A stretch of DNA of 55,679 nt, counting the filler, from Jimgerdemannia flammicorona (Eukaryota): the NCBI GenBank assembly GCA_003990765.1. It is 2 parts of 2 records of this genome, joined end to end, with 100 filler letters (N's around TTAATTAATTAA, not from the genome) between each part and the next. Parts side by side here need not be neighbours in the genome. Positions count along the whole stretch, not along the records: positions 1 to 27,796 come from RBNJ01000602.1; 1 more part is not named here. The stretch is one strand, 5' to 3'. Made by a program: the position numbers and the translations under genes. This document shows positions 1 through 55,679 of the stretch, in pieces; position 1 is the first letter of the stretch; each line of letters begins with the position of its first letter. A model generated the notes under the pieces. It was not told the DNA's origin, searched no databases, and worked only from the letters and a program-made list of their open reading frames with translations.

Positions 1-144
1 TGTCTAAAATTTAGACAATGTCTAAGAAATTAGACAATGTCGAAATCGAGGACTGCTAACTATGATGCTATACTACTTTGGGAATGGGTGCGATCAAGTG
101 TCTATTCCCTATTTCCTTCTTCCAAATCTGACTATACCGTCACA
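1..144 (-). mobile_element. 5' end of an LTR of the dUTPase-gypsy family (rest lies left of the window)
   Basis: Reverse complement of the first 144 nt of the LTRs at 46897 and 53151; ends in ...CGTCACA (=TGTGACG); inserted in an X element at CTATAT. Confidence 0.95.
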
Positions 145-1560
145 CTATATAGGCTAAAACTCTCTCTTACCTCCTTTTCTTAAGTACTATACTTCTATTA
201 AATCTAAGCTAGCTATTATCTAGTAACTTGACTATACTAGATATAATAGAACTTATGTTAGCTTATATCTCATTCTGTATACTATACTCTTTCTACTATT
301 AGGGAGTAAGCAACTATATATCAATGATAAAGATATATATCTGAAACTCTAATATATATATAAGACTATATCTGAGTTAATTTATATAACCTCTATTATC
401 CTAAGTAGACTAATAAGTAAAGAAAAAAACTCTTTTAAAGTATAGAATAGTAGATAGAATCTGATTCTCTTTAATGAAATAAGTAGAGAACTTATATATA
501 AGATAGGAGGAAACTTTAATACTCTACCACTCAAGCCTGTAAGCCTTAATTATATTGTTATATCAACTCTTAGTTCTAGTTAAATATAGTTAAGATATCT
601 AACTCAGATAGCCTTAGGTTCTCTAACTATCTTCAATAACTAAGACCCAATTCTATATATTACTAAAAATAGCCAAAAGTAATACTTACTACCTAACTAC
701 TCTATATATATCAATAACTAAAAATATATATTCAAAATTCCAATATATATAAGATTATGTCTGAGCTAAATAGAATAGTCTCTACTACTTCAAATAGAGT
801 AACAGATAAAGAAAAACTCTTATTAAAGTACAGAATAGTAGATAGGATCTAATTCTCTCTAATGAGATAAGTAGAAAACTTATATATGAGATAAGAGAAG
901 ATCTCTAATATCTCACTACTCAAGTCTATAAGTCTTAATTATACATATTACTATATTAGCTCTCAGTTCTAGTTAAGTATAGCTAAAATATCTAATTTAA
1001 ATAACTTTGAGCTCTTTAACTATTCTTAATAACTAGAGCTTAATCTTATATATTACTAAAAGTAGCTAAGAGTGATATCTATCATCTAACTACCCTATAC
1101 TAATCAGAAGATCTCACCAATATAACATTTATCTTAGCTCTAATAATTATTACTAATCTAATATCTGATCAATCTACTATAATTATCCTTCTGCCTATCT
1201 ATAATAGCCATCTTCTCTCTCATCTTGATCTTATTAAAAAACAGTTATCTATACTCAAACTATACTCATTAAGAAGCTCACCAAAGCTTAGAGAACTCTA
1301 CTATAGATACTAAGAATCTGTAAGTAACCTATACTAATATTTAATATTCAAGATCAACTAACTTCCTATATAATCTATAATACTCTAAGATAATATCTTA
1401 TTAATGATAACAAAAGAAAAAAAGTACTATACCAAAATGAGAATACTCTAAATATGACCAAAGATATCAAAAACTATAAAAAAGTAGAGAAAGTACTAAT
1501 CTGATATTAATAAAGAGATAACTCATTACTATTACCTCCCTCTTACTATATTTTTACAGA

Positions 1561-2159
1561 TAGTGCTCTGAATGAGTTGATCTAAATTAGATTCAAATTA
1601 GATTCAAATTAACTCAGATAGAAAATAAGCCAATTTAAATTAATTTGTTTTGATTTTTAAAATTAGACAATAAAATATTTATATTAATAACTTGATATAT
1701 AATTATTTAATTTTAATAATCATAGTATTATTTAAAAGCTCTTAATAAGACCTTCCTAATGATACTAAGAATATTAAAATCAGATTATATATTATCAAGC
1801 TATTAAGAAAAATATTCTTTTGAATAAATTTTCAAAATTAGCAAATTGAATAATTTCTAAAATTAGTAAGTTAGACATTTTTCTTAATAACTTAACAATA
1901 TATAATTCAATTTCAATATTCTTGATATCATTAGAAAAGCCTTATCAAGAACTTTAAAATAATATTATAATTATCAAATTTAAATAATTATATTAAGTTA
2001 TTAATATAAATATTTAATTATCTAATTTTAGAAATTAAAATAATATTTTATTTAAATCAATCTAGATCAGCTTATTTTTTATCTAAGTTAATCTGGATGA
2101 AATTTAATTTAAATTAATCCAAATCCAATCTAGATTAAATTAACTTATTCAAAATACTA
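1561..2159. mobile_element. hAT-type MITE (palindromic), heavily mutated
   Basis: TIRs TAGTGCTCTGAATGAGTT / AACTTATTCAAAATACTA; degenerate 8-bp TSD TTTACAGA / CTTATAAG (differences are transitions); homologous to 45878-46417. Confidence 0.85.
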
Positions 2160-2229
2160 CTTATAAGTATAGTAAACCAATCTATTTTTTTTTTTTTTTT
2201 TTTTTATAGTCCCTTGGACCCTGTCTTTA

Positions 2230-5200
2230 TTACCAGTCTATGAATAAGTATACAATATCACCACCCACTAACCAATCCCCATCAGGGAGCCCCACCCCAC
2301 CTCTTCACATATAAAGACTACCCTCTTACTAACAACTCCAACTCTCCCACCACTCTGACCACAGATTTTCACCACCAAGCGGCACCTCCGACCCCCCTGC
2401 AGCCCCCAACCAAGCCACCAGCCTGTCAAGGTATTCTCCATAAGGAACTGCCACCTTGCTAACTGGCTCCCCAAGCTCTATCGCTTCTCCTCCTCAAATA
2501 CAAATAGCCAGTGACTGGCCAGCCCAACCCAAATAGCCAACGCCCAGCCTAGCGTAATCCACTCTTCCCCTACCCCTCCTATCAATCGATCCCTCAGGTC
2601 CTCCCACCTCTCCCGCACATCATCACCCCTACGCCTTACCCCTAAGCAGTCTCCAATGGCCTGCCAAAAGTCTCCCAACACCTCACACTCCCCTAGCCAA
2701 TATTCTGGCATCTGTACCAATCTCCCTTCCTGCCCTACATTATGGCACTCCTTGCAGTCAAAGCAGCTCCCGACAACAAGGTGTCCTGAGCGGAAGTTAA
2801 GCATCACATTCCTCCTCAGCACACGCCACCAGACTATCCAGTACTTCAGCGGCATCCAATTTTTCACTGCGGCACTCCAGGTCCAAACCCTATGCCAGTC
2901 CCACTCCTCACCAATTCCAACTCCTTGCCAACCACTAGGCCACAGATCCTGGCCTGGTCCCCTTTGGCATTTGATGCCATCACTAATGTTGAACTCCAGT
3001 AAAGGCATGCCTCCTAGAAGAATACTATCCTATCTCCACATCGCTGGGCCCCAAGCCCTCTCCCCCTCATCCCCTCGCCAGTAAATACCAATGTGGTGTG
3101 CCCCCTCAGCTATACCCCACCAGAAGCCTTTATATCTCAGTTGCACAGTATTCTGAAGCCCAACTAATGAAAGAAGATCACCAGTCAAGCCTCTAGGTGA
3201 TGTCCACCTCTCCCATATCTTCTGTAGCAAGGGGACCCAGCCCCCTCCATGCAACTCCACCGCCCTCCTCAGCCACCAAGCCCACAAGCAGTGTAGTCTT
3301 TTGGGGAAGTCCACCAGCCTAAGACCACCTCTTGCCACTGGTAGGGACAGAGTCTCCCAACCAATCTGACTCCGTCTGCCAGCCCAAATCCATCCCTTGG
3401 CCACCTTCACCAATCTCTTCACCACCCAGGCTGGGAAGTCCAGATGATAGGCCAAATACCACAGCTTCAGCAGCCAGTAAACATTCAAAATCAAGATCCT
3501 TCCTGCTAGAGAGAAGTGTTTACCCCCCCAACCCCACAGGTCCTCCTCCCAAATTTCAATCCTCTGCTCCCACCACAGTCTGGGCAAAACAGACCCATAG
3601 ACTGACAAATAGATGCCCAAGTACCGCACTGCCTCTCCGGTGGGGACAATTGTTCCAATAACTTCTCTACCCACCAAGCCATTGCCCAGCACCATTGTTT
3701 CACACTTATGCCAATTCAGCTTCACCCCAGAGTTCTCCTCATACCACTCCACTGTCTTCTGGAACTCCTCGACATCTGCAGTCACTCCCAAACCAACCAC
3801 CATATCATCCGCAAAGGCTCCAACCTTCCAGCCAACCCCATAGATAGAGAGCCCCACGATCCTCCGCTGAATCCTGTCCATGAGAGGTTCCAAGGAAAGA
3901 GCATACAAAATGGGGAACAGTGGGTCCCCCTGGGGCACTCCCCTACCCAGAGGGAATGCCACCCCTTGATACCCATTGCACATGAGCACAGCCCTACTCC
4001 TTTCCAGTAGGCTGACCATCGCTGACTGAAATGGGGCCAGAACTCCAATTCTATCTAATACTTTCGCCAGCCAGACTCGCCATACCCGGTCATAAGCCTT
4101 CTCCTGATCCAAGAAGACAAGATGCCCATCTAGTCCACAGGCTCGAGCACCTTTAATAACTCCATGTACCCAGGCTATGCCATCTCTAATGAGTCAACCC
4201 CCTATGAAGCCCCTCTGTTCAACACCCACAATTTGCTGGGCCACCTTCTGTAGCCTTGTGACCACCACCTTAGTCACCAACTTCCTGTCCATATCTAGTA
4301 ACATTATCGGCCGCCAGTTCTTCCAATCCTCTTGCCTTCCCTTGTTCTTATAAAGCAGTGTCACCAGCCCAAGATCTTGCTCCCCCACCCATCTCCCTGA
4401 CTGCAATATAGAGTCATATAGTGCTGTCAACTCCCCCAATATGCCCGGGACTCTAACCATTCGCTTCCAGAAGTCCCAGGGGAGACCATCCTCCCCAGGC
4501 GCCATACCCGAGGCTGTCGCGGCAAGAACCTGGTGGATCTCATCCTTCTTTACAGACATCACCAGGTCACCTAGTCCCTCAGCTTGTGGTGGGTGCCAAT
4601 CTTCTAATGTTTGGTCAATGGCTGTAGCATCTGCCCCACCCTCCTCCTCACTCCACAATCCACTCCATTATGCCTTCAGCATTCCAAGGATGTCCTGTAT
4701 ACCATGCACTAGTACATCATCTGAGTTAAGTACCCCTTCCTACCACTGCTGTACCCTTCTCACTCAAAGTGTCCTTGTGAGAAACTTGGAAGGCCTCTCC
4801 CCTTCCTCCACCCCCTGCCAATGAAGCTGTGCCACCAGGCCTTGCACCCTTGACTCTTCCTCTTCCCGCAGCACCTGTTGCAGTTCCCCAACCTCCATCC
4901 TCACCCTCATTATTCTCCAATCCTCTTCTCCCTCCACTGCTGCCAGTCTCGCCCACTCCTCCAGGAGCCTAGCCAATCTAGTAGAAGCCCAACGCACTTT
5001 CTGCCTTTGCTGCTTCCCAGCCACTCTGCCAACCTCACTCCAATACATCCTGGCCATCTCTTTCATCCTCATCCACTGAACCCCAATTGTGGCCCCTTCC
5101 TGCCACCAATTCACCACCTTCAGCTGAATATCTTTCGCCCACTCCTCCTACCAGGCCTCATCATTCAACAAGGAGGAATTCAGGTGCCAATGTCCAGGCC

Positions 5201-5924
5201 CATCTCTACTTCCCCCAAAATACCCCTGTCCCAAGAGGCCCCAGTGATCTGACCACGGACACCATTCTATCTCTATCACCTTCCAGACATTGTGGCCCCA
5301 ACAGTCAGCCATCAGAATCCAGTCAATCCTTGTCCCCAGACCTCCAGCCCAATGCGTATATACCCTCCTGTCCCCCCAGTGCTCCCTACCAGCATCCACC
5401 AGTACTCCTAGCCTTTCAACCTCCTCCCACGTCGCTAACCCCCCACTCCTGCTCTCCGCACCCCGTCTTCCATCAGTTCTATCCAGCTGTACATTCCGAA
5501 CCATATTGAAATCTCCTCCAAGCATATCCAACCCAGCTTCAGCAAGAATCCTACTCTCCAGGAGCCCCTTCACCCAATCCACACACTCCTCCCATATAGC
5601 AGGGCAGTAACAGGAGCCAACTGTGACTGGCTCCCAACCTGCTCGAATCCACTTACCCCAGACCAGTCTCTCTCCCCAGCTCCTCACATCCTTTATCTCC
5701 CCTCTGCCTTTCTGAACCAGAATCCCAACCTTGCTGTTCCAAATCGCCATACCACCCCATTTCTTAGTCTATTCCATCCTATCAGTATCATCCTCGCACC
5801 TGATATCCTGCAAGAGGAAGAGATCGGCCTCCAATCCCTTCAACCAAATAAAAATGTTCCTGTGTCTAACTATGCCCCTTAGCCCATTCACATTCAAAGA
5901 AAAAATGTTGGTTGTACTGTTCAT
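2230..5924 (-). pseudogene. LINE ORF2: APE endonuclease plus reverse transcriptase, with internal stops (3' end approximate)
   Basis: APE motifs IFSLNVNGL, LFLLQD, GGDFN, RIDWI, SDH; RT motifs APGEDGLP, NWRPIMLL, EQRGF, DQEKAYDRV, GVPQGDPL, AFADD, YLGI. Confidence 0.95.
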
Positions 5925-5943
5925 AATAAAATATGGTTTGTTC

Positions 5944-7985
5944 TCAATCAATCCCTACTGCTCCATGCCCCTCTCCTCCTGTGCCATGTCCAGATTATGT
6001 TCAGCCATCACCTCCTCCTCTTCAGCCCTCTGAGCCTCCAGTCCAGCCAACAGCTCATTCATCTCCTCATCAGCCTTCTCCTCAAACTCCTCTCGGTACT
6101 CAATGCAAGCCTCCTGCCAAAGCTACAACCCATGATGCCTGTTCCAACAGTACTCAACCTTCTCCCCAGCGACCACCGCCAACTCTGCCTCCCTCTCCTT
6201 ATCCACCTCATACCCTTCCTCCTCCAGATACACCATGAGAATTTCCGCCTTCAGTGCCATCGCCACTCCTTTCTCTTGCAAAATTCTCGTCTAGTGCTCG
6301 TCACCCATCCCATACAAGTCCACCTCCCCCAGCTCTTCTGCCACCAGGTTATTCATCATCCAGCACATCCAAAGTAGGTTCCCCACCTCCTTTCCACCAG
6401 GGGTCACTGGCCTCCCTCCATCCAGCATTGTGGTGTCCGCTCCCATACTTATATTCTCATCCCACACCTCCGGGACATCCACCAGTTCCTCCTCCCCTGC
6501 TGCCACTACTTGGTCCCCATCCAATGCCTCCGGAATACTGAATTTCACCTGCTGGGTCCCCAGCATCGTCACATCCTCCCCAGGCTTATTCCTGGAAGCC
6601 AGGCCATGCCTGATAAGAGGGGAAGGGGTGGGAGAGTTCTCCCAGACTTCATCCCAAACCTCCAAGATGCCATCAGCATATAGGTCACTAATCTTCACCT
6701 CCTTAGCCTTCTCTGACCCTGCCCCTTCGTTCCCACTCCTCTCACCAGCCCAGACACTCGCTCCGGCCCCTTCTGTATCTGTCTTCATACTCGTATCCTT
6801 CTGTGGTCCACCCCCCAGCTTAGCCAGCAGATCCTTCTGCCTCTTCTGCCTCTGAGCCCTTTCCCACTGCACCTTGTCCACTCGAATCCTCTTTCCATCC
6901 ATTACCTCCAGGAGCATTGACTCCTCGAAAGTCTTTCAGGCCTTAGCTCGCCGTTCCACAGCCCCATCCAGCTCCTCCAGCGCTTTCAATAAATCTTCCT
7001 CCTCTTCTTCACTTCCTTTCACTCACATCACCTTACACAGGAAAGTCCCCCAGACCAACACCGAAGGCCAGTCTCTTGTCTTCCCGGTAGCCTCTTTCCC
7101 AGCCAGCCAAATCCTCACATCCATATCCCTAGTTCTGAGTGTGGTCCCTTCCCAGACCCTGAATCTGATATCCACCACCTCTCCATACTCCGCCATGACA
7201 TCCTCCACTCTCTTCCTCGTCTCCATCACCGTCACCATGGGTACTCCTTTCACCAGCAGTTAGACCACCCTTGGATCCCATTTCAAACACCTCGCCATCG
7301 GAATACACACCTCCCCAACCACTAACCCAACCTTCAGTGCCTCCTCCAGTGGTTCCACCTTCTCAAATTCCACCTCCACCCCCTCCAGTCCCTTTAGAAA
7401 CTTCACCAAAGTCACTCCCGCCACCTGCTTAGCAATAAGCCCCAACACCATTTTTGCCATCACTGCTAAGCCCCAGAAGCACAGCATGACTGCGAACGCT
7501 GAGATCGACTTCTTGAGTAACGGAGCCACTGCCAGTCCCATTACACTATCTGCCAGGTCCCTGGGCCTCATGCCCTTCCCACTGCTTGGCTCATCATCAG
7601 CAGTCCCATCTAGATTTTTTTCCAGATCACCTGTCACACCCCCATCAGCAGTCCCCACCTCAGCCACTACCCCCCCAGCTCCACTCCTATGGCCCTCCAG
7701 AGAGGCACCCCCAAGAGGTTGCTGCCTGGAAGCTGCCATCAGTACCTTCCCCCCTCTCAGCCAGCTCTCCAGTCCAGCTCCCTGCCGACCCCTCTTCACC
7801 TTCTCCACAAAGCTCACCCTGCCAGACCCTTGACCTCCAGCTCTGCCCCCTCTTCCACCATGGCCCCCTGCCAGCAGGCCCCTCATACTTCCCCCCAAGC
7901 CGGGGCCTCTCCCTACTTGCTGCCATTCAAACGCTCCAGGGCCACCCTGCCTAGTATGCACCTCCGGATGCTCATTGGTCGCCAT
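5944..7985 (-). pseudogene. LINE ORF1 (RGG-rich N-terminus, RRM-like middle, coiled-coil C-terminus), broken by stops
   Basis: ORF pieces 7260-7985, 7023-7253 and 6291-6917 lie upstream of ORF2; same segments recur in the second copy at 31.2-33.25 kb; domain labels are inferred from composition. Confidence 0.8.
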
Positions 7986-8112
7986 GATACTAGTAGCTTT
8001 TCTCCAGAAACTATGTCAAAAGTGTTGCCAAAGGGTTGTGTAACCTGAATGTTACCGGAGAAAGATGCTGATAGTAAACCAATCTAAGGTAAAGAGGGTA
8101 AAAGTAGGAAAA

Positions 8113-9268
8113 CTTTTCTTTTTCTACTATCTTACTAGTCACAAGGTTTGATAGGCAATCTTCTGAGTTCCCTTCCCTCTATTATTACCCTCTTTACCTT
8201 AGATTGGTTTGCTATATCTATAAGAATATAGTAGAAGAGAGGCAATAGTAATGAATTACCTTTTTATCAGTATTAGATTAGTGTTTTCTCTACTTTTTCA
8301 CAGTTTCTAATATCTTTAGCTATGTCTGGAGTATACTTGTTTTAGTGTAGTACTTTCTTCCTTTTACTATTATCAATAAGATATCATCTAGAATATCATA
8401 AATTATATATAGAGTCAGCTAACCTTGGGTGTTAAGTGCTGGTATAATTATCTGCAAATCTTTAGTATCTGTAGTAGAGCTCTCTGAGCTTTAGTGAGCT
8501 TTTTAGTAAGCATAGTTCTGATATAGATAACTGCTTTTTGAGTAGAGTTGAGATGGAAGAGGAGATGGCTATCATAAATAAGAAAAAAGGTAATTATAGT
8601 AAATTAGTAGAATACTAGGCTGAGAGTAATCATCAGGGCTAGAGTAGATACTGTATCAGTGAGGTCTTCTGATTGGTGTAGGGCAGTTAGGTAGTAGGTA
8701 TCACTCTTGGTCTCTTTTAGTGATTCATGAGATTGGACCCTAATTGTTGGGAGGAATTGAGAGGCCCAAGGCTACTTATTTCAGATATCTTAGCTGTACT
8801 CAACTAGAACTAGTAATATAATTGAGACTTATAGGCTTAAGTAATAGGGTATTAGAAGTCTCCTCCTATCTCATATATAAGTTCTCTATTCATCTCATCT
8901 AGAAGAACTAGGCCCTACCCACTGTTCTATACTATAATAGAAATTTTTTCTTTATCTATTACTCTCTTTGAAGTAGCAGAAACTATACAAATCAACTCAG
9001 ATATAATCTTGTATATATATTGAAGTTTCAGACATATGTCTAAAGTATATATCTATTACTCTCTAATAGTAAGAAAAGCATAATATACAAAATAAGATAC
9101 AGACAACTCTACTTTACTATCTAATATAATCAAACTACTAAATAATAACTAATCTAAATTTAATAAAAATAAGTGATAAGAGAGAATTTCAACCTATATA
9201 ATCTAAATTCTCTTTTAATAAAATCCACAAAACTTCAGATCTATTAAAAAAAAAAAAAAAAAAAAAAA
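8113..9268 (+). mobile_element. Element X, full-length copy, plus strand
   Basis: Reverse complement of the 16253-17484 copy; polyA 9246-9268; TSD GTAAAAGTAGGAAAA (8098-8112) / GTAAAAGTAAAAAAA (9269-9283), differing by G>A. Confidence 0.85.
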
Positions 9269-9349
9269 GTAAAAGTAAAAAAAAGAGAACTCAGAAGTAG
9301 TGCTCTACAAACCTGATCTGATAAACCCAAAACCCAATCCATAAAACAA

Positions 9350-9680
9350 CTAACCTGGAATTAGACATCACCTGTCTTTAACCCAACCTAGAATTATACA
9401 TCATCTGTCTTTAACCCAACCCAGAATTATACATCACCCATCTTTAACCCAACTTAGAATTGTATATCACCTATCTTTAACCTGATCCAGAAAGATATAT
9501 TACCTATCTTTAACCTGACTCAGAATTAAATATAACCCATCTTTAACCCAATCTGAAAATATATGTCACCTGATCCATTATTTACCCTTAACCCAAACCT
9601 AAACCCAATCTCTGAACCCAATCCTGAACCTGATCCCTGAACCTAATCCTGAACCTGACCCTCTGAACTCTACTCTGAAA
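9350..9680. repeat. hAT subterminal array: ~7 x 33-bp units plus short AACCYRAYCC-type repeats
   Basis: Tandem unit approx AACCCAACCTAGAATTATACATCAYCTGTCTTT. Confidence 0.9.
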
Positions 9681-9769
9681 AAATGATTCAGATAATATTT
9701 GGATAATATTCAGAGTAATTAGAAGTGAAAAATATCTAAAGATCACTAAGAATCCAAATATATGTATAT

Positions 9770-11039
9770 ATGAATTATATTTACATACAAGCTGTTTCAA
9801 CATTTAGTCACTAGCTTACCAGCAATAGAAAAAATATATTCAGATGGAATAGATATTGCTGAAATAGCAAGATAATTGCAAGCTATTCATGAAAGATTAG
9901 GATATACCAACTGATTTCACTACCATCAATTCAGTATATCTATATAAGGATCAGCTAAATTCTCTGACAAATAACTAAAACAGTAAAAATTAACCAAGCT
10001 AACCAAAAAACATAAAAACAACACCCATTATTCAAGCTCATCATCCATATTGATATACTGTTTCTTCTTATATATTGAGTTGATAAAATCATCAGTATTA
10101 TGGGATATTGAGAGTATAATGATAGCATTAATAAGCTTATACTTCTTTTCTTAGATATGTTCTATCTGATTCTTCTATTCATCAATTAAGGATTTTTTTT
10201 ATTGCTTATAATAGAAATAACACATATTGATATATGAATCTAAGACTGAAGCTATACTATATAATGGTGTTATCTTGTAATAATACTTTAGAAGTTTTAT
10301 ATATATATTCTCAGTAGTGGTAAGTATTATCTATATAAAATAAAAAATAAATGAAAATATATATATATTACTTCTCAATTACTTACTAAATTAGTTCCTA
10401 AATTTATAAATAAAATTACTTTCAAAATCATATATATACTTGATTAAAATGTTCACCAGTTTGATATGTATTGATGACATCTTTGAGGTGATTATATAGC
10501 TGATTAAATAGTGGAATAACAGTCACTATTATAGGATACTTTGAAGCTGACATCATGGTTGTCACTTTGGCAAAAGGCTTAAGAAATTAGTAAATCAATT
10601 CAAATTATTACTATGCATCTTCAGATATATTGTTCATTTGCTTATCTATGATACATAATATATCTAAGCCCTATTTGGATATAATATCAATTTATTTAGT
10701 ACTAAAATACTTCCAAATCATATTCCAAAATCTATATAAATAGATTCAAAATATTATCTTATAAATCTCCAGAGTATGTACTAACATTTCATGTATAGAA
10801 CTCTATCTTATTATAATATCTAAGAGAGATTTCAAAATGGAAATTCTGGAGGATTCACAGACCTTCACCAGTTATACTTGTCATTGTGCTGAATTTTTGA
10901 TCTTTTTTATCAACTCCTATAGCTTTCCAATGGGCTCACTAAGAGAACCAAGAGCATTATGAATAACAATATTCAACATATATCCGAAACAGCATATATG
11001 AGTGAGCAGATAATGGAGATTCTCAAACAAAGTATCATT

Positions 11040-11104
<65 letters not shown>

Positions 11105-12546
11105 TTTAATGGACTCATGTCCCACAGATTTTTATTGGAAGGGAACCTAGACTATATAGGCCAAAACCCTCCCCCACCACCCACCAAGTACTGCCCCCCT
11201 ATTAACCTAGGCTAGCTATTGTCCAGCAGCTCAACCATGTCAGGCACAGCAGGGCTGATAAGCCCGCACCTCATTCTGCGCACCATGCTCTCTCTATCAC
11301 CAGGGGAAACCCAACCATATGCCAACGACTGAAAGCATATGCCTGAGAACCCAACATATGTACAAGGCCATGCCCAAGCCGAATAGAATAGCCCCTGCCA
11401 CCCCAAAGAGAATGACAGGTAAATAAAAACCCTCATCAAAGCACAACATGGTGGGTAGGGCCTGGTTCTCCCAGATGAGGTGAGTAAAGGACTTACATGT
11501 GAACAAAGTATCATTGTTACTAATATTATCACATACAATAGTAATGATTTGATTATTACTAGGTAATAAATCATCTATTACCAGCTCTAGACTTTTTGCA
11601 AGATTGATACCTATACATATATATTATTTTACTGATATTTACAAAGTCTAAGATAATATCATACCACTGTCAATCCAATAGGCTATTATTTCAAGAAAAG
11701 CATTAATATTAATGTCCAATATCTAACAATCAAGTATAAGTAATACCTTTGACTTAAGCCCTGCTAGTCTTGCTTTTACTTAAGTCTACAATAGTTCAAA
11801 TTCTTTTTGAATAACTCATGAAATTGTATCAGCTGATAGAAGGACCAGATCAGGGTATAATATGTGAAAGAGATATTTGAAGTCAGTATTTTTGATATTA
11901 GAGAATGGCTGATATCCAGTGACAATAAAGTTGGCAATTAACCAATAGAAATTTCCATCACTTAAAGTCTTGCTAGTATATTCTTATTTGTAATAATAAA
12001 ATTTGATGAATTATTTTTCTAATAACCTCCTAAGTACTTCCTGAATTCCATTTTATCCATACTCATAATATCTTTCTTAGACCAGCAAGAATTCTCAGCA
12101 TACTGGAGAGGTAAGAGTATGATATTATAATACTTCCAGAGATGTCATTTAAGATTATTAATATTACTGTCCTTCAATATATAGCTCCAAGTTATGTAAT
12201 AGTTATAACTGATGAGCTTACTTTGTAAATTCTATTTGAATAGAGAGATATGAGACTATATTAGAACCTCAATCACTTATAACTGACCACCCTTATGACC
12301 AACCATTCTTATAACTATGAGACCAACTACTCCTATGAATGTAACCATTAGTATAATATATAAAACTACCTTTGTGGCATGATTCCATACCCAGCTATTA
12401 TCAGGTTTTGTTTTTATTTTTATTTTTATGCTTGTTAGTAATAATGAACTGATGGAGATATCTAATATATTCTCTGATATATCCTCTGATATATCATTCA
12501 ATAGTTCTGAGATTTCTCCTAAATATACTTCTTGATCTTTAGACAT
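9770..12546 (-). pseudogene. hAT transposase, decayed
   Basis: BED-finger start SWVWNH (~12390); DNISNN (~11520); HICCFGYMLNIV (degenerate CxxH, ~10990); LDIIIR*SS..ML (DxxTRWNST); dimerisation domain YPNLS*IACNYLAISAISIPSEYIFSIAG (~9820-9910). Confidence 0.9.
11041..11501 (-). mobile_element. Element X, 5'-truncated copy inserted in the hAT transposase
   Basis: PolyT 11041-11103; perfect TSD AACAAAGTATCATTG at 11026-11040 and 11502-11516. Confidence 0.92.
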
Positions 12547-12888
12547 TTTGAAAAGTATTTGATAATGGCAGAAACTGGGAGCTTGAGTGAGAGACCAAGA
12601 GCTAGAAAGTAGCTAGGAAGTAGTGAGCTAGAGAGTGGCAAACTGAGAAATGAGCTGGAGGGGTAGTGAACTAGAGGGCAAAGAGTTGAGGAGAGGCAAT
12701 AAGCAGTGGAGAAAGCCAGGAACTGTAGGGTCTGGAACAGGAGTCAGCAAGCTGGAGGGTAGCAGTAAGATGGTGGTATAAGATATAATAGCCAATGATC
12801 AATTATGGATAGAAGATGGATGAATAAATACATATGGGTGGTGAACTAGTACCCATCACACAACTGCAAACAGCAAACATACTTTAGA

Positions 12889-13342
12889 GATTCAGCATAT
12901 TCTGCATAAGCCCTGATTGAGCATGGTTTACAATAATATTTAAGTGAGATTTGCAGCAAGGTTTAAGCAAGATTTGTAAGTAAGATTAAAGTGAGATTTG
13001 TAGTGAGGTTTGAGCAAGATTTATACATAAGATTAAAGTGAGATTTGTATAAGCCAGGCTTTGCAAGTCTTGTACTTATAAGCCTAGACAAGCTTAGTCA
13101 TAAGCTGATATACATAATATATATATAAGCTAATATCATGTGATATCAGCTATCAGCTGAACTTGTAAGTATAAGGTTTATAAAGTCTGACTTATGCAAA
13201 TCTCACTTTAATCTTACTTGCAAATCTTGCTCAAACCTTGCTACAAATCTCACTGCAAATCTCACTCAAATGTACTACAAATCTTGCTCAAATGTCATTG
13301 CAAACCTCACTTAATCAGGGCTTATACAGAACCTACTGAATC
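12889..13342. mobile_element. Fold-back (palindromic) MITE-like element with internal GAGATTTG/CAAATCTC repeats
   Basis: Ends GATTCAGCATATTCTGCATAAGCCCTGATT / AATCAGGGCTTATACAGAACCTACTGAATC; arms inverted over most of the length. Confidence 0.75.
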
Positions 13343-13343
13343 A

Positions 13344-13544
13344 TATAGAGAGGAGTGAAATATAGTGAGAAAAGCTTCAGATTGCAAGTGTAAGCATAAG
13401 CATAAGTGTAAGCTTTGCTCTGCTTAGTCTAACAAGCTAATAATAAAATATCAGCTATCAGCTGAGTAGAGCAAAGCTTGCACTTACACTTATACTTATG
13501 TTTGCAATCTAGAGCTTTTCTTACTGCATTCTACTCCTCTTGTA
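13344..13544. mobile_element. ~200 bp palindromic MITE with TA ends (Tc1/mariner-like)
   Basis: TA..AGAGGAGTGAAAT...AGAAAAGCT arm inverted as AGCTTTTCTT...CTACTCCTCTTGTA. Confidence 0.7.
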
Positions 13545-14269
13545 TTCTATTCTTCTTATATAACTTTCATATATTCCTCCACCTCCCTCACTCTTATTCC
13601 TCAGATTATAAATAATATATAATTTAGAAATAGGTTTTGAAAGAAATTTTGAAGAGATTTTGAAAGATTTCAAAGAGATTCTGAAAGAGCTTCTGAAAGA
13701 GATTTTGGAGAGATTCTGAAAGAGCTTCTAAAAGATATTATAGCTTTTGAATAATTAAAATATCAAAAGCTTACTTTTGCCTCTCATTCTTTTCATCTTG
13801 TCCTTTACTTCACCTCATTCTTTACTTTATCTTATTCTTTGCTTTGTCTTACTTAATTTACTACTATGTTGAGAAAACATAGATATGATCACCTGGCCAA
13901 TAAGTATTTACTTAGCCCCTCTTAAGCTTGATATACTTCAGCTTGCCATCCCAAAGCTTGGTACTCTAAAGATACCCAGCTTGCTAACATCCAGTCTGCC
14001 AAGCTTGCTGACACTCAGCCTGCTGAGCTTGCCAACACCCAGCCTGCTGAGCTTACCAACACTCAGGTTGCCAAGCTCACTGACTTCCAGCTCACTGACT
14101 CTCAGCTCCCTGATCTCCAGCTTGACTACCAGCTCACTGCCAGTCTAAAACACAAGGTCTCCTACCAGATTTCAATAATGTAGCTTAAAAAAGTTAGTTT
14201 TTTTTCTTTTTTTTCTTTTTAAATTAATGTCTGAATTTTTTTTCTAATAATATTCAAAATATATATATC

Positions 14270-15200
14270 CTCCAGCTTCTAAGCCTGGGCTGGAGTACAA
14301 ATCTTACTACAATTGCCATTTTTGCCATTAAGTTTGCCCAAGCATCACCTGGAAGTATTACCAAACTAATTTCCCAGATGCTCCAAATCTTACAGAGAAA
14401 AGGCCTTACAAACCAGACATTAGACATACTTTCACTGCAGCCAATAAACATATTAAGAAAGTACATAATGACCAACTGAGGTAAGAAGTCATAAGAGCAA
14501 TAGAAAACAATGCAAAAATTATAAAACATTTGTCATATCACATTGGCTTCAAGGTAAATACCAAAGTATAGAACAAGTGAGGTTGTCTAGATAGAATTGT
14601 CATTATAGATGAATTAAAAAACTACTGGTCATATTTGAATGAGTACTGGTAAAGAATGACAAAATGCTTTATATGTGACTGATAAATAGCAGACTTGTGC
14701 ATTTTGTTGAGAGGGGTGGTGGTAGAGGAGATGGAGAGGTGAGAGAGATCAGTATCAGTGGAGGAGTCAGCACCAGTGGAGAGGTCAGTGAAGAGGTTGG
14801 CACAGAGGAGGTCAGTATAGAGGAGGTTGGTATAGGGGAGGTTGGTGCAGAGGAATATAGGAAGGTTGGTACAGGGGAGGTTGGCATGGGAGAGGTTAGT
14901 ATGGAGGAATATGGGGAGGTCAGTATGGAGAAGATCAGTACAGAGGAATATGGAGAGATTAGCATGTGGGAGGTCAGCATAGAGGAATACAGAGAGATCA
15001 GTATGGAGGAATACAGAGAGGTCAGTGCAGAGGATAAAATAAAGGTTAGTATAGAGAAGATTGGTGCAGAGAAGGATATAGAGGAGGAGGATATAGAGGA
15101 AAGTGATTTGGAATATATAGAGGAAGATGGTTCAGAATATGAGAAGGAGGAGAATTAGTTAGTTTATAGTGATGAAGAGGAGGAGAATTAGTTAGTTTAT
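14270..15200 (+). pseudogene. Decayed unknown ORF inside the hAT element (Cys/His N-part, acidic 24-nt-repeat C-part)
   Basis: One frame reads PGLEYKSYYNCHFCH*VCPSITWKYYQTNF...HIKKVH...CFIC with only transition-type stops, followed by Glu-rich repeats (EVSMEEYG) in ORF 14697-15158. Confidence 0.5.
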
Positions 15201-15216
15201 AGTAATGAAGAGTAAG

Positions 15217-15648
15217 TAGTACTCCTAAATGAATTGAATCAATTCAAATCAAATTAAATTGAGGGTCATTCAAATCGAATTGAATTGGAGATTTTTCAAT
15301 TTGAATTGAGTTTGAATCAAATTGAATTCAAATTAAATTGAGGGTCCAATTTGAAACCTATTTTTAGAAATGTAATAACTCGACGAATACATGTCCAAAT
15401 TCAATAATCTTTAGCTTGTTAGATTCTCCTATATAATAGAAATCTAACAAGCTAAAGATCATTGAATTTGGATATATATTTGTTGAGGTATTTAATTTCT
15501 AAAAATAGAGTTCAAATCAGACCTTGAATTGAATTGGACCTCAATTCAAATTGATTCAAATCAAATTGGACCTCAATTCAATTTGAAGTTTTTGAATTAA
15601 ATTGAATTTGGATCCAATTTAATTTAATTTGATTCATTAGAAGCACTA
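15217..15648. mobile_element. hAT-type MITE
   Basis: TIRs TAGTACTCCTAAATGAAT / ATTCATTAGAAGCACTA; perfect 8-bp TSD AGAGTAAG; internal palindrome. Confidence 0.9.
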
Positions 15649-15844
15649 AGAGTAAGATCTGTTCACACTGATAAGTTCTTTATTTTCCTGATTTACTTCC
15701 AATTTCATTTTGATTTCTGATTTCTAATTATATTTCTGTTTGTTTATTCTAAATATATATCTTAGATGTATAATATATTCTTTTTGGTATCTTATATCTT
15801 AAAGACAGATTAAAGATAGATCTGTGTCAGATTAAATATGAGTC

Positions 15845-16045
15845 AGAGTTGGGTTACATATATTTCTCGAGTTGGGTTAAAGATGGGTTATATATAATTC
15901 TGAGTTGAGTTAAAGATAGATGATATATAATTCTGGATTAGATTAAAGATGGGTGACATATAATTTCAGATCAGGTTAAAGACAGGTAACATATATTTCT
16001 GAGTTGAGTTAAAGACAGATGACATATAATTCCAGATCAGGTTAA
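15845..16045. repeat. hAT subterminal array, inverted copy of the 33-bp unit
   Basis: ~6 units GGGTTAAAGATGGGTGACATATAATTC..., reverse complement of 9350-9580. Confidence 0.9.
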
Positions 16046-16249
16046 ATATATATACAGGTCAGCTCAGGTTGTAATATACTACTTAGAAAATTGTCTACCA
16101 AAATCTTGTAACTAATATGATAGTAAAGAAAGAAGTCCAAACTCTTAATCTCCTTATAAACTCTCATAAAGTTTCTTATACTTATTTGCATAACTCTAAT
16201 ATTGCTTCTGTTTCTTTATCTACCAATCTTTGTTTTTCTCAAATTTGCT

Positions 16250-16252
<3 letters not shown>

Positions 16253-16328
<76 letters not shown>

Positions 16329-17484
16329 GACTCAATGTCCTATAGATTTTTAATAGAAGGGAACCTAGACTATATAGATCAAAACCCTCTTCCACTATCT
16401 ATCAAGCACTGTCCTCTTATTAATCTAAGCTAGCTATTGTCTAGTAGCTTGACCATACCAGATACAGTAGGACCAATAGTGGCCTATATCTCATTCTATA
16501 TACCATACTCTCTCTACTATCAGGGGAAACTCAACCATATGCCAATGACCAAAAGTACATGCCTGAAAACCCAATGTATATATAAGACTATGCTCAAGCT
16601 GAATAGAACAGCCCCTGCCACCCCAAAGAGAATAACAGATAAAGAAAAACTCTCATTAAAGTACAACATAGTGGGTAGGGCCTGGTTCTCCCAGTTAAGG
16701 TGAGTAAAGGACTTACATATGAGACAGGAGAATACTTCCAATATCTCACTACTCAAGCCTGCAAGCCTTGATTACATTGCCATATCAGCTCTCAGTTCTA
16801 GTTAAGTATAGTCAAGATACCTGAAATGAGTAGCCTTGGGCCCCCCGACCCCCCCTGATGACTAGGGCCCAACTCACCGAATCACTAAAAGAAGCTGAAA
16901 GTGATACCTATTACCTAACCATACTACATCAATCAAAAGACCCCACCAAAGTAGTATCTATCCCAGCTCCAACAACTGCCCCCAGCCTAATATCCTACTA
17001 GTTTACTGTTATCACTCTTCCTCCTATCTGTAATAACCATCTCGCCTCCTATCCTGATAATACCTGAAAAGCAGTCACCTACACCAGAACCACACTTATC
17101 AGAAAGTTTGCCAAAGCCAGAGAGCCCTACTATAAGTACTAAAAACCTATAGATAACCTATACTGAGTACTTGATACCCAAGGTCAACCAACTTCCTACA
17201 TAGTCCAAAACACACTGAGACAATATCTTATTGATGATAGCAAAAGGAAGAAAATATCATACCAAAACAGATATACTCCAGATATAGTCAAAAATATCAG
17301 AAACTGCAAAAAAGTAGAGAAGACACCAATCTGATACCAATAAAGAAACAACTCATCACTATTGCCTCCCTCCTACTGTCCTATAATAAGTACAATAAAC
17401 CAACCCAAGATAAAGAAGATAATAATTGTGGAAAATAAACTTGGAAAATTACCTACCAAACCATTATAACCAGTAAGATAGTGG
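16253..17484 (-). mobile_element. Element X, near full-length copy
   Basis: PolyT 16253-16324; perfect TSD TCAAATTTGCTCTC at 16239-16252 and 17485-17498. Confidence 0.92.
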
Positions 17485-18087
17485 TCAAATTTGCTCTCTT
17501 TCTCATTGCCACCTTAGATGGAAAATCATTACTATCCTCACTATTTATCTCCAAATCAGATGACTGCTGGTACAATAGTGATATACTTTTTCTTGATAGT
17601 GGAGAATTAAATAGAGGAATAATCACAATACTAGGAGCAGAAATACGTCCTGTTTCCTCTATTTTGTTTTCCCTTTTATGCTTTCTTTCGCGTTTCTACA
17701 AGGTATAATAGGGTCAATAAGATTGTTAGTTGGAACTTTTTTTTTTTTTTTTAATTAATTCCAAAAGAAACTTACATATTTTTCATCGGATTTCTCATGG
17801 TCCGGCAACGCGTGCTTTAGTGTCTTTATTGCTTTATCAGTCACGATTGCTCGGTTTCATCCATGGTGCCCACCAACGCGCGTTTAGCGTATTTTAACTG
17901 TATAGTAAAATTAGTACCTTATCAACATAAAATTAATTCACCAACCTGTAGCAATTCAATTTCTGTCTCATAACGTCTTCTATTAACTGACTCCCAGAAA
18001 GCATTAACACCTTCGGAAGACTTCTCATTCTTGTAATAAAAAGTGTAGAAAAGGATGTTATTACTTTTCGGGCACTGTGTTATAAAA

Positions 18088-18318
18088 GACTGAGATGGGT
18101 GACCATGACACGGGACGTAGCCTGACAACCGGCCAGGGCGTAGCCAGCCAGTTGCGTCATGGCAATGGAACGTAGCCTATTCAAGAGCTCCCGATTGAGG
18201 ACGTAGCTCACTCCCCAGCCAAGGCGTAGTCGGCCGGTTCCTCGGGGTTTGTCAACACGCCATATAACACGGAGTCATAATGGGACGTATTCTAGCCCTC
18301 GAACCACCCATCTCAGCC
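18088..18318 (-). ncRNA. Putative structured intronic RNA in intron 1 of gene A
   Basis: Perfect 12-bp inverted repeat CTGAGATGGGTG (18090-18101) / CACCCATCTCAG (18305-18316) enclosing six CUACG/AUACG motifs, most of them in short hairpins. Confidence 0.6.
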
Positions 18319-18575
18319 AGTAATAAGGATTAATACAGACCTCGTAGTTTTCAAGAGAGACTTCAGCTTTAGTGCGTTTCTCCTCGGATTTGTCGTGGAG
18401 CATTTTCCCGAGGACTTTAAAATATGACCTGTGCTCTTCCACTTTGTTTTCGAAATCCAGCGCGTCTTCTCGATATTTCAAATAGTCGAGCAGTGACCAC
18501 GAATTGTTTTCTTCGAAGTAAGATTCCGCGTTCGGCATAGTGGCTGAATCACGAAATATGCGATATGTAGAAGAT

Positions 18576-19751
18576 TTAGTTCGGTACTGTTAATTTCTGA
18601 GTTATGGCGTACATACAAAACCCATTTTTAGTTCGGCAAGATCAATTATCATTGACAAGAACGAAACTTGGGCATACAGCAAGTGACTCACCTCATCCGG
18701 GCTTGGGGCGTTTCCGCCGTTGCGATTTTTCTTTGTGCCCTGTAAATAATTTAAAATTTTATGCAGGTTCGCTGGGATAGGGAAAAAAGGACCGGCAAGT
18801 GTTTCGGGAACGTTTTATTCAAGAACAACCGAATACTATACCTCGTCTTCCTTGCTCGCGGCTATGGACTGCTTGCCGCTGGACGTCGCTTTGACCTTCG
18901 GCGTGTCCGAGTCGCTCTCCCATTCGTCAAGGTCACCGGTTATAGAAGAATTTTGCTTACCAGCCTTATACAAACACAAATCAATAGTTTCAAAAAAAAA
19001 AAAAAAAAAGAATAAAAAAAAAAAAAAAAAAAAAAAAAGGGGCATTAGAATCACTATATTGACGTCGGCAAATACGTTGTGTCATAGCACTCCTCTGACT
19101 AACCTTCTTTCGGTTCGCATAGCGGATTTCGATACTGTTCCAAAACTCGTCAACATCGAGGCATTTGACTCGATGATTCTATAAAGGAATTAATATGATA
19201 AAGGCGATCCAAAAAAAAAAAAAAAAAAAAAAAAAAAGGACTGACAAGGCAGACCACAACGGGATCTAATGAACGCCATAAGGTCAGGTGGCACGTAGGC
19301 ACCCGCCATAGTTGTGTGAGCATGTTGCCCCTTCTCGGGACTCTGGGGGGCCCCACCTCCGTAAGAGAGGCCGATCCGGCCAAGCTTGCGGACCATGATG
19401 GGATGACACCCTTAAAGTGGACGGCACGTAGGCATCCACCGTAATCATGGAAGTATATTTCCCCTTCTCGGGACTTAACAGGGCCCTCCATACTGCCTGC
19501 CAGCCGGTGACGCTTTAAATAAGAATACTCACCTGAAATTTCTGCAGCAAACGTTTAACGCCTTGCTTGACATTGTCCACTTCGTGTTCAACCATGAATT
19601 CAAGGCATTTGCGGAGAGCGAAGGCCTCAGACCGGAAATCGTAAGTAAAGTCGATTTGATTCTGTCGGTGGCGATAGAAGTCGAGAAACCTATAGTTCTC
19701 GGGCGAATTTTGTTGGAAGTACGCGTATGCACTCGCTAAAGCTGGTTCCAT
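18576..19751 (-). CDS. Orphan gene B, predicted ~161 aa, five exons, unknown function
   Basis: Exons 19533-19751, 19104-19178, 18842-18964, 18692-18739 and 18576-18596 with GT-AG phase-0 introns give an open frame (last exons less certain); exons 1-2 parallel gene A (YF..LD(F/Y)..R...F...E and N......V..FW.S). Confidence 0.65.
19239..19505 (-). ncRNA. Putative structured intronic RNA in intron 1 of gene B
   Basis: Closing stem GGCUGGCAGGCAG / CUGCCUUGUCAGUC followed by C and a 27-U tract; two colinear 64-nt repeats (19290-19353, 19423-19486) with compensatory changes. Confidence 0.65.
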
Positions 19752-19899
19752 CGTTCAAAGAGACGCGTCAAGTGATGTTTTTCACCTAAAATATTTTCCA
19801 ATCGGTGACGTCATCAGGATAGCGACGTGTGACAAGAAAGATATTAGTGGGTTTGAAGGTTATGAAGTTGGTGGTTTGAAGATGAAGGCGCTTGCGACA

Positions 19900-22400
19900 G
19901 AGTCAATGAACTAAAGGAAAACTTAAGCGAGAATTACCAGAAGTAACTCAAGAACCGAGGAAAAAACGAAAATATCAGAAGAGTAGAATATTGTACGGGT
20001 ATATATAGGAGTAACTTCGTGTATTCTTTAAAATGTTCTTGTAGAAGAAATTGCATATGGTAAACAATAAAAACATGAATGAATACAAGAAAGCTCTCTA
20101 TTTTTTAGATGTAGGCTGGTTGCAGTTGCTTCGCCAAGGTTCCCAAGCTCTAACAAGACATTTTTTTGATGGCATAGCTCCATGGTAATATCAAAAGAAT
20201 GCCTAAGTGAAAAACCAAGATGTTTATTGATATTAACGTGACTACCTTAAGCTATGCCGAAGTCCCAGTCTAGTGAGAAATGATTGTGTGACTCTTTTTA
20301 CCTGCTACAAAACTGTTCACGTGATTTTTTAGCAGGCCTAGAAGAAGATAGCTTTTTTTTTTTTTTTTTTTTTTTTTTAACAGACTCATAGTTCCATGGA
20401 TTTTTATTGGAAGAGAACCTAGACTATATAGGCCAAAACCCTCCCCCACTACCTACTGAACAATATCTCCCCATTAACCTAGGCTACTAAATTGTCCAGT
20501 AGTTCTACTGCTCCAGCTATGCCTATCAAACACTAGCTACATTGACTCCTATGATATAGACCAGACTTGTCTGCTCACCAGGACTGGATCATCATTTATA
20601 TATAAGAGCACACCTATACGTCAGATCTAGCAGTACTAGGACTAAATAAAGAATAGTCCTTTAAACCCCAAAAGAAAGCCTAAGGTAAAGAAAAAACCCC
20701 CCAACCAACTAATAGAGAGCAAAGTGGATTCAAAGTGGGTGAGTAAAGGACTTACATGTAGAACCTTCTACAAAGGACTTACATATGGGCTAGGGCCAGA
20801 AAAGACCCCACTCCTACTCTCTGAGCCTGTGGGCCTTGATTACATTACCATATCAGCTCCTGGTTTTAGTCAGATACTGTTAAATGAGGAAGACCCCACT
20901 CTCTAAGTCTGCGGGCCTCAATTGTATTACTACATCAGCTTCTAGTTTCAGTTGAGTACAGCCAGGATACCAGCCCCTACACTACCCCACCCTCTACCAG
21001 CCAATTGAAAGGCCCCACCAAAATATTGTCTGCCCCAGCCCCAATGATCACCTCCAGCCTAGCACCCCACTGATTCACTATTATCACCCTTCCTCCTATC
21101 TATGATGGCCATCTCCTCTCCCATCTCAATAATACCCAAAAAACAGTCACCTATGCCAAAACTATGCTCGCTGAGAAGCTCGCCAAAGCCAGAGGACCCC
21201 ACCACAGATACTAAGAACTTGCAGATAACCTATACTGAGCACTTGATACCCAAGATTGGCCAACTCTCTACATAGCCCAAGATATATCAAAACAATACCA
21301 TATTGGTGATAGCAAAAGGAAGAAGATGCTGCATCAAAACAATATACTCCAGATGTAGCCAAAGATACCAGAAACTACAAAAAAGTAGAGAAGACACTGA
21401 TCTGATACCAATAAAAGGACAACTCATCACCATTGCCCTCCTCCCACTATGCCCATACAGGTATAGCAAACCAACCTAAGGTAGAGGAGATAATAATAGG
21501 GGAAAGGAGACTTGGAAGGTTGCCTACCAAATCTTGTAACTAATAAGGTAGCAGAGAAAGGAGCTAACTTGTAGAAGAAGATAGCACTTTGTATGTCCTG
21601 AAATATGATATGTTCCACAAATTATAGTATCAGCTAACTCTATATATTTAAATCAAGAGCCTCTAAACTGATTTATGTAATATTTATCAGAGCTTATAGA
21701 ATGACTTGCAATTTAAAGCTCATAAAGAGAAAGAGATTTAAGATAAATAAAGATCACCTAACCAAAGTCAAATTAGAATAAAACTATTATAATAGAAATA
21801 CCAAATTGATGAAAGAGCTAAGAAAACTTATTAACTAGAATTATTCTATACTGAAAGATGAGATATTATTCTACAGTATCAATACAGTTACCTATTATAG
21901 TTATAACTGAGCTTAAAATATCTATATATCTTATTTAGATTAATAGATTAATAAAATATATTATCTTAGTACTCATAAAGTATATTTGTTTAGTATCTAA
22001 GATAAAGCTATATATGAGCAAATTAATTATATATTCAATAAGTATGAACTTTTTAGAAAAGGTTCAAATAGTATACTTAGTCTAGTTTTTAATAGAATTA
22101 AATAATTAAATAAAAATAAAAGTTATCTATAATAATATAGGTAGATAAAACAAAAATAATACCACTCTTTAGTTTTACCCATATCTGATAATTGCTAAAT
22201 ATTATAAAACTATTAAGTTTAATTTTATAGTTCTGGACTATATTAAAGTTAAATATAATTACAGTTTTGGTCTAATTAAAAGGCTTTATTACAAAACTAT
22301 AGTAGATTATATAGATTATATTACAGATATAGTAAAAAGATCTAACATTATCAGATTAATAAAGCTTTATTAGGAAAAAAAACTTCAGTTTATATTTACT
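19900..22400 (+). pseudogene. Decayed Sola-like DDD transposase (DNCxGQNKN type), split by an X insertion
   Basis: Degenerate motifs after reverting transitions: HGN..R.P, P.TDLC..C (~21660), YSYD.AQN, INY..DE.E...KG.N, DN.GGQNKNN (~22130-22160), F.VPGH.K..CD..FG.IK; boundaries approximate. Confidence 0.6.
20353..21571 (-). mobile_element. Element X, full-length variant copy with internal duplications
   Basis: PolyT 20353-20378; perfect TSD TAGAAGAAGATAGC at 20339-20352 and 21572-21585. Confidence 0.92.
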
Positions 22401-22845
22401 AGTTTGTATTTATAGCTATTCAGATTTATATTATTTAATATAGTTTAAGTTCATAGCTATTTAGTTTATATTATTATATATTTCTATCTATATATTTACT
22501 ATTTAGTTTATATAGCTATATCTTCAAAAAAAAAAAAAAAAAAAAAAAACTGTTAGCATCTACTAGTTTATATCTGTAGTTATTCAAATTCATATTATAA
22601 AATTATAGTTTGTATATTGTGCTTTTTATTTATATTCTTAGTAATTTAGTTTATAAAATATATAGAAATTTGAGACTTAGTTTAAGACTAGTAAGTATGG
22701 CTATCTAGATAAGAAAAATGATAAACAAATAGTATTTATTATTAAAATAGATCTGTGATTCAACTATTATAATTTTCCAAATAATATTCTTAATACTATT
22801 GATAAAATCTAGATATTTATTACTATATAAACAAAATAGAAATAA

Positions 22846-24600
22846 TGGCATCATCACCTCTAGTTAATAATGAAGAATCCTGTAAGTACACAACCTCTAA
22901 GTCATCAAAATCACACATCACTCTCTGGATGAATCTAGATATCATATACAAGATTATAAAGCTGAGTCAAACTAAAGTTATAAAGTATAAAGCTGAGTTA
23001 ACTCAAAGTCATAGAATATAAGATTTATATAAATTGAATCTTACCAATCAGGACTAAATGTATATACTAAGTACTCAGATATATCAAAATAGAGAACTAC
23101 AACAAACTAAACAAATAATTCCAACTCTTAAATATATATATGAATATAACTACTGAGATCTATAACTATGTCTATACTGATATTTAAAATGTTATTGTCA
23201 ACTGAGCCACACCTCTTCTGTCTCTCATAAATATCCATAGTTTAGTATCTCTCTACTTCATGGAAGTCTGATGGAATACTCTGAATATACTTAGTAAAGT
23301 CTACCAAATTGGACAAATCTCAAGCTACTATCAGATCAGCCATCTTCTGGAAGATATAGTTGAACACTACTATGATTTAGACATTACTCAGATATCTCAA
23401 CACCAGAAGCTCATCATCTATAAATACTGAGAACTCTTTTATGAGTACAGCATCTTTATTTTCCACCTTTGAGTCACTACTGTCAAAATGGTTGTAACTC
23501 TATTCTATGGCCAAATCAACAATATGATATAAGAATTCAATCATAAGTATATCGAGTATATTCAAACTACAGACAGAATCTTCCTATATCCTGATGACCA
23601 CATCTTACAAATATTTCAAGTTAGATATACCATAAAGAATATCTATGATATAATTCAATTTGATGATGATAAAGCAGAAGATAACAATCTCTCTAATGCT
23701 GACATAATCTCTAGCTAAGAATCTCTATTAATCCTAATCACTCCACCAATCTTACTAATAAACTTATAATAGTTCATAACTACTTATGAGATCTATTGGG
23801 ATAATGATCACTAGTATGAGTACTAACCTATATTCATCTCTGATTACTTTAACTATAATAAAGAGATCAGAGAATACAACCTATATCTTTAGACAACTCT
23901 TGAGATCAAACTAATAACTCTACTATCTGAATATAAATGATATAAAGCACAACTACCAACATACTATAACTCTGTAACTTATAGTACTATTACCTATAAA
24001 AGATATATAGACAGCAAATCTGATGAGAGCAAAGATGATATACTCCTTCTTTACTCACTAATACCTTATCTAGTATATGAGATAGATGATGCTATCTTAT
24101 GGAATAGTAATGAAGTTTCAATGTATTATTATCTCAGCAAACAGAGAGAAGTAATTCAAGAACTACTCTTTCTAGATGACTACTTTATCAAAGATGATAT
24201 TATCAATAGTGATATTATTAAAGACTACCCAGATAGTATCTAAATCTATAGATAGCTTAGTAGTTATTAGTATAGTTAGATTAGCCTCATACAATATGAT
24301 AGTGAACTGACTCAGCAGTCAGATGATCTCTTGATATATCAGATTATACTTATACTATGTAACTATATTCTAACTTAGCAAGGTATTATATAGGTACTAT
24401 ATCTATATTTAACCTAATCCAGATAGCCTCTTATATATTAGTATAAATACTCCCTCCCCCAGACCTCAGAATCTCAGACTTGAACAGACTTGAATATATG
24501 AACAATCCTGAATACTTCCCTACAATATTCCTTCATACAACTACTTCTAGTATAGTAATATCATAAATAGTAAATAAACCTATTTAATAACTCATAAACC
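22846..24600 (+). pseudogene. Unidentified decayed coding-like repeat sequence
   Basis: Long CpG-poor stretch reading as one frame with scattered transition-type stops (EPHLFCLS*ISIVLVSLYFMEV*WNTLNILSKVYQ...); no recognised motif. Confidence 0.3.
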
Positions 24601-25200
24601 ACTCTTAAGTAAATCTACTCCCTGTTAGGTCCCACTTCTAACCATATCACAAAATTTCCTAATTGGGTATTATCTGTAGCAATATGCTAATTCAACTAAG
24701 CTGGTCTTAGTTTCTTGAAATTTCTGAAATACAAAAAATCCTGAACATCTAGAACTAGTCTAAAAAAGAACTTTAGTTGAGATGTTAACCTGATGGTGAG
24801 AGGATCTGCAAGATAGATTGATAGAAGGGTTGGGAGGGAATGACTTACTTTAGGATAGATGCTAGCTATATGGGTAGAGCTAGTAGAATACTGACTATAT
24901 GTGTTTGAAGATGAGAGATATCTGGACTTAGAGGTATGACTGTTGTAGTGGGAAAGATTGATGGAAGATACTCTGATGGGCTGGTGGTATGAGTAGAGAC
25001 TACAAGATGGTTGGTAGTATTGTTTAGTAGAGAAGATATACAGATAGAGTAGGAGAAAGATTGGAATTGTAGAAGATAGAGTAATTTTCAAGCATAAAGG
25101 GGTAGAGGGGAGAGGGGGTTTCCCTATGGAGATTTAGTAGTGGGAGGAGATAATGTAAATTTATGTATAGACTAATAATAAATAGCAAAGTCTGAGTGAC

Positions 25201-25242
<42 letters not shown>

Positions 25243-27577
25243 ATATCAATCTGATCTTGAATCAATAAACATAGAGAATATACTCCATATGAAATTGATC
25301 TTGACCTAAAGAAAACAGTCTTTCAGAATATCCAGAACTTCCAGAAAACCCTTTCAAAACTATATAACAGTTACTCTAACAAGTAACCCTCTTACAAATC
25401 TTCTAATGATAGAAAATGAATCTTGATAAAATGAAAAGCCACTATTAGTATCAAATAAAATATCAAGTATCAAAAGTAATAACAACTTCTAAAGAAAGTC
25501 AAATAGACTAATAAATTTAATAAAATACTTTAACAAATTGATATCACTCTTAGAGAAACTCAAGATACAGTTCCTAGACAAAACTCAGAGCTAATAAACT
25601 CAACCAGAATATACTCTGAATTATATAAATATGCCACCAATGCTATCTCTAAGAATACTATTGTAGAAAATCATCTATTTGATAAAAAATTATAATATGA
25701 TAAACAAATTCAGTATAATAAGACTGAGAAAGGATAAGAAATAGTAATTATCTGACTGGTTAAAAAAGTACTATCTTATCTTACTAAAAAAGAAGAAACT
25801 CAAAAGTAAAATAATATATTCAAAGAAGTATATTATATTTATAACATAACTTCTCATCTAATACTAAATCAGATCTACTACAAGGAGTAAGTAAATAGAA
25901 TTTAACTCAAATATAAAAAGATGAGATATATTTACTATATGAAATATATCTGTAATGAATCTGCAAACTATATTATAAATACTACTATACTATGAATACT
26001 ATGAATAATAAATACCATAAATACTATATATAAAAATCTCAATTTATATCAATAAAGATTTAGTTTTAATAATCATAAACTCTTATATATATTATATATA
26101 TATATATAATTCATTATTGAATATATACTCCTAATACTACCATACACTTCTTAAATAAAAACTAGTCACAATTGCAAGTAATGCCAAGTTTATATGATTG
26201 TATTTTTGGTCTATATATTTAGCTATTTAGTTCAACTATATGTTTAAATAAAATATATTTAAATAAGTTTCTTCTATAATATGTGATCTATATACTTATT
26301 TACTAAATATAAATAGAAAGAATATATATTCAATTTACCCACTAAGTTCTTTCTTACTAAATCATATTTCTTAAATAAGGATTACATATATACTATATGA
26401 AAAATTGCATCTATAGATATAATATTGAACTACTCAGCCTATATAGCAATAGCCATTCCTATCTCATAATTATGAGAGACTATGTTTTTAGTACTAGGAT
26501 CATCAATATCTACTATATTATACTACTTCAAGTATACAAGTTAATAGACTTAGTGATTTTGCTTAATTTTGAAAAAAAGATGAACTTGAGCAAAAATATA
26601 TTTATCTATATCTTATCTTATCTTAAACTGCTTATCTGTAAGATCATATAATACTATCTAGTCATATTGTAGACTCCTGTAGAACTGTTACTTGTAGTGA
26701 ACAAGTTGGTAAAATATAGTCAAACCTAATTTTATATCTATAAATAAGTCATGAACTCTAATTGATAAAGTGGTAAAGATATTAATCTATAGAGATCAAG
26801 AAGAGATATATATTAGAAATATTACAAAAAAAGTTTATAGACTAGTTTAGTATAAATAACTTACTGTTGAATTTAAAAGTTTAGAAAGATTCTTTCTATT
26901 CACTTAATAATTATATCTATTTCTAGATACAAACTAAAGATTATGGAAAAATATCTGGGTAGTAAGTTTGAGATTATATAGTCTAAACAATTTTGAAACT
27001 TCATTAATATAGAGTGTATCTTTAGAGATACTAGTACTCAGGTATCAGTATTTCTCAGTTATTGGTGAGCTTGAAGTGTTCATAAACTTACTGATTATAT
27101 ATGATCAAGCTTATCCTTAAGTGCTATTTGGTACTTTACAAACTTGAAAACTTAGAGAAGAGAATTATATTTGTTTATTTGTCAATATAGTATCTTAACT
27201 TCTACATAATGTTGATATTCAGTTATCTCTGTATCAGCATTATCTGATATACCAAATATTTGAGTTGACTCAGAAATATGCTATAGAGAGTAGAGTTTTT
27301 CAAAGTTTAGTAAACTTAGTAAAATCTCTATAAACTATTCTTTTAGTTTATTAAATTGAAATAATAGTATATCTTGATCTATAAGTATTTTTTCAGTCTA
27401 GACTAATGATAAGATATAGAAGTATCACTCAATGAATATTGTGAGATATTTGACAATACTAAGTAATTTGAAAATCTCTCTAATATATAGGAGAAATATT
27501 TTTTAAAAAAAAAAATTTAGTTAAAGAGTTTATAAATAGTTTATAAACTTACTATAATATATATAATACTTATATAT

Positions 27578-27796
27578 TGTAACATAGCAGACGCTTACTC
27601 TTGAAAGTACGTCGGATTTCTGTATCTTGAAAACTTGACTGTTCTGACTCTCGCAGAGTCTTCTTGAAGTTGCAGGGAAGGGTGGGTGAGTTCGAAGTGT
27701 ATCTGCCCGCAGGCTTACTAGTTCCTTTGCTATCTCTTTGCTTTGAACTATTTCGATCTGAGGTTTATTCACTCGAAGATACTGGGTTATTTATAC
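27578..27796 (-). mobile_element. 3' part of an LTR of the dUTPase-gypsy family, cut by the assembly gap
   Basis: Reverse complement of the last ~219 nt of the LTR; terminal TGTAAC flanked by TATATAT. Confidence 0.95.
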
Positions 27797-27896
27797 NNNN
27801 NNNNNNNNNNNNNNNNNNNNNNNNNNNNNNNNNNNNNNNNTTAATTAATTAANNNNNNNNNNNNNNNNNNNNNNNNNNNNNNNNNNNNNNNNNNNN
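27797..27896. other. Assembly gap with artificial TTAATTAATTAA spacer
   Basis: 44 N + TTAATTAATTAA + 44 N. Confidence 0.95.
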
Positions 27897-30800
27897 ACCA
27901 TCTCTCCTATACACTACCTCCAAACAATCCCCAACAGCCCACCAAAAGTCACTAAGTACCTCACACTCTCCTAGCCAATATTCAGGTATCTGTACATATC
28001 CCTCTTCCTGCTCTACATTGTGGCACTCCTTACAGTTGAAGCAACTCCCCTTGATAAGGTGATCTAAGCAGAAGTTGAGCATTACATTCCTTCTCAGTAT
28101 GTGTGACCAGACCACCAGTACTTTAGCAGTATCCACCTCTGCACCTCAGTACTCTAGACCCAAATACTATGCCAGTTCCACTCTTCTCTAATACCCACTT
28201 CCTGCTATCTACTAGGCCACAGATCCTGGTCTGGTTCTCTTTGGCATTCTATCTCATCATTAATGTTGAACTCAATTAAGAAAACACCTCCTAGTAACAC
28301 TCAGTCTCATCTCTACATCACTGGATCCCAAGCTACCTCCTCTTCAATTTCCTGCCAATGAATTCCAATGCAGTGCACCCCCTCTACTACCCTCCACCAG
28401 AAGCCTTTGTATCACAATTGTTCAGTGTTTTGAAGTCCAACCAATGATAGGAGATCTCTTGTTGAGCCTCTTGATAAGGACCTTATCTCTCAAACCTTCT
28501 GCAATAGGGGGACTCAACTGCCCCCTCTCAACTCCACTGCTCTCTTTAACCACCATACTCTCAAGCAGTATAGCCTCTTCAGAAAGTCAACCAGCCCAAG
28601 TCCTTCTCTTGCCACTGGTAAGGATAAGACCTCCCAACTGATCTAATTCCTTCTTCCAGCCTAGATCCACCTCTTGGCCAGCTTTATCAATCTCTTCACC
28701 ACCCAGGCTGGGAAGTTCAGATGATAAGCCAGATACCATAACTTTGGTAGCCAATAGATGTTCAAAATTGAGACATGCCCCATCAGAGATAAGTGGTGAC
28801 CCCCCTAACTCTGCAGGGCCTCCCCCCAGATACCAACCCTCTGCTTCCACCAAAGTCTGGATAGTACTGACCCATATACTGACAAATAAATACCCAAGTA
28901 CTGCACTACCTCACCAATAGGGACAATTGTTCCAATAACATCCCCTCTCACCAGGCTATTGCCTAATACCATTATTTCACACTTTTGCCAATTGAGTTTA
29001 GCCCCAGAGTTCTCCTCATATCACTCTACTGTCTCCTTAAGCTCCTCAATATCAGCAACCAATCCCAGGCCAACCACCATATTATCTACAAAGGCCCCAA
29101 CTTTCCACCCAATTCTAAAGATAGAGAGCCTGACTATCTTCCACCTGATTCTATCTATTAGGAGTTCTAGGAAAAGAGCATATAGAATGGAAGATAGTAG
29201 GTCCCCCTGGGGCACACCCCTACCCAGGGGAAATAATACCCCTCTATGTCCATTATATATGAGTGCAGCCCTACTTCCTTCCAGTAGGCTGATCATTGCT
29301 GACCAGAACTGGTGCAGTACCTCAGTCTTATCTAATACTTTCACCAGCCAGACTTGCCACACTCAGTCATAAGCCTTTTCCTGGTCCAAAAAGACCAGTT
29401 GTCCATCCAGTCCACAAGCTTGTGTCTCTTCAATAATGCCATATATGTACCTAGGCTATGCTATCTCTAATGAGCTGGCCTCCTACAAATCCCCTCTGCT
29501 CAATACCCAAAACTTGCTGGGCCACCTTCTGTAGCCTTGTGACCACTATCTTAGTCACTAACTTTCTGTCCATGTCTAGTAGCATAATCAGCTGCCAGTT
29601 CTTCCAGTCCTCTCACCTTCCTTTATTCTTGTAAAGTAATACCACTAGCCCCAGATCCTGCTCCCCCACCCATCTTCCTATCTATAGTATAAAATCACAC
29701 AATGCTATCATCTCACCCAATACTTCTGGGACTTCTATCATCTTCTTCCAGAAGTCCCAGAGTAGACCATCCTCTCCAGGTACCATATCTGGCATTGTCA
29801 CAGCAAAAATCTGGAGGATCTCTTCCTCTTGTACTGGTAACATCAAGTCATCCAGCCCATCTACTTGTAGAGGGTACCAATCCTCTAATGCCTAGTTAAT
29901 GACAGCAGCATCAGCCCTACCCTCCTCCTTACTCCATAATCTACTCCATTGCTCCTTTAATAATCCAAGAATATCTTGTATACCATGTATCAGTATATCA
30001 TCAGAGTCAATACTCCCTCTCATCTTTACTATACTCTTCTCACCTAAAGGGCCCTCATGAGGTACTTTGAGGGCCTCTCTCCTTCCTCCAAACCCTACCA
30101 ATGAAGCCATGCCACCAAGCTCTACACCCTTGTCTCTTTCTCTTCCTGCAACACCTATTGTAATTCTCCAACCTCTATTTTTGCCCTCATTAATCTCCAA
30201 TCCTCTTCCCCCTCTAATATCACTAGCCCTGCCCAATCTTCCAAGAGTCTAGCCAGTCTAACAGAAGCCCATCTCACCTATCACCTCCTCTGCTTCTCAG
30301 CCTCCTTGCCAGCCTCACTCTAGTAGACCCTGATCATCTCTTTCATCCTCATCTACTGAACACTAACTGGGGTACCTTTCTGCCTCCAGATCTCTACCCT
30401 CAGTTGAATGTCTTCAGCCCACTCATCTCATCAGATCCAATCATCTAATAAAGAGGAATTGAGATGCCAATATCCAGGCCCATCCCCACTCCCTCCAAAA
30501 TGCCCCTGTCCTAACAGCCTCCAATAATCTGACCATAGATACCATTCCACCTCTAGCAACTTCCAAACATCCAAACCCCAGTAGCTAGCTATCAAAATCC
30601 AGTCAATTCTCATCCCCAGGCCCTCTGCCTAATGTGTGTATATTCTCCTATCTCTCCAACACTCCCTACCAGCATTTACCAGAGCACTTAGCCTTTTCAC
30701 TTCCTCTTATACCACCAGTCCTCTACTCCTACTCTCAGCTCTCTATCCTTCATCTGTTCTATTCATTAGTATATCTCAGACCATATTGAAGTCTCCACCA

Positions 30801-33334
30801 AGCATATCCACCCCAGTCTCTATAAGGATCCCACTCTCCTGGAGATTCTTCACCCAGTCTACATACTCATCCTGTACAGCAGAGCAGTAACAAGAGCCTA
30901 CTGTGACTAGCTCCCAACCTGTATGTATCCACTCTCCTCAGACCAATCTATCTCTCTAGCTCCTCATATCCTATATCTCCCCTCTGCCTTTCTGGACCAG
31001 AATCCCAATCTTGCCCTTCTAAACTGCCTCATCTCCCCATTCTTTCATCCATTCTAGCCTATCTAAATCATCCTCACATCTGATATCCTACAAGAGAAAG
31101 AGATCAGCCTCCAATCTCTTCAGCCAAGTAAAAATGTTCCTATATTGAGAAGTGCCCTGTAATCCATTCATATTCAAAGAAAAAATGTTGGTTGTACTAT
31201 TCATAATGAAATATAGTATATTATCAAGTTTATCCCTACTGCTCTATATTCATCTCTTCCTGCACTATGTCTGCAGTCACCTCCTCCTCTTCAGCCCTCT
31301 GAGCCTCCAATCCAGCCAATAGCTCATTCATCTCTCCATCTGCCTTCTCCTCAAACTCCTTCTGGTACTCTAGGCAGGCCTCCTGCTAGAGCTGCAATCT
31401 ATGATGCTTGGTTCAGTAGTATTTAGCCCTCTCACCAGTGACATCTGCCAGCTCTGTCTCCCACTCCTTATTCACCTCATACCCTTTCTCCTCTAGATAT
31501 ATTATAAGGATTTCCACCTTCAATGCTATCACCACTCTATCCTCTTGTAAGATCTATACCCAATGCTCATTGCTCATTACTCTCAGATCCACCTCCTCTA
31601 ACTCTTCAGCTGCCAGATTATTCATCATCCTATATATCCAAAGTAGGTTCCCCACCTCCTTCTCTTCAGAAGTTACTGGCCTCTCTCCATCCAGCATCAT
31701 GATATTAGCCCTGGTACTTGCAGACTCATTCTACACCTCTGGGACATCCACCAGTTCCTCCTCTCCAACTGCCACTACTTGTTCTCTATTTGCTATCTCT
31801 GAAACTCCAAATTGTACTCACTGGGTCTCCCACATTGATATATTCTCTACTACCCTGCTTCGGGAAGTCAGACCTCATCTGATAAGAGGAGTAGAGGTAG
31901 GCAAGTCCTCCCAGGCCTCCTCCCAGACCTCAAATGTACCATCAGTATATGAGTTATTACTAGTCACCTCCCTGTCCTCTCCTGTCTCCTTTCCTGCACT
32001 CCTGCTACCCTCACTGGTCCAGACACTTGCTTTGGCCCCCCCATCTTCACCATTCTACCTGCATCCTTCTGTGATCTACCTTCCAGCTTAACCAGCAGCT
32101 CCTTCTGTCTCTTATGTCTCTGAGCTCTTTCCCACTACCCCTTATCTACTCGAATCCACCTCCCATCCACCACCTCTAAGTGTATCAACTCTACAAAAGT
32201 CTTCCAAGCCTTCATCTACTGCTCTATAGTACTACTTAGCTCTTTCAGTGCTTCCAATAAGTCCTCTTCCTCCTCCTCACTCCCCTTTACTCTCATTACC
32301 TTATATAAGATCACTCTCTAGACCATTCCTGAAGGCCAGTCCCTTGTCTTCCTAGTAGCTTTCTTCTCTGCTAGCTGAATTCTCACATCAACATTCCCAG
32401 TTCTAAGCAAGGTCTCTTCCCAGATTCTGAATCTGATATCTACCACCTCTTCATACTCTGCCATAACCTCCTCGACTCTTCTTCTTATCTCTACTGCTAT
32501 CACTATAAGCACTCCTTTTACCAGCAGTTGTATTACCCTGAGATCTCATCTTAGACAATGTATCATTAGAACACATATCTCCCCAACAGTCAATCCAACC
32601 TTCAGTACCTTCTCCAAAGGCCTAGCCTCCTCAAAGTCTACCTCTACTCTCTCCAATCCCTTCAGAAACTTTACTAATACTGTCTCAGTCACCTGCTTAG
32701 CAATATGCCCTAGCACTATTTTTGCCATCACTACAAGGCCCTAGAAGTACAATATAACTATGAATGCTGAGATTGATTTTTTGAGTAACAGGACCACCAC
32801 CAGACCTATCACACCATCTGCCAAACCCCTCTACCTTCCAAGCCCCAGTCACTCAACTATGCTATCAGCAGCCACATCTGGATTTTTTTCCAGATTGGCA
32901 GTTCCATCACTATCAGCCATTATACTCACCCCAGCTACTATACCCCCAGCTCCACTGCCTCTACTGCCAAGGGCTACTCTCCCATATACTACTATCTTTT
33001 CCATCTCCTTACCTTTCCTCAGCCATCTCTCTAGCCCAGATAACCTGCTATCTTCTCTTCACCATTTCTGCAAAGCTCATCCTCCCAGACTCCTGTCCTC
33101 TACCACTATCTCCTCCCCTTCCATGTCCTCTCACCAGCAGTCCCCTCATATCCCCCCCCAGTCTAGAGCCTCTCCCTACATACTGCCAGTCAAATGTGCT
33201 TGAGCTATCCTACCTAGTATACATCTCAGATTACCTATCAGTTACCATGTTGCTAGTCTCTTTTCTCCAAAAACAATGTTGTAAGTACTTTCTAAAGATT
33301 GTATAATCCAAATGGTACCAGAGAAAGGTATCTG
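27897..33334 (-). mobile_element. Second, more eroded copy of the L1/Tx1-like LINE (3' end lost in gap)
   Basis: Colinear with 2600-8070: GVPQGD, AFVDN, RIDWILIA, SDY, ORF1 segments; the 5' end abuts X sequence. Confidence 0.92.
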
Positions 33335-34410
33335 TAAGCTTACTATTATCTAGTAGTTTTACTATATTAGATATAATAGGATCTAATATAGCCTATACCT
33401 CATTCTACATATATATCATACTCTCTCTATTATTAGAGAGAATCCAATTATATATATGTCTATGACCAGAAACATATACTTACAACTCTAATATATATAT
33501 ATATATAAGATTATATTAGAGCCAAATAGCTAAAAGTCTCTACTACTTTAAATAGAGCAATAGGTATAAAAAAAAACCCCCCTCTCTTAAGATATAGAGT
33601 AGTAAGTAGAACCTAGTTCTCTCTGATGAAGTAAGTAAAGAACTTATATATAAAACAGGAGGAGACTCTTAATACCTTACTATTAAAGTCTATAGATCTT
33701 AATTATATTATTATATTAGCTTCTAGTTTCAGTTAAGTATAGTCTAGATATCTGACCTAAGTAGTCTTGAACTTCTCAATAACCTCAAATAACTAGAGTT
33801 TAATCTTATAGATTACTAAGAGTTGCTAAGAGTAATATCTATTATCTAATTACTCTATATCAATTAGAAGACCCTACTGATATAGTATTTATAAACCCTA
33901 ATAGTCATTATTAGTCTAGTATCTGACTGGTTTATCATAATCACCCTTTTACTTATTTATAATAGATATCTCTCCTTCTATTCTAATATATACTATCTGA
34001 AAAGCAATCATCTACACTAGAACTATACTTACCAGAAAGCTTACTAAAGCTTAGAGGGCCCTACTATAAGTATTAATAACCTATAGATAACCTATACTGA
34101 TACTTAATACTCAAGGTCAACTGACTCTCTATACAGCCTGTAATATCAAAATGATACCTCATTGATAATAGTAAAAGAAAGAAAGTATTATATCAAAATA
34201 AGTATACTCTAGATATAACTAGAGATATAAGAAATTATGAAAAAGTAGAGAAAGCACTGATCTAATACTGATAAAAGAGTAACTCATCACTATTGCCTTT
34301 CTCTCACTATCTTATAATGACTACAGCAAACTACACCAAGATAGAGAAAGTTATAAATTAGAGAAAGAGGACTCAGCCAGTTGTCTATCAGATCTTATAA
34401 CTGATATACA
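33335..34410 (-). mobile_element. Element X, eroded copy interrupted by the second LINE
   Basis: Colinear with 16430-17480. Confidence 0.85.
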
Positions 34411-34679
34411 TAGTAATAGAGGTCTATAGTTATAAGATAACTTATAAGAAATATATAAAGTTATAACTTAGCTACTATATAGCTAATAAATTTATATAAA
34501 TAATCTCAATATCTAGAGTAAATAAATCTTAGATTGAAATAGTTCAAAAGTAAAGTAGTCTGTAGGCAGATATATCTTTTGAACTTATTTTACTATCTAT
34601 AACTAACTCTGAGGAGTTAAGAAGATCAAGAATTCAAGATAAATGACATACTTTCCAAGTTAAGTATCTGCTACATTAC

Positions 34680-34870
34680 AATAGATATAATATATATATA
34701 TGTACCTTGATTTCTAGTAGTCATCAGATATATTTCACTTTTAATTATCTTGATATTTATATGAATATGTTCTAAATATTTCTGAAATATTTTTTTCTGA
34801 GATGAGTTCCGGATTGGATCTTAGATTGGGTTTTGGGTCAGGTTCAAAGATGTGTTGGGTTCAAAGATAG
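34680..34870 (+). mobile_element. Fragment resembling the hAT element end region
   Basis: Similar to the reverse complement of 9600-9790, including GGGTC/GGTTCA repeats. Confidence 0.55.
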
Positions 34871-35418
34871 CGGGACAATGGGGTCCGGTACGATGGTGAT
34901 GATGCGTAGCGGAAGGGAGGTTCCTTTGGTTTGGGCTAGCACAGCGGAAGTAGGGAAAGTAGCGAAAGTTTCCATGGCTGAGGCCCTTTCGGTTTGTGTA
35001 GGCGTGCGAATATGCATTGGCTGGTCAGATATGTGCCCCATGCGTATTCCCAGTGGATGATATCGAGGTCGTGGTCACCGTTGAGGTCGAGCAGGATCCG
35101 ACCCTTTGATTGAAGTGGCAATATAATCTGCAACAAAAACTGGACTCGTTGAAGGTTGAAGGAATGGCTTTCAACGAGCTGAGCCAGGTGAACATCGGCG
35201 GCGGAAACCTTAACACGGACTCTGGGGTTGTCACTGCTGGTATCCTTTGACAAGGATATTAGCATGTATGTGATGAGTATGTAGGTGTAGGTGTGTTTTC
35301 CTCGCCGTAGTAAAACTGAGGCACACAGAACCTTATATCCTAAGAGAATTGACTGCCTGCTCTGAACTTCGTTGCTATGACGTAGGACATACTGTTGGTC
35401 GAACACATTGTAAACCAT
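34870..35418 (-). pseudogene. Possible orphan gene or pseudogene fragment
   Basis: 160-aa ORF 34936-35418 with a plausible internal GT-AG intron (..LGYK|gt..ag|DTSSDNP..); truncated at the TE boundary; no motif recognised. Confidence 0.3.
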
Positions 35419-36140
35419 TTTAATGATTAATTAAATTGGCTTGTTTCCATTTGCTTCGTTATCGCCTCGTTCACAGGTCATGCGTGACTAACCACTCGGT
35501 TTTCCAGCATAACAGCGCTCGCCTTCTTTCCAAGAAAATAACATATCTGAGTAAAGCTTTTATCAAATCGTGCAATGACCAGGGGATCAGCGATGCCATC
35601 CCATTCTGCGCCGTTCAGCCCATCCCTTTCACACATTCAAAACCTTTCACCGGTTAACCAACCCACACAAGCACACGTACACACCACCTCCGTAACACAA
35701 CAGACAAGAGCTGCACAACCGTTGCATGTATATTATATAACAGTTCAAGAACAAAACCAAAAACTAAAACAAACAACTAGAAGCCAGAATGACGTTCGTG
35801 CAATTAATCCAACCTGATGGGTCGCATGTGTGTATTCGCTCGTCTCGGGCGGAGTTGTTGAGCTGTTCGTTGAATCGCGGGAAGTATTCGGCGAACCTAT
35901 CGCGAGGGAAGAGACGAAACGAGACGGGACCTGGAATGTAAGTTTGATACATGCGTCACGCAACAAGAGCCGAACAGGTCAATCTCGCACGTTCGCCAAA
36001 ACACAAACCATACTGATAGTGGTTCGGCGGCCAGGCAAGGACAGCGCTATCCCTTTCATCTCGTATTAATGACTATAAGACTAAACAACCAATTTCCTCT
36101 CCGCCTCTTATAATAAAACTTCTCAAGTCACCTTAAAACC

Positions 36141-36243
36141 TGCCTCAAGATACGACACGGCGTTCAACAGTTCGGTCTCTGTCCTCGCCAGCTCCACCGT
36201 CTTCTCGTATCACTCGATCGCGTTCGGTCCGCCTTGCTATAGA
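36141..36243 (-). pseudogene. Isolated fragment resembling the Tom70 C-terminal TPR
   Basis: Translates L*QGGPNAIE*YEKTVELARTETELLNAVSYLEA, matching the fungal Tom70 end (LQQG...A..(Y/F)E.A.ELARTE.EL.NA.SY.EA). Confidence 0.7.
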
Positions 36244-37099
36244 TTGCCGACGAAGATGCGCACCCAAAAAGCAAAGAGAAAAAAATCCGCGACAATCACC
36301 TCGCCAACCGCCCCGCCACGCGCCCCCACCATCCCTCTCTCTCGCAGTACCCTATCAGCGCGCCCCACGTAACGTACTCTTCAATGCCTCCCTACACAGT
36401 TCCTCCGCCAGAACCATATTCTGCTAAAACTGGAATACAAGCAAGGCCTTATTTATATCCGAAAATACACGTATCATTGCGGCTCTGGGCTCCAGGTCAA
36501 TTTCGAGGTCATGGAGTGTGCAGTACATTGGTCACGAATCCGCCATGCAAAGATGGAAGATAACAACAGCAGACCAAGCATTGTGGACCTCACGACAGCA
36601 TGCGGCCTTCTATCTGGTCACCGGTACGAGCAGTATAGAGAGGCTAGGTAGAACGCGGCAAGTCGCGGCCTTATTTTCATTTTATTTTATAATGGGGCGT
36701 ACTGCAACAAAACCAGACAAAGTGGTATTAGGAAGTGAGGTGAAATCGTCCTGATTACGACGTTAATTTGCCTATGATACTCCTCCACTTTATGATGAAA
36801 AACACCATTTCCGGCATAATATATCGGCCATCCGCGCCTGGAACCCCATCATCAATCAGTTTTCCTCGTCCGCGGCTTCTTGGGGGTGGAGAATTCTATT
36901 ATTTGCGCCGACGCCGGTAGAAAGACGCACGCCTCGCCAAACTGATCCTTCTCCTTCATTTGTGTGAACCAGTCCATGGTCGACTGCAGGATTTTCTACG
37001 AAAAAAAGGAGAGAGGGAGGAAAACGAGGTGAACCTTCAACGAAAAACTAGCACTCTAGTTCCAAATCCTCACGCTTCGTTGAGTATCGACCGCCAACG

Positions 37100-38300
37100 C
37101 CCAGAACCCAATGCCAAACCTTGGCCTGCAATATCGTTCTCGCCATCTTCACGATTCAATTCCGCGAGCCGAACCGAGATATGATATCCAGCGCCGACAT
37201 AGAGATCAAGCAGCACGCGGATAAAGTACCGAGAGGAGATGAATCCCGGTATCATCAGCTTGTCAAAGGCTCGCAACCGGCTTGCTGAGCGCCCTGCCTC
37301 CAGCTTGCATGATGGTATGGACGATGGTGCGGTGCATGTCGCGCAACGTCTTTTGCACTCGCAGCGTGTTGTCCAGTATCTTCTTGCCGTTCTCAATCTT
37401 TGAGCCTGCTCGCTCGCATAGCGAAAGCTCTTGGCCCCACGTCAACTCCCTGCCCAGGTCGTGTCGCTGGCAGAGCAAAAAAAAACCTTCGTCAGTGGTC
37501 AGTCGTCGTCTGCGGGCCAAGATAGAAAGATTACTCACGGTGAAGAGCCTGTCTAAATGGTAACCTTCGGTATCGAGCAAGGCGTCTAAGGCATCCATCT
37601 GGCGGCTTCGCGAGGCCCGAGAGACAATCTCTCCGCTATGTGGTTTGAAAACCCCATCAATCGATGAACGGTGATGAGACAAACATAAAATCCAGCTATT
37701 CAACTTACAAATGCCTGTCCATGATGCCGTCGAGGCAGGAGAATATGTGAAATTTGATGAAGACGTCGATGTCTCGTTCCGAGTTCTCTCGCTGTGGTAT
37801 CTTTTCCTTGATCACATCGAACCTGCAATGAAGAAGGGCGGCCCGCAGTCAGAGATGCGTGTTGAAGGCCAAGAAATCACCAAGCGCTCGACATAAAACA
37901 GAAAAAACGTACGTGAACCGCAGCAGTCCGATCACATAGCAGATGTCATCGTGATTGAAATCTGCTTCCTCGATGCCGTCCGTGATCGCATTCTCATCAT
38001 CGAAGAGACTGGCAGGGGCATCGGCGAACGGATTCCTTTCGTTGTCGTCCTTGAGGCTCAATAATTTTTGCAGCTTCTTGATCGCGCCACATACTTCCCG
38101 ACAAGAATTGTAAGGCTCTCAGTATACTCCACTTGGTATCCTCCATAGCTTCCTAACAAGCATCCGCCACAGGGAATCATACAAGCATCAAATACTTGGC
38201 TCTGCCACTGCGGGTGTAGGAGACACCACGTCCAATATACTAGCGACAAGACGGAGGAGTATACTGCAGTGAGACGTCCGTGGCGGCCGTGCGTCAGAGA
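37100..38300 (-). pseudogene. Crinkler-like PD-(D/E)xK (REase-fold) domain gene, disrupted
   Basis: Spliced reading SERDIDVFIKFHIFSCLDGIMDRH|GEIVSRASR..GYHLDRLFT|RHDLGRELTWGQELSLCERAGSK..KKILDNTLRVQKTLRDM; introns about 37640-37708 and 37469-37540; internal stop at 37849 and a frameshift near 37270. Family assignment is from remembered Mucoromycota/Glomeromycota hypothetical proteins. Confidence 0.6.
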
Positions 38301-39355
38301 GGGTATCCTCGCAATCTTGCGCTAAGCAGCAGCCGCAGGAATCACTCGAGCGTGAAACGCCCGACTCTGCCATACGGGGTGCCGGATATTGCGGATCGCC
38401 AGGTAACATAAACTCATAAACTTGCCTTGTAATTGATGGTGGTGGGGCGCGAAGACGAGGGGAACCTTTAAAGCACCACCCGATTTTCTCAGCCACGTGA
38501 TTCAACTTTGGTTTTCGGTACAAGGTGAAGGCCCCGAAATAAAGTTATGATATAGGGAGAAGGGGTTGAGCTCGTTGAACCAGGAATGGTAGGGGCCGCG
38601 CTCGCGGTCCGACAGGGAGGAGCGCGGGAGGTGGGGTGTGGCCGGTATAACAGCGGGTGACACCCGCTGAATCCAGGAACCGGCGCGCTCTTGAACGTCG
38701 ACATCGCTGATGTGATCGATCCCTGCCTTCATAAAAACTAATGGAAGAATGCACTTTGGCGCTGGGCGAAGACGGGGGATTATTTTTGGATTACTAGGTT
38801 TTCCTAGTGGGATGACAATATCAATTGAAAGCTTTGACGATAATTGTCTTTCCTGGAGATTTCGGATACCGCAGGTAATTCCTTTCAAGGACATAACTTT
38901 CCCTTGGACGAATGAAGGAGTTGCCTGCACGGCATATCTTACGATACAATTCCGATGGACGTTAAATACACATGAATTTCGTGGGGTTGGGGATCGTCCC
39001 TCCTTGATACATGTATATTCATTATAGAGGAGTATGAACCTGATGCTCGTATTACATGGTTCCTGTATCGTTTTAGGTATGGCGTTGCCGCCTCTGTGGG
39101 TTATGTTTTTGCTTACTTGGGAGGACATCATCGACACAATTATGATACTGCGGCCTGAAAGACAACTCCGAGCAACGGGTTGTGATAGTGAAATTTCGCA
39201 AACACGAACGGACGGAACAATACAAACGGGACAACAGGATCGGGCGCATTTCAAGATATCTGGTTTGTGTTGTTTCACATGGGTGAAAGTTTACAAGCGC
39301 CCCGAGCCCAATCTGTCTTGGTCCCGAGTGAAGTATTTCCTGTTCTTGTTCGTCC

Positions 39356-40012
39356 ATGGTTCAAAATATGAAGTCGTCCAAGGAACATAGACAACAAATT
39401 CTCCAAAAACTTGTGGACCTACCTGCTGCAGGATTCGTAGTCGAAGATATTCATACGCAAGTCTCGGCGGCTAACCTGAACGCCTTTCGGGGGACGAGCG
39501 AGGACGACCCATTCGAGGATGTGAAAGCGTGGATCAGTTTTTTCCACAAAGAAGATGGAGACCCGGAGGAGCCAAAGAAACAAATCCGTGCACGTAAGCG
39601 CATTGAGATCGCGTACGAAGTGTACTCCAAGCTTTGCTTCTTCTTACTCGCACGCCGCATCAAGACGTATGTCGGAAGCCTGCGTAAAGATAAAGAGATG
39701 CACAAAGCCAAGCGCGAGAACGACCGGCTTCAAGGCCTCTTCCCTCATTCAATCCAAAAGCACTACGATCAATACTTCTTTCGCGCAAGAACCTGCTACC
39801 TTCTCCTCCTCAAGCTCGGTTTCCCGTTCTTCCTCGGAGACGATGCACCTACCGTTCGAGTGCTATACACCATGGACAAGAGATCTGTTTCCGAAATCTG
39901 CGACCAGGTTATTGCGACAGATCCCAATTTAAATCCGAATTTGGAGGTGGAGGATAAGACCAAACTGTTAGTATTTTCGGATTTTCTCGAATGGTTGTCT
40001 GACGATCGTTAA
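39356..40012 (+). CDS. Hypothetical helical protein, 218 aa (may splice on to exons at ~40046-40207 and beyond)
   Basis: Uninterrupted ORF with gene-like codon usage and CpG retained; motif RARTCYLLLLKLG. Confidence 0.65.
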   Translation: MVQNMKSSKEHRQQILQKLVDLPAAGFVVEDIHTQVSAANLNAFRGTSEDDPFEDVKAWISFFHKEDGDPEEPKKQIRARKRIEIAYEVYSKLCFFLLARRIKTYVGSLRKDKEMHKAKRENDRLQGLFPHSIQKHYDQYFFRARTCYLLLLKLGFPFFLGDDAPTVRVLYTMDKRSVSEICDQVIATDPNLNPNLEVEDKTKLLVFSDFLEWLSDDR

Positions 40013-41428
40013 CACTTGCAAGCTAATTTTGTTTTTAATAATCAGAATCGCCCCATCAACCCCAATCCCCATCGTCCAAGATATCGCGAGTGAAATGGTC
40101 ACTAATGACAGCAACGACGGCAGCGACGTTGTCGACGTTGGTGACGTTGGTACAGTTGACGAGACGAGCAGCGAGAAGCACAGGCTATCTGACAAGGAAG
40201 ACAGCACGTAAGCCATTGCATACTTTTTTTTTTTTGGGAATTTCAGCATGACTTCGGTGAGACCTTGCTTACAGTCATCTTATCGTTCTCTTTTTATAAA
40301 GATCAGAGACGGAACGGCCCAAGCAGCGGAACAAAAGAGCCCGGCTTCTTTCCGATTACAAAGGCAACCTTTTTTTGCGTAGTCCACTCCGGCGTACTCG
40401 ACAGGGCGCCATCTTTGGATCGACGTGAACATTCTTCTCGTGTTTGTTTACCCTCTTATCAGATATTCATTCTCATTCATACGTGATGCTTGGAGGGAAA
40501 GGAGTGGCCAGGTACCTGGTGCCAAGGAAATTATAGTTGCCGAACTCAAGAACGAGAAGCAGTGTTGCAGAAATTATTCACGCTCATTGTTCTTTGCGAA
40601 ATGGGCCACCTTTCCTTTTGTTTATGTTATAAATATGACAACGTTCTTATTTCATTCCTGTGCCAACATCCCGCTCAATCGGTCCATAATCTCCTCCAGT
40701 AAAGCCACTTTTCCCGGTTCGAAAAAGGGATGAGAAATGCTGCACTGGGCAATGTCGTTACGGAGGTATGAAAAGAAAAGGTTGTTAGGTAAACCGAAGA
40801 CAAATGTCAAACAAATGTCATGCGGTTATGAAAAGTGAGCGACAAAGGTTGAAATTGATGGACCTTGCAGAAATCAAAGTTTGTTAGAAGTGCATAGACC
40901 AAATATTGAGATCACTTCTTACGCGCGCCAAACAACAAACCTACAATGTGATCCCACTCTGTCGATCTCGGTGTATGATTTCCTCGTCATGGGTGTAGTT
41001 GAAAGCCCGAAAGCCCAAATTTGAATCTTTTGACATATGTCATCGGCCATCGTCTAACCCTCAATCATGTCATCGCTAGTCCTATATGCTTTATTCTAGC
41101 AACGGACTCCGAGTCTATACGTTTCTAACTTTAATTTCGTTTTTGGAACAACCTCGGAGAATTATATACAGGGTCATGTTGCAAAACAATTGACGTTGAC
41201 TCTCCCAACGGGGACAAAGCTATGGCTTTACATTGATGGTTAGTGCGCTATGTGTAGGACACGCATGAAATAACTACACTGTATGTAATCCGAGTATCGG
41301 TTTCTCCATCTGGCCAGTACAGTAAATTCAAGGGTTCGACATCGTCTTTGGCGCGTGACTGCTATACAATATGATTTATGGGTTACGGACATGGTCTTGC
41401 TGTCTGTTTAAATCAAACCGTCCTTTGC

Positions 41429-44069
41429 ATGGCTCCACCAAAGCCCTCCGCAACAGATATCCGTTCGCGCAAGGCTGCAAAGCGCTCCTCCAGAGATGCC
41501 AAGGCCGCCTCACCCTCCCAGCAACGGGCTGGGCCTATACCCAGGCAAGCTACTGCTCCTCTCCAGCCTACAAATAGCTTGAACCTCATTCACTGACTCG
41601 CGTCCCCCACTTCCGCACAGACCCTACACACCCCCTTCGAAGCCCTACTGTCCATCTTTTCCCGTGGTCTTCAAGTTTTTCATGATCGTCCGATGCATCG
41701 CCGCCGTATACTCTAACATCAGCGACTGCGACGAGGTCTTCAATTACTGGGAGGATTCACACTACCTGCAGTATGGGTACGGTTTACAGACTTGGGAGTA
41801 CTCGCCAGAGTACGCTATACGTAGCTGGGCATATGCTGGGTTGCATGCGCTTGCGGGGGCTGTGTTTGGCATGTTTGCGGACAATAAGGTGAGGATGGTT
41901 TGCCGGTTGAGGGGGATCTACGCCGTGAATAATACAAGTGCAGAGATCTAGCTTTCTTGTGGTAATCGATATAAAACGCATCTACCGGCAAATCACCATA
42001 CTTGCCCAGATGCAAGTCTTTTACCTTATCCGCATGACTCTCGGCATCCTTTCCGCTTACTGCGAGGCCCGCTTCTACCGCGCCGTCGTTGACGAAGTCA
42101 ATCCACACGTCGGCCGCTACGTGCTCGTTGCCCTCCTATTCAGTGCCGGCATGTTCAACGCCTCAACCGGTAAGCGCCCACTTTCGATCACCTCCTTGAG
42201 GCAACCTCGTATTCCGTCTAACCCCCTCCCCTTCCCAAACAGCCTACCTTCCCTCAACCTTCGCTATGTTCATGACCTTCCTCGCCTTTACCCACGTCCT
42301 CCGCACCCCCTCAAATCACTCCCGCGCCCGCACCTACGGCGCGGTCCTCCATTTCGCTCTCGGTGCTCTCCTTGGCTGGCCCTTCAGCGCGGCCCTCGGG
42401 ATCCCATTCGCCATCGAGGAGTTGCTCGTGCACGGACCCGAGGGCGTTGTACGGCAAGATGGCGGAGTCGAGACCGTCAAGGCGTCAGGGTGGCGCGTAC
42501 GGAGGGCCATCAGACTCGTCGAGGCCGCCGTTGTGTGTTTCGTTGTTGTGCTTGGGCCAATTGTTGTAATTGATTGGTGGTTTTATCGGCGGGTTGTTGT
42601 AGTGCCGGCAAATATCGTTGCGTATAATGTGTTTGGTGGGAGCGAGAGGGGGCCAGATATTTATGGCACCGAGCCATGGTGGTTTTATGCAATGAATGGG
42701 CTGTTGAATTTTAATGTGTTGTTTGTGTTGGCGGTGGCGAGTGGGGCGTGTTTGGTGAGTATTATTTATTTATTTTTATTTTATTTTATTTTATTTTATT
42801 TTTTGCAAGATCACCCTACTAATAATCACTTACCCGCTTAACGCCTCCTTCCCAGTTCATCACAAGTATTATCGATCGCGATCGTCTCGGCTCCTCCACC
42901 CCTCCCGGCACATCCTCCCATGTCTCGACCTCCCCCTTCCTCGTCATGTCGCTCAAGCTGTCCCCACTCTACCTCTGGCTGATCATCTTCACGCTCCAAC
43001 CGCATAAGGAAGAACGCTTCCTCTTCGTCGCCTACCCGGTCATTTGTCTCAATGCCGGGATTGCTCTCTTCCTCATCAAAGGCTGGACGAATCGTCTAGG
43101 CGCCCTTCTGGGCGTCCACCCGCAGCTTCGTCAGCAACTTTTGTCCCTTCTCGTCGCCGCTGTCCTCCTCACTTCTACGGTTGTGTCCATCTCTCGCGTC
43201 ATTGCACTTGGGAGGCATTATCGCGCACCATTGGGGTTGTTTACCGCGTTGTGGATCGAGCCATTGAAGGGGAGATTTGCGAATCTGACAAATGGACTCA
43301 AGATGGAAGAGGAGATGGTTAATTTTTGTGTTGGGAAGGAGTGGTATAGGTTCCCATCGAGTTACTTCTTGCCCAAGGGTGTAAGACTGAGGTTCGTGGA
43401 GAGCGAATTCAAGGGGTTATTACCCGGGGAATTTGTCGAAGATTTCACGGTTATCGGTGGAGAGGAAGGAGTGATGCCGAAGAGGGTCAGAGAGTGGAGG
43501 TGGAATGGGACTTGGATCGTGCCGGAGGGAATGAATGATCTGAATAGAGAGGAGAGAAGCAGATACGTGGGTTGTCCGTCCTCCCTTTCCGTTTGTTTTG
43601 GCCCTTTCCTTTCACACCACTCATATGTCGTGTACACTCCCCAAATCAACAGGTGGATCCTTCGACATGCACCTACCTGGTCGACTCGGACTTCCCGCAT
43701 CGCTATGTGGATGCCGCCTACGCGCCGCCGCCGCGCGAGCCACGCTATGCGCTCGACGCCGACACCTGGGAGCGCCTGGCGTGCCGCCCTTTCCTCGACG
43801 CCGAGAACTCCAACCGCTGGAGCCGTGCGTTCTGGGTTCCTGGCGCTAGAGGGAAGGTGTGGGGGGAGTATTGCTTATTGGGAAGGAAGGCGAAGGAGGG
43901 GATGGCGAAGGGACAAATAGAAAATGTGGGAGGGGAGACAGTGAACGAGACGGTGGGGCGGCAGGAGGAGATTGGTGAGGAGAAGGTGAAGGCGGCGACG
44001 GTGGAGGTGGATGGAGAGGAGGTGGTGGAGAAAAAGGAAACGCCTAGAGTTGTGGTAGAGGATGTGTAG
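41429..44069 (+). CDS. ALG9: Dol-P-Man alpha-1,2-mannosyltransferase (GT22), six exons
   Basis: Motifs ISDCDEVFNYWE, QTWEYSPEYAIRSWAY, AYLPSTFAM, GWPF, GPDIYGTEPWWFY, QPHKEERFL, CVGKEWYRFPSSYFLP; exons 41429-41544, 41621-41888, 42010-42169, 42243-42754, 42856-43566, 43653-44069. Confidence 0.96.
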
Positions 44070-44332
44070 TAGCTCGAAGAGAAAATTGTATGAGGGGATT
44101 TTGACGAGAAATGATAGAAATTATAGAGGAACGTTGGTTTTTTTTATATTTAGTTTCTGTTGCCACCAAAAGCAATCATGATTGCAATTGTGTTTCGTAC
44201 CGGACGTAAAAGGCAAGCGAGGTTTGACCAGATCCAAGTATAATAAACAAATGTGAAAAGACAGCTTCAACCTTTATTGCCTTACGATTGCGGCAATGCG
44301 CATCCCTCAACCAACAAAACAACTAACGTAGA

Positions 44333-45452
44333 TCAATCCCAATCCCCATGATGCGCTTCGCCGGTCCTCTTCGCATTGATATTAACCGCCCCCGTCACCG
44401 CCTTGACCTCGAACAAATCCTTCCCCCTATTCGCCATCACGCGATTAAACTCCGCCATCAACAGCACCCCGACCGACGTGACACCCAACGACTCGACGCC
44501 CTCCGTCATCGGCACCGCCACCCGCAAATAATCCTCCGGTATCCTACTGGTGAATTTCGGATAGTGCTCCGAATTTATCACTAATGCAATCTTCTTCGGC
44601 AACTCCATCTTCCTCTCTCCAAAATTCCATAGCCTCAACCCATTCGGCGTCTCGCCTCGACCAACCTCAGTGCTCAGCCCACCAGGCCACCGCTTCGGAA
44701 CCATATCCGCAATAATGGGCGTGAAGTCGTGGTCCTCAAGATATGATTCCAACGCCTCCCAGTTCCCGTTCAGCGCCGGCCAGAACAACGACAGCCCACG
44801 CGACGTCCGAACCGTCTGGTCATTGAACAGGTCAATTGTACCCGGCAACCTCCATCCGGCATTCCAGCCCAGAGCGCGCGCAGTGCGCACAATACTGCCA
44901 AAGTTATTGGCGTCGTTCACTTGGTCTAACACGAGAAGGCGGTCGGTGTTGGAGGGGAAAGACAGCCGAGGATAGGGAATTTCGGCCCAGATCTCGTGAT
45001 TACTCGGTCTCGCGGCCGTACCAAGAAGCTTGCGCGTTAGGTTGATATCCGTCAAGTAATACTTCTCAGCTGGGAGGAGGTCCGGATCACGGAGCACCGT
45101 TAGCGCCGGGTGGAGAATCGCTTCCTCGTTATGTGGCTCCAGGGGCGCGGTGATACCGACGGATCTGAGAGGCATATTGGCGTTGCGGAGCGCTTGGATT
45201 GCTTTGAGGCCTTGAACGATAGTCAATTGTTGTTCCGTGCGGTAGGCTTAGGCAAGGAGAGAGGGGGGGGGGGAGGAGAATGGTGGTCGGTGATTGTTTC
45301 TGAAGTGTTGTTTATCGGTTTGGTGTGCGGGGAGAATAGATACCCTTATTTTCGCGGAGCTTGAGAAGATGGTCAACAACCTTGTTGTTCTGAGGTAGGA
45401 GACGGATGAATTTTGAGGGGTACTTGTACTTGGAGGGTAGATTGGAAGCCAT
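44333..45452 (-). CDS. SpoU/TrmH-family (SPOUT) RNA 2'-O-methyltransferase, MRM3/RNMTL1-like
   Basis: LLVLDQVNDANNFGSIVRTARALGW and VPMTEGVESLGV motifs; exons 45344-45452 and 44333-45246 with a phase-1 GT-AG intron. Confidence 0.88.
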
Positions 45453-45877
45453 GGTTTGCGACTATGTGTATAGACGGTGAAGCATAGACGTGAAGCGTGA
45501 GGAGACAAGCCACCCGATGAAAAAAAATTTATATAATTATAGTGCACAGTATATACTTATACTCAACCTTTTGCTTATAACTTTATATTGTACTTAATAA
45601 AAATAAAAATAAAAAATAAAAATTATATAAATTGATATAAAATCTTATTGAGTCTAATCAAATAGAGAGTTTTTTTTATTATTGTTTATAATATTTTAAT
45701 TAAATGGTTTTTTATATAAATTATATCTATTTTTTATATTTACACTAAGATCAGTCACAATTTCGGCCTTAAATAATTATAAGTCAGTTTAGCTTTAATT
45801 GTAAGCCAAAAACTCAAGCCAAAAACTTAAGCTACTTAAGCTAATACTTAAGGCCACTATTTGAGATTACTATTCAT

Positions 45878-46417
45878 TAGTGCTCCGAACAAATCAACCA
45901 TTGTTTTGATTTCCAAATTGGACAATTAAATGTTTATATCAATAACTCGATGAATAATCTTCCAAATTTGATGATATTGGTGTCATTTGAAAGCCCTTAA
46001 TAAGGCCTTTCTAATAATACTAAGAACATTAAAATAGGATTGTGCATTACAGAGATATTAAGGAAAATGTTCTATTTGACGAAATTTCCAAAATTGGCAA
46101 ATTGAAGAATTTCCAAAATCGGTGATTCAGACATTTTCCTTCATAACTCAGCAACACATGATCCGATTTCAATGTTCTTGGTATCATTAGATAGGCCTTA
46201 TTAAGGACTTTCAAATGACACCAAGATCATCAAATTTGAATGATTATTTATCGAGTTATTGATGTAAATATTTAATTGTCTAATTTGGAAATCAAAACAA
46301 TGGTTGATTTGAATCCATCCAGATGGGATTTGAATCCCATCCAAGTTGATCCAGATGGGATTCAATCTGAATCAATCTGGATCCAATCCAGATTAAATTG
46401 ACTCATTAGGAGTACTA
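45878..46417. mobile_element. hAT-type MITE (palindromic), relatively young copy
   Basis: TIRs TAGTGCTCCGAA / TTAGGAGTACTA; perfect 8-bp TSD CTATTCAT; ~410-bp internal inverted repeat. Confidence 0.92.
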
Positions 46418-46896
46418 CTATTCATATAATAGTTCTAGTTTCTTTAAGAGAAAGTAGCTAAGTCTAGTGATTCTGGTGGATCTAAAGTAACTTGAAGAGA
46501 TACTTGTAAGTTTAAGTATTCTCAAAGGAATTCTAAGAGAAAATATTCTAAGCTTTATTTAAGTAGAGAATAAGGATATTTATATAAAATCTGAAAGGAA
46601 GATCTAGAAGGATCTTGAAAAAGAAGAGAAAGACTAAAAAATAAAGTTTTAGTAAAAATGATTAATAGAATTCTATAATATTCCAAAAGATTCTATAACT
46701 AAATACTTAGTACTACTTAATATTAAAAAAAGATAAAAATATTCTAGTAGTACATATCTTGGTATTAAGAGAAGATTTCTAGACATTTGGAAGATACAAA
46801 AATATAGTAGAATATTTAAAAAAAGATAAGAAAAGACTAGTAAAAAGATATAAAAAAATACTAAGACTAAAATATAACTATGAAATTTTTATATAT

Positions 46897-47372
46897 TGTG
46901 ACAGTACAGCCAGATTTGGAAGAAGGAAATAGGGAATAGACACTTGATCATACTCATTCCCAAAGTAGTATAGCATTATAGTTAGCAGTCCTCGATTCCA
47001 ACATTGTCTAATTTCTTAGACATTGTCTAAATTTTAGACATTATCCAAATCGAATACTCTGATTTAGTATAGTCTTTAGATATTGTCCAAATGTTTTGAC
47101 AAAGTCCAAATGACTCATTTATTACTTAGCCACTCTCTCATAGCTAGCAAACTTGTATAAATAACCCAGTATCTTCAAGTGAATAAACCTCAGATCGAAA
47201 TAGTTCAAAGCAAAGAGATAGCAAAGGAACTAGTAAGCCTGTGGGCAGATACACTTCGAACTCACCCACCCTCCCCTGCAACTTCAAGAGACTCTGTGAG
47301 AGTCAGAACAGTCAAGTTTTCAAGATACAGAAATCTGACGTACTTTCAAGAGTAAGCGTCTGCTATGTTACA
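46897..47372 (+). repeat. 5' LTR
   Basis: TGTGAC...GTTACA, 476 bp, direct repeat of 53151-53626. Confidence 0.97.
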
Positions 47373-47375
47373 ACT

Positions 47376-47393
47376 TGGTGCCCATTGGCTGGT
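47376..47393 (+). promoter_or_regulatory. Putative primer-binding site
   Basis: TGGTGCCCATTGG... begins 3 nt after the 5' LTR; primer tRNA not identified. Confidence 0.7.
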
Positions 47394-47486
47394 GATTCAA
47401 GACGAATCCCTCACTTTCAAGCTGAACAACAAACAACCACCACTACCCGAACAACCATACAAACCAAGCCCCAATACCCAGACAAG

Positions 47487-50400
47487 ATGGATATGAGACT
47501 GCCAGTATTCCATGGATATACTTCAGATGAATCAATCATCACCTTCATTGATGATTTCAAGCAGTATGCTGCTGTAAGGACTCTGACAGCAGCACAGCAA
47601 GTAGCCCTCATGTCCTTCAGCCTACAAGGCCCTGCCAGAGCAGCATTTACAGCCGCAACCTATGCAGGAAATGATGACGATGCCATACTGACGGCATAGA
47701 AGACCTGGCTCCGAAACACATATTACACAGATGAGATCAAGCAAGCCCTGAAGGATCAGCTCAATACAATGTGCCAAGGAATGAGTGAGGATCCAAACAT
47801 ATTCTATACTAGAATTTGATATCAGATAATCCTTGCAGATTATGCTGCTGCTACCCGAGATCAAGTAGCTGAAGCAATCTTCATGAAAGGAGTCCATCCA
47901 GAAATAGCCATGGCCATCCACTCATCACCAGTGATTCTGGATCTGCTACAAAGAGTCACCTATGCTCAGCGATACTGGATAGCCAGACACCCACAAGACC
48001 ATACAATGGAGAGAGTTACAGAAGTCAGAATTGAGGCACCCAAGGCAACTAGCATGATCCCCACTACAATGATCAATCAAAACACACCTCAGCCAAAAGC
48101 TACTGAGCAGCAAAAGAACAGCGACCCTATGGAGGAACTTGCCAAAAGGTTTGCCAAAATGACTGCCCACCTGGGAGATGTGGTAAAGGAAATTCGAGGA
48201 AGAGATTGCCACCCTGTTCAGAAGTTTGCCGCCACCTCAGACAAGAAGAAAGGTACCTGCTACAGCTGCGGAGAAGAAGGCCACTACTCCTATAAATGCA
48301 TGAGCAAAACCAAGCGCAAGGCTCAACCAAGCAATGCGACATGAAACAAGGAGTAGGCCAATATAATTACCTTCAAGGAGATCGGAGATTCTGATGAAGA
48401 AGAATGGGAGGCCTATCCTGCTCAGACCACCAAGAAGGATGTTTGCAAAGAACCCTATAAGAGACCGCCAGGAAGACCCAAGAATCCAGTGGAAAAACAG
48501 ATGGAAACTGTCACAGAAAGTCAAGCCGAAGAGATAGACCAAGATATCGAGCTGGAGCAAGCAGTTCAAGATATCATCCGAGAAACCACTCCAGCCAGTG
48601 AAGGAGAAAAAGAAAAGAAGCTTCGCAAGACCAAGACCTTCAAGTATGATATCTTCAAGGATCTCAGTCAACAAAAGGTCAATGCAACCTTTGGTCAGCT
48701 CGCAGAAATCCCAACATTCAGACAGCAAATGAGGTTTGGACTTGCCGAAACAACCAAGGAACAAGGATGGAAGATAACTGAGGCCAATAATGTTCAAGAG
48801 GACTCAGGAGAAGAAAGTGAGAATAATCGCAAAACCTCTGCTTATGTAATATGCCAAATTGAGGATCGAGTCTTTGAAGCCACCATTGACACAGGAGCAG
48901 GAGGATGTCTCCTCAGTAAGAAAGCAGCAGACTGCCTAGGTTGAAATGTGGAAGAAGCAACTAAGCTAGTATTCATCACAGCCGATAGCACAAGAGCTAC
49001 ACCTCTGGGAAAGATCCGAGATGTTCCCATCAAGATTGGAGGAGTAACAATCCCAGTAGATGTAATCGTAACCAATGCCACCAACTATGACATCCTCATC
49101 GGCAATCAATGGCTTCACAAAGCCAAGGCGGTAATCGATCTCAATGCCCAGAAGATGCAAATCACCTACCGAGAACAGAAGATATGAATTCCCATCAATG
49201 TCAACAAAGGAGTCCTGCCCGATATGGAGGAAGAAGAGAGCGAGCAAGAGAAAGCTTATATGGTGACTACCGCAAAGAAGAAGAAAGTCGGATGGATGAG
49301 TGAAGAAGAATGGTGCAATAAGATCGCAGAAGGTTATGCCCTACAAGGAGTCTGTCCTCATGGAATCAAGATGTACTATATGGAGCATGTCAATGATTGC
49401 TACCAGTGCACCATCAGAACCAGGAAGATCTACCAGGAAAGAAGTCAGAAAGCTCTCGAAAAACAGATCAGAGAAGAAGAGAAGGAGGAAGATGATGAAC
49501 CACCAGCCCTCCTGGAGGACAGTGATGATGAAGAAGAAATCAAGGTCAAGATTCGAAAAATCCACCCTGATGTAGTCTTGCCGGAATATAAGTCAGAAAA
49601 TGCAGCCGGAATGGACATCGCTACAGTAGAAGAAACTGTACTGGAACCCCAGACAACCACCCTACTCGCGACTGGACTGGAGATGACCATCCCAAAGGAT
49701 CATGTCGGGATTCTCAAGACAAGAAGTAGCTTGGCTAGAAGCGAAATTACAATCGAAGGAGGAGTCATCGATTCAGACTATACTGGAGAAATTCTACTCA
49801 TTGCTAGGAACCACAATCCTACAATTCCATTCCCAGTCAAGAAGAAGGACTGATTGGCACAGATGTTGATCTTCCCAATCATACAGCCAAGGATCATAGA
49901 AGTCAAGAATCTAGAGGAAATGAAAAGAGGAAAGAAAGGATTTGGATCCACAGGAAGAGGAGTATTTGCCAGCACCAAGATCACCGAACTCGAGCATAAG
50001 AAGGAGGAAAACATGAGCAAGCACAGTTACACCATTGGAAACGAATTCCCACTCAAGGAGGAACTCAAGAAAATACTCCACAAATTTGAGGATGTCCTTG
50101 CCATGGATTTCAAGGATATCAAGAGAAAGACCCCACACTACTATCACGAGGTAGATACTGGAGACACCGAACCAATTTACCAGAAAGCAAGACCTGTCCT
50201 GCCAGCCTACCGAGAATGGCTTAGAGAAGAAATCAAGCAGATGGAAGAAGCCGGCATCATCAAAGAAGCCAGTAGCCCCTGGTCTTCACCAGTTGTACTA
50301 GCCCCGAAAAAAGGAAGCAAACCTGGAGAATTTGCCCCAAGGCTCTGTGTCGACTACAGAAAGCTTAATGCAGTCACCAAGAAGGATCGCCAACCACTGC

Positions 50401-51476
50401 CGCTCATTAGCGATATCCTTATAACACTAGGAGACGAAGCACAGTACTACAGCACCTTGGACTTATACTCAGGATTCCACCAAATCGGACTCATGGAAAT
50501 GGCAAGTGAAAAGTTAGCCTTCATCACCCCAGACAGAACCTACATCTACCTATGAATGCCATTCGGAATGTGCAATGCACCAGCAAGCTTTTAGTGAATG
50601 ATGAACAAAATATTCCACTATGACATGGGAAGATGGATGATGGTCTATGTCGATGATGTAATCATCTATAGCAAGACAGCTGAGGAATATCTGCAGCACA
50701 TACAGTAGATAATGGAGAGACTAAGACAACATGGCCTTTATATCAAACCCAAGAAGTGCAAGTTTGCGAAAATCAAGATCTCCTATCTTGGCCATATCAT
50801 CAATCGAGATGGAACACACATGGACCCCCTCAAGATACAAGCGGTAGTAGCATACCTAAGGCCCACTACCGTCACAGAAGCCCAAGCCTTCATGGGACTT
50901 GCCTCCTACTATCGCAGATTCATTAGAGGATTCTCCAACATTGCAGGCCCAATCTACGAACTCAACAAGAAGGATACCAAGTTCCAGTGGACTGGCAGAC
51001 AACAAAAAGCATTTGATGAACTCAAGGTCAGACTAACTCAGGCACCCATCCTTAGATGACCTAATTGGACCCAAGAATTTATCCTTTAGATGGATGCAAG
51101 CGCATAGAGACTAGGAGCAGTCCTAGCTCAAAAAGAAGACAAAAAGGAGTATGTTATTGCATATCTTAGCCGCGGAACCCGAGGGGCTGAAAAAGAATAT
51201 GAGTCCTACAAGTTGGAATGCCTTGCAGTCATCTGGGCTGTGGAAAAGTTCCACTACTATCTGGCTGGAAGACACTTCACCATCCAGATGGACCACTCAG
51301 CTCTCACCTGGCTACTGACAACTGGACAACCCAAGGGAATTTATGCCAGATGGATAATGAAGTTACAAGCCTATGATGTAACCATCATGCACCGCCCTGG
51401 AAGAACAAATTCCAATGCAGATACTCTCTCACAGATATCTCGAACTACCTCCAACCAACAAATCAATCATGAATAA
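47487..51476 (+). pseudogene. Single-frame gag-PR-dUTPase-RT-RNaseH polyprotein with more than a dozen nonsense mutations
   Basis: CYSCGEEGHYSYKC knuckle; IDTGA protease; dUTPase motifs AAGMDI, RSSLA, GGVIDSDYTGEI, AQML, RGKKGFGSTG; RT SPWSSPV, RLCVDYRKLN, YVDD; RNase H DAS, ECLAVIWAV, DHSAL; all pieces in one frame. Confidence 0.95.
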
Positions 51477-52662
51477 GGAGCTCTACTACGGAATCATCAC
51501 ATATCTGAGACAGCGAAAGATGCCCCAACATCTGGAAGAATGGACACAAACGATTATCAACAGGACATGGAAATAATTCGAAACCGATGGAGAAACACTG
51601 AAGAAAGAAAAACTACTAGTCATACCAGAACATAAGAAGGAGCAAGTGATGAAATCAGTACATGAACTTGGCCACCTAGGAGGAACAAACACACATGACA
51701 AGGCAAGAAGAACAATATGGTGGCCAGGAATGGAGGAAGATATCAGACAATTCGTTAAAACATACAACAAATGCCAGAAACAGAAACAAGACCAACGAAA
51801 TCAAGCCTCAGGATCAGCACACATAGAACCAGTACCATTCGCCCACATTGCAATGGATGTAATCGGCCCTCTACCCTTGACCCTGACTGGTAACCGATAC
51901 ATCATTGTCATCGTAGACCTTTTTACGAAGTGGATAGAAGCAGGACCTCTCAAGGAAGCCAATGCACAGTCAATCGCTGATTTCTTCCACAAGGAAATCA
52001 TCTGCTGGTTCAAGACCCCAATACAAGTAACTACAGATAGAGGAACCAAATTTGTGAACCAGTTCTTCGAAGTTCTCTACAAGAAGTACAAGATTCAGCA
52101 CATTCAGACCACAGCCTATCACCCTCAAGGAAATGGACAAGTAGAAAGGACCAACAAGACCCTCAAGAATGTTATTGCCAAGATCTGTGATAACTACAAG
52201 AACTGGGATCACTATCTGCCAATAGCATTATCTGCTCTCTGGGATATCTGATCACAAAGCACCCACTTTACCCCTTGAGAAATGCTGTTCAGAGAAGAAT
52301 ATTCTCAAGGAACCCTATCATCCAATAGAGACGCCGTATGGAAACATGTAGACATAGAGATACAGAGACTACACCAAATCAGGAAGAAGGCTGAGAATTA
52401 CATAACCAAGACACAGACACTACAACAGAGGAATGCGGAAAAAATCCACAAGCCCTTGGAGATTATCAAGATAGGAGACAAGGTCCTGGTGTATTGGAAC
52501 ATGGTAGAAGCTTCATGGTCACGAAAACTGGAGCCCAAGTGGGAAGGACCTTACCTTGTGCAAGATATAAAAGGGACCACCTTTTGGCTACGAAAACCCT
52601 CAGGCACCATAATCCCCACCACCATTCACCGAAACCGACTCAAGAAATATCATGGCCAGTAA
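51469..52662 (+). pseudogene. Integrase ORF (HHCC, DDE, GPY), separate frame
   Basis: ATG 51469; HELGHLG, WWPGM, MDVIGPLP, TDRG, YHPQGNGQVERTN, WEGPY; three internal stops. Confidence 0.92.
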
Positions 52663-53113
52663 CAAAAGTACTGCGATAGCACTCAAGATCACTAGTGCTG
52701 CCCAAAGAGCCATCGAAAGACAATGGCACACCACCGAGCCTCTGACCATAGAGCTATACTATGAGGATATTCAGAGTATTGTGCAGACTCATCTCTCTCG
52801 GATCTCACACTTTAGAGCCTATCAGTATCGTGCAGAATTCCAAGAGTATTTCAAGCTTGGACAGGTGCTCAATCAGGATCCAGTAAAGACCAAGGAGGAC
52901 TGGATCATCGAGTGTCAACTCTCCCACTTACAGATCACTATTGCCAAAAGGATCCACAAGTTATTTTGAGAAGATGAAGCAGCGATAGACCACCTGAGAG
53001 GAGTAACTCCCACCGACTTCGAGAAAGTGAGAAGACATCATTGGGAAACAGTCATGCAGCAAATCGCACAGTACAAGACCATACAGACCGTTGAAGCCTG
53101 GGAGTTTGAATAG
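52652..53113 (+). pseudogene. Extra 3' ORF (153 codons, one internal TGA), unknown function
   Basis: MASNK...EYFKLGQVL...AKRIHKLF*EDEAAIDHLRGVTPTDFEKV...WEFE*; ends 27 nt before the PPT. Confidence 0.8.
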
Positions 53114-53140
53114 ATGCCTCAGGGATGAAACCATCTATTC

Positions 53141-53149
53141 AGGAGGAAG
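53141..53149 (+). promoter_or_regulatory. Polypurine tract
   Basis: AGGAGGAAG immediately before the 3' LTR. Confidence 0.8.
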
Positions 53150-53150
53150 T

Positions 53151-53626
53151 TGTGATGGTACAGCCAGATTTGGAAGAAGGAAATAGGGAATAGACACTTG
53201 ATCGCACTCATTCCCAAAGTAGTATAGCATTATAGTTAGCAGTCCTCAATTCCGACATTGTCTAATTTCTTAGACATTGTCTAAATTTTAGACATTATCC
53301 AAATCGAATACCCTGATTTAGTATAGCCTTTAGACATTGTCCAAATGTTTCGACAAAGTCCAAATGACTCATTTATTACTTAGCCACCCTCTCATAGCTA
53401 GCAAACTTGTATAAATAACTCAGTATCTTCAAGTGAATAAACCTCAGATCGAAATAGTTCAAAGCAAAGAGATAGCAAAGAAACTAGTAAGCCTGCGGGC
53501 AGATACACTTCGAACTCACCCACCCTCCCCTGCAACTTCAAGAGACTCTGTGAGAGTCAGAACAGTCAAGTTTTCAAGATACAGAAATCTGACGTACTTT
53601 CAAGAGTAAGCATCCACTACGTTACA
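53151..53626 (+). repeat. 3' LTR
   Basis: 476 bp; 18 substitutions versus the 5' LTR by eye, no indels. Confidence 0.97.
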
Positions 53627-53639
53627 ATATATATATCTC

Positions 53640-54540
53640 TCCTTAAGAACTAATATTTTTATTGAGTTCTTAGGTTATATAAGACTAATTACTAAACTAA
53701 TTATCTGAGAGAAGTTTGAATCTAGCTAATAGTTTTATTTCAGTATACTTCTTATTTACTAGATATTCTACTAGTTCTAGAATTTCAAAGTAAACTTCCA
53801 ATATATAAGATACTGATTATTACTATAAGTCATCAATAATCTAAAAAAGTCACTATAGAGATTAGATAATATATTTTACCTTAAAGTCTTAGATTAGATC
53901 TTGAGAGTTCTTGAGATTAACTAGTAGTTTTTAGATAGTATTATATTCAGAGTAGCTCATCTACTTGACCAGATATTTAAGATGGTAGTAGTGAATTTGC
54001 TTATTAAGAATTTTCTCAACTTTGTACTTGATATGGTCTTTAATAATTATAAAAATAGATGGCTTGAGAATTTGATCAGAGTAGAGTAGTAACTGATTCT
54101 AGATCTTGAGATGTAATATATAAAAGACTGAATATATTCTTATAGTTTCAGATAACTTGAGATAATAGGAGAATATAGAAACTTGTTCAGTAATCTTAAA
54201 GAGTCTAATATATTTAGGTTAGAATTTGTTTGATGGACAGTTGACTTATAATTATATCTTGAGATTCTCAGTAGACAGTAGGACTTAATCTCTAATAGTA
54301 TATAATATTATAGTACTTCTTATCTATATACTTGACTTGATATTATTAGGCTTTCTGAAGATTCACAGTAGTAATCTTGAGTAGTTCATCCATATTATCT
54401 ATAAGGTTCTTGATAGTAGAGATTTATATTTGACTGTTTTTCTTAAAAGAAATTAGACTTATAAGGGTCTTGAGATCTTGACCATAGAGTAATCAAAAGG
54501 AGAAAAGATCAGTAGATAATTAAATAATATAGTAAAATCT
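53640..54540 (-). pseudogene. Old chromovirus remnant: integrase C-terminus plus chromodomain
   Basis: PKYIRLFKI (eroded GPF motif) and KYKVEKILNKQ...KYLVK*MSYSEYNTI*KLLVNLKNSQ (chromodomain EYEVEKIL..YLVKW.GY..TWEP). Confidence 0.8.
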
Positions 54541-54699
54541 ATTTAAAATATACTACTAGAACTAGGGATTAGTATTAAATTAGACAGATTATTAAATAAG
54601 ACAGAGTTATAATTGTATAGTATCTTAGTATGAATTAATTGAATTTCTGCTTATGGGAGAACTACTTAGGATACAAACTTTCTTATAAATACTACTAAT

Positions 54700-55495
54700 A
54701 AGTCATACTACTATATATATTTACATATCTACTAAATGATTGCTATACTAAAAAAAGATAGAAAATATACAATAAATGATAGACAAAGTCCATATTGCTC
54801 TGTATACTCATAATAAGTAAACTTTTTACTTTTATAAGATGAGCTCCAGTATTGGCTGAAATTGAAGTATAATATTGACATTAGCTAGCTAATGATCTCT
54901 CAAACTCTGAAGTACTTAGCTGAGCTACTAAGTAGTATAAAGATCCCAATATTGGAAGTAAGTGCCATCAGACCATCAAGTACTTGAAGATAGAAAAGAT
55001 ACTTACAGAATAGATTCTTATAAACTAGAAATACATCTCAATTACTAGGAATCTCATCAAGAAGAATATTACCAAGATCTTAGATCACTATATCCTGATT
55101 ATAAACTGTTTAAGTTCTCAAATAATTGGTTTGAAGTATTTAAGCTTTACTATAGAATTAAGTCTTTCTATCATTTTAGTAAGAGTGGCTTAGTAAATAT
55201 AAATGCTATCAATCTTATACTCCTAGGAATCTGTCAGTTGCTAGATAAGTATATCTGGAAGAATATATATAATATAGATAAAATGGGCCTCTTTTACTGT
55301 ATATAGATTTGATATAAAATGTTTACTTTCTGATTATAATTGTATCTTAGATTTTACCTTTTATATCTACTAATCTTGAATATTATCTATTTTAAGCTAA
55401 TAACTCTCTTGCTATAAAGTGACTTAAAAGATATAAACAGAACAAAGAGTAGCTCACTATAGCTCTCTGTTGTAATATAGATGGGTCAGATAAAC
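54700..55495 (+). pseudogene. pogo/Tigger-like (CENP-B HTH plus DDE_1) transposase remnant
   Basis: FKFSNNWFEVFK (FSxGWL), IYNIDKMGLFY (YNxDETGL), KQNKE*LTIALCCNIDGSDK. Confidence 0.8.
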
Positions 55496-55679
55496 TTTTT
55501 TTTTTTTTTTTTATTAACTATATATAATATTCAAGATGTCCTCATACCACACTGGTACCCCCATACTCATTTGCTCTTCAAACCCATAACAATATTAGTA
55601 CTTTTAGGATATAAGTTATGATCTTATTATTTGAGTAACTAGATCCTCCTACCTAGTCTGTCTTACTTTTTTGTTGTTA
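55496..55679 (-). mobile_element. Probable 3' end of another polyA retroelement
   Basis: PolyT 55496-55512 interrupts the pogo ORF abruptly; family not identified. Confidence 0.4.

Follow-up and report, generated by a model that had tools for sequence, protein, structure and literature searches.

The window analysed here, the whole 55.7-kb stretch of Jimgerdemannia flammicorona DNA, carries two tandem gene units, A and B, each with a GC-rich block amid AT-rich surroundings in its first intron (Table 1). All positions given for A and B are whole-window coordinates on the minus strand. A sequence-only reading of the locus had described weakly similar first exons of 66 and 73 aa and a phase-0 intron 1 of 311 and 354 nt. 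Both descriptions hold: the exon-1 peptides share 9 of 31 residues (E 9e-6 by BLASTP, one single comparison), and in B the joint is confirmed by a cDNA contig. The first residue of exon 2 is N in both units, and the deposited gene model P0001 contains a peptide that is 100% identical to exon 1 of unit A. The two units may also be parts of a single gene that contains a tandem duplication; P0001 and the spliced contigs are compatible with either arrangement.

Table 1 Gene units A and B, their intron-1 elements and the modules within them
Feature	Position	Strand	Description	Basis
Unit A exon 1	18341-18538	(-)	66 aa, diverged copy of the N-terminal domain	Translation
Unit A intron 1	18030-18340	(-)	311 nt, phase 0, weak donor GUCUGU	Homology with B
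Element (block) A	18088-18318	(-)	14-bp closing stem around diverged modules, six CUACG-type loops	Sequence
Last module of element A	18097-18166	(-)	P1 CCAUGAC/GUCAUGG, diverged relative of B1
Unit A exon 2	17946-18029	(-)	NEKSSEGVNAFWESVNRRRYE...	Translation, covered by paralogue contig
Unit A intron 2	17898-17945	(-)	48 nt, GU..AG	cDNA contig joint
Unit B exon 1	19533-19751	(-)	73 aa, N-terminal domain of the family	Translation
Unit B intron 1	19179-19532	(-)	354 nt, phase 0, GUGAGU...AG
Element (block) B	19239-19505	(-)	Closing stem arms 19493-19505 and 19239-19252 around two modules	Sequence
Module B1	19387-19454	(-)	P1 CCAUGAU/AUCAUGG, H1 loop CCUACGUGC, P3	Model R2, 42.3 bits, E 6e-9
Module B2	19248-19321	(-)	P1 CACAAC/GUUGUG, H1, P3	Model R2, 45.6 bits, E 8e-10
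Unit B exon 2	19104-19178	(-)	NHRVKCLDVDEFWNSIE..., second conserved family block	Translation, both joints in cDNA contig

Both RNA forms of intron 1 were seen. A 239-nt cDNA contig with 0 differences spans 19533-19746 of unit B exon 1, and intron 1 of B is removed exactly at the joint 19178/19533 (cDNA contig; 354 nt skipped, plus-strand ends CT..AC). An X1 contig in which this intron is spliced also joins exon 2 to exon 3, and an X1 contig of a paralogue 91% identical to A keeps intron 1 with intron 2 removed; we note that X1 is an RNA run by presumption only. An unspliced contig of B has 30 letters on the exon side, where the bar for bridging is 31. None of the matched contigs contains the joint across intron 1 of A, and the soil runs X2 and X3 match block B alone; we counted both as neutral evidence. 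Intron 2 of unit A was placed as in Table 1 because the 11 in-between letters of the listed 60-nt skip match 17887-17897. When intron 1 is kept, the product is 87 aa in A and 78 aa in B, as the sequence-only reading had predicted for an N-domain protein of 78-87 aa. The intron-1 donors are weak or unusual (GUCUGU in A, GCAAAG in the metagenome locus L002) and differ across members, which also use GUGAGU (B), GUAAUU and GUAAGG; judged by eye, they do not fit a U12-type intron.

The GC-rich blocks start 22 nt (A) and 27 nt (B) past the donor and are closed by paired ends (13-14 bp stems), in agreement with what had been read from the sequence. In element A, the arms are GGCUGAGAUGGGUG and CACCCAUCUCAGUC, with the inverted-repeat pair I1 measuring 22 nt at 82% complementarity; in element B, GGCUGGCAGGCAG and CUGCCUUGUCAGUC form 13 bp with one bulge, and the internal repeat D2 covers 64 nt at 75%. 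The CUACG-type motif said to recur in both blocks does so: ACGTAG (CUACGU in the RNA) occurs 5 times in blocks A and B, out of 10 sites for ACGTAG/CTACGT across the window. The U run that had been noted behind the block is there in A (4 U) and B (28 U), but it is absent directly after the elements of the homologous loci L001, L002 and L003, and the reading of the block as an RNA polymerase III gene with a T-run terminator was rejected. Using blastn, we detected no likeness between A and B and no extra copy of either block in the window.

The host genes had been called orphans, which did not stand. With unit B exon 1 as the query, we recovered a family of 79 cluster representatives from Mucoromycota only, so far seen just in early fungi that form mycorrhizas; its named sources are Jimgerdemannia, Acaulospora, Paraglomus, Funneliformis, Gigaspora, Geosiphon, Ambispora, Diversispora, Entrophospora and Cetraspora. 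The element is present in gene models of Jimgerdemannia and of genera of the Paraglomerales, Archaeosporales, Diversisporales and Glomerales. It also lies in the same intron in all four metagenome loci that reach past exon 1 (L001-L004, fetched by exon 1 alone; L003 and L004 are near-identical), so that the proposed conservation at one gene position is borne out. All copies of the element that we found are in intron 1 of this family. Of 98 family gene models, at least 33 run straight on from exon 1 into the element and wrongly read it as protein, between them in all three frames; the deposited model of the window locus is one of these. Three of the four protein matches to translated block B also have the family exon 1 or exon 2, and 21 family proteins contain the exon-2 motif (G/N/K)HR...FW. 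Among the 19 read-through models of alignment A2, an earlier and broader family alignment, 13 have an Ala codon (GCN) as the first of the intron, although this excess of GC donors may be artefactual, since such donors are overlooked by gene callers.

The N-terminal domain is predicted as a confident helical bundle (pLDDT about 90, residues 1-90), for which Pfam, fold and PDB profile searches gave no known RNA-binding relative. Searching Pfam with the exon peptides and 17 long members returned no match at the curated cutoff that bears on family function; the Temptin_C and Baculo_p24 scores of P0007 are due to its tandem repeat. The PDB sequence profile search gave 0 matches, and the fold search with the P0020 model, whose C-terminal half is poorly modelled, gave single long-helix or coiled-coil matches only (Z about 6 or less). 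In the protein atlas, B exon 1 had no usable match and P0020 retrieved Mucoromycota clusters only. We found 0 matches to the exact block-B DNA pattern in metagenome contigs, 0 matches to the core pattern and 0 confirmed matches to the family alignment in viral contigs, and 0 confirmed out of 9 pattern matches with the family alignment in prokaryote genome contigs. Neither the element nor the gene family is described in the literature that we found.

The core of the element is a module of 68-74 nt in which three helices, P1, the hairpin H1 and P3, form a three-way junction. P1 has 6-7 bp, H1 has 8 bp and a 9-nt loop (YCURCKUGY), and P3 is a short hairpin of 2-3 bp. The junction strands UAY and YUAY are conserved in the module, which is often preceded by a small CCC[GAGAA]GGG hairpin. 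The loop motifs differ between paralogues (CUACGUG, CUGCUUG, CUGCGUG), and the same motif often stands in both loops of one module. One, two or more modules are held by the closing stem, as an insert of 110-270 nt. In A, B, L001, L002 and L003, this stem runs from about 22-35 nt downstream of the 5' splice site to about 46-71 nt upstream of the 3' splice site; it is present in 5 of 5 independent elements, and its sequences are unrelated.

We scanned both strands of the 55.7 kb with a covariance model (R2) that was trained on the metagenome loci L001-L004 only, and it detected exactly two modules, B2 and B1. P1 of module B1 carries three double changes, yet R2 marks no non-standard pair in it. 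The best match of model R3 outside its training set (63.7 kb, both strands) is the last module of element A (14.7 bits, E 0.1), and its P1 resembles that of B1 by eye. Block A is a much-diverged relative, the E value of 0.1 coming from a model untrained on A. Neither the rest of element A nor the first half of the L003 and L004 elements yielded additional modules with the covariance models, three of which retrieved no other module copy in the window.

We assessed whether the pairing itself is conserved. A and B alone could not show this, because two foldback insertions would equally give differing inverted repeats. In a set of 7 modules, about 5 of them independent, 9 of 16 pairs carry changes in both partners and remain paired (a level reached by 0 of 500 shuffles), and 94.6% of 111 cells are paired, compared with 85.1% in shuffles (0 of 500 reach the observed value) and 32-54% with slid partners; both controls are inflated because the structure was derived from the same sequences. 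These changes uphold the earlier proposal that structure is conserved as sequence diverges. The junction and loop letters are invariant inside modules. Comparison of A with its paralogue shows 8 substitutions in paired positions, of which 6 preserve pairing, about what transitions alone would give. In the gene models that translate the element, a codon-constrained check gave 81.7% paired among 120 determined cells, compared with 38-60% when slid, although we gave it little weight because gapped alignments make it noisy.

The element is an RNA of the sense strand: on this strand we counted 8 G-U cells and 1 A-C cell in 96, and the element ends pair more stably in sense than in antisense in 5 of 5 elements (-27.9 versus -23.7 kcal/mol in A, -21.2 versus -16.3 kcal/mol in B). 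Thermodynamic stability of the element-bearing introns is unremarkable, with whole-intron fold z-scores of -3.07 (A), -1.09 (B), +0.27 (L001), -1.95 (L002) and +0.05 (L003). Pairwise comparison of B, L001, L002 and L003 (6 pairs) gave an identity of 62-80% for the core, compared with 56-67% in exon 1, 54-63% in exon 2, 46-60% in the intron flanks and 45-55% in shuffled sequence. The core of block A is near baseline (54-58% identity to the others versus 50-52%). Between L003 and L004, substitutions amount to 1.4-1.9% in ordinary intron parts, 2.1% in the element and 4-6% in the exons; the intron parts are thus as conserved as the element, and its being more conserved than the exons partly reflects fast-evolving exons.

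Taken together, these results indicate that the two blocks very probably belong to a modular and structured RNA element that is specific to one multicopy Mucoromycota gene family and sits in the first spliceosomal intron of its members, the named ones coming from Glomeromycotina genera and from the Endogonales genus Jimgerdemannia. The earlier reading, a functional RNA paired with the gene of this N-terminal domain, is supported. We compared the element with known classes. Rfam 15, which covers riboswitches, ribozymes, snoRNAs, snRNAs, SRP, RNase P/MRP and miRNA precursors, offered no match to the element near a gathering score: the 3 weak matches from a cmscan of 17500-20200 (E up to 10) all lie outside the blocks, and the 2 weak ones from L001-L004 (E up to 5) lie outside the introns. 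This agrees with the remark that the element was not recognised as a known family. A tRNA or tRNA-derived SINE was rejected (ARAGORN, 0 genes in 17500-20100). So was a protein-coding (alternative) exon: the element is read in three frames, a stop lies inside it in L001, and L004 has a 1-nt core deletion relative to L003.

The intron could instead give rise, once spliced out, to a stable non-coding RNA of about 110-270 nt with a trans-acting role, the gene being mainly its carrier, as for intronic snoRNA hosts. We consider this unlikely. The closing stem would shield the ends of such an RNA, the element ends 46-71 nt ahead of the 3' splice site in all loci, and its conserved loops and junctions resemble those of an RNA gene. 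In the soil RNA run X2, a 253-nt contig matches 19271-19523, in block B, with 3 differences, although one contig from one run shows neither RNA ends nor abundance. The Rfam searches at the thresholds above yielded no match to support it, and no conserved C/D or H/ACA boxes were seen by eye. The loop sequences differ between paralogues, which is odd for one trans-acting RNA, and open frames are kept in the host exons.

A second possibility is a passenger that the gene tolerates: an insertion that entered an ancestral intron long ago, has a functionless inner sequence and is kept only because its closing stem keeps the splice sites workably close. The recurrence of closing stems with unrelated sequences in 5 of 5 independent elements agrees with this, as does the length of the collapsed intron (about 73-96 nt), which is that of ordinary introns here; yeast zipper stems behave in this way. 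We nevertheless regard it as distinctly unlikely, because it leaves unexplained an inner core that distant members share more closely than their coding exons, the compensatory changes in the inner helices P1 and H1, and the invariant junction and loop letters.

A mobile foldback MITE or introner-like element, spreading by itself and seen in these introns by chance, would account for the terminal inverted repeats (the ends pair in 5 of 5 elements), the GC-rich body in an AT-rich setting and the tandem internal repeats. The genome is transposon-rich (RT, integrase), and two soil runs match only block B of the 1.9-kb stretch searched. No target-site duplication is visible: we read no direct repeat in the sequence at the borders of A or B, although a TA-type repeat of 2-3 nt could hide in the AT-rich flanks. 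Neither blastn nor the three covariance models found an extra copy in the 55.7-kb window, the copies found elsewhere are all in intron 1 of the family, most protein matches to translated block B (3 of 4) carry family exon 1 or 2, and in 4 of 4 loci fetched solely via exon 1 the element occupies the identical position. For an introner-like element, the flanks are at the shuffled baseline (46-60% versus 45-55%) beside a core of 62-80%, and the donors differ; because the intron flanks are not conserved, the whole intron is not the repeat unit. The sequence-only reading had allowed for two unrelated MITEs, and no sign of these was seen in the sequences examined; a mobile origin of either kind is improbable.

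Intronic signals can also act at the DNA level in variable multigene families, as in the var introns of Plasmodium. A promoter, enhancer or recombination signal of this type would fit a conserved intron in a fast-evolving multicopy family (2.1% substitutions in the element and 4-6% in the exons between L003 and L004) and the repeated short motifs (ACGTAG/CUACG-type, six-fold in A), but it has very little probability given compensatory double changes that preserve pairing, the 8 to 1 excess of G-U over A-C and the stabler sense duplexes in 5 of 5 elements, which are signatures of a transcript and not of duplex DNA. Equally remote is a new class of small self-cleaving ribozyme or ligand-binding aptamer in each module: three-way junctions of about 70 nt have the size and topology of hammerhead-type and purine-type folds, and conserved junction strands and tandem copies would suit one, but no Rfam ribozyme or riboswitch model matches, P3 has only 2-3 bp, the host family, which lacks Pfam domains, shows no link to metabolism, and the intron is spliced intact in cDNA.

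For the structured intron element that we favour, the likeliest function is cis control of intron-1 splicing, which we put forward tentatively. The element would act in cis on the pre-mRNA, where the closing stem would loop out the 110-270 nt insert and leave about 73-96 nt between the splice sites, an ordinary intron size here, so that the intron could still be spliced. The conserved loops and junctions may then serve as the landing site for a factor that balances removal of intron 1 against its retention, and the family's own N-terminal domain is a candidate for this factor. Retention would end translation after the N-terminal domain (78 aa in B, 87 aa in A), whereas removal would give the full-length protein. 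We saw no conserved sequestering of the 5' splice site and, by eye, no box C/D, kink-turn, kissing loops or decoy splice or branch sites conserved across members.

A bolder version, to which we attach a low probability, is that the modules are a new eukaryotic class of cis-regulatory RNA, a protein- or ligand-responsive splicing switch that predates the split of Glomeromycotina and Endogonales. The loop motifs of each paralogue would then co-evolve with its own, rapidly changing N-terminal domain, and each copy would sense its own product. If so, every gene copy would toggle between a short N-domain protein and a full-length protein.

To our knowledge, conserved structured regulatory RNAs in spliceosomal introns are rare in eukaryotes, and comprise a few autoregulated ribosomal-protein genes besides the TPP riboswitch. 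We found no such intronic RNA described from arbuscular-mycorrhizal fungi or Endogonales, organisms in which genetic work is difficult. The element is tied to a large, fast-evolving and lineage-specific family, and a 70-nt module that covariance models detect offers a handle on how this family is controlled. It is also of use for annotation, as an element model would let intron 1 be fixed in the family gene models that are wrong (at least 33 of 98, the window locus included).

Several known systems share part of these features. In long yeast introns, zipper stems connect a site shortly downstream of the 5' splice site with one ahead of the branch region and shorten the effective distance; the closing stem has a corresponding span (from 22-35 nt after the donor to 46-71 nt before the acceptor, with the branch-site position presumed), but yeast zipper stems are not known to be conserved in inner sequence, whereas in our element conservation is highest in the modules that the stem encloses. 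The element resembles foldback MITEs and introner-like elements in its terminal inverted repeats, strong self-folding and intron location, and differs from them in that it has no visible target-site duplication, no copy outside intron 1 of the family in the sequences examined, and flanks that lie outside the repeat. Candidate structured RNA motifs of fungi, several of them intronic, have been found by comparison, according to two reports (PMC5640933, PMC8216456), and the main texts of both contain 0 mentions of Rhizophagus, Glomeromycota, Mucoromyc-, zygomyc-, Mucor or Rhizopus. The TPP riboswitch (RF00059) is a structured RNA in a fungal spliceosomal intron that is reported to steer splicing (PMC5882874). 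Our element has in common with it a structured RNA within a fungal spliceosomal intron, and is unlike it in having no Rfam match, host genes that are not vitamin genes and no sign of a ligand. In yeast introns of the RPL30, RPS14B and RPL22B type, an autoregulatory fold is bound by the gene's own protein. As in these ribosomal-protein introns, a conserved fold here lies near the 5' splice site of the gene's first intron, spliced and unspliced RNA are both present, and retention truncates the product. Those are housekeeping genes with their own protein as the binder, whereas the element described here is modular, with one to three three-way junctions, belongs to a large lineage-specific family and has a putative binder.

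The GC-rich folded inserts in intron 1 of two minus-strand paralogous gene units, A and B, very probably represent a selected structured RNA element belonging to a family of Mucoromycota proteins. The sequence confirmed that both units have a phase-0 intron 1 of 311 or 354 nt holding a GC-rich block (block A or B), as the sequence-only reading had described, and that the block ends pair into a closing stem in each. The U run that it had placed behind the blocks is present after both A and B but is not conserved in homologues. Five of the ten ACGTAG/CTACGT sites of the whole window fall inside the two blocks. Blastn detected no similarity between block A and block B, nor between either block and the rest of the window, and the exon-1 peptides are weakly alike (9 of 31 residues identical, E 9e-6, in a single pairwise comparison). 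The window also contains two retrotransposon bodies, the first with a strong C-over-G skew (about -0.4 to -0.5), and A or T homopolymer tracts of 20 to >60 nt dispersed in AT-rich spacers and introns. By its protein record the contig carrying the locus is 27796 nt long, and two runs of N follow at 27797-27840 and 27853-27896, so that the window seems to cross a scaffold gap.

Positions of the gene units, blocks, modules and surrounding features
Feature	Sequence	Position	Strand	Remarks
Unit B exon 1	window	19533-19751	minus	73 aa
Unit B intron 1	window	19179-19532	minus	GUGAGU...AG
Block B	window	19239-19505	minus	starts 27 nt after donor; ends pair GGCUGGCAGGCAG/CUGCCUUGUCAGUC
Unit B exon 2	window	19104-19178	minus	starts with N, FW motif
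B exons 3-4	window	18586-18700		acidic-leader peptides
Unit A exon 1	window	18341-18538	minus	66 aa
Unit A intron 1	window	18030-18340	minus	GUCUGU...AG
Block A	window	18088-18318	minus	starts 22 nt after donor; ends pair GGCUGAGAUGGGUG/CACCCAUCUCAGUC
Module in A	window	18097-18166
Unit A exon 2	window	17946-18029	minus	starts with N, FW motif
Unit A intron 2	window	17898-17945		48 nt, GU..AG; re-read from a contig gap
P0001 model	window	17946-19751	minus
Module in L001	L001	913-981
Module in L002	L002	690-758
Intron 1 donor in L002	L002	640-645		GCAAAG
Module in L003	L003	781-849
Retrotransposon body	window	2100-8000	minus
Reverse transcriptase	window	3030-4193		within 2100-8000
Retrotransposon body	window	47200-53000	plus
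Gypsy-type set	window	47820-52251		zinc knuckle, dUTPase, RT, integrase
Homopolymer tracts	window	11041-11107, 16250-16324, 25204-25242, 18990-19040, 19209-19237

The genes had been taken for orphans, a view that does not hold: B exon 1 matches 79 cluster representatives at E ≤1e-3 in a search of 1.84 billion proteins. Named members come from Gigaspora, Dentiscutata, Cetraspora, Acaulospora, Diversispora, Rhizophagus, Entrophospora, Racocetra, Paraglomus, Funneliformis, Geosiphon and Ambispora, in addition to Jimgerdemannia. They share an N-terminal domain (YF.ET.PE.YRFLDFY.YR.KQ.DFTFSFQKEA...), followed in spliced models by a second block, (G/N/K)HR....DVD.FW..IE. The N-terminal 90 residues are confidently predicted to form a helical bundle, followed by a long helix. 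Searches of the family proteins found neither a Pfam domain nor a PDB relative, and fold comparison gave nothing informative; matches in a protein atlas were unnamed Mucoromycota clusters only. One 1037-aa tandem-repeat protein, P0007, matches residues 19-45 of the domain 17 times; its Pfam hits to Temptin_C and Baculo_p24 look like low-complexity artefacts.

At the B/A locus the deposited model, P0001, is annotated as a Jimgerdemannia flammicorona hypothetical protein. It joins B exon 1 to B exon 2 by reading through block B, continues into A exon 1 and ends inside the retained A intron. Most of block B is thus translated as protein, as it is in a second-strain model (P0006). In some relatives (P0060, P0069) an acidic leader (..DEWESDSNPF.., ..NRNGxNAPSPDE) precedes the N-terminal domain, and the same peptides occur in the window as B exons 3-4, just upstream of A exon 1. 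Because of this, unit A may start at these exons, or B and A may form one transcript; the two units may be separate genes or a tandem duplication within a single gene.

Since block B has one open frame, we searched its translation against proteins and obtained four matches at 42-46% identity, three of which also hold family exon 1 or exon 2 (one is from Acaulospora). The stretches SMEGPVKSREG and L.RSLDPVV are invariant, which implies that the RNA is nearly identical over about 33 nt at either end. Peptides derived from the element directly follow exon 1 in 33 of 98 family proteins examined (two of the 33 represent the window locus or its allele from a second strain), and they occur in all three frames, so the element is non-coding sequence that has been mistranslated. 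With exon 1 alone as query, metagenome contigs yielded at least five confirmed loci among the 592 pattern matches listed. Homologues carry the element in the same intron: it lies in intron 1 (211, 176, 281 and 287 nt) of all four loci that extend past exon 1, L001-L004, of which L003 and L004 are near-identical, leaving three independent cases. Intron 1 of L002 has a GC donor, and the first intron codon of read-through models in the broader protein alignment is Ala (GCN) in 13 of 19 and Val (GUN) in 4. These counts may reflect a very high frequency of GC-AG introns at this position, or just a failure of gene callers to handle them.

The nucleotide comparison covered block A and six copies of the core, five of them independent. 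Conservation is highest in a 68-74 nt module in which a helix P1 (6-7 bp) leads through a UAY junction to hairpin H1 (8 bp with a 9-nt loop, YCURCKUGY), then through YUAY to hairpin P3 (2-3 bp) and back into P1. Element B has two modules (B1 and B2), L001 and L002 one each, and L003 and L004 one recognisable module and a diverged half; the last module of element A is recognisable. RNAalifold predicts P1 and H1. In the seven modules compared, pairing holds for 94.6% of the 111 cells. The figure for shuffles is 85.1%, with none of 500 reaching the observed value, and it is 32-54% when partners are slid. Both sides have changed in nine of 16 pairs, a count that none of the 500 shuffles reached; this covariation is drawn from few sequences, from which the structure was itself derived. 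P1 reads CACAAC/GUUGUG in B2, L001 and L003, CACAGC/GUUGUG in L002, CCAUGAU/AUCAUGG in B1 and CCAUGAC/GUCAUGG in A. A hairpin ahead of the core, seen by eye, is CCC[GAGAA]GGG in B1, B2 and L001 and is flipped to GGG[AAGGAA]CCC in L003 and L004. The H1 and P3 loops of one module often share a motif of 7-9 nt, such as UCUGCGUGU, present twice in L003, or GGCUACG in A. The motif varies between paralogues; this arrangement would be consistent with paired binding sites or with an internal duplication.

A covariance model built from L001-L004 alone and run over the whole window on both strands picked out just two sites, B2 at 45.6 bits (E 8e-10) and B1 at 42.3 bits (E 6e-9), neither with a non-standard pair marked; the next match scored 8.5 bits. 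With B1 and B2 added, the last A module was the top match outside the training set at 14.7 bits (E 0.1), so block A is a diverged relative that alone is not significant. The proposal that structure is kept while sequence diverges is supported by the family modules; blocks A and B by themselves could not have shown it. Whole-intron thermodynamic z-scores were mixed (-3.07, -1.09, +0.27, -1.95 and +0.05).

Among the six pairs of B, L001, L002 and L003, identity was 62-80% in the core module, 56-67% in exon 1, 54-63% in exon 2 and 46-60% in intron flanks, against a shuffled baseline of 45-55%; the contrast between core and exons is partly due to fast-evolving exons. Pairs including A were near baseline in all regions. 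L003 and L004 diverge by 2.1% in the element, by 1.4-1.9% in ordinary intron parts (1.4% in intron 2) and by 4.0% and 6.1% in the exons, an exon excess that suggests diversifying selection on the protein.

We assessed intron retention, which the sequence-only reading had raised, in contigs (not reads) of a public run, X1, whose RNA nature was guessed by the read-search source. Spliced joints in X1 show that it includes cDNA. One contig lacks B intron 1 at precisely the predicted borders (joint 19178/19533, 354 nt skipped) and also carries the exon 2-exon 3 joint; a third B intron (102 nt) is likewise spliced. A 322-nt contig that matches without differences extends from within block B past the donor, but its 30 exon letters fall below the bridging bar of 31. 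Retention was seen on the A side: a 1115-nt contig whose 91% identity to unit A marks it as a paralogue is unspliced across the whole of intron 1. Its recorded gap skips 60 nt with 11 letters between; these equal 17887-17897, so the missing part is intron 2, and an RNA that keeps intron 1 while lacking intron 2 exists. Six of eight substitutions between A and this paralogue at paired positions keep the pair, about what transitions alone would give. A soil RNA run gave one 253-nt contig and a soil DNA run one 151-nt contig, both within block B.

How the element acts is a more tentative matter, and control of splicing is the likeliest reading, though short of an even chance. With the insert looped out by the closing stem, about 73-96 nt remain between the splice sites; several members have weak or unusual donors, and RNAs occur both with and without intron 1. 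The element would control whether intron 1 is removed or kept, probably through a factor reading the conserved loops and junctions, and keeping it would yield a 78-87 aa protein consisting of the N-terminal domain only. A stable excised RNA acting in trans is unlikely, and slightly less likely again is a tolerated insert that the closing stem keeps spliceable. A mobile element is improbable: the inverted ends are MITE-like, but the flanks show no visible target duplication, and in the window, loci and proteins examined no copy lies outside intron 1 of the family. A DNA-level signal is very improbable given the compensatory pairs, the balance of 8 G-U to 1 A-C (with 82 Watson-Crick) among 96 core-helix cells, and block ends that pair more stably on the sense than the antisense strand in five of five independent elements; the fold is that of the sense transcript.

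Set against known systems, a ribozyme or aptamer is just as improbable, as Rfam gave no family match for the window region or the loci, in line with the earlier statement that no known family was recognised. A literature search found no published description of the element or family, and the Mucoromycota genera are absent from the main text of two fungal RNA-motif surveys. No tRNA was found in the searched region, and the unconserved U run makes a polymerase III gene unlikely. A protein-coding exon was rejected, since the element is read in three frames, L001 carries a stop within it, and L003 and L004 differ there by a 1-nt indel. It also differs from an introner: the flanks and splice sites lie outside the conserved unit.

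Follow-up and report, generated by a model that had tools for sequence, protein, structure and literature searches.

The CUACG motifs clustered in intron 1 of a small Jimgerdemannia flammicorona gene (gene A) appear to mark a folded RNA domain of about 230 nt that is kept in a tandem sister gene (gene B) and in a distant relative on a metagenome contig (L001). The motif is in excess over shuffled sequence, the three introns share one predicted architecture, base pairs have changed on both sides between them, and in gene A and L001 the sense strand folds better than the antisense strand. The domain may be a conserved structured element of a fungal spliceosomal intron, with a function possibly more unusual than that. 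The reading preferred here, held with moderate confidence, is that of a cis-acting intron module in which a zipper-like helix and two factor-binding loops gate splicing of the intron.

The window, meaning the whole analysed stretch of 55,679 bases, can be assigned to the nuclear DNA of J. flammicorona, a root-associated fungus of the Endogonales (Mucoromycota), because one of its ORFs is identical to a named protein of this species. It is full of dispersed CpG-poor repeats and retroelement ORFs, which surround a gene island at 17751-20000.

44333-45247: ORF with 100% identity to a named Jimgerdemannia flammicorona protein
16256-17482 and 20353-21560: copies of a dispersed repeat family on both sides of the gene island
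196-1549, 8118-8970, 11038-11505 and 33335-34348: further copies of the same family

The copies of this family show 72-85% identity. CpG observed/expected is 0.64-1.68 in the island and 0-0.24 in the dispersed repeats bordering it, and such nearly CpG-free repeats suggest methylation-driven decay from which the genes were spared. The earlier note had pointed to CpGs surviving in the array next to repeats that have lost them; the survival is real but not specific to the array, as the whole island keeps its CpG. Elsewhere in the window, strand asymmetry is extreme at 2001-8000 and 28001-33000 (GC skew -0.36 to -0.54, with related ORFs), and a minus-strand ORF at 3030-4193, inside the first of these stretches, has a reverse-transcriptase-like translation; the two stretches appear to be copies of a LINE-like element, with decay further advanced in one of them. 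A series of long plus-strand ORFs with A-rich skew at 47187-52251 has the look of an LTR retrotransposon, its translations resembling, by eye, zinc-knuckle, dUTPase-like, reverse-transcriptase and integrase-like proteins. Assembly gaps of 44 N each lie at 27797-27840 and 27853-27896.

Gene A is a small three-exon gene on the minus strand, with a first intron six times as long as the second.

18341..18538, minus strand: exon 1, 66 codons with the ATG at 18538; 11 homologs, and a tblastn match to P0008
18030..18340, minus strand: intron 1, 311 nt, GUCUGU...AAG, containing the entire motif array
17946..18029, minus strand: exon 2, 28 codons
17898-17945, minus strand: intron 2, 48 nt
17841..17897, minus strand: exon 3, 18 codons plus stop

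This model is confirmed by P0008, the spliced 147-aa protein of Paraglomus occultum, since it matches exon 1 (18538-18338) and exons 2-3 (18038-17847, residues 64-111) in order in tblastn. The same matches bear out the earlier placement of the array inside a gene A intron. The gene family comprises 11 proteins at E up to 0.001 in a full HMMER scan of 1.84 billion representatives; its named members come from Jimgerdemannia, Endogone (Endogone sp. RUS14797.1), Paraglomus (P. occultum CAG8630549.1) and Funneliformis (F. mosseae CAG8665311.1), the others being metagenomic. A further candidate from the metagenome scan, L002, was dropped as a homolog, as it shared only the word FEENNSW. No Pfam domain was found in the family, and the host protein had no usable Atlas match. 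The AlphaFold model of P0008 is all-helical and confident (pLDDT 87.8), and at E up to 0.001 no fold in the PDB matches it. Being all-helical, with neither a fold match nor a Pfam family, the host protein carries nothing that marks it as RNA-binding. P0008 is 59-61% identical to gene A exon 1, more than the Endogone sp. protein P0012 at 36-39%; old paralogy, contamination or transfer could account for this order.

The deposited model RUS34302.1 (P0007, 281 aa) spans 18275-19751 on the minus strand and merges gene B exon 1, frames of the gene B intron and spacer, and gene A exon 1, its gene A part including 21 codons read through into intron 1. It looks like a mis-annotated fusion of two small tandem paralogs, both introns being read through, in which case the gene model deposited for this locus would be wrong.

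The six motifs lie where the earlier note had placed them, with CGTAG on the plus strand at 18116, 18139, 18171, 18202 and 18225 and CGTAT at 18286, at spacings of 23, 32, 31, 23 and 61 nt. Five of the 16 plus-strand CGTAG words in the 55,679 bases fall in the array. In RNA sense, CUACG is the top 5-mer of the 231-nt domain, with five occurrences against 0.28 expected, a count reached by none of 5000 dinucleotide shuffles; the excess is due in part to an internal duplication of 41 nt in the array (18113-18153 vs 18199-18239, 76% identity). Enrichment extends to the homologous introns, each with two CUACG, a number reached by 19 of 5000 shuffles for gene B and by 41 of 5000 for L001. Multivalent binding of a putative factor by the motifs is a reasonable suggestion. 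Membership of the CsrB family, to whose sponges the earlier note had likened the array, is not supported: Rfam gives no match, the motif differs from GGA and the setting is a eukaryotic intron. Nor does the array look like a processed repeat array, as it has no regular repeat/spacer unit and Tandem Repeats Finder found no tandem array.

In the predicted fold the gene A domain is a three-way junction: P1 joins its ends, P2 leads to hairpin 1 and P3 leads to hairpin 2. The elements are listed in RNA order.

18305..18318, minus strand: P1 5' strand, GGCUGAGAUGGGUG, inverted repeat I1, in a 14-bp helix of the minimum-energy fold
18294..18304, minus strand: P2 5' strand, GUUCGAGGGCU, in the fold; block probably also present in P0001, P0014 and P0020, to judge from their read-through peptides
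18286..18290, minus strand: AUACG variant, within an extra hairpin of about 35 nt that gene B lacks
18215..18237, minus strand: hairpin 1, 8-bp stem and 7-nt loop CUACGCC (motif 18225)
18202..18206, minus strand: extra CUACG, GCUACGUCC, unpaired stretch 3' of hairpin 1; absent from L001
18179..18189, minus strand: P2 3' strand, AGCUCUUGAAU, minimum-energy fold
18171..18175, minus strand: extra CUACG, GGCUACGUUCC, P2-P3 linker; absent from L001
18156..18163, minus strand: P3 5' strand, base of the hairpin-2 arm, CAUGAC in gene A
18125..18155, minus strand: hairpin 2, 12-bp stem and loop CUACGCC (motif 18139)
18116..18120, minus strand: extra CUACG, GGCUACGUCCC, internal loop of the P3 arm; absent from L001
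18102..18109, minus strand: P3 3' strand, GUCAUG in gene A
18088..18101, minus strand: P1 3' strand, CACCCAUCUCAGUC, inverted repeat, minimum-energy fold

P2 runs on directly from P1 on the 5' side, and the P1 strands belong to a 22-nt inverted repeat (18080-18101 / 18305-18326) around a GC-rich insert. Hairpin 1 of gene A, which has a competing pairing, is missing from the minimum-energy fold; it reaches a pair probability of about 0.38 and can be forced at a cost of 0.2 kcal/mol. The conserved loops of hairpins 1 and 2 are formed by the motifs at 18225 and 18139. Those at 18202, 18171 and 18116 read R-CUACGU-Y-CC and that at 18286 reads AAUACGUCC; in the predicted fold these four extra copies fall in unpaired linkers, internal loops or the extra hairpin, and L001 lacks them. 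The AUACG variant is possibly kept in Endogone sp., as the read-through tail of P0012 would suggest. The picture of a conserved loop on variable stems, drawn in the earlier note, holds for two of the six motifs.

Gene B carries its own copy of the domain.

19533..19751, minus strand: exon 1 of gene B, the tandem paralog; tblastn matches to P0008 (E 8.7e-6) and P0014 (E 4.7e-5)
19179..19532, minus strand: intron 1 of gene B, 354 nt, at the gene A codon position, with its own domain copy
19493..19505, minus strand: gene B P1 5' strand, GGCUGGCAGGCAG, minimum-energy fold
19416..19440, minus strand: gene B hairpin 1, 8-bp stem and loop CCUACGUGC, pair probabilities 0.82-1.0
19283..19307, minus strand: gene B hairpin 2, loop CCUACGUGC
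19239..19252, minus strand: gene B P1 3' strand, CUGCCUuGUCAGUC, with one bulge

Within this intron UGCCUACGUGCC occurs twice, inside an internal repeat of about 133 nt. The third intron, that of L001, belongs to a homolog with 44% protein identity over exon 1; it starts at the same place and with the same GUCUGUAU as the gene A intron. The codon before the intron (...F/Y-E/Q) is the same throughout, in the read-through forms as well as in gene A, gene B and L001. The 5' splice site GUCUGU is common to gene A and L001, and probably also to P0001, P0009 and P0011, in which 'VC' appears where the intron is read through. The tails of P0001, P0014/P0021, P0020 and P0012, when back-translated, are compatible with the GAUGGGUGGUUCGAGGGCUAG and GUGUUGACAAACCCC blocks of the window, a degenerate comparison that is not evidence at the DNA level.

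The three introns, folded independently at minimum energy, all show one plan. For gene A, gene B and L001 in turn, P1 measures 14, 13 and 15 bp and P2 measures 11, 10 (with one mismatch) and 12 bp; P3, hairpin 2 and hairpin 1 are found in all three.

P1 of L001: UUAAGAGUUACUAUG paired with CAUAGUAGCUCUUGG
P2 of L001: UUGGCAUCCAAA paired with UUUGGAUGUCAA
P3: CACAAC paired with GUUGUG in gene B; CAUAAC paired with GUUAUG in L001

The hairpin loops are the 7-nt CUACGCC in gene A and L001 and the 9-nt CCUACGUGC in gene B, identical within each gene and different between the paralogs. Directly after the 3' strand of P1 there are 4 U in gene A (18083-18087) and about 29 U in gene B (19210-19240); L001 has no such run. 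At the 5' end of the domain lie the words TGGCTGAGATGG and GGTTCGAGGGC, which presumably resemble the A box and the B box. Together, the U runs and these words could hint at an RNA polymerase III or tRNA-derived origin, though long T/A runs are common throughout the window.

Between gene A and L001 the hairpin 1 block (CCAGCUGACUACGCCUUGGCUGG vs CCGGCCGACUACGCCUUGGCUGG) is identical at 21 of 23 positions and the hairpin 2 block (CUGGAUGGCUACGCCCCAACUAG vs CUGGCUGGCUACGCCCUGGCCGG) at 17 of 23, as compared with 103 of 201 identical columns (51%) in exon 1, and the intron outside these two blocks has diverged. On these counts the domain blocks of the intron are conserved above the protein-coding exon 1. 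The stems of 3-4 bp proposed in the earlier note (e.g., GGC-CGACUAC-GCC) are readable in the sequence, but their register is not the conserved one: a G-to-A change in L001 breaks GGC/GCC and keeps the 8-bp stem of hairpin 1, in which it turns a G-U pair into A-U. The same comparison bears on an extremely improbable reading in which a small alternative ('poison') exon consists of the conserved blocks. In L001 as in gene A, hairpin 1 can be translated as PADYALAG, the differences being synonymous only and AG/GU dinucleotides lying on its flanks, and all changes in its 26-nt block fall at third codon positions of one frame. However, these very changes also keep base pairs (G-U to A-U, C-G to U-G), and at the protein level conservation is lacking in the hairpin 2 block (LAGYALAGC vs LDGYAPTSC). 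The two blocks, moreover, lie in different frames with stops between them, and the candidate exon lengths are 29 nt and 22 nt.

Pairing was counted formally for the hairpins and the P3 arm only, because MAFFT could not align the P1 and P2 strands, and the counts are lenient, since the structure was drawn from the same three introns. Standard pairs fill 46 of the 50 cells of the six hairpins, a share that none of 500 shuffles attains and that compares with 16-50% in slid controls; four pairs have changed on both sides. For P3 plus hairpin 2 in the three introns, 47 of 54 cells are paired (slid controls 28-48%), with six pairs changed on both sides, a result reached by one of 500 shuffles. The P1 and P2 5' strands of gene A and L001 are identical at only 9 of 27 positions, and both are fully paired. 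P1 has the same outer five pairs in gene A as in gene B, and five of its inner pairs, as judged by reading, differ on both sides. The longest ungapped helix enclosing at least 100 nt is 17 bp in gene A and 16 bp in L001, lengths that none of 200 shuffles reaches; in gene B the long-range helix is not significant (15 of 200 shuffles), one reason being that the long U run of this intron can pair with stretches of purines.

Folding energies separate the strands in gene A and L001. The gene A domain folds at -99.9 kcal/mol in sense and -81.1 kcal/mol in antisense (z -3.63, reached by 0 of 200 shuffles, vs -1.53), and the L001 domain gives z -3.79 (0 of 200) in sense and -0.81 in antisense. The expectation that folding exceeds that of shuffled sequence is upheld in these two introns but unclear in gene B, where the sense strand has z -1.65 (11 of 200) and the antisense strand is slightly better (z -2.22, 5 of 200). 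Whole-intron folds are not significant for gene B (z -1.09) or L001 (z -1.42). A covariance model built from L001 alone and run over both strands of the window at E up to 10 returned just two matches, the hairpins of gene A, with E-values of 0.025 and 0.038; in a 2.5-kb search without filters, third place went to hairpin 1 of gene B, weakly, at E 0.21. These E-values are rough, the calibration having been short, and the model aligned the full domain in neither gene A nor gene B, its matches being hairpins.

The pairing and strand data weigh against a reading at the level of DNA, in which the GGCGTAGCC-type words would be transcription factor sites of an intronic enhancer and the symmetry around them would come from binding of a dimer. 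Enhancers are frequent in first introns, and the words have an ACGT-like core that recurs every 23-32 bp. Such sites would nevertheless leave aside that long helices co-change, some of them 100-200 nt apart and with G-U pairs that are mismatches in DNA, and that the antisense folds of gene A and L001 are much worse; this alternative is considered very improbable.

The first idea entertained, a recent MITE or foldback element, was overturned by the homologs and dropped, because L001 keeps the two motif blocks, gene B has its own copy and the read-through ORFs agree. An older version of it supposes that the domain is the relic of a MITE, foldback or tRNA-derived repeat in the ancestral intron, carried along without function. 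The inverted repeat around its GC-rich insert and the internal duplication would suit such a relic, as would a genome full of repeats, the likeness of the loop to the Arg(ACG) anticodon loop and the presumed A- and B-box-like words. Against this, no second copy of the gene A element was found in the 55.7 kb window, its 64-codon frame has no match in the protein collection, and the insert is older than both the duplication into genes A and B and the split from L001. The 'terminal repeats' differ among gene A, gene B and L001 yet stay complementary, whereas unselected arms would lose complementarity; many G-U pairs make the fold strand-specific, and neither ARAGORN (0 tRNA genes in the window) nor Rfam finds a tRNA. 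A functionless relic is accordingly judged improbable.

Among known classes, Rfam at the gathering score gave no relevant match in the window (CsrB, TPP, ribozymes, snoRNAs and tRNA included), and 4227 families searched over both strands of 17950-18450 at E up to 10 returned one chance-level match to an Enterococcus sRNA. The model of the TPP riboswitch, a known riboswitch of fungal introns, had no match in 17950-18450. C/D boxes (RUGAUGA, CUGA) or H/ACA boxes were not found at equivalent positions in the three introns, P3 running straight into P1 with no ACA tail, and the two-motif DNA pattern retrieved nothing from prokaryote genome contigs.

The main alternative, possible if tentative, is that the intron domain, once spliced out and debranched, persists as a stable small RNA with ends locked by P1; its two CUACG loops would act in trans on a target RNA or protein, the host gene serving mainly as a carrier in the manner of a snoRNA host. 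The intron blocks are more conserved than exon 1 (21/23 vs 103/201), P1 joins both ends, as in many stable small RNAs, P1 is followed by runs of 4 U (gene A) and about 29 U (gene B), and the part of Gao et al. 2021 (PMC8216456) drawn on here allows that intronic structures are either cis elements or stand-alone genes. On the other side, the window gave no relevant Rfam match, the three introns have no C/D or H/ACA boxes at equivalent positions, and L001 lacks the U run. The domain, furthermore, is always found in one and the same intron of a single gene family, and in the paralog the two loops have changed in concert; a gene-specific cis role fits these facts better than a shared trans target.

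The cis-acting module is favoured because the intron is six times its neighbour's length and starts with a conserved non-consensus GUCUGU. P1 would fold away the long insert as a yeast zipper stem does, bringing the weak-looking GUCUGU 5' splice site close to the branch region. The two identical loops, together with the four extra CUACG copies, which are single-stranded and specific to the Jimgerdemannia lineage, would then offer docking sites to a two-fold or multivalent factor, which would stabilise or disrupt the fold and in this way set the amount of mRNA. The effect on splicing, the binding factor itself and its identity, and any feedback are all inferred; the host protein would be one candidate factor. 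Loops that are identical within a gene and different between paralogs would fit a partner co-evolving with each gene, and internal duplication or gene conversion would fit them equally well.

Bases 1-5 of the loop, C-U-A-C-G, presumably correspond to positions 32-36 in the anticodon loop of a tRNA-Arg(ACG); positions 6-7 do not fit, and this likeness serves as a lead only. A rather unlikely further reading is that the domain represents a new eukaryotic RNA switch, in which the two loops mimic the tRNA-Arg(ACG) anticodon loop or form a two-fold receptor, or else that the excised domain is the product and the protein its carrier. As a switch, it would leave P1 formation and intron removal to be decided by a factor that recognises tRNA, by the host protein or by a small ligand. 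If either the switch or the excised product were true, it would be the first conserved structured regulatory RNA for Endogonales and Glomeromycota.

Because the intron is more conserved than the protein and several of its helices compensate, the domain is a concrete, testable candidate for regulated splicing or an intron-derived RNA, and it concerns fungi that cannot be grown alone. To our knowledge, nearly all conserved RNA structures described for spliceosomal introns come from yeasts and a few ascomycetes. Literature searches on Glomeromycota intron structures gave nothing relevant among the matches listed, those for CUACGCC gave only unrelated oligonucleotides among the matches listed, and no screens of early-diverging mycorrhizal fungi for intron structures were found in the literature.

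CsrB and RsmZ are bacterial sponge RNAs, free sRNAs with many GGA loops. The domain shares with them a multivalent-capture logic, a short motif being repeated, partly in loops on unrelated stems, but it differs in lying in a eukaryotic intron, in its CUACG motif, in having only two conserved copies and in having no Rfam match. Another parallel is the operator of Escherichia coli thrS, an mRNA mimic of an anticodon arm that binds a tRNA-recognising protein. Here, too, there are two hairpins, with a 7-nt loop that opens with C-U-A-C-G, presumably as positions 32-36 of tRNA-Arg(ACG) do; unlike in such mimics, however, loop positions 6-7 are C-C rather than a purine followed by A, the loop of gene B has 9 nt, and gene A is not a gene for a tRNA enzyme. 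A comparable idea of anticodon mimicry has been put forward for the intron of a fungal lysyl-tRNA synthetase gene, in the part of PMC8216456 drawn on here.

That study (Gao, Jones and Rivas 2021, PMC8216456), a covariation screen of five ascomycete genomes, describes conserved structures in the introns of fungal genes, those for RPS13, lysyl-tRNA synthetase and metacaspase 1B among them. As with those structures, the present domain occupies one intron of one gene family, is found across species and is suspected to be a protein-binding cis site. It differs in that its family, its loop motif and its host gene are absent from their 17 structures, in a paper where 'Mucor' goes unmentioned, and in that three sequences are compared here as against hundreds there.

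The closest parallel to the proposed module is found in yeast. According to the passages of Rangan et al. 2025 (PMC12350175) drawn on here, introns of Saccharomyces cerevisiae contain zipper stems as well as multiway junctions in which stems are exposed to partners; three-way junctions hold stems outside the spliceosome, where partners could bind, and the linkers that connect a zipper stem with the 5' splice site and with the branch point total 42-85 nt (PMC12350175). With branch points guessed and a rule taken from the yeast spliceosome, the linkers come to about 41-52 nt for gene A, while gene B and L001 have about 63-79 nt. In all three folds P1 falls under the zipper-stem definition given in those passages, with branch-like words downstream. 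The zipper stem of RPL7B is, in the part of PMC12311795 drawn on, a target of autoregulation. As far as these passages describe the yeast stems, the domain resembles them in that its internal stems project from a junction and would be accessible to partners. It differs from them in belonging to the Mucoromycota and to a gene that does not encode a ribosomal protein, in being known here from sequence and predicted folds, and in that the part looped out by the zipper-like helix is itself conserved and carries two identical apical loops.

Follow-up and report, generated by a model that had tools for sequence, protein, structure and literature searches.

A conserved structured RNA element in the first intron of one gene family of plant-symbiotic, early-diverging fungi

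Here, we describe an RNA element in intron 1 of a gene of Jimgerdemannia flammicorona (Endogonales, Mucoromycota), which was found in a stretch of 55,679 nucleotides of this genome, filler included (GCA_003990765.1; referred to as the window). We are highly confident that this is a structured RNA element, that three paralogues of this fungus, Endogone sp. and two orders of Glomeromycetes carry it in the same intron of the gene family, that it is better conserved than the neighbouring exon and that its helices have undergone compensatory changes. We conclude that the element is a new, ancient, structured intronic RNA without a match among the described RNA families.

Results

The element is located in a spliced intron

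A sequence-only reading of the window had placed two repeats within an intron, and the RNA contigs agree with this: a contig from run X1 connects positions 19178 and 19533 directly and leaves out 354 nt, whose borders are GT..AG on the minus strand. The ends of the intron can be read as GTGAGT at 19532 and TATAG at 19179. The parts of the host gene that are needed here are:

19533..19751, minus strand: host gene exon 1, with 73 codons counted from the ATG and 49% identity to the N-terminus of the Entrophospora protein P0010
19179..19532, minus strand: first intron of the host gene, 354 nt long with GT..AG ends (CT..AC on the plus strand), contains the whole element, defined by the joint in the X1 contig
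19103..19178, minus strand: exon 2 of the host gene, with joints 19178 to 19533 and 18963 to 19103

Altogether, the X1 contigs contain three splice joints, all of which are GT..AG on the minus strand. One X1 contig is spliced across intron 1 and another one is unspliced and extends from the intron into exon 1 (19248-19562); introns 3 and 4 are without cover in this run. A 253-nt contig from RNA library X2 lies entirely within intron 1 (19271-19523), and the exons have no X2 cover. Run X3, which we guess to be DNA, covers only 19248-19393. The contig depths (in X1, 8.65 for the unspliced and 23.9 for the spliced contig; in X4, 25.7 for the element of a paralogue) cannot rank the intron against the exons, because all runs are available as contigs, which provide neither ratios nor ends. 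Several different loose-ended contigs in X1 and X4 match exons 3 and 4 (18692-18750 and 18841-18926), which fits a multi-member gene family whose members share these short exons.

The deposited model of the host gene codes for 281 aa and translates the element as an exon, a model that the RNA joint does not support. Over its last exon, the host protein is 100% identical to a public record from a member of the Endogonales, Mucoromycota. No Pfam family, no usable Atlas match and no recognisable RNA-binding or other domain was found for the host protein, and the AlphaFold model of exon 1 is helical with low confidence (pLDDT 68).

The element consists of two related units

The two 64-nt repeats that had been noticed in the intron are present as described: a repeat search returned them at 19290-19353 and 19423-19486, 75% identical and 133 nt apart from start to start, and the letters quoted for them are correct when the minus strand is read. 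The 14-mer GTCCCGAGAAGGGG occurs twice in the 55.7 kb, with no further occurrence at up to 2 mismatches, as compared to an expectation of 0.16, and none of 100 shuffles contained it twice. Similarly, the 12-mer TGCCTACGTGCC has two exact occurrences in the window, and the three matches found for it at up to 2 mismatches are not unusual (18 of 100 shuffles). A gapped alignment revealed that the homology exceeds 64 nt and comprises two head-to-tail units of about 133 nt, A (19516-19381) and B (19388-19245). The 64-nt repeats are thus the cores of two modules of about 133 nt, which belong to one folded RNA element:

19381..19516, minus strand: unit A, about 133 nt, the 5' member of the tandem pair (alignment A1; 126.8 bits with covariance model R1)
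19245..19388, minus strand: unit B, about 133-140 nt, the 3' copy, whole in Glomeromycotina (alignment A1; 165.3 bits with R1)

As the 133-nt period cannot be divided by 3, units A and B are read in different frames. When the whole window was searched with R1, only these two units were recovered, and the next match scored 14.6 bits.

Predicted fold of the element

According to minimum free energy (MFE) folds and the alignment of the two units, the element is predicted to contain the following parts:

19239..19505, minus strand: structured element with P0, unit A, linker hairpin and unit B; MFE of 19238-19507, -109.5 kcal/mol, z -1.73
19493..19505, minus strand: P0, 5' strand, GGCUGGCAGGCAG, paired with 19239-19252 in MFE folds
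19239..19252, minus strand: P0, 3' strand, CUGCC-U-UGUCAGUC, from MFE folds
19449..19489, minus strand: P2A, GGAGG (19485-19489) with CUUCC (19449-19453), encloses HpA and a large conserved internal loop
19461..19474, minus strand: hairpin HpA, UCCC / GAGAA / GGGG
19393..19450, minus strand: P3A, CCAUGAU (19444-19450) with AUCAUGG (19393-19399), closes P4A and P5A
19416..19440, minus strand: hairpin P4A, GGUGGAUG / loop CCUACGUGC / CGUCCACU; -10.9 kcal/mol, z -2.29, reached by 5 of 200 shuffles
19358..19392, minus strand: linker hairpin between the units, from MFE folds, poorly conserved between paralogues
19316..19356, minus strand: P2B, GUGGG (19352-19356) with CUCAC (19316-19320), encloses HpB
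19328..19341, minus strand: hairpin HpB, UCCC / GAGAA / GGGG; C-G to U.G in X3_B and Entrophospora (columns 52-58)
19255..19316, minus strand: P3B, CACAAC (19311-19316) with GUUGUG (19255-19260), closes P4B and P5B
19282..19307, minus strand: hairpin P4B, GGCGGGUG / loop CCUACGUGC / CACCUG(A)CC; -11.1 kcal/mol, z -1.91, reached by 7 of 200 shuffles

Each module is predicted to be an extended hairpin, made of P2 and the GAGAA-capped CCC/GGG stem, followed by a three-way junction in which P3 closes P4 and a small P5. The 13-bp helix P0 joins both ends and thereby closes the whole element, and all changes within it in the Jf2/Lgn and X3 back-translations are, by eye, compatible with pairing. Between the two units, P2 carries two both-sided changes (columns 33-37/69-73), P3 three and P4, a helix of 8 bp with a 9-nt loop, two. 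A strand compatible with CUNCC is kept in both Glomeromycotina copies despite their differing linkers (by eye), and an X4 contig has 119 unlike letters in place of 19344-19460 of the window. As an alternative to P2A and P2B, the MFE folds also offer a long-range GGGCCC/GGGCCC helix. The thermodynamic signals of single sequences are modest, with z values of -1.09 for the intron, -1.73 for the element and -0.96 and +0.23 for 81-nt units.

Several further ideas about the fold were dropped. The two 9-nt loops could kiss, since UACGUG, UGCGCG, UGYGUN and UACNUA are self-complementary when G-U pairs are allowed, but this property mostly survives transitions anyway, and such a hairpin is present just once in the Glomeromycotina copies. 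The strand CUCAC of P2B could sequester GUGAG of the 5' splice site, but in the back-translations of paralogues 2 and 3 the intron starts with GCN and this pairing is not kept. A possible resemblance between the UAUGG strands at the junctions and a tetraloop receptor was dropped as well.

Homologues in two fungal phyla

To find homologues, the open frame of the element was translated (P0002) and protein databases were searched. The search with P0002 returned P0003 and P0004 (two of three candidates), a search of 1.84 billion representatives with the translated element returned five proteins (P0001, P0005, P0003, P0006 and P0004), and a search with P0007 contributed nine of 218 candidates. Assigned by their source names, the records are:

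P0005: orthologue in a second J. flammicorona strain
P0006 and P0008: two paralogues in the same genome
P0007: Endogone sp. FLAS-F59071
P0004: Acaulospora colombiana
P0010 and P0011: Entrophospora sp. SA101
P0003 and P0009: two further records, of which P0009 is a Logan ORF

The public accessions are RUS34302.1, RUS31243.1, RUP17349.1, RUS12441.1, CAG8558593.1, BC938DRAFT_481433 of J. flammicorona and two records of Entrophospora sp. SA101. The carriers are therefore three J. flammicorona paralogues, Endogone sp., Acaulospora colombiana and Entrophospora sp.; Acaulospora and Entrophospora represent two orders of Glomeromycetes and belong to a different phylum than Jimgerdemannia (NCBI). In all models, the element is flanked by a part resembling exon 1 (..YRFLGYYQ.R...DF..) and a part resembling exon 2 (NHR.K..D.NQFW), so that in all 11 records found by this protein-based and hence biased search the element occupies one intron of one gene family. 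The homologues are known as protein translations alone, and copies with stop codons or with a correctly annotated intron escape such a search; the restriction to one gene family may therefore be an ascertainment effect. The same position across the gene family indicates vertical descent.

A contig of run X4 fits the paralogues by eye. It differs from the window at 19293 (A>G), at 19296 (T>C) and by two missing bases at 19321, which fits the translation of paralogue 2, and its loose end fits the start of the intron as translated in paralogue 3. The similarity to a paralogous locus starts at 19504 (X4 record 12), about 28 nt after the 5' splice site. In the paralogues P0008 and P0009, an ORF continues in frame from exon 1 into the intron, and in P0009 up to exon 2. 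Their intron appears to start with GCN instead of GU, hinting at a 5' splice site that is weak or of the GC-AG type and at a retained intron that could be translated.

Conservation of the element at the nucleotide level

In both Glomeromycotina copies, unit B is better conserved than exon 1, as counted over the bases that can be determined by back-translation:

Acaulospora against the window: unit B 60/62 (97%), exon 1 35/47 (74%)
Entrophospora against the window: unit B 58/63 (92%), exon 1 57/80 (71%)

When the element of the window is read in frame 2, it matches P0003 and P0004; in frame 1 it matches P0010 (E 1e-12) and in frame 0 unit A of P0006 (E 2e-6), and within P0004 the frame switches in mid-unit. 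As the same nucleotides are read in different frames by different models, the conservation lies in the nucleotides and not in a peptide.

The copies differ in their modules and in length, with 267 nt for the Endogonales form and 170 nt for the Glomeromycotina form. Units A and B are present in the Endogonales copies, whereas both Glomeromycotina copies contain the 5' half of A (P0 strand, P2A and HpA), a short linker and a complete unit B, and lack the 3' arm of A. The BC936 strain has a 12-nt deletion in HpA, and about 13 nt of unit B are absent from the Logan ORF P0009. The losses in a given copy thus affect either A or B and not both units, which suggests that the modules may be partly redundant.

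Covariation between two sequences alone would have been weak evidence for the fold. RNAalifold predicts 33 pairs for the two units (alignment A1), 8 of which have changes on both sides, a number that is reached by 0.8% of 500 column shuffles that keep the conservation class of each column (mean 3.45). The consensus energy has a z value of -2.04 in sense orientation (reached by 2% of the shuffles) and of -0.68 for the reverse complement, and the G-U pairs fit the sense strand of the gene only. We then scored this fold, which is derived from the window's own units, in eight back-translated units, whose third codon positions are degenerate: of 264 cells, 36 are gaps, 83 are definitely paired, 141 are possible pairs and 4 are definitely broken. 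With 4 broken cells in 228, as compared to 46-65 after a shift of the 3' partners by 1-3 columns, these further copies fit the consensus fold. Among ten units, seven pairs have definite both-sided changes. Columns 78-129 form a U-A pair in unit A of the window, whereas paralogues 2 and 3 have C-G at this place in their unit A; as this change took place within A-type units, the compensatory event is later than the duplication of A and B. The CCC/GGG stem has changed from C-G to U.G in two lineages.

These results change the picture given by the sequence-only reading in part. Its central claim, selection on RNA structure in an intron, is supported by the 8 both-sided changes, the 4 broken cells in 228 and the conservation of the element beyond that of the exon, and it now stands more firmly than could be seen from the sequence of the window alone. 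The compensatory changes had been assigned to two 4-bp stems, GAGU/GCUC and UGGC/GCCA. These two stems are probably not the right helices: the former competes with P2, which is better supported, and the latter with the 8-bp hairpin P4, which has more covariation, and X3_B breaks one pair of the latter stem (columns 84-97, M-A). The loops, said to be invariant, are so within the window but not in the homologues, where GGGAR and NAARM also occur in place of GAGAA and three positions of the 9-nt loop vary. Our results show that the element is a structured RNA under strong purifying selection, which is tied to one intron of one gene family.

Comparison with known RNA families

No Rfam 15 family matches at the gathering threshold in the whole window. 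At E values of up to 10, three chance-level matches were found within 18900-19800, namely MicX (17.3 bits against a threshold of 75), PyrR209 (15 against 42) and CrcZ (13.6 against 95), and the TPP riboswitch matches neither at the gathering score nor at E up to 10. None of the self-cleaving ribozyme families in Rfam (hammerhead, twister, HDV-like and others) matches, a hammerhead core CUGANGA is absent at up to 1 mismatch, and ARAGORN found no tRNA. We also considered snoRNAs. For a box C/D snoRNA, one C-like box (RUGAUGA with 1 mismatch; 19448, in P3A) and one CUGA (19287, in P4B) are available, but they are 161 nt apart in different units, and the C-like box is absent from unit B and from the other copies. 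For a box H/ACA snoRNA, the sole internal ANANNA (ACACAA, 19317) is part of the P2B/P3B strands, an internal pocket is absent from P4, and ACA occurs only at 19315-19325 and not near any 3' end. Both candidates were rejected.

Searches outside the window were similarly negative. A strict two-motif pattern had no match in a metagenome scan, and a looser pattern matched at least 120 loci, all of which, among the matches listed, are explained by chance (best blastn score 26.8 bits, best R1 score 17.1 bits). One metagenome contig, Ga0070738_10108127 (L010), contains many copies of a motif like AGTCCCGAGAAGGGG, about 75 nt apart; the contig is bacterial and the copies resemble a repeat array, for which R1 (12.9 bits) indicates no relation to the fungal element. 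Four degenerate patterns had 0, 0, 2 and 0 matches in prokaryote genomes and viral contigs, and the two matches are actinobacterial MAGs without an R1 match. In the partly accessible literature, no description of such an element in Endogonales or Glomeromycotina was found.

Discussion

The element defines a new RNA family with a testable structure, which is of a known general kind, that is a conserved structured intronic RNA, but has an unusual depth of conservation: its carriers come from two phyla of plant-symbiotic, early-diverging fungi. To our knowledge, conserved structured elements other than snoRNAs are very rare in fungal introns, and the TPP riboswitch is the textbook case. It consists of a conserved RNA domain in a spliceosomal intron of thiamine-biosynthesis genes, and no other riboswitch class is known in eukaryotes. 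Like the fungal TPP riboswitch (see PMC11683625), the element is a conserved self-folding intronic domain near the 5' splice site, which is tied to particular host genes over large distances. In contrast to it, the element contains two GAGAA-capped hairpins and one or two three-way junctions and has no Rfam TPP match. With intron-encoded snoRNAs it shares the sense orientation within the intron, a conservation that is much higher than that of the host exons and a terminal helix; it differs from them by the lack of a box arrangement or Rfam snoRNA match, by its size of 170-270 nt with an internal duplication, and by its presence in every paralogue of one family. In yeast, introns take part in the autoregulation of ribosomal protein genes. 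End-pairing within an intron, as described for RPS17B (PMC2536676), is comparable to P0, which brings the region past the 5' splice site near the 3' part, and in both cases the element is specific for its host gene. The yeast examples are short helices or single protein-binding motifs, whereas the element described here is far larger, contains conserved loops and junctions and is found across phyla.

We tentatively propose that the element acts in cis on its own pre-mRNA; taken as a whole, with this mechanism included, our statement is an open bet that we would not yet defend as the probable outcome. To this end, the folded domain would begin 28 nt past the 5' splice site, and P0 would loop out most of intron 1. 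The conserved loops and internal loops would bind a factor, either a protein, possibly the product of the host gene itself, or a small ligand, and the bound factor would set the efficiency with which intron 1 is removed. This proposal draws on the confinement of all copies found to one intron of one family, on the presence of both a spliced and an unspliced contig in X1 and on the X2 contig within the intron. Several observations speak against such a role. A sequence conserved at 92-97% over about 110 nt would rather be expected of a trans-acting RNP RNA than of a structure that controls splicing, the host protein has no recognisable RNA-binding domain, the single-sequence thermodynamic signals are modest, and the unspliced X1 contig could derive from DNA in the run. 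The main rival is a stable RNA that is derived from the excised intron and acts in trans, such as an orphan snoRNA-like RNP RNA or another stable intronic RNA, for which the host gene would be just a carrier. The far better conservation of the element than of the host exon is usual for intron-encoded small RNAs, the closing helix P0 could protect the ends of the element, and the X2 RNA-library contig is wholly intronic. On the other hand, there is no box C/D or H/ACA layout and no Rfam family at threshold, and all copies found reside in one intron of one family, with each paralogue keeping its own copy, which counts against a trans-acting RNA, as such an RNA would not need this. We regard a trans-acting RNA as rather doubtful, and improbable would be the fitting word for a more far-reaching model, in which the element is an autonomous sensor RNA of a new eukaryotic riboswitch-like or ribozyme-like class. 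Here, the GAGAA hairpins would dock on the three-way junctions, a metabolite or protein would decide on splicing, and the element would predate the split of Mucoromycota and Glomeromycota.

Two readings without an RNA function were also considered. The element could be a neutral relic of a local tandem duplication or of a mobile or introner-like element, with an incidental structure. Its ends form an imperfect inverted repeat, like the termini of MITEs, the window is transposon-rich, and a paralogous locus has the element in a different 5' context. Moreover, introner-like elements with stable predicted structures are reported (PMC3609843), and the present element shares with them the long intron, the stable predicted structure and the occurrence at more than one locus. 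Introner-like elements occupy hundreds of unrelated genes, whereas the element described here is found in the same intron of paralogues and orthologues, has its splice sites outside the conserved unit and is ancient and under purifying selection with no recent burst. The 11 records of our biased, protein-based search place it in one intron of one family, with the similarity starting about 28 nt past the 5' splice site and thus excluding the splice sites. In addition, its conservation between two phyla exceeds that of the coding exon, compensatory changes are present, no other copy exists in the 55.7 kb or among the at least 120 metagenome loci scored with R1, and none was confirmed in prokaryote or viral collections. 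The element is therefore unlikely to be an introner or a MITE, and a neutral origin of its structure in general seems very improbable to us. Just as hard to credit is a protein-coding, possibly alternative exon with a tandemly repeated peptide, as in the deposited models. One minus-strand frame indeed remains without a stop over 134 codons across the element, the element is translated in at least eight public models (P0001, P0004-P0008, P0010 and P0011), and the ORF of P0009 spans exon 1, the entire intron and the beginning of exon 2. However, the RNA contig skips 19179-19532 and with it the whole element, the period of 133 breaks the frame, the frames of the models differ without a conserved peptide, reading on from exon 1 of the window gene meets a stop after 5 codons, and there is no Pfam family. 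That only open copies were found follows from the search having been run through protein databases.

A structured RNA, tentatively acting in cis, thus remains our preferred reading, and it has consequences for public annotation, since at least eight deposited models (P0001, P0004, P0005, P0006, P0007, P0008, P0010 and P0011) carry a non-coding insert of about 55-100 residues in mixed frames, which is corrected here. It also provides a practical method, as a non-coding element can be traced via protein databases where gene callers have mistranslated it.

Other features of the window

A direct repeat of 17 nt, 88% identical, is present at 18783-18799 and 19232-19248; written as RNA, the copy in intron 3 is CUUGCCGGUCCUUUUUU and the one at the element's 3' end is CUUGUCAGUCCUUUUUU. 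The repeat may be due to chance. A poly-U tract after the element was considered as a Pol III terminator and dismissed, as long A/T runs are common throughout the window: thirteen homopolymer runs of A or T with lengths of 12-72 nt were counted, for example at 11041-11103, 16253-16324, 20353-20378 and 25204-25239. The T runs at 16253 and 20353 are each followed by AACAGACTCA and are probably copies of one repeat.

The window is eukaryotic, and its transposon content is visible from LINE-like and gypsy-like ORFs. The long ORFs at 2478-8015, 28890-33306 and 47187-52251 resemble a reverse transcriptase of the LINE type and gag, protease, RT and integrase of the gypsy type, and the GC skew is strongly negative over 2-8 kb and 28-34 kb.

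After the stop codon of the host gene, five CUACG motifs are found within 114 nt on the minus strand (18116-18229), 23-32 nt apart and in the context RRCUACGYYC. A link between them and the element was rejected, as the A within the loop motif is not conserved in homologues. On the plus strand, CGTAG occurs 16 times in the window, with 6 occurrences in the 1-kb bin that contains the CUACG motifs. The fold of this region is not unusual (z -0.42), and a 93%-similar X1 contig keeps four of the five motifs by eye.
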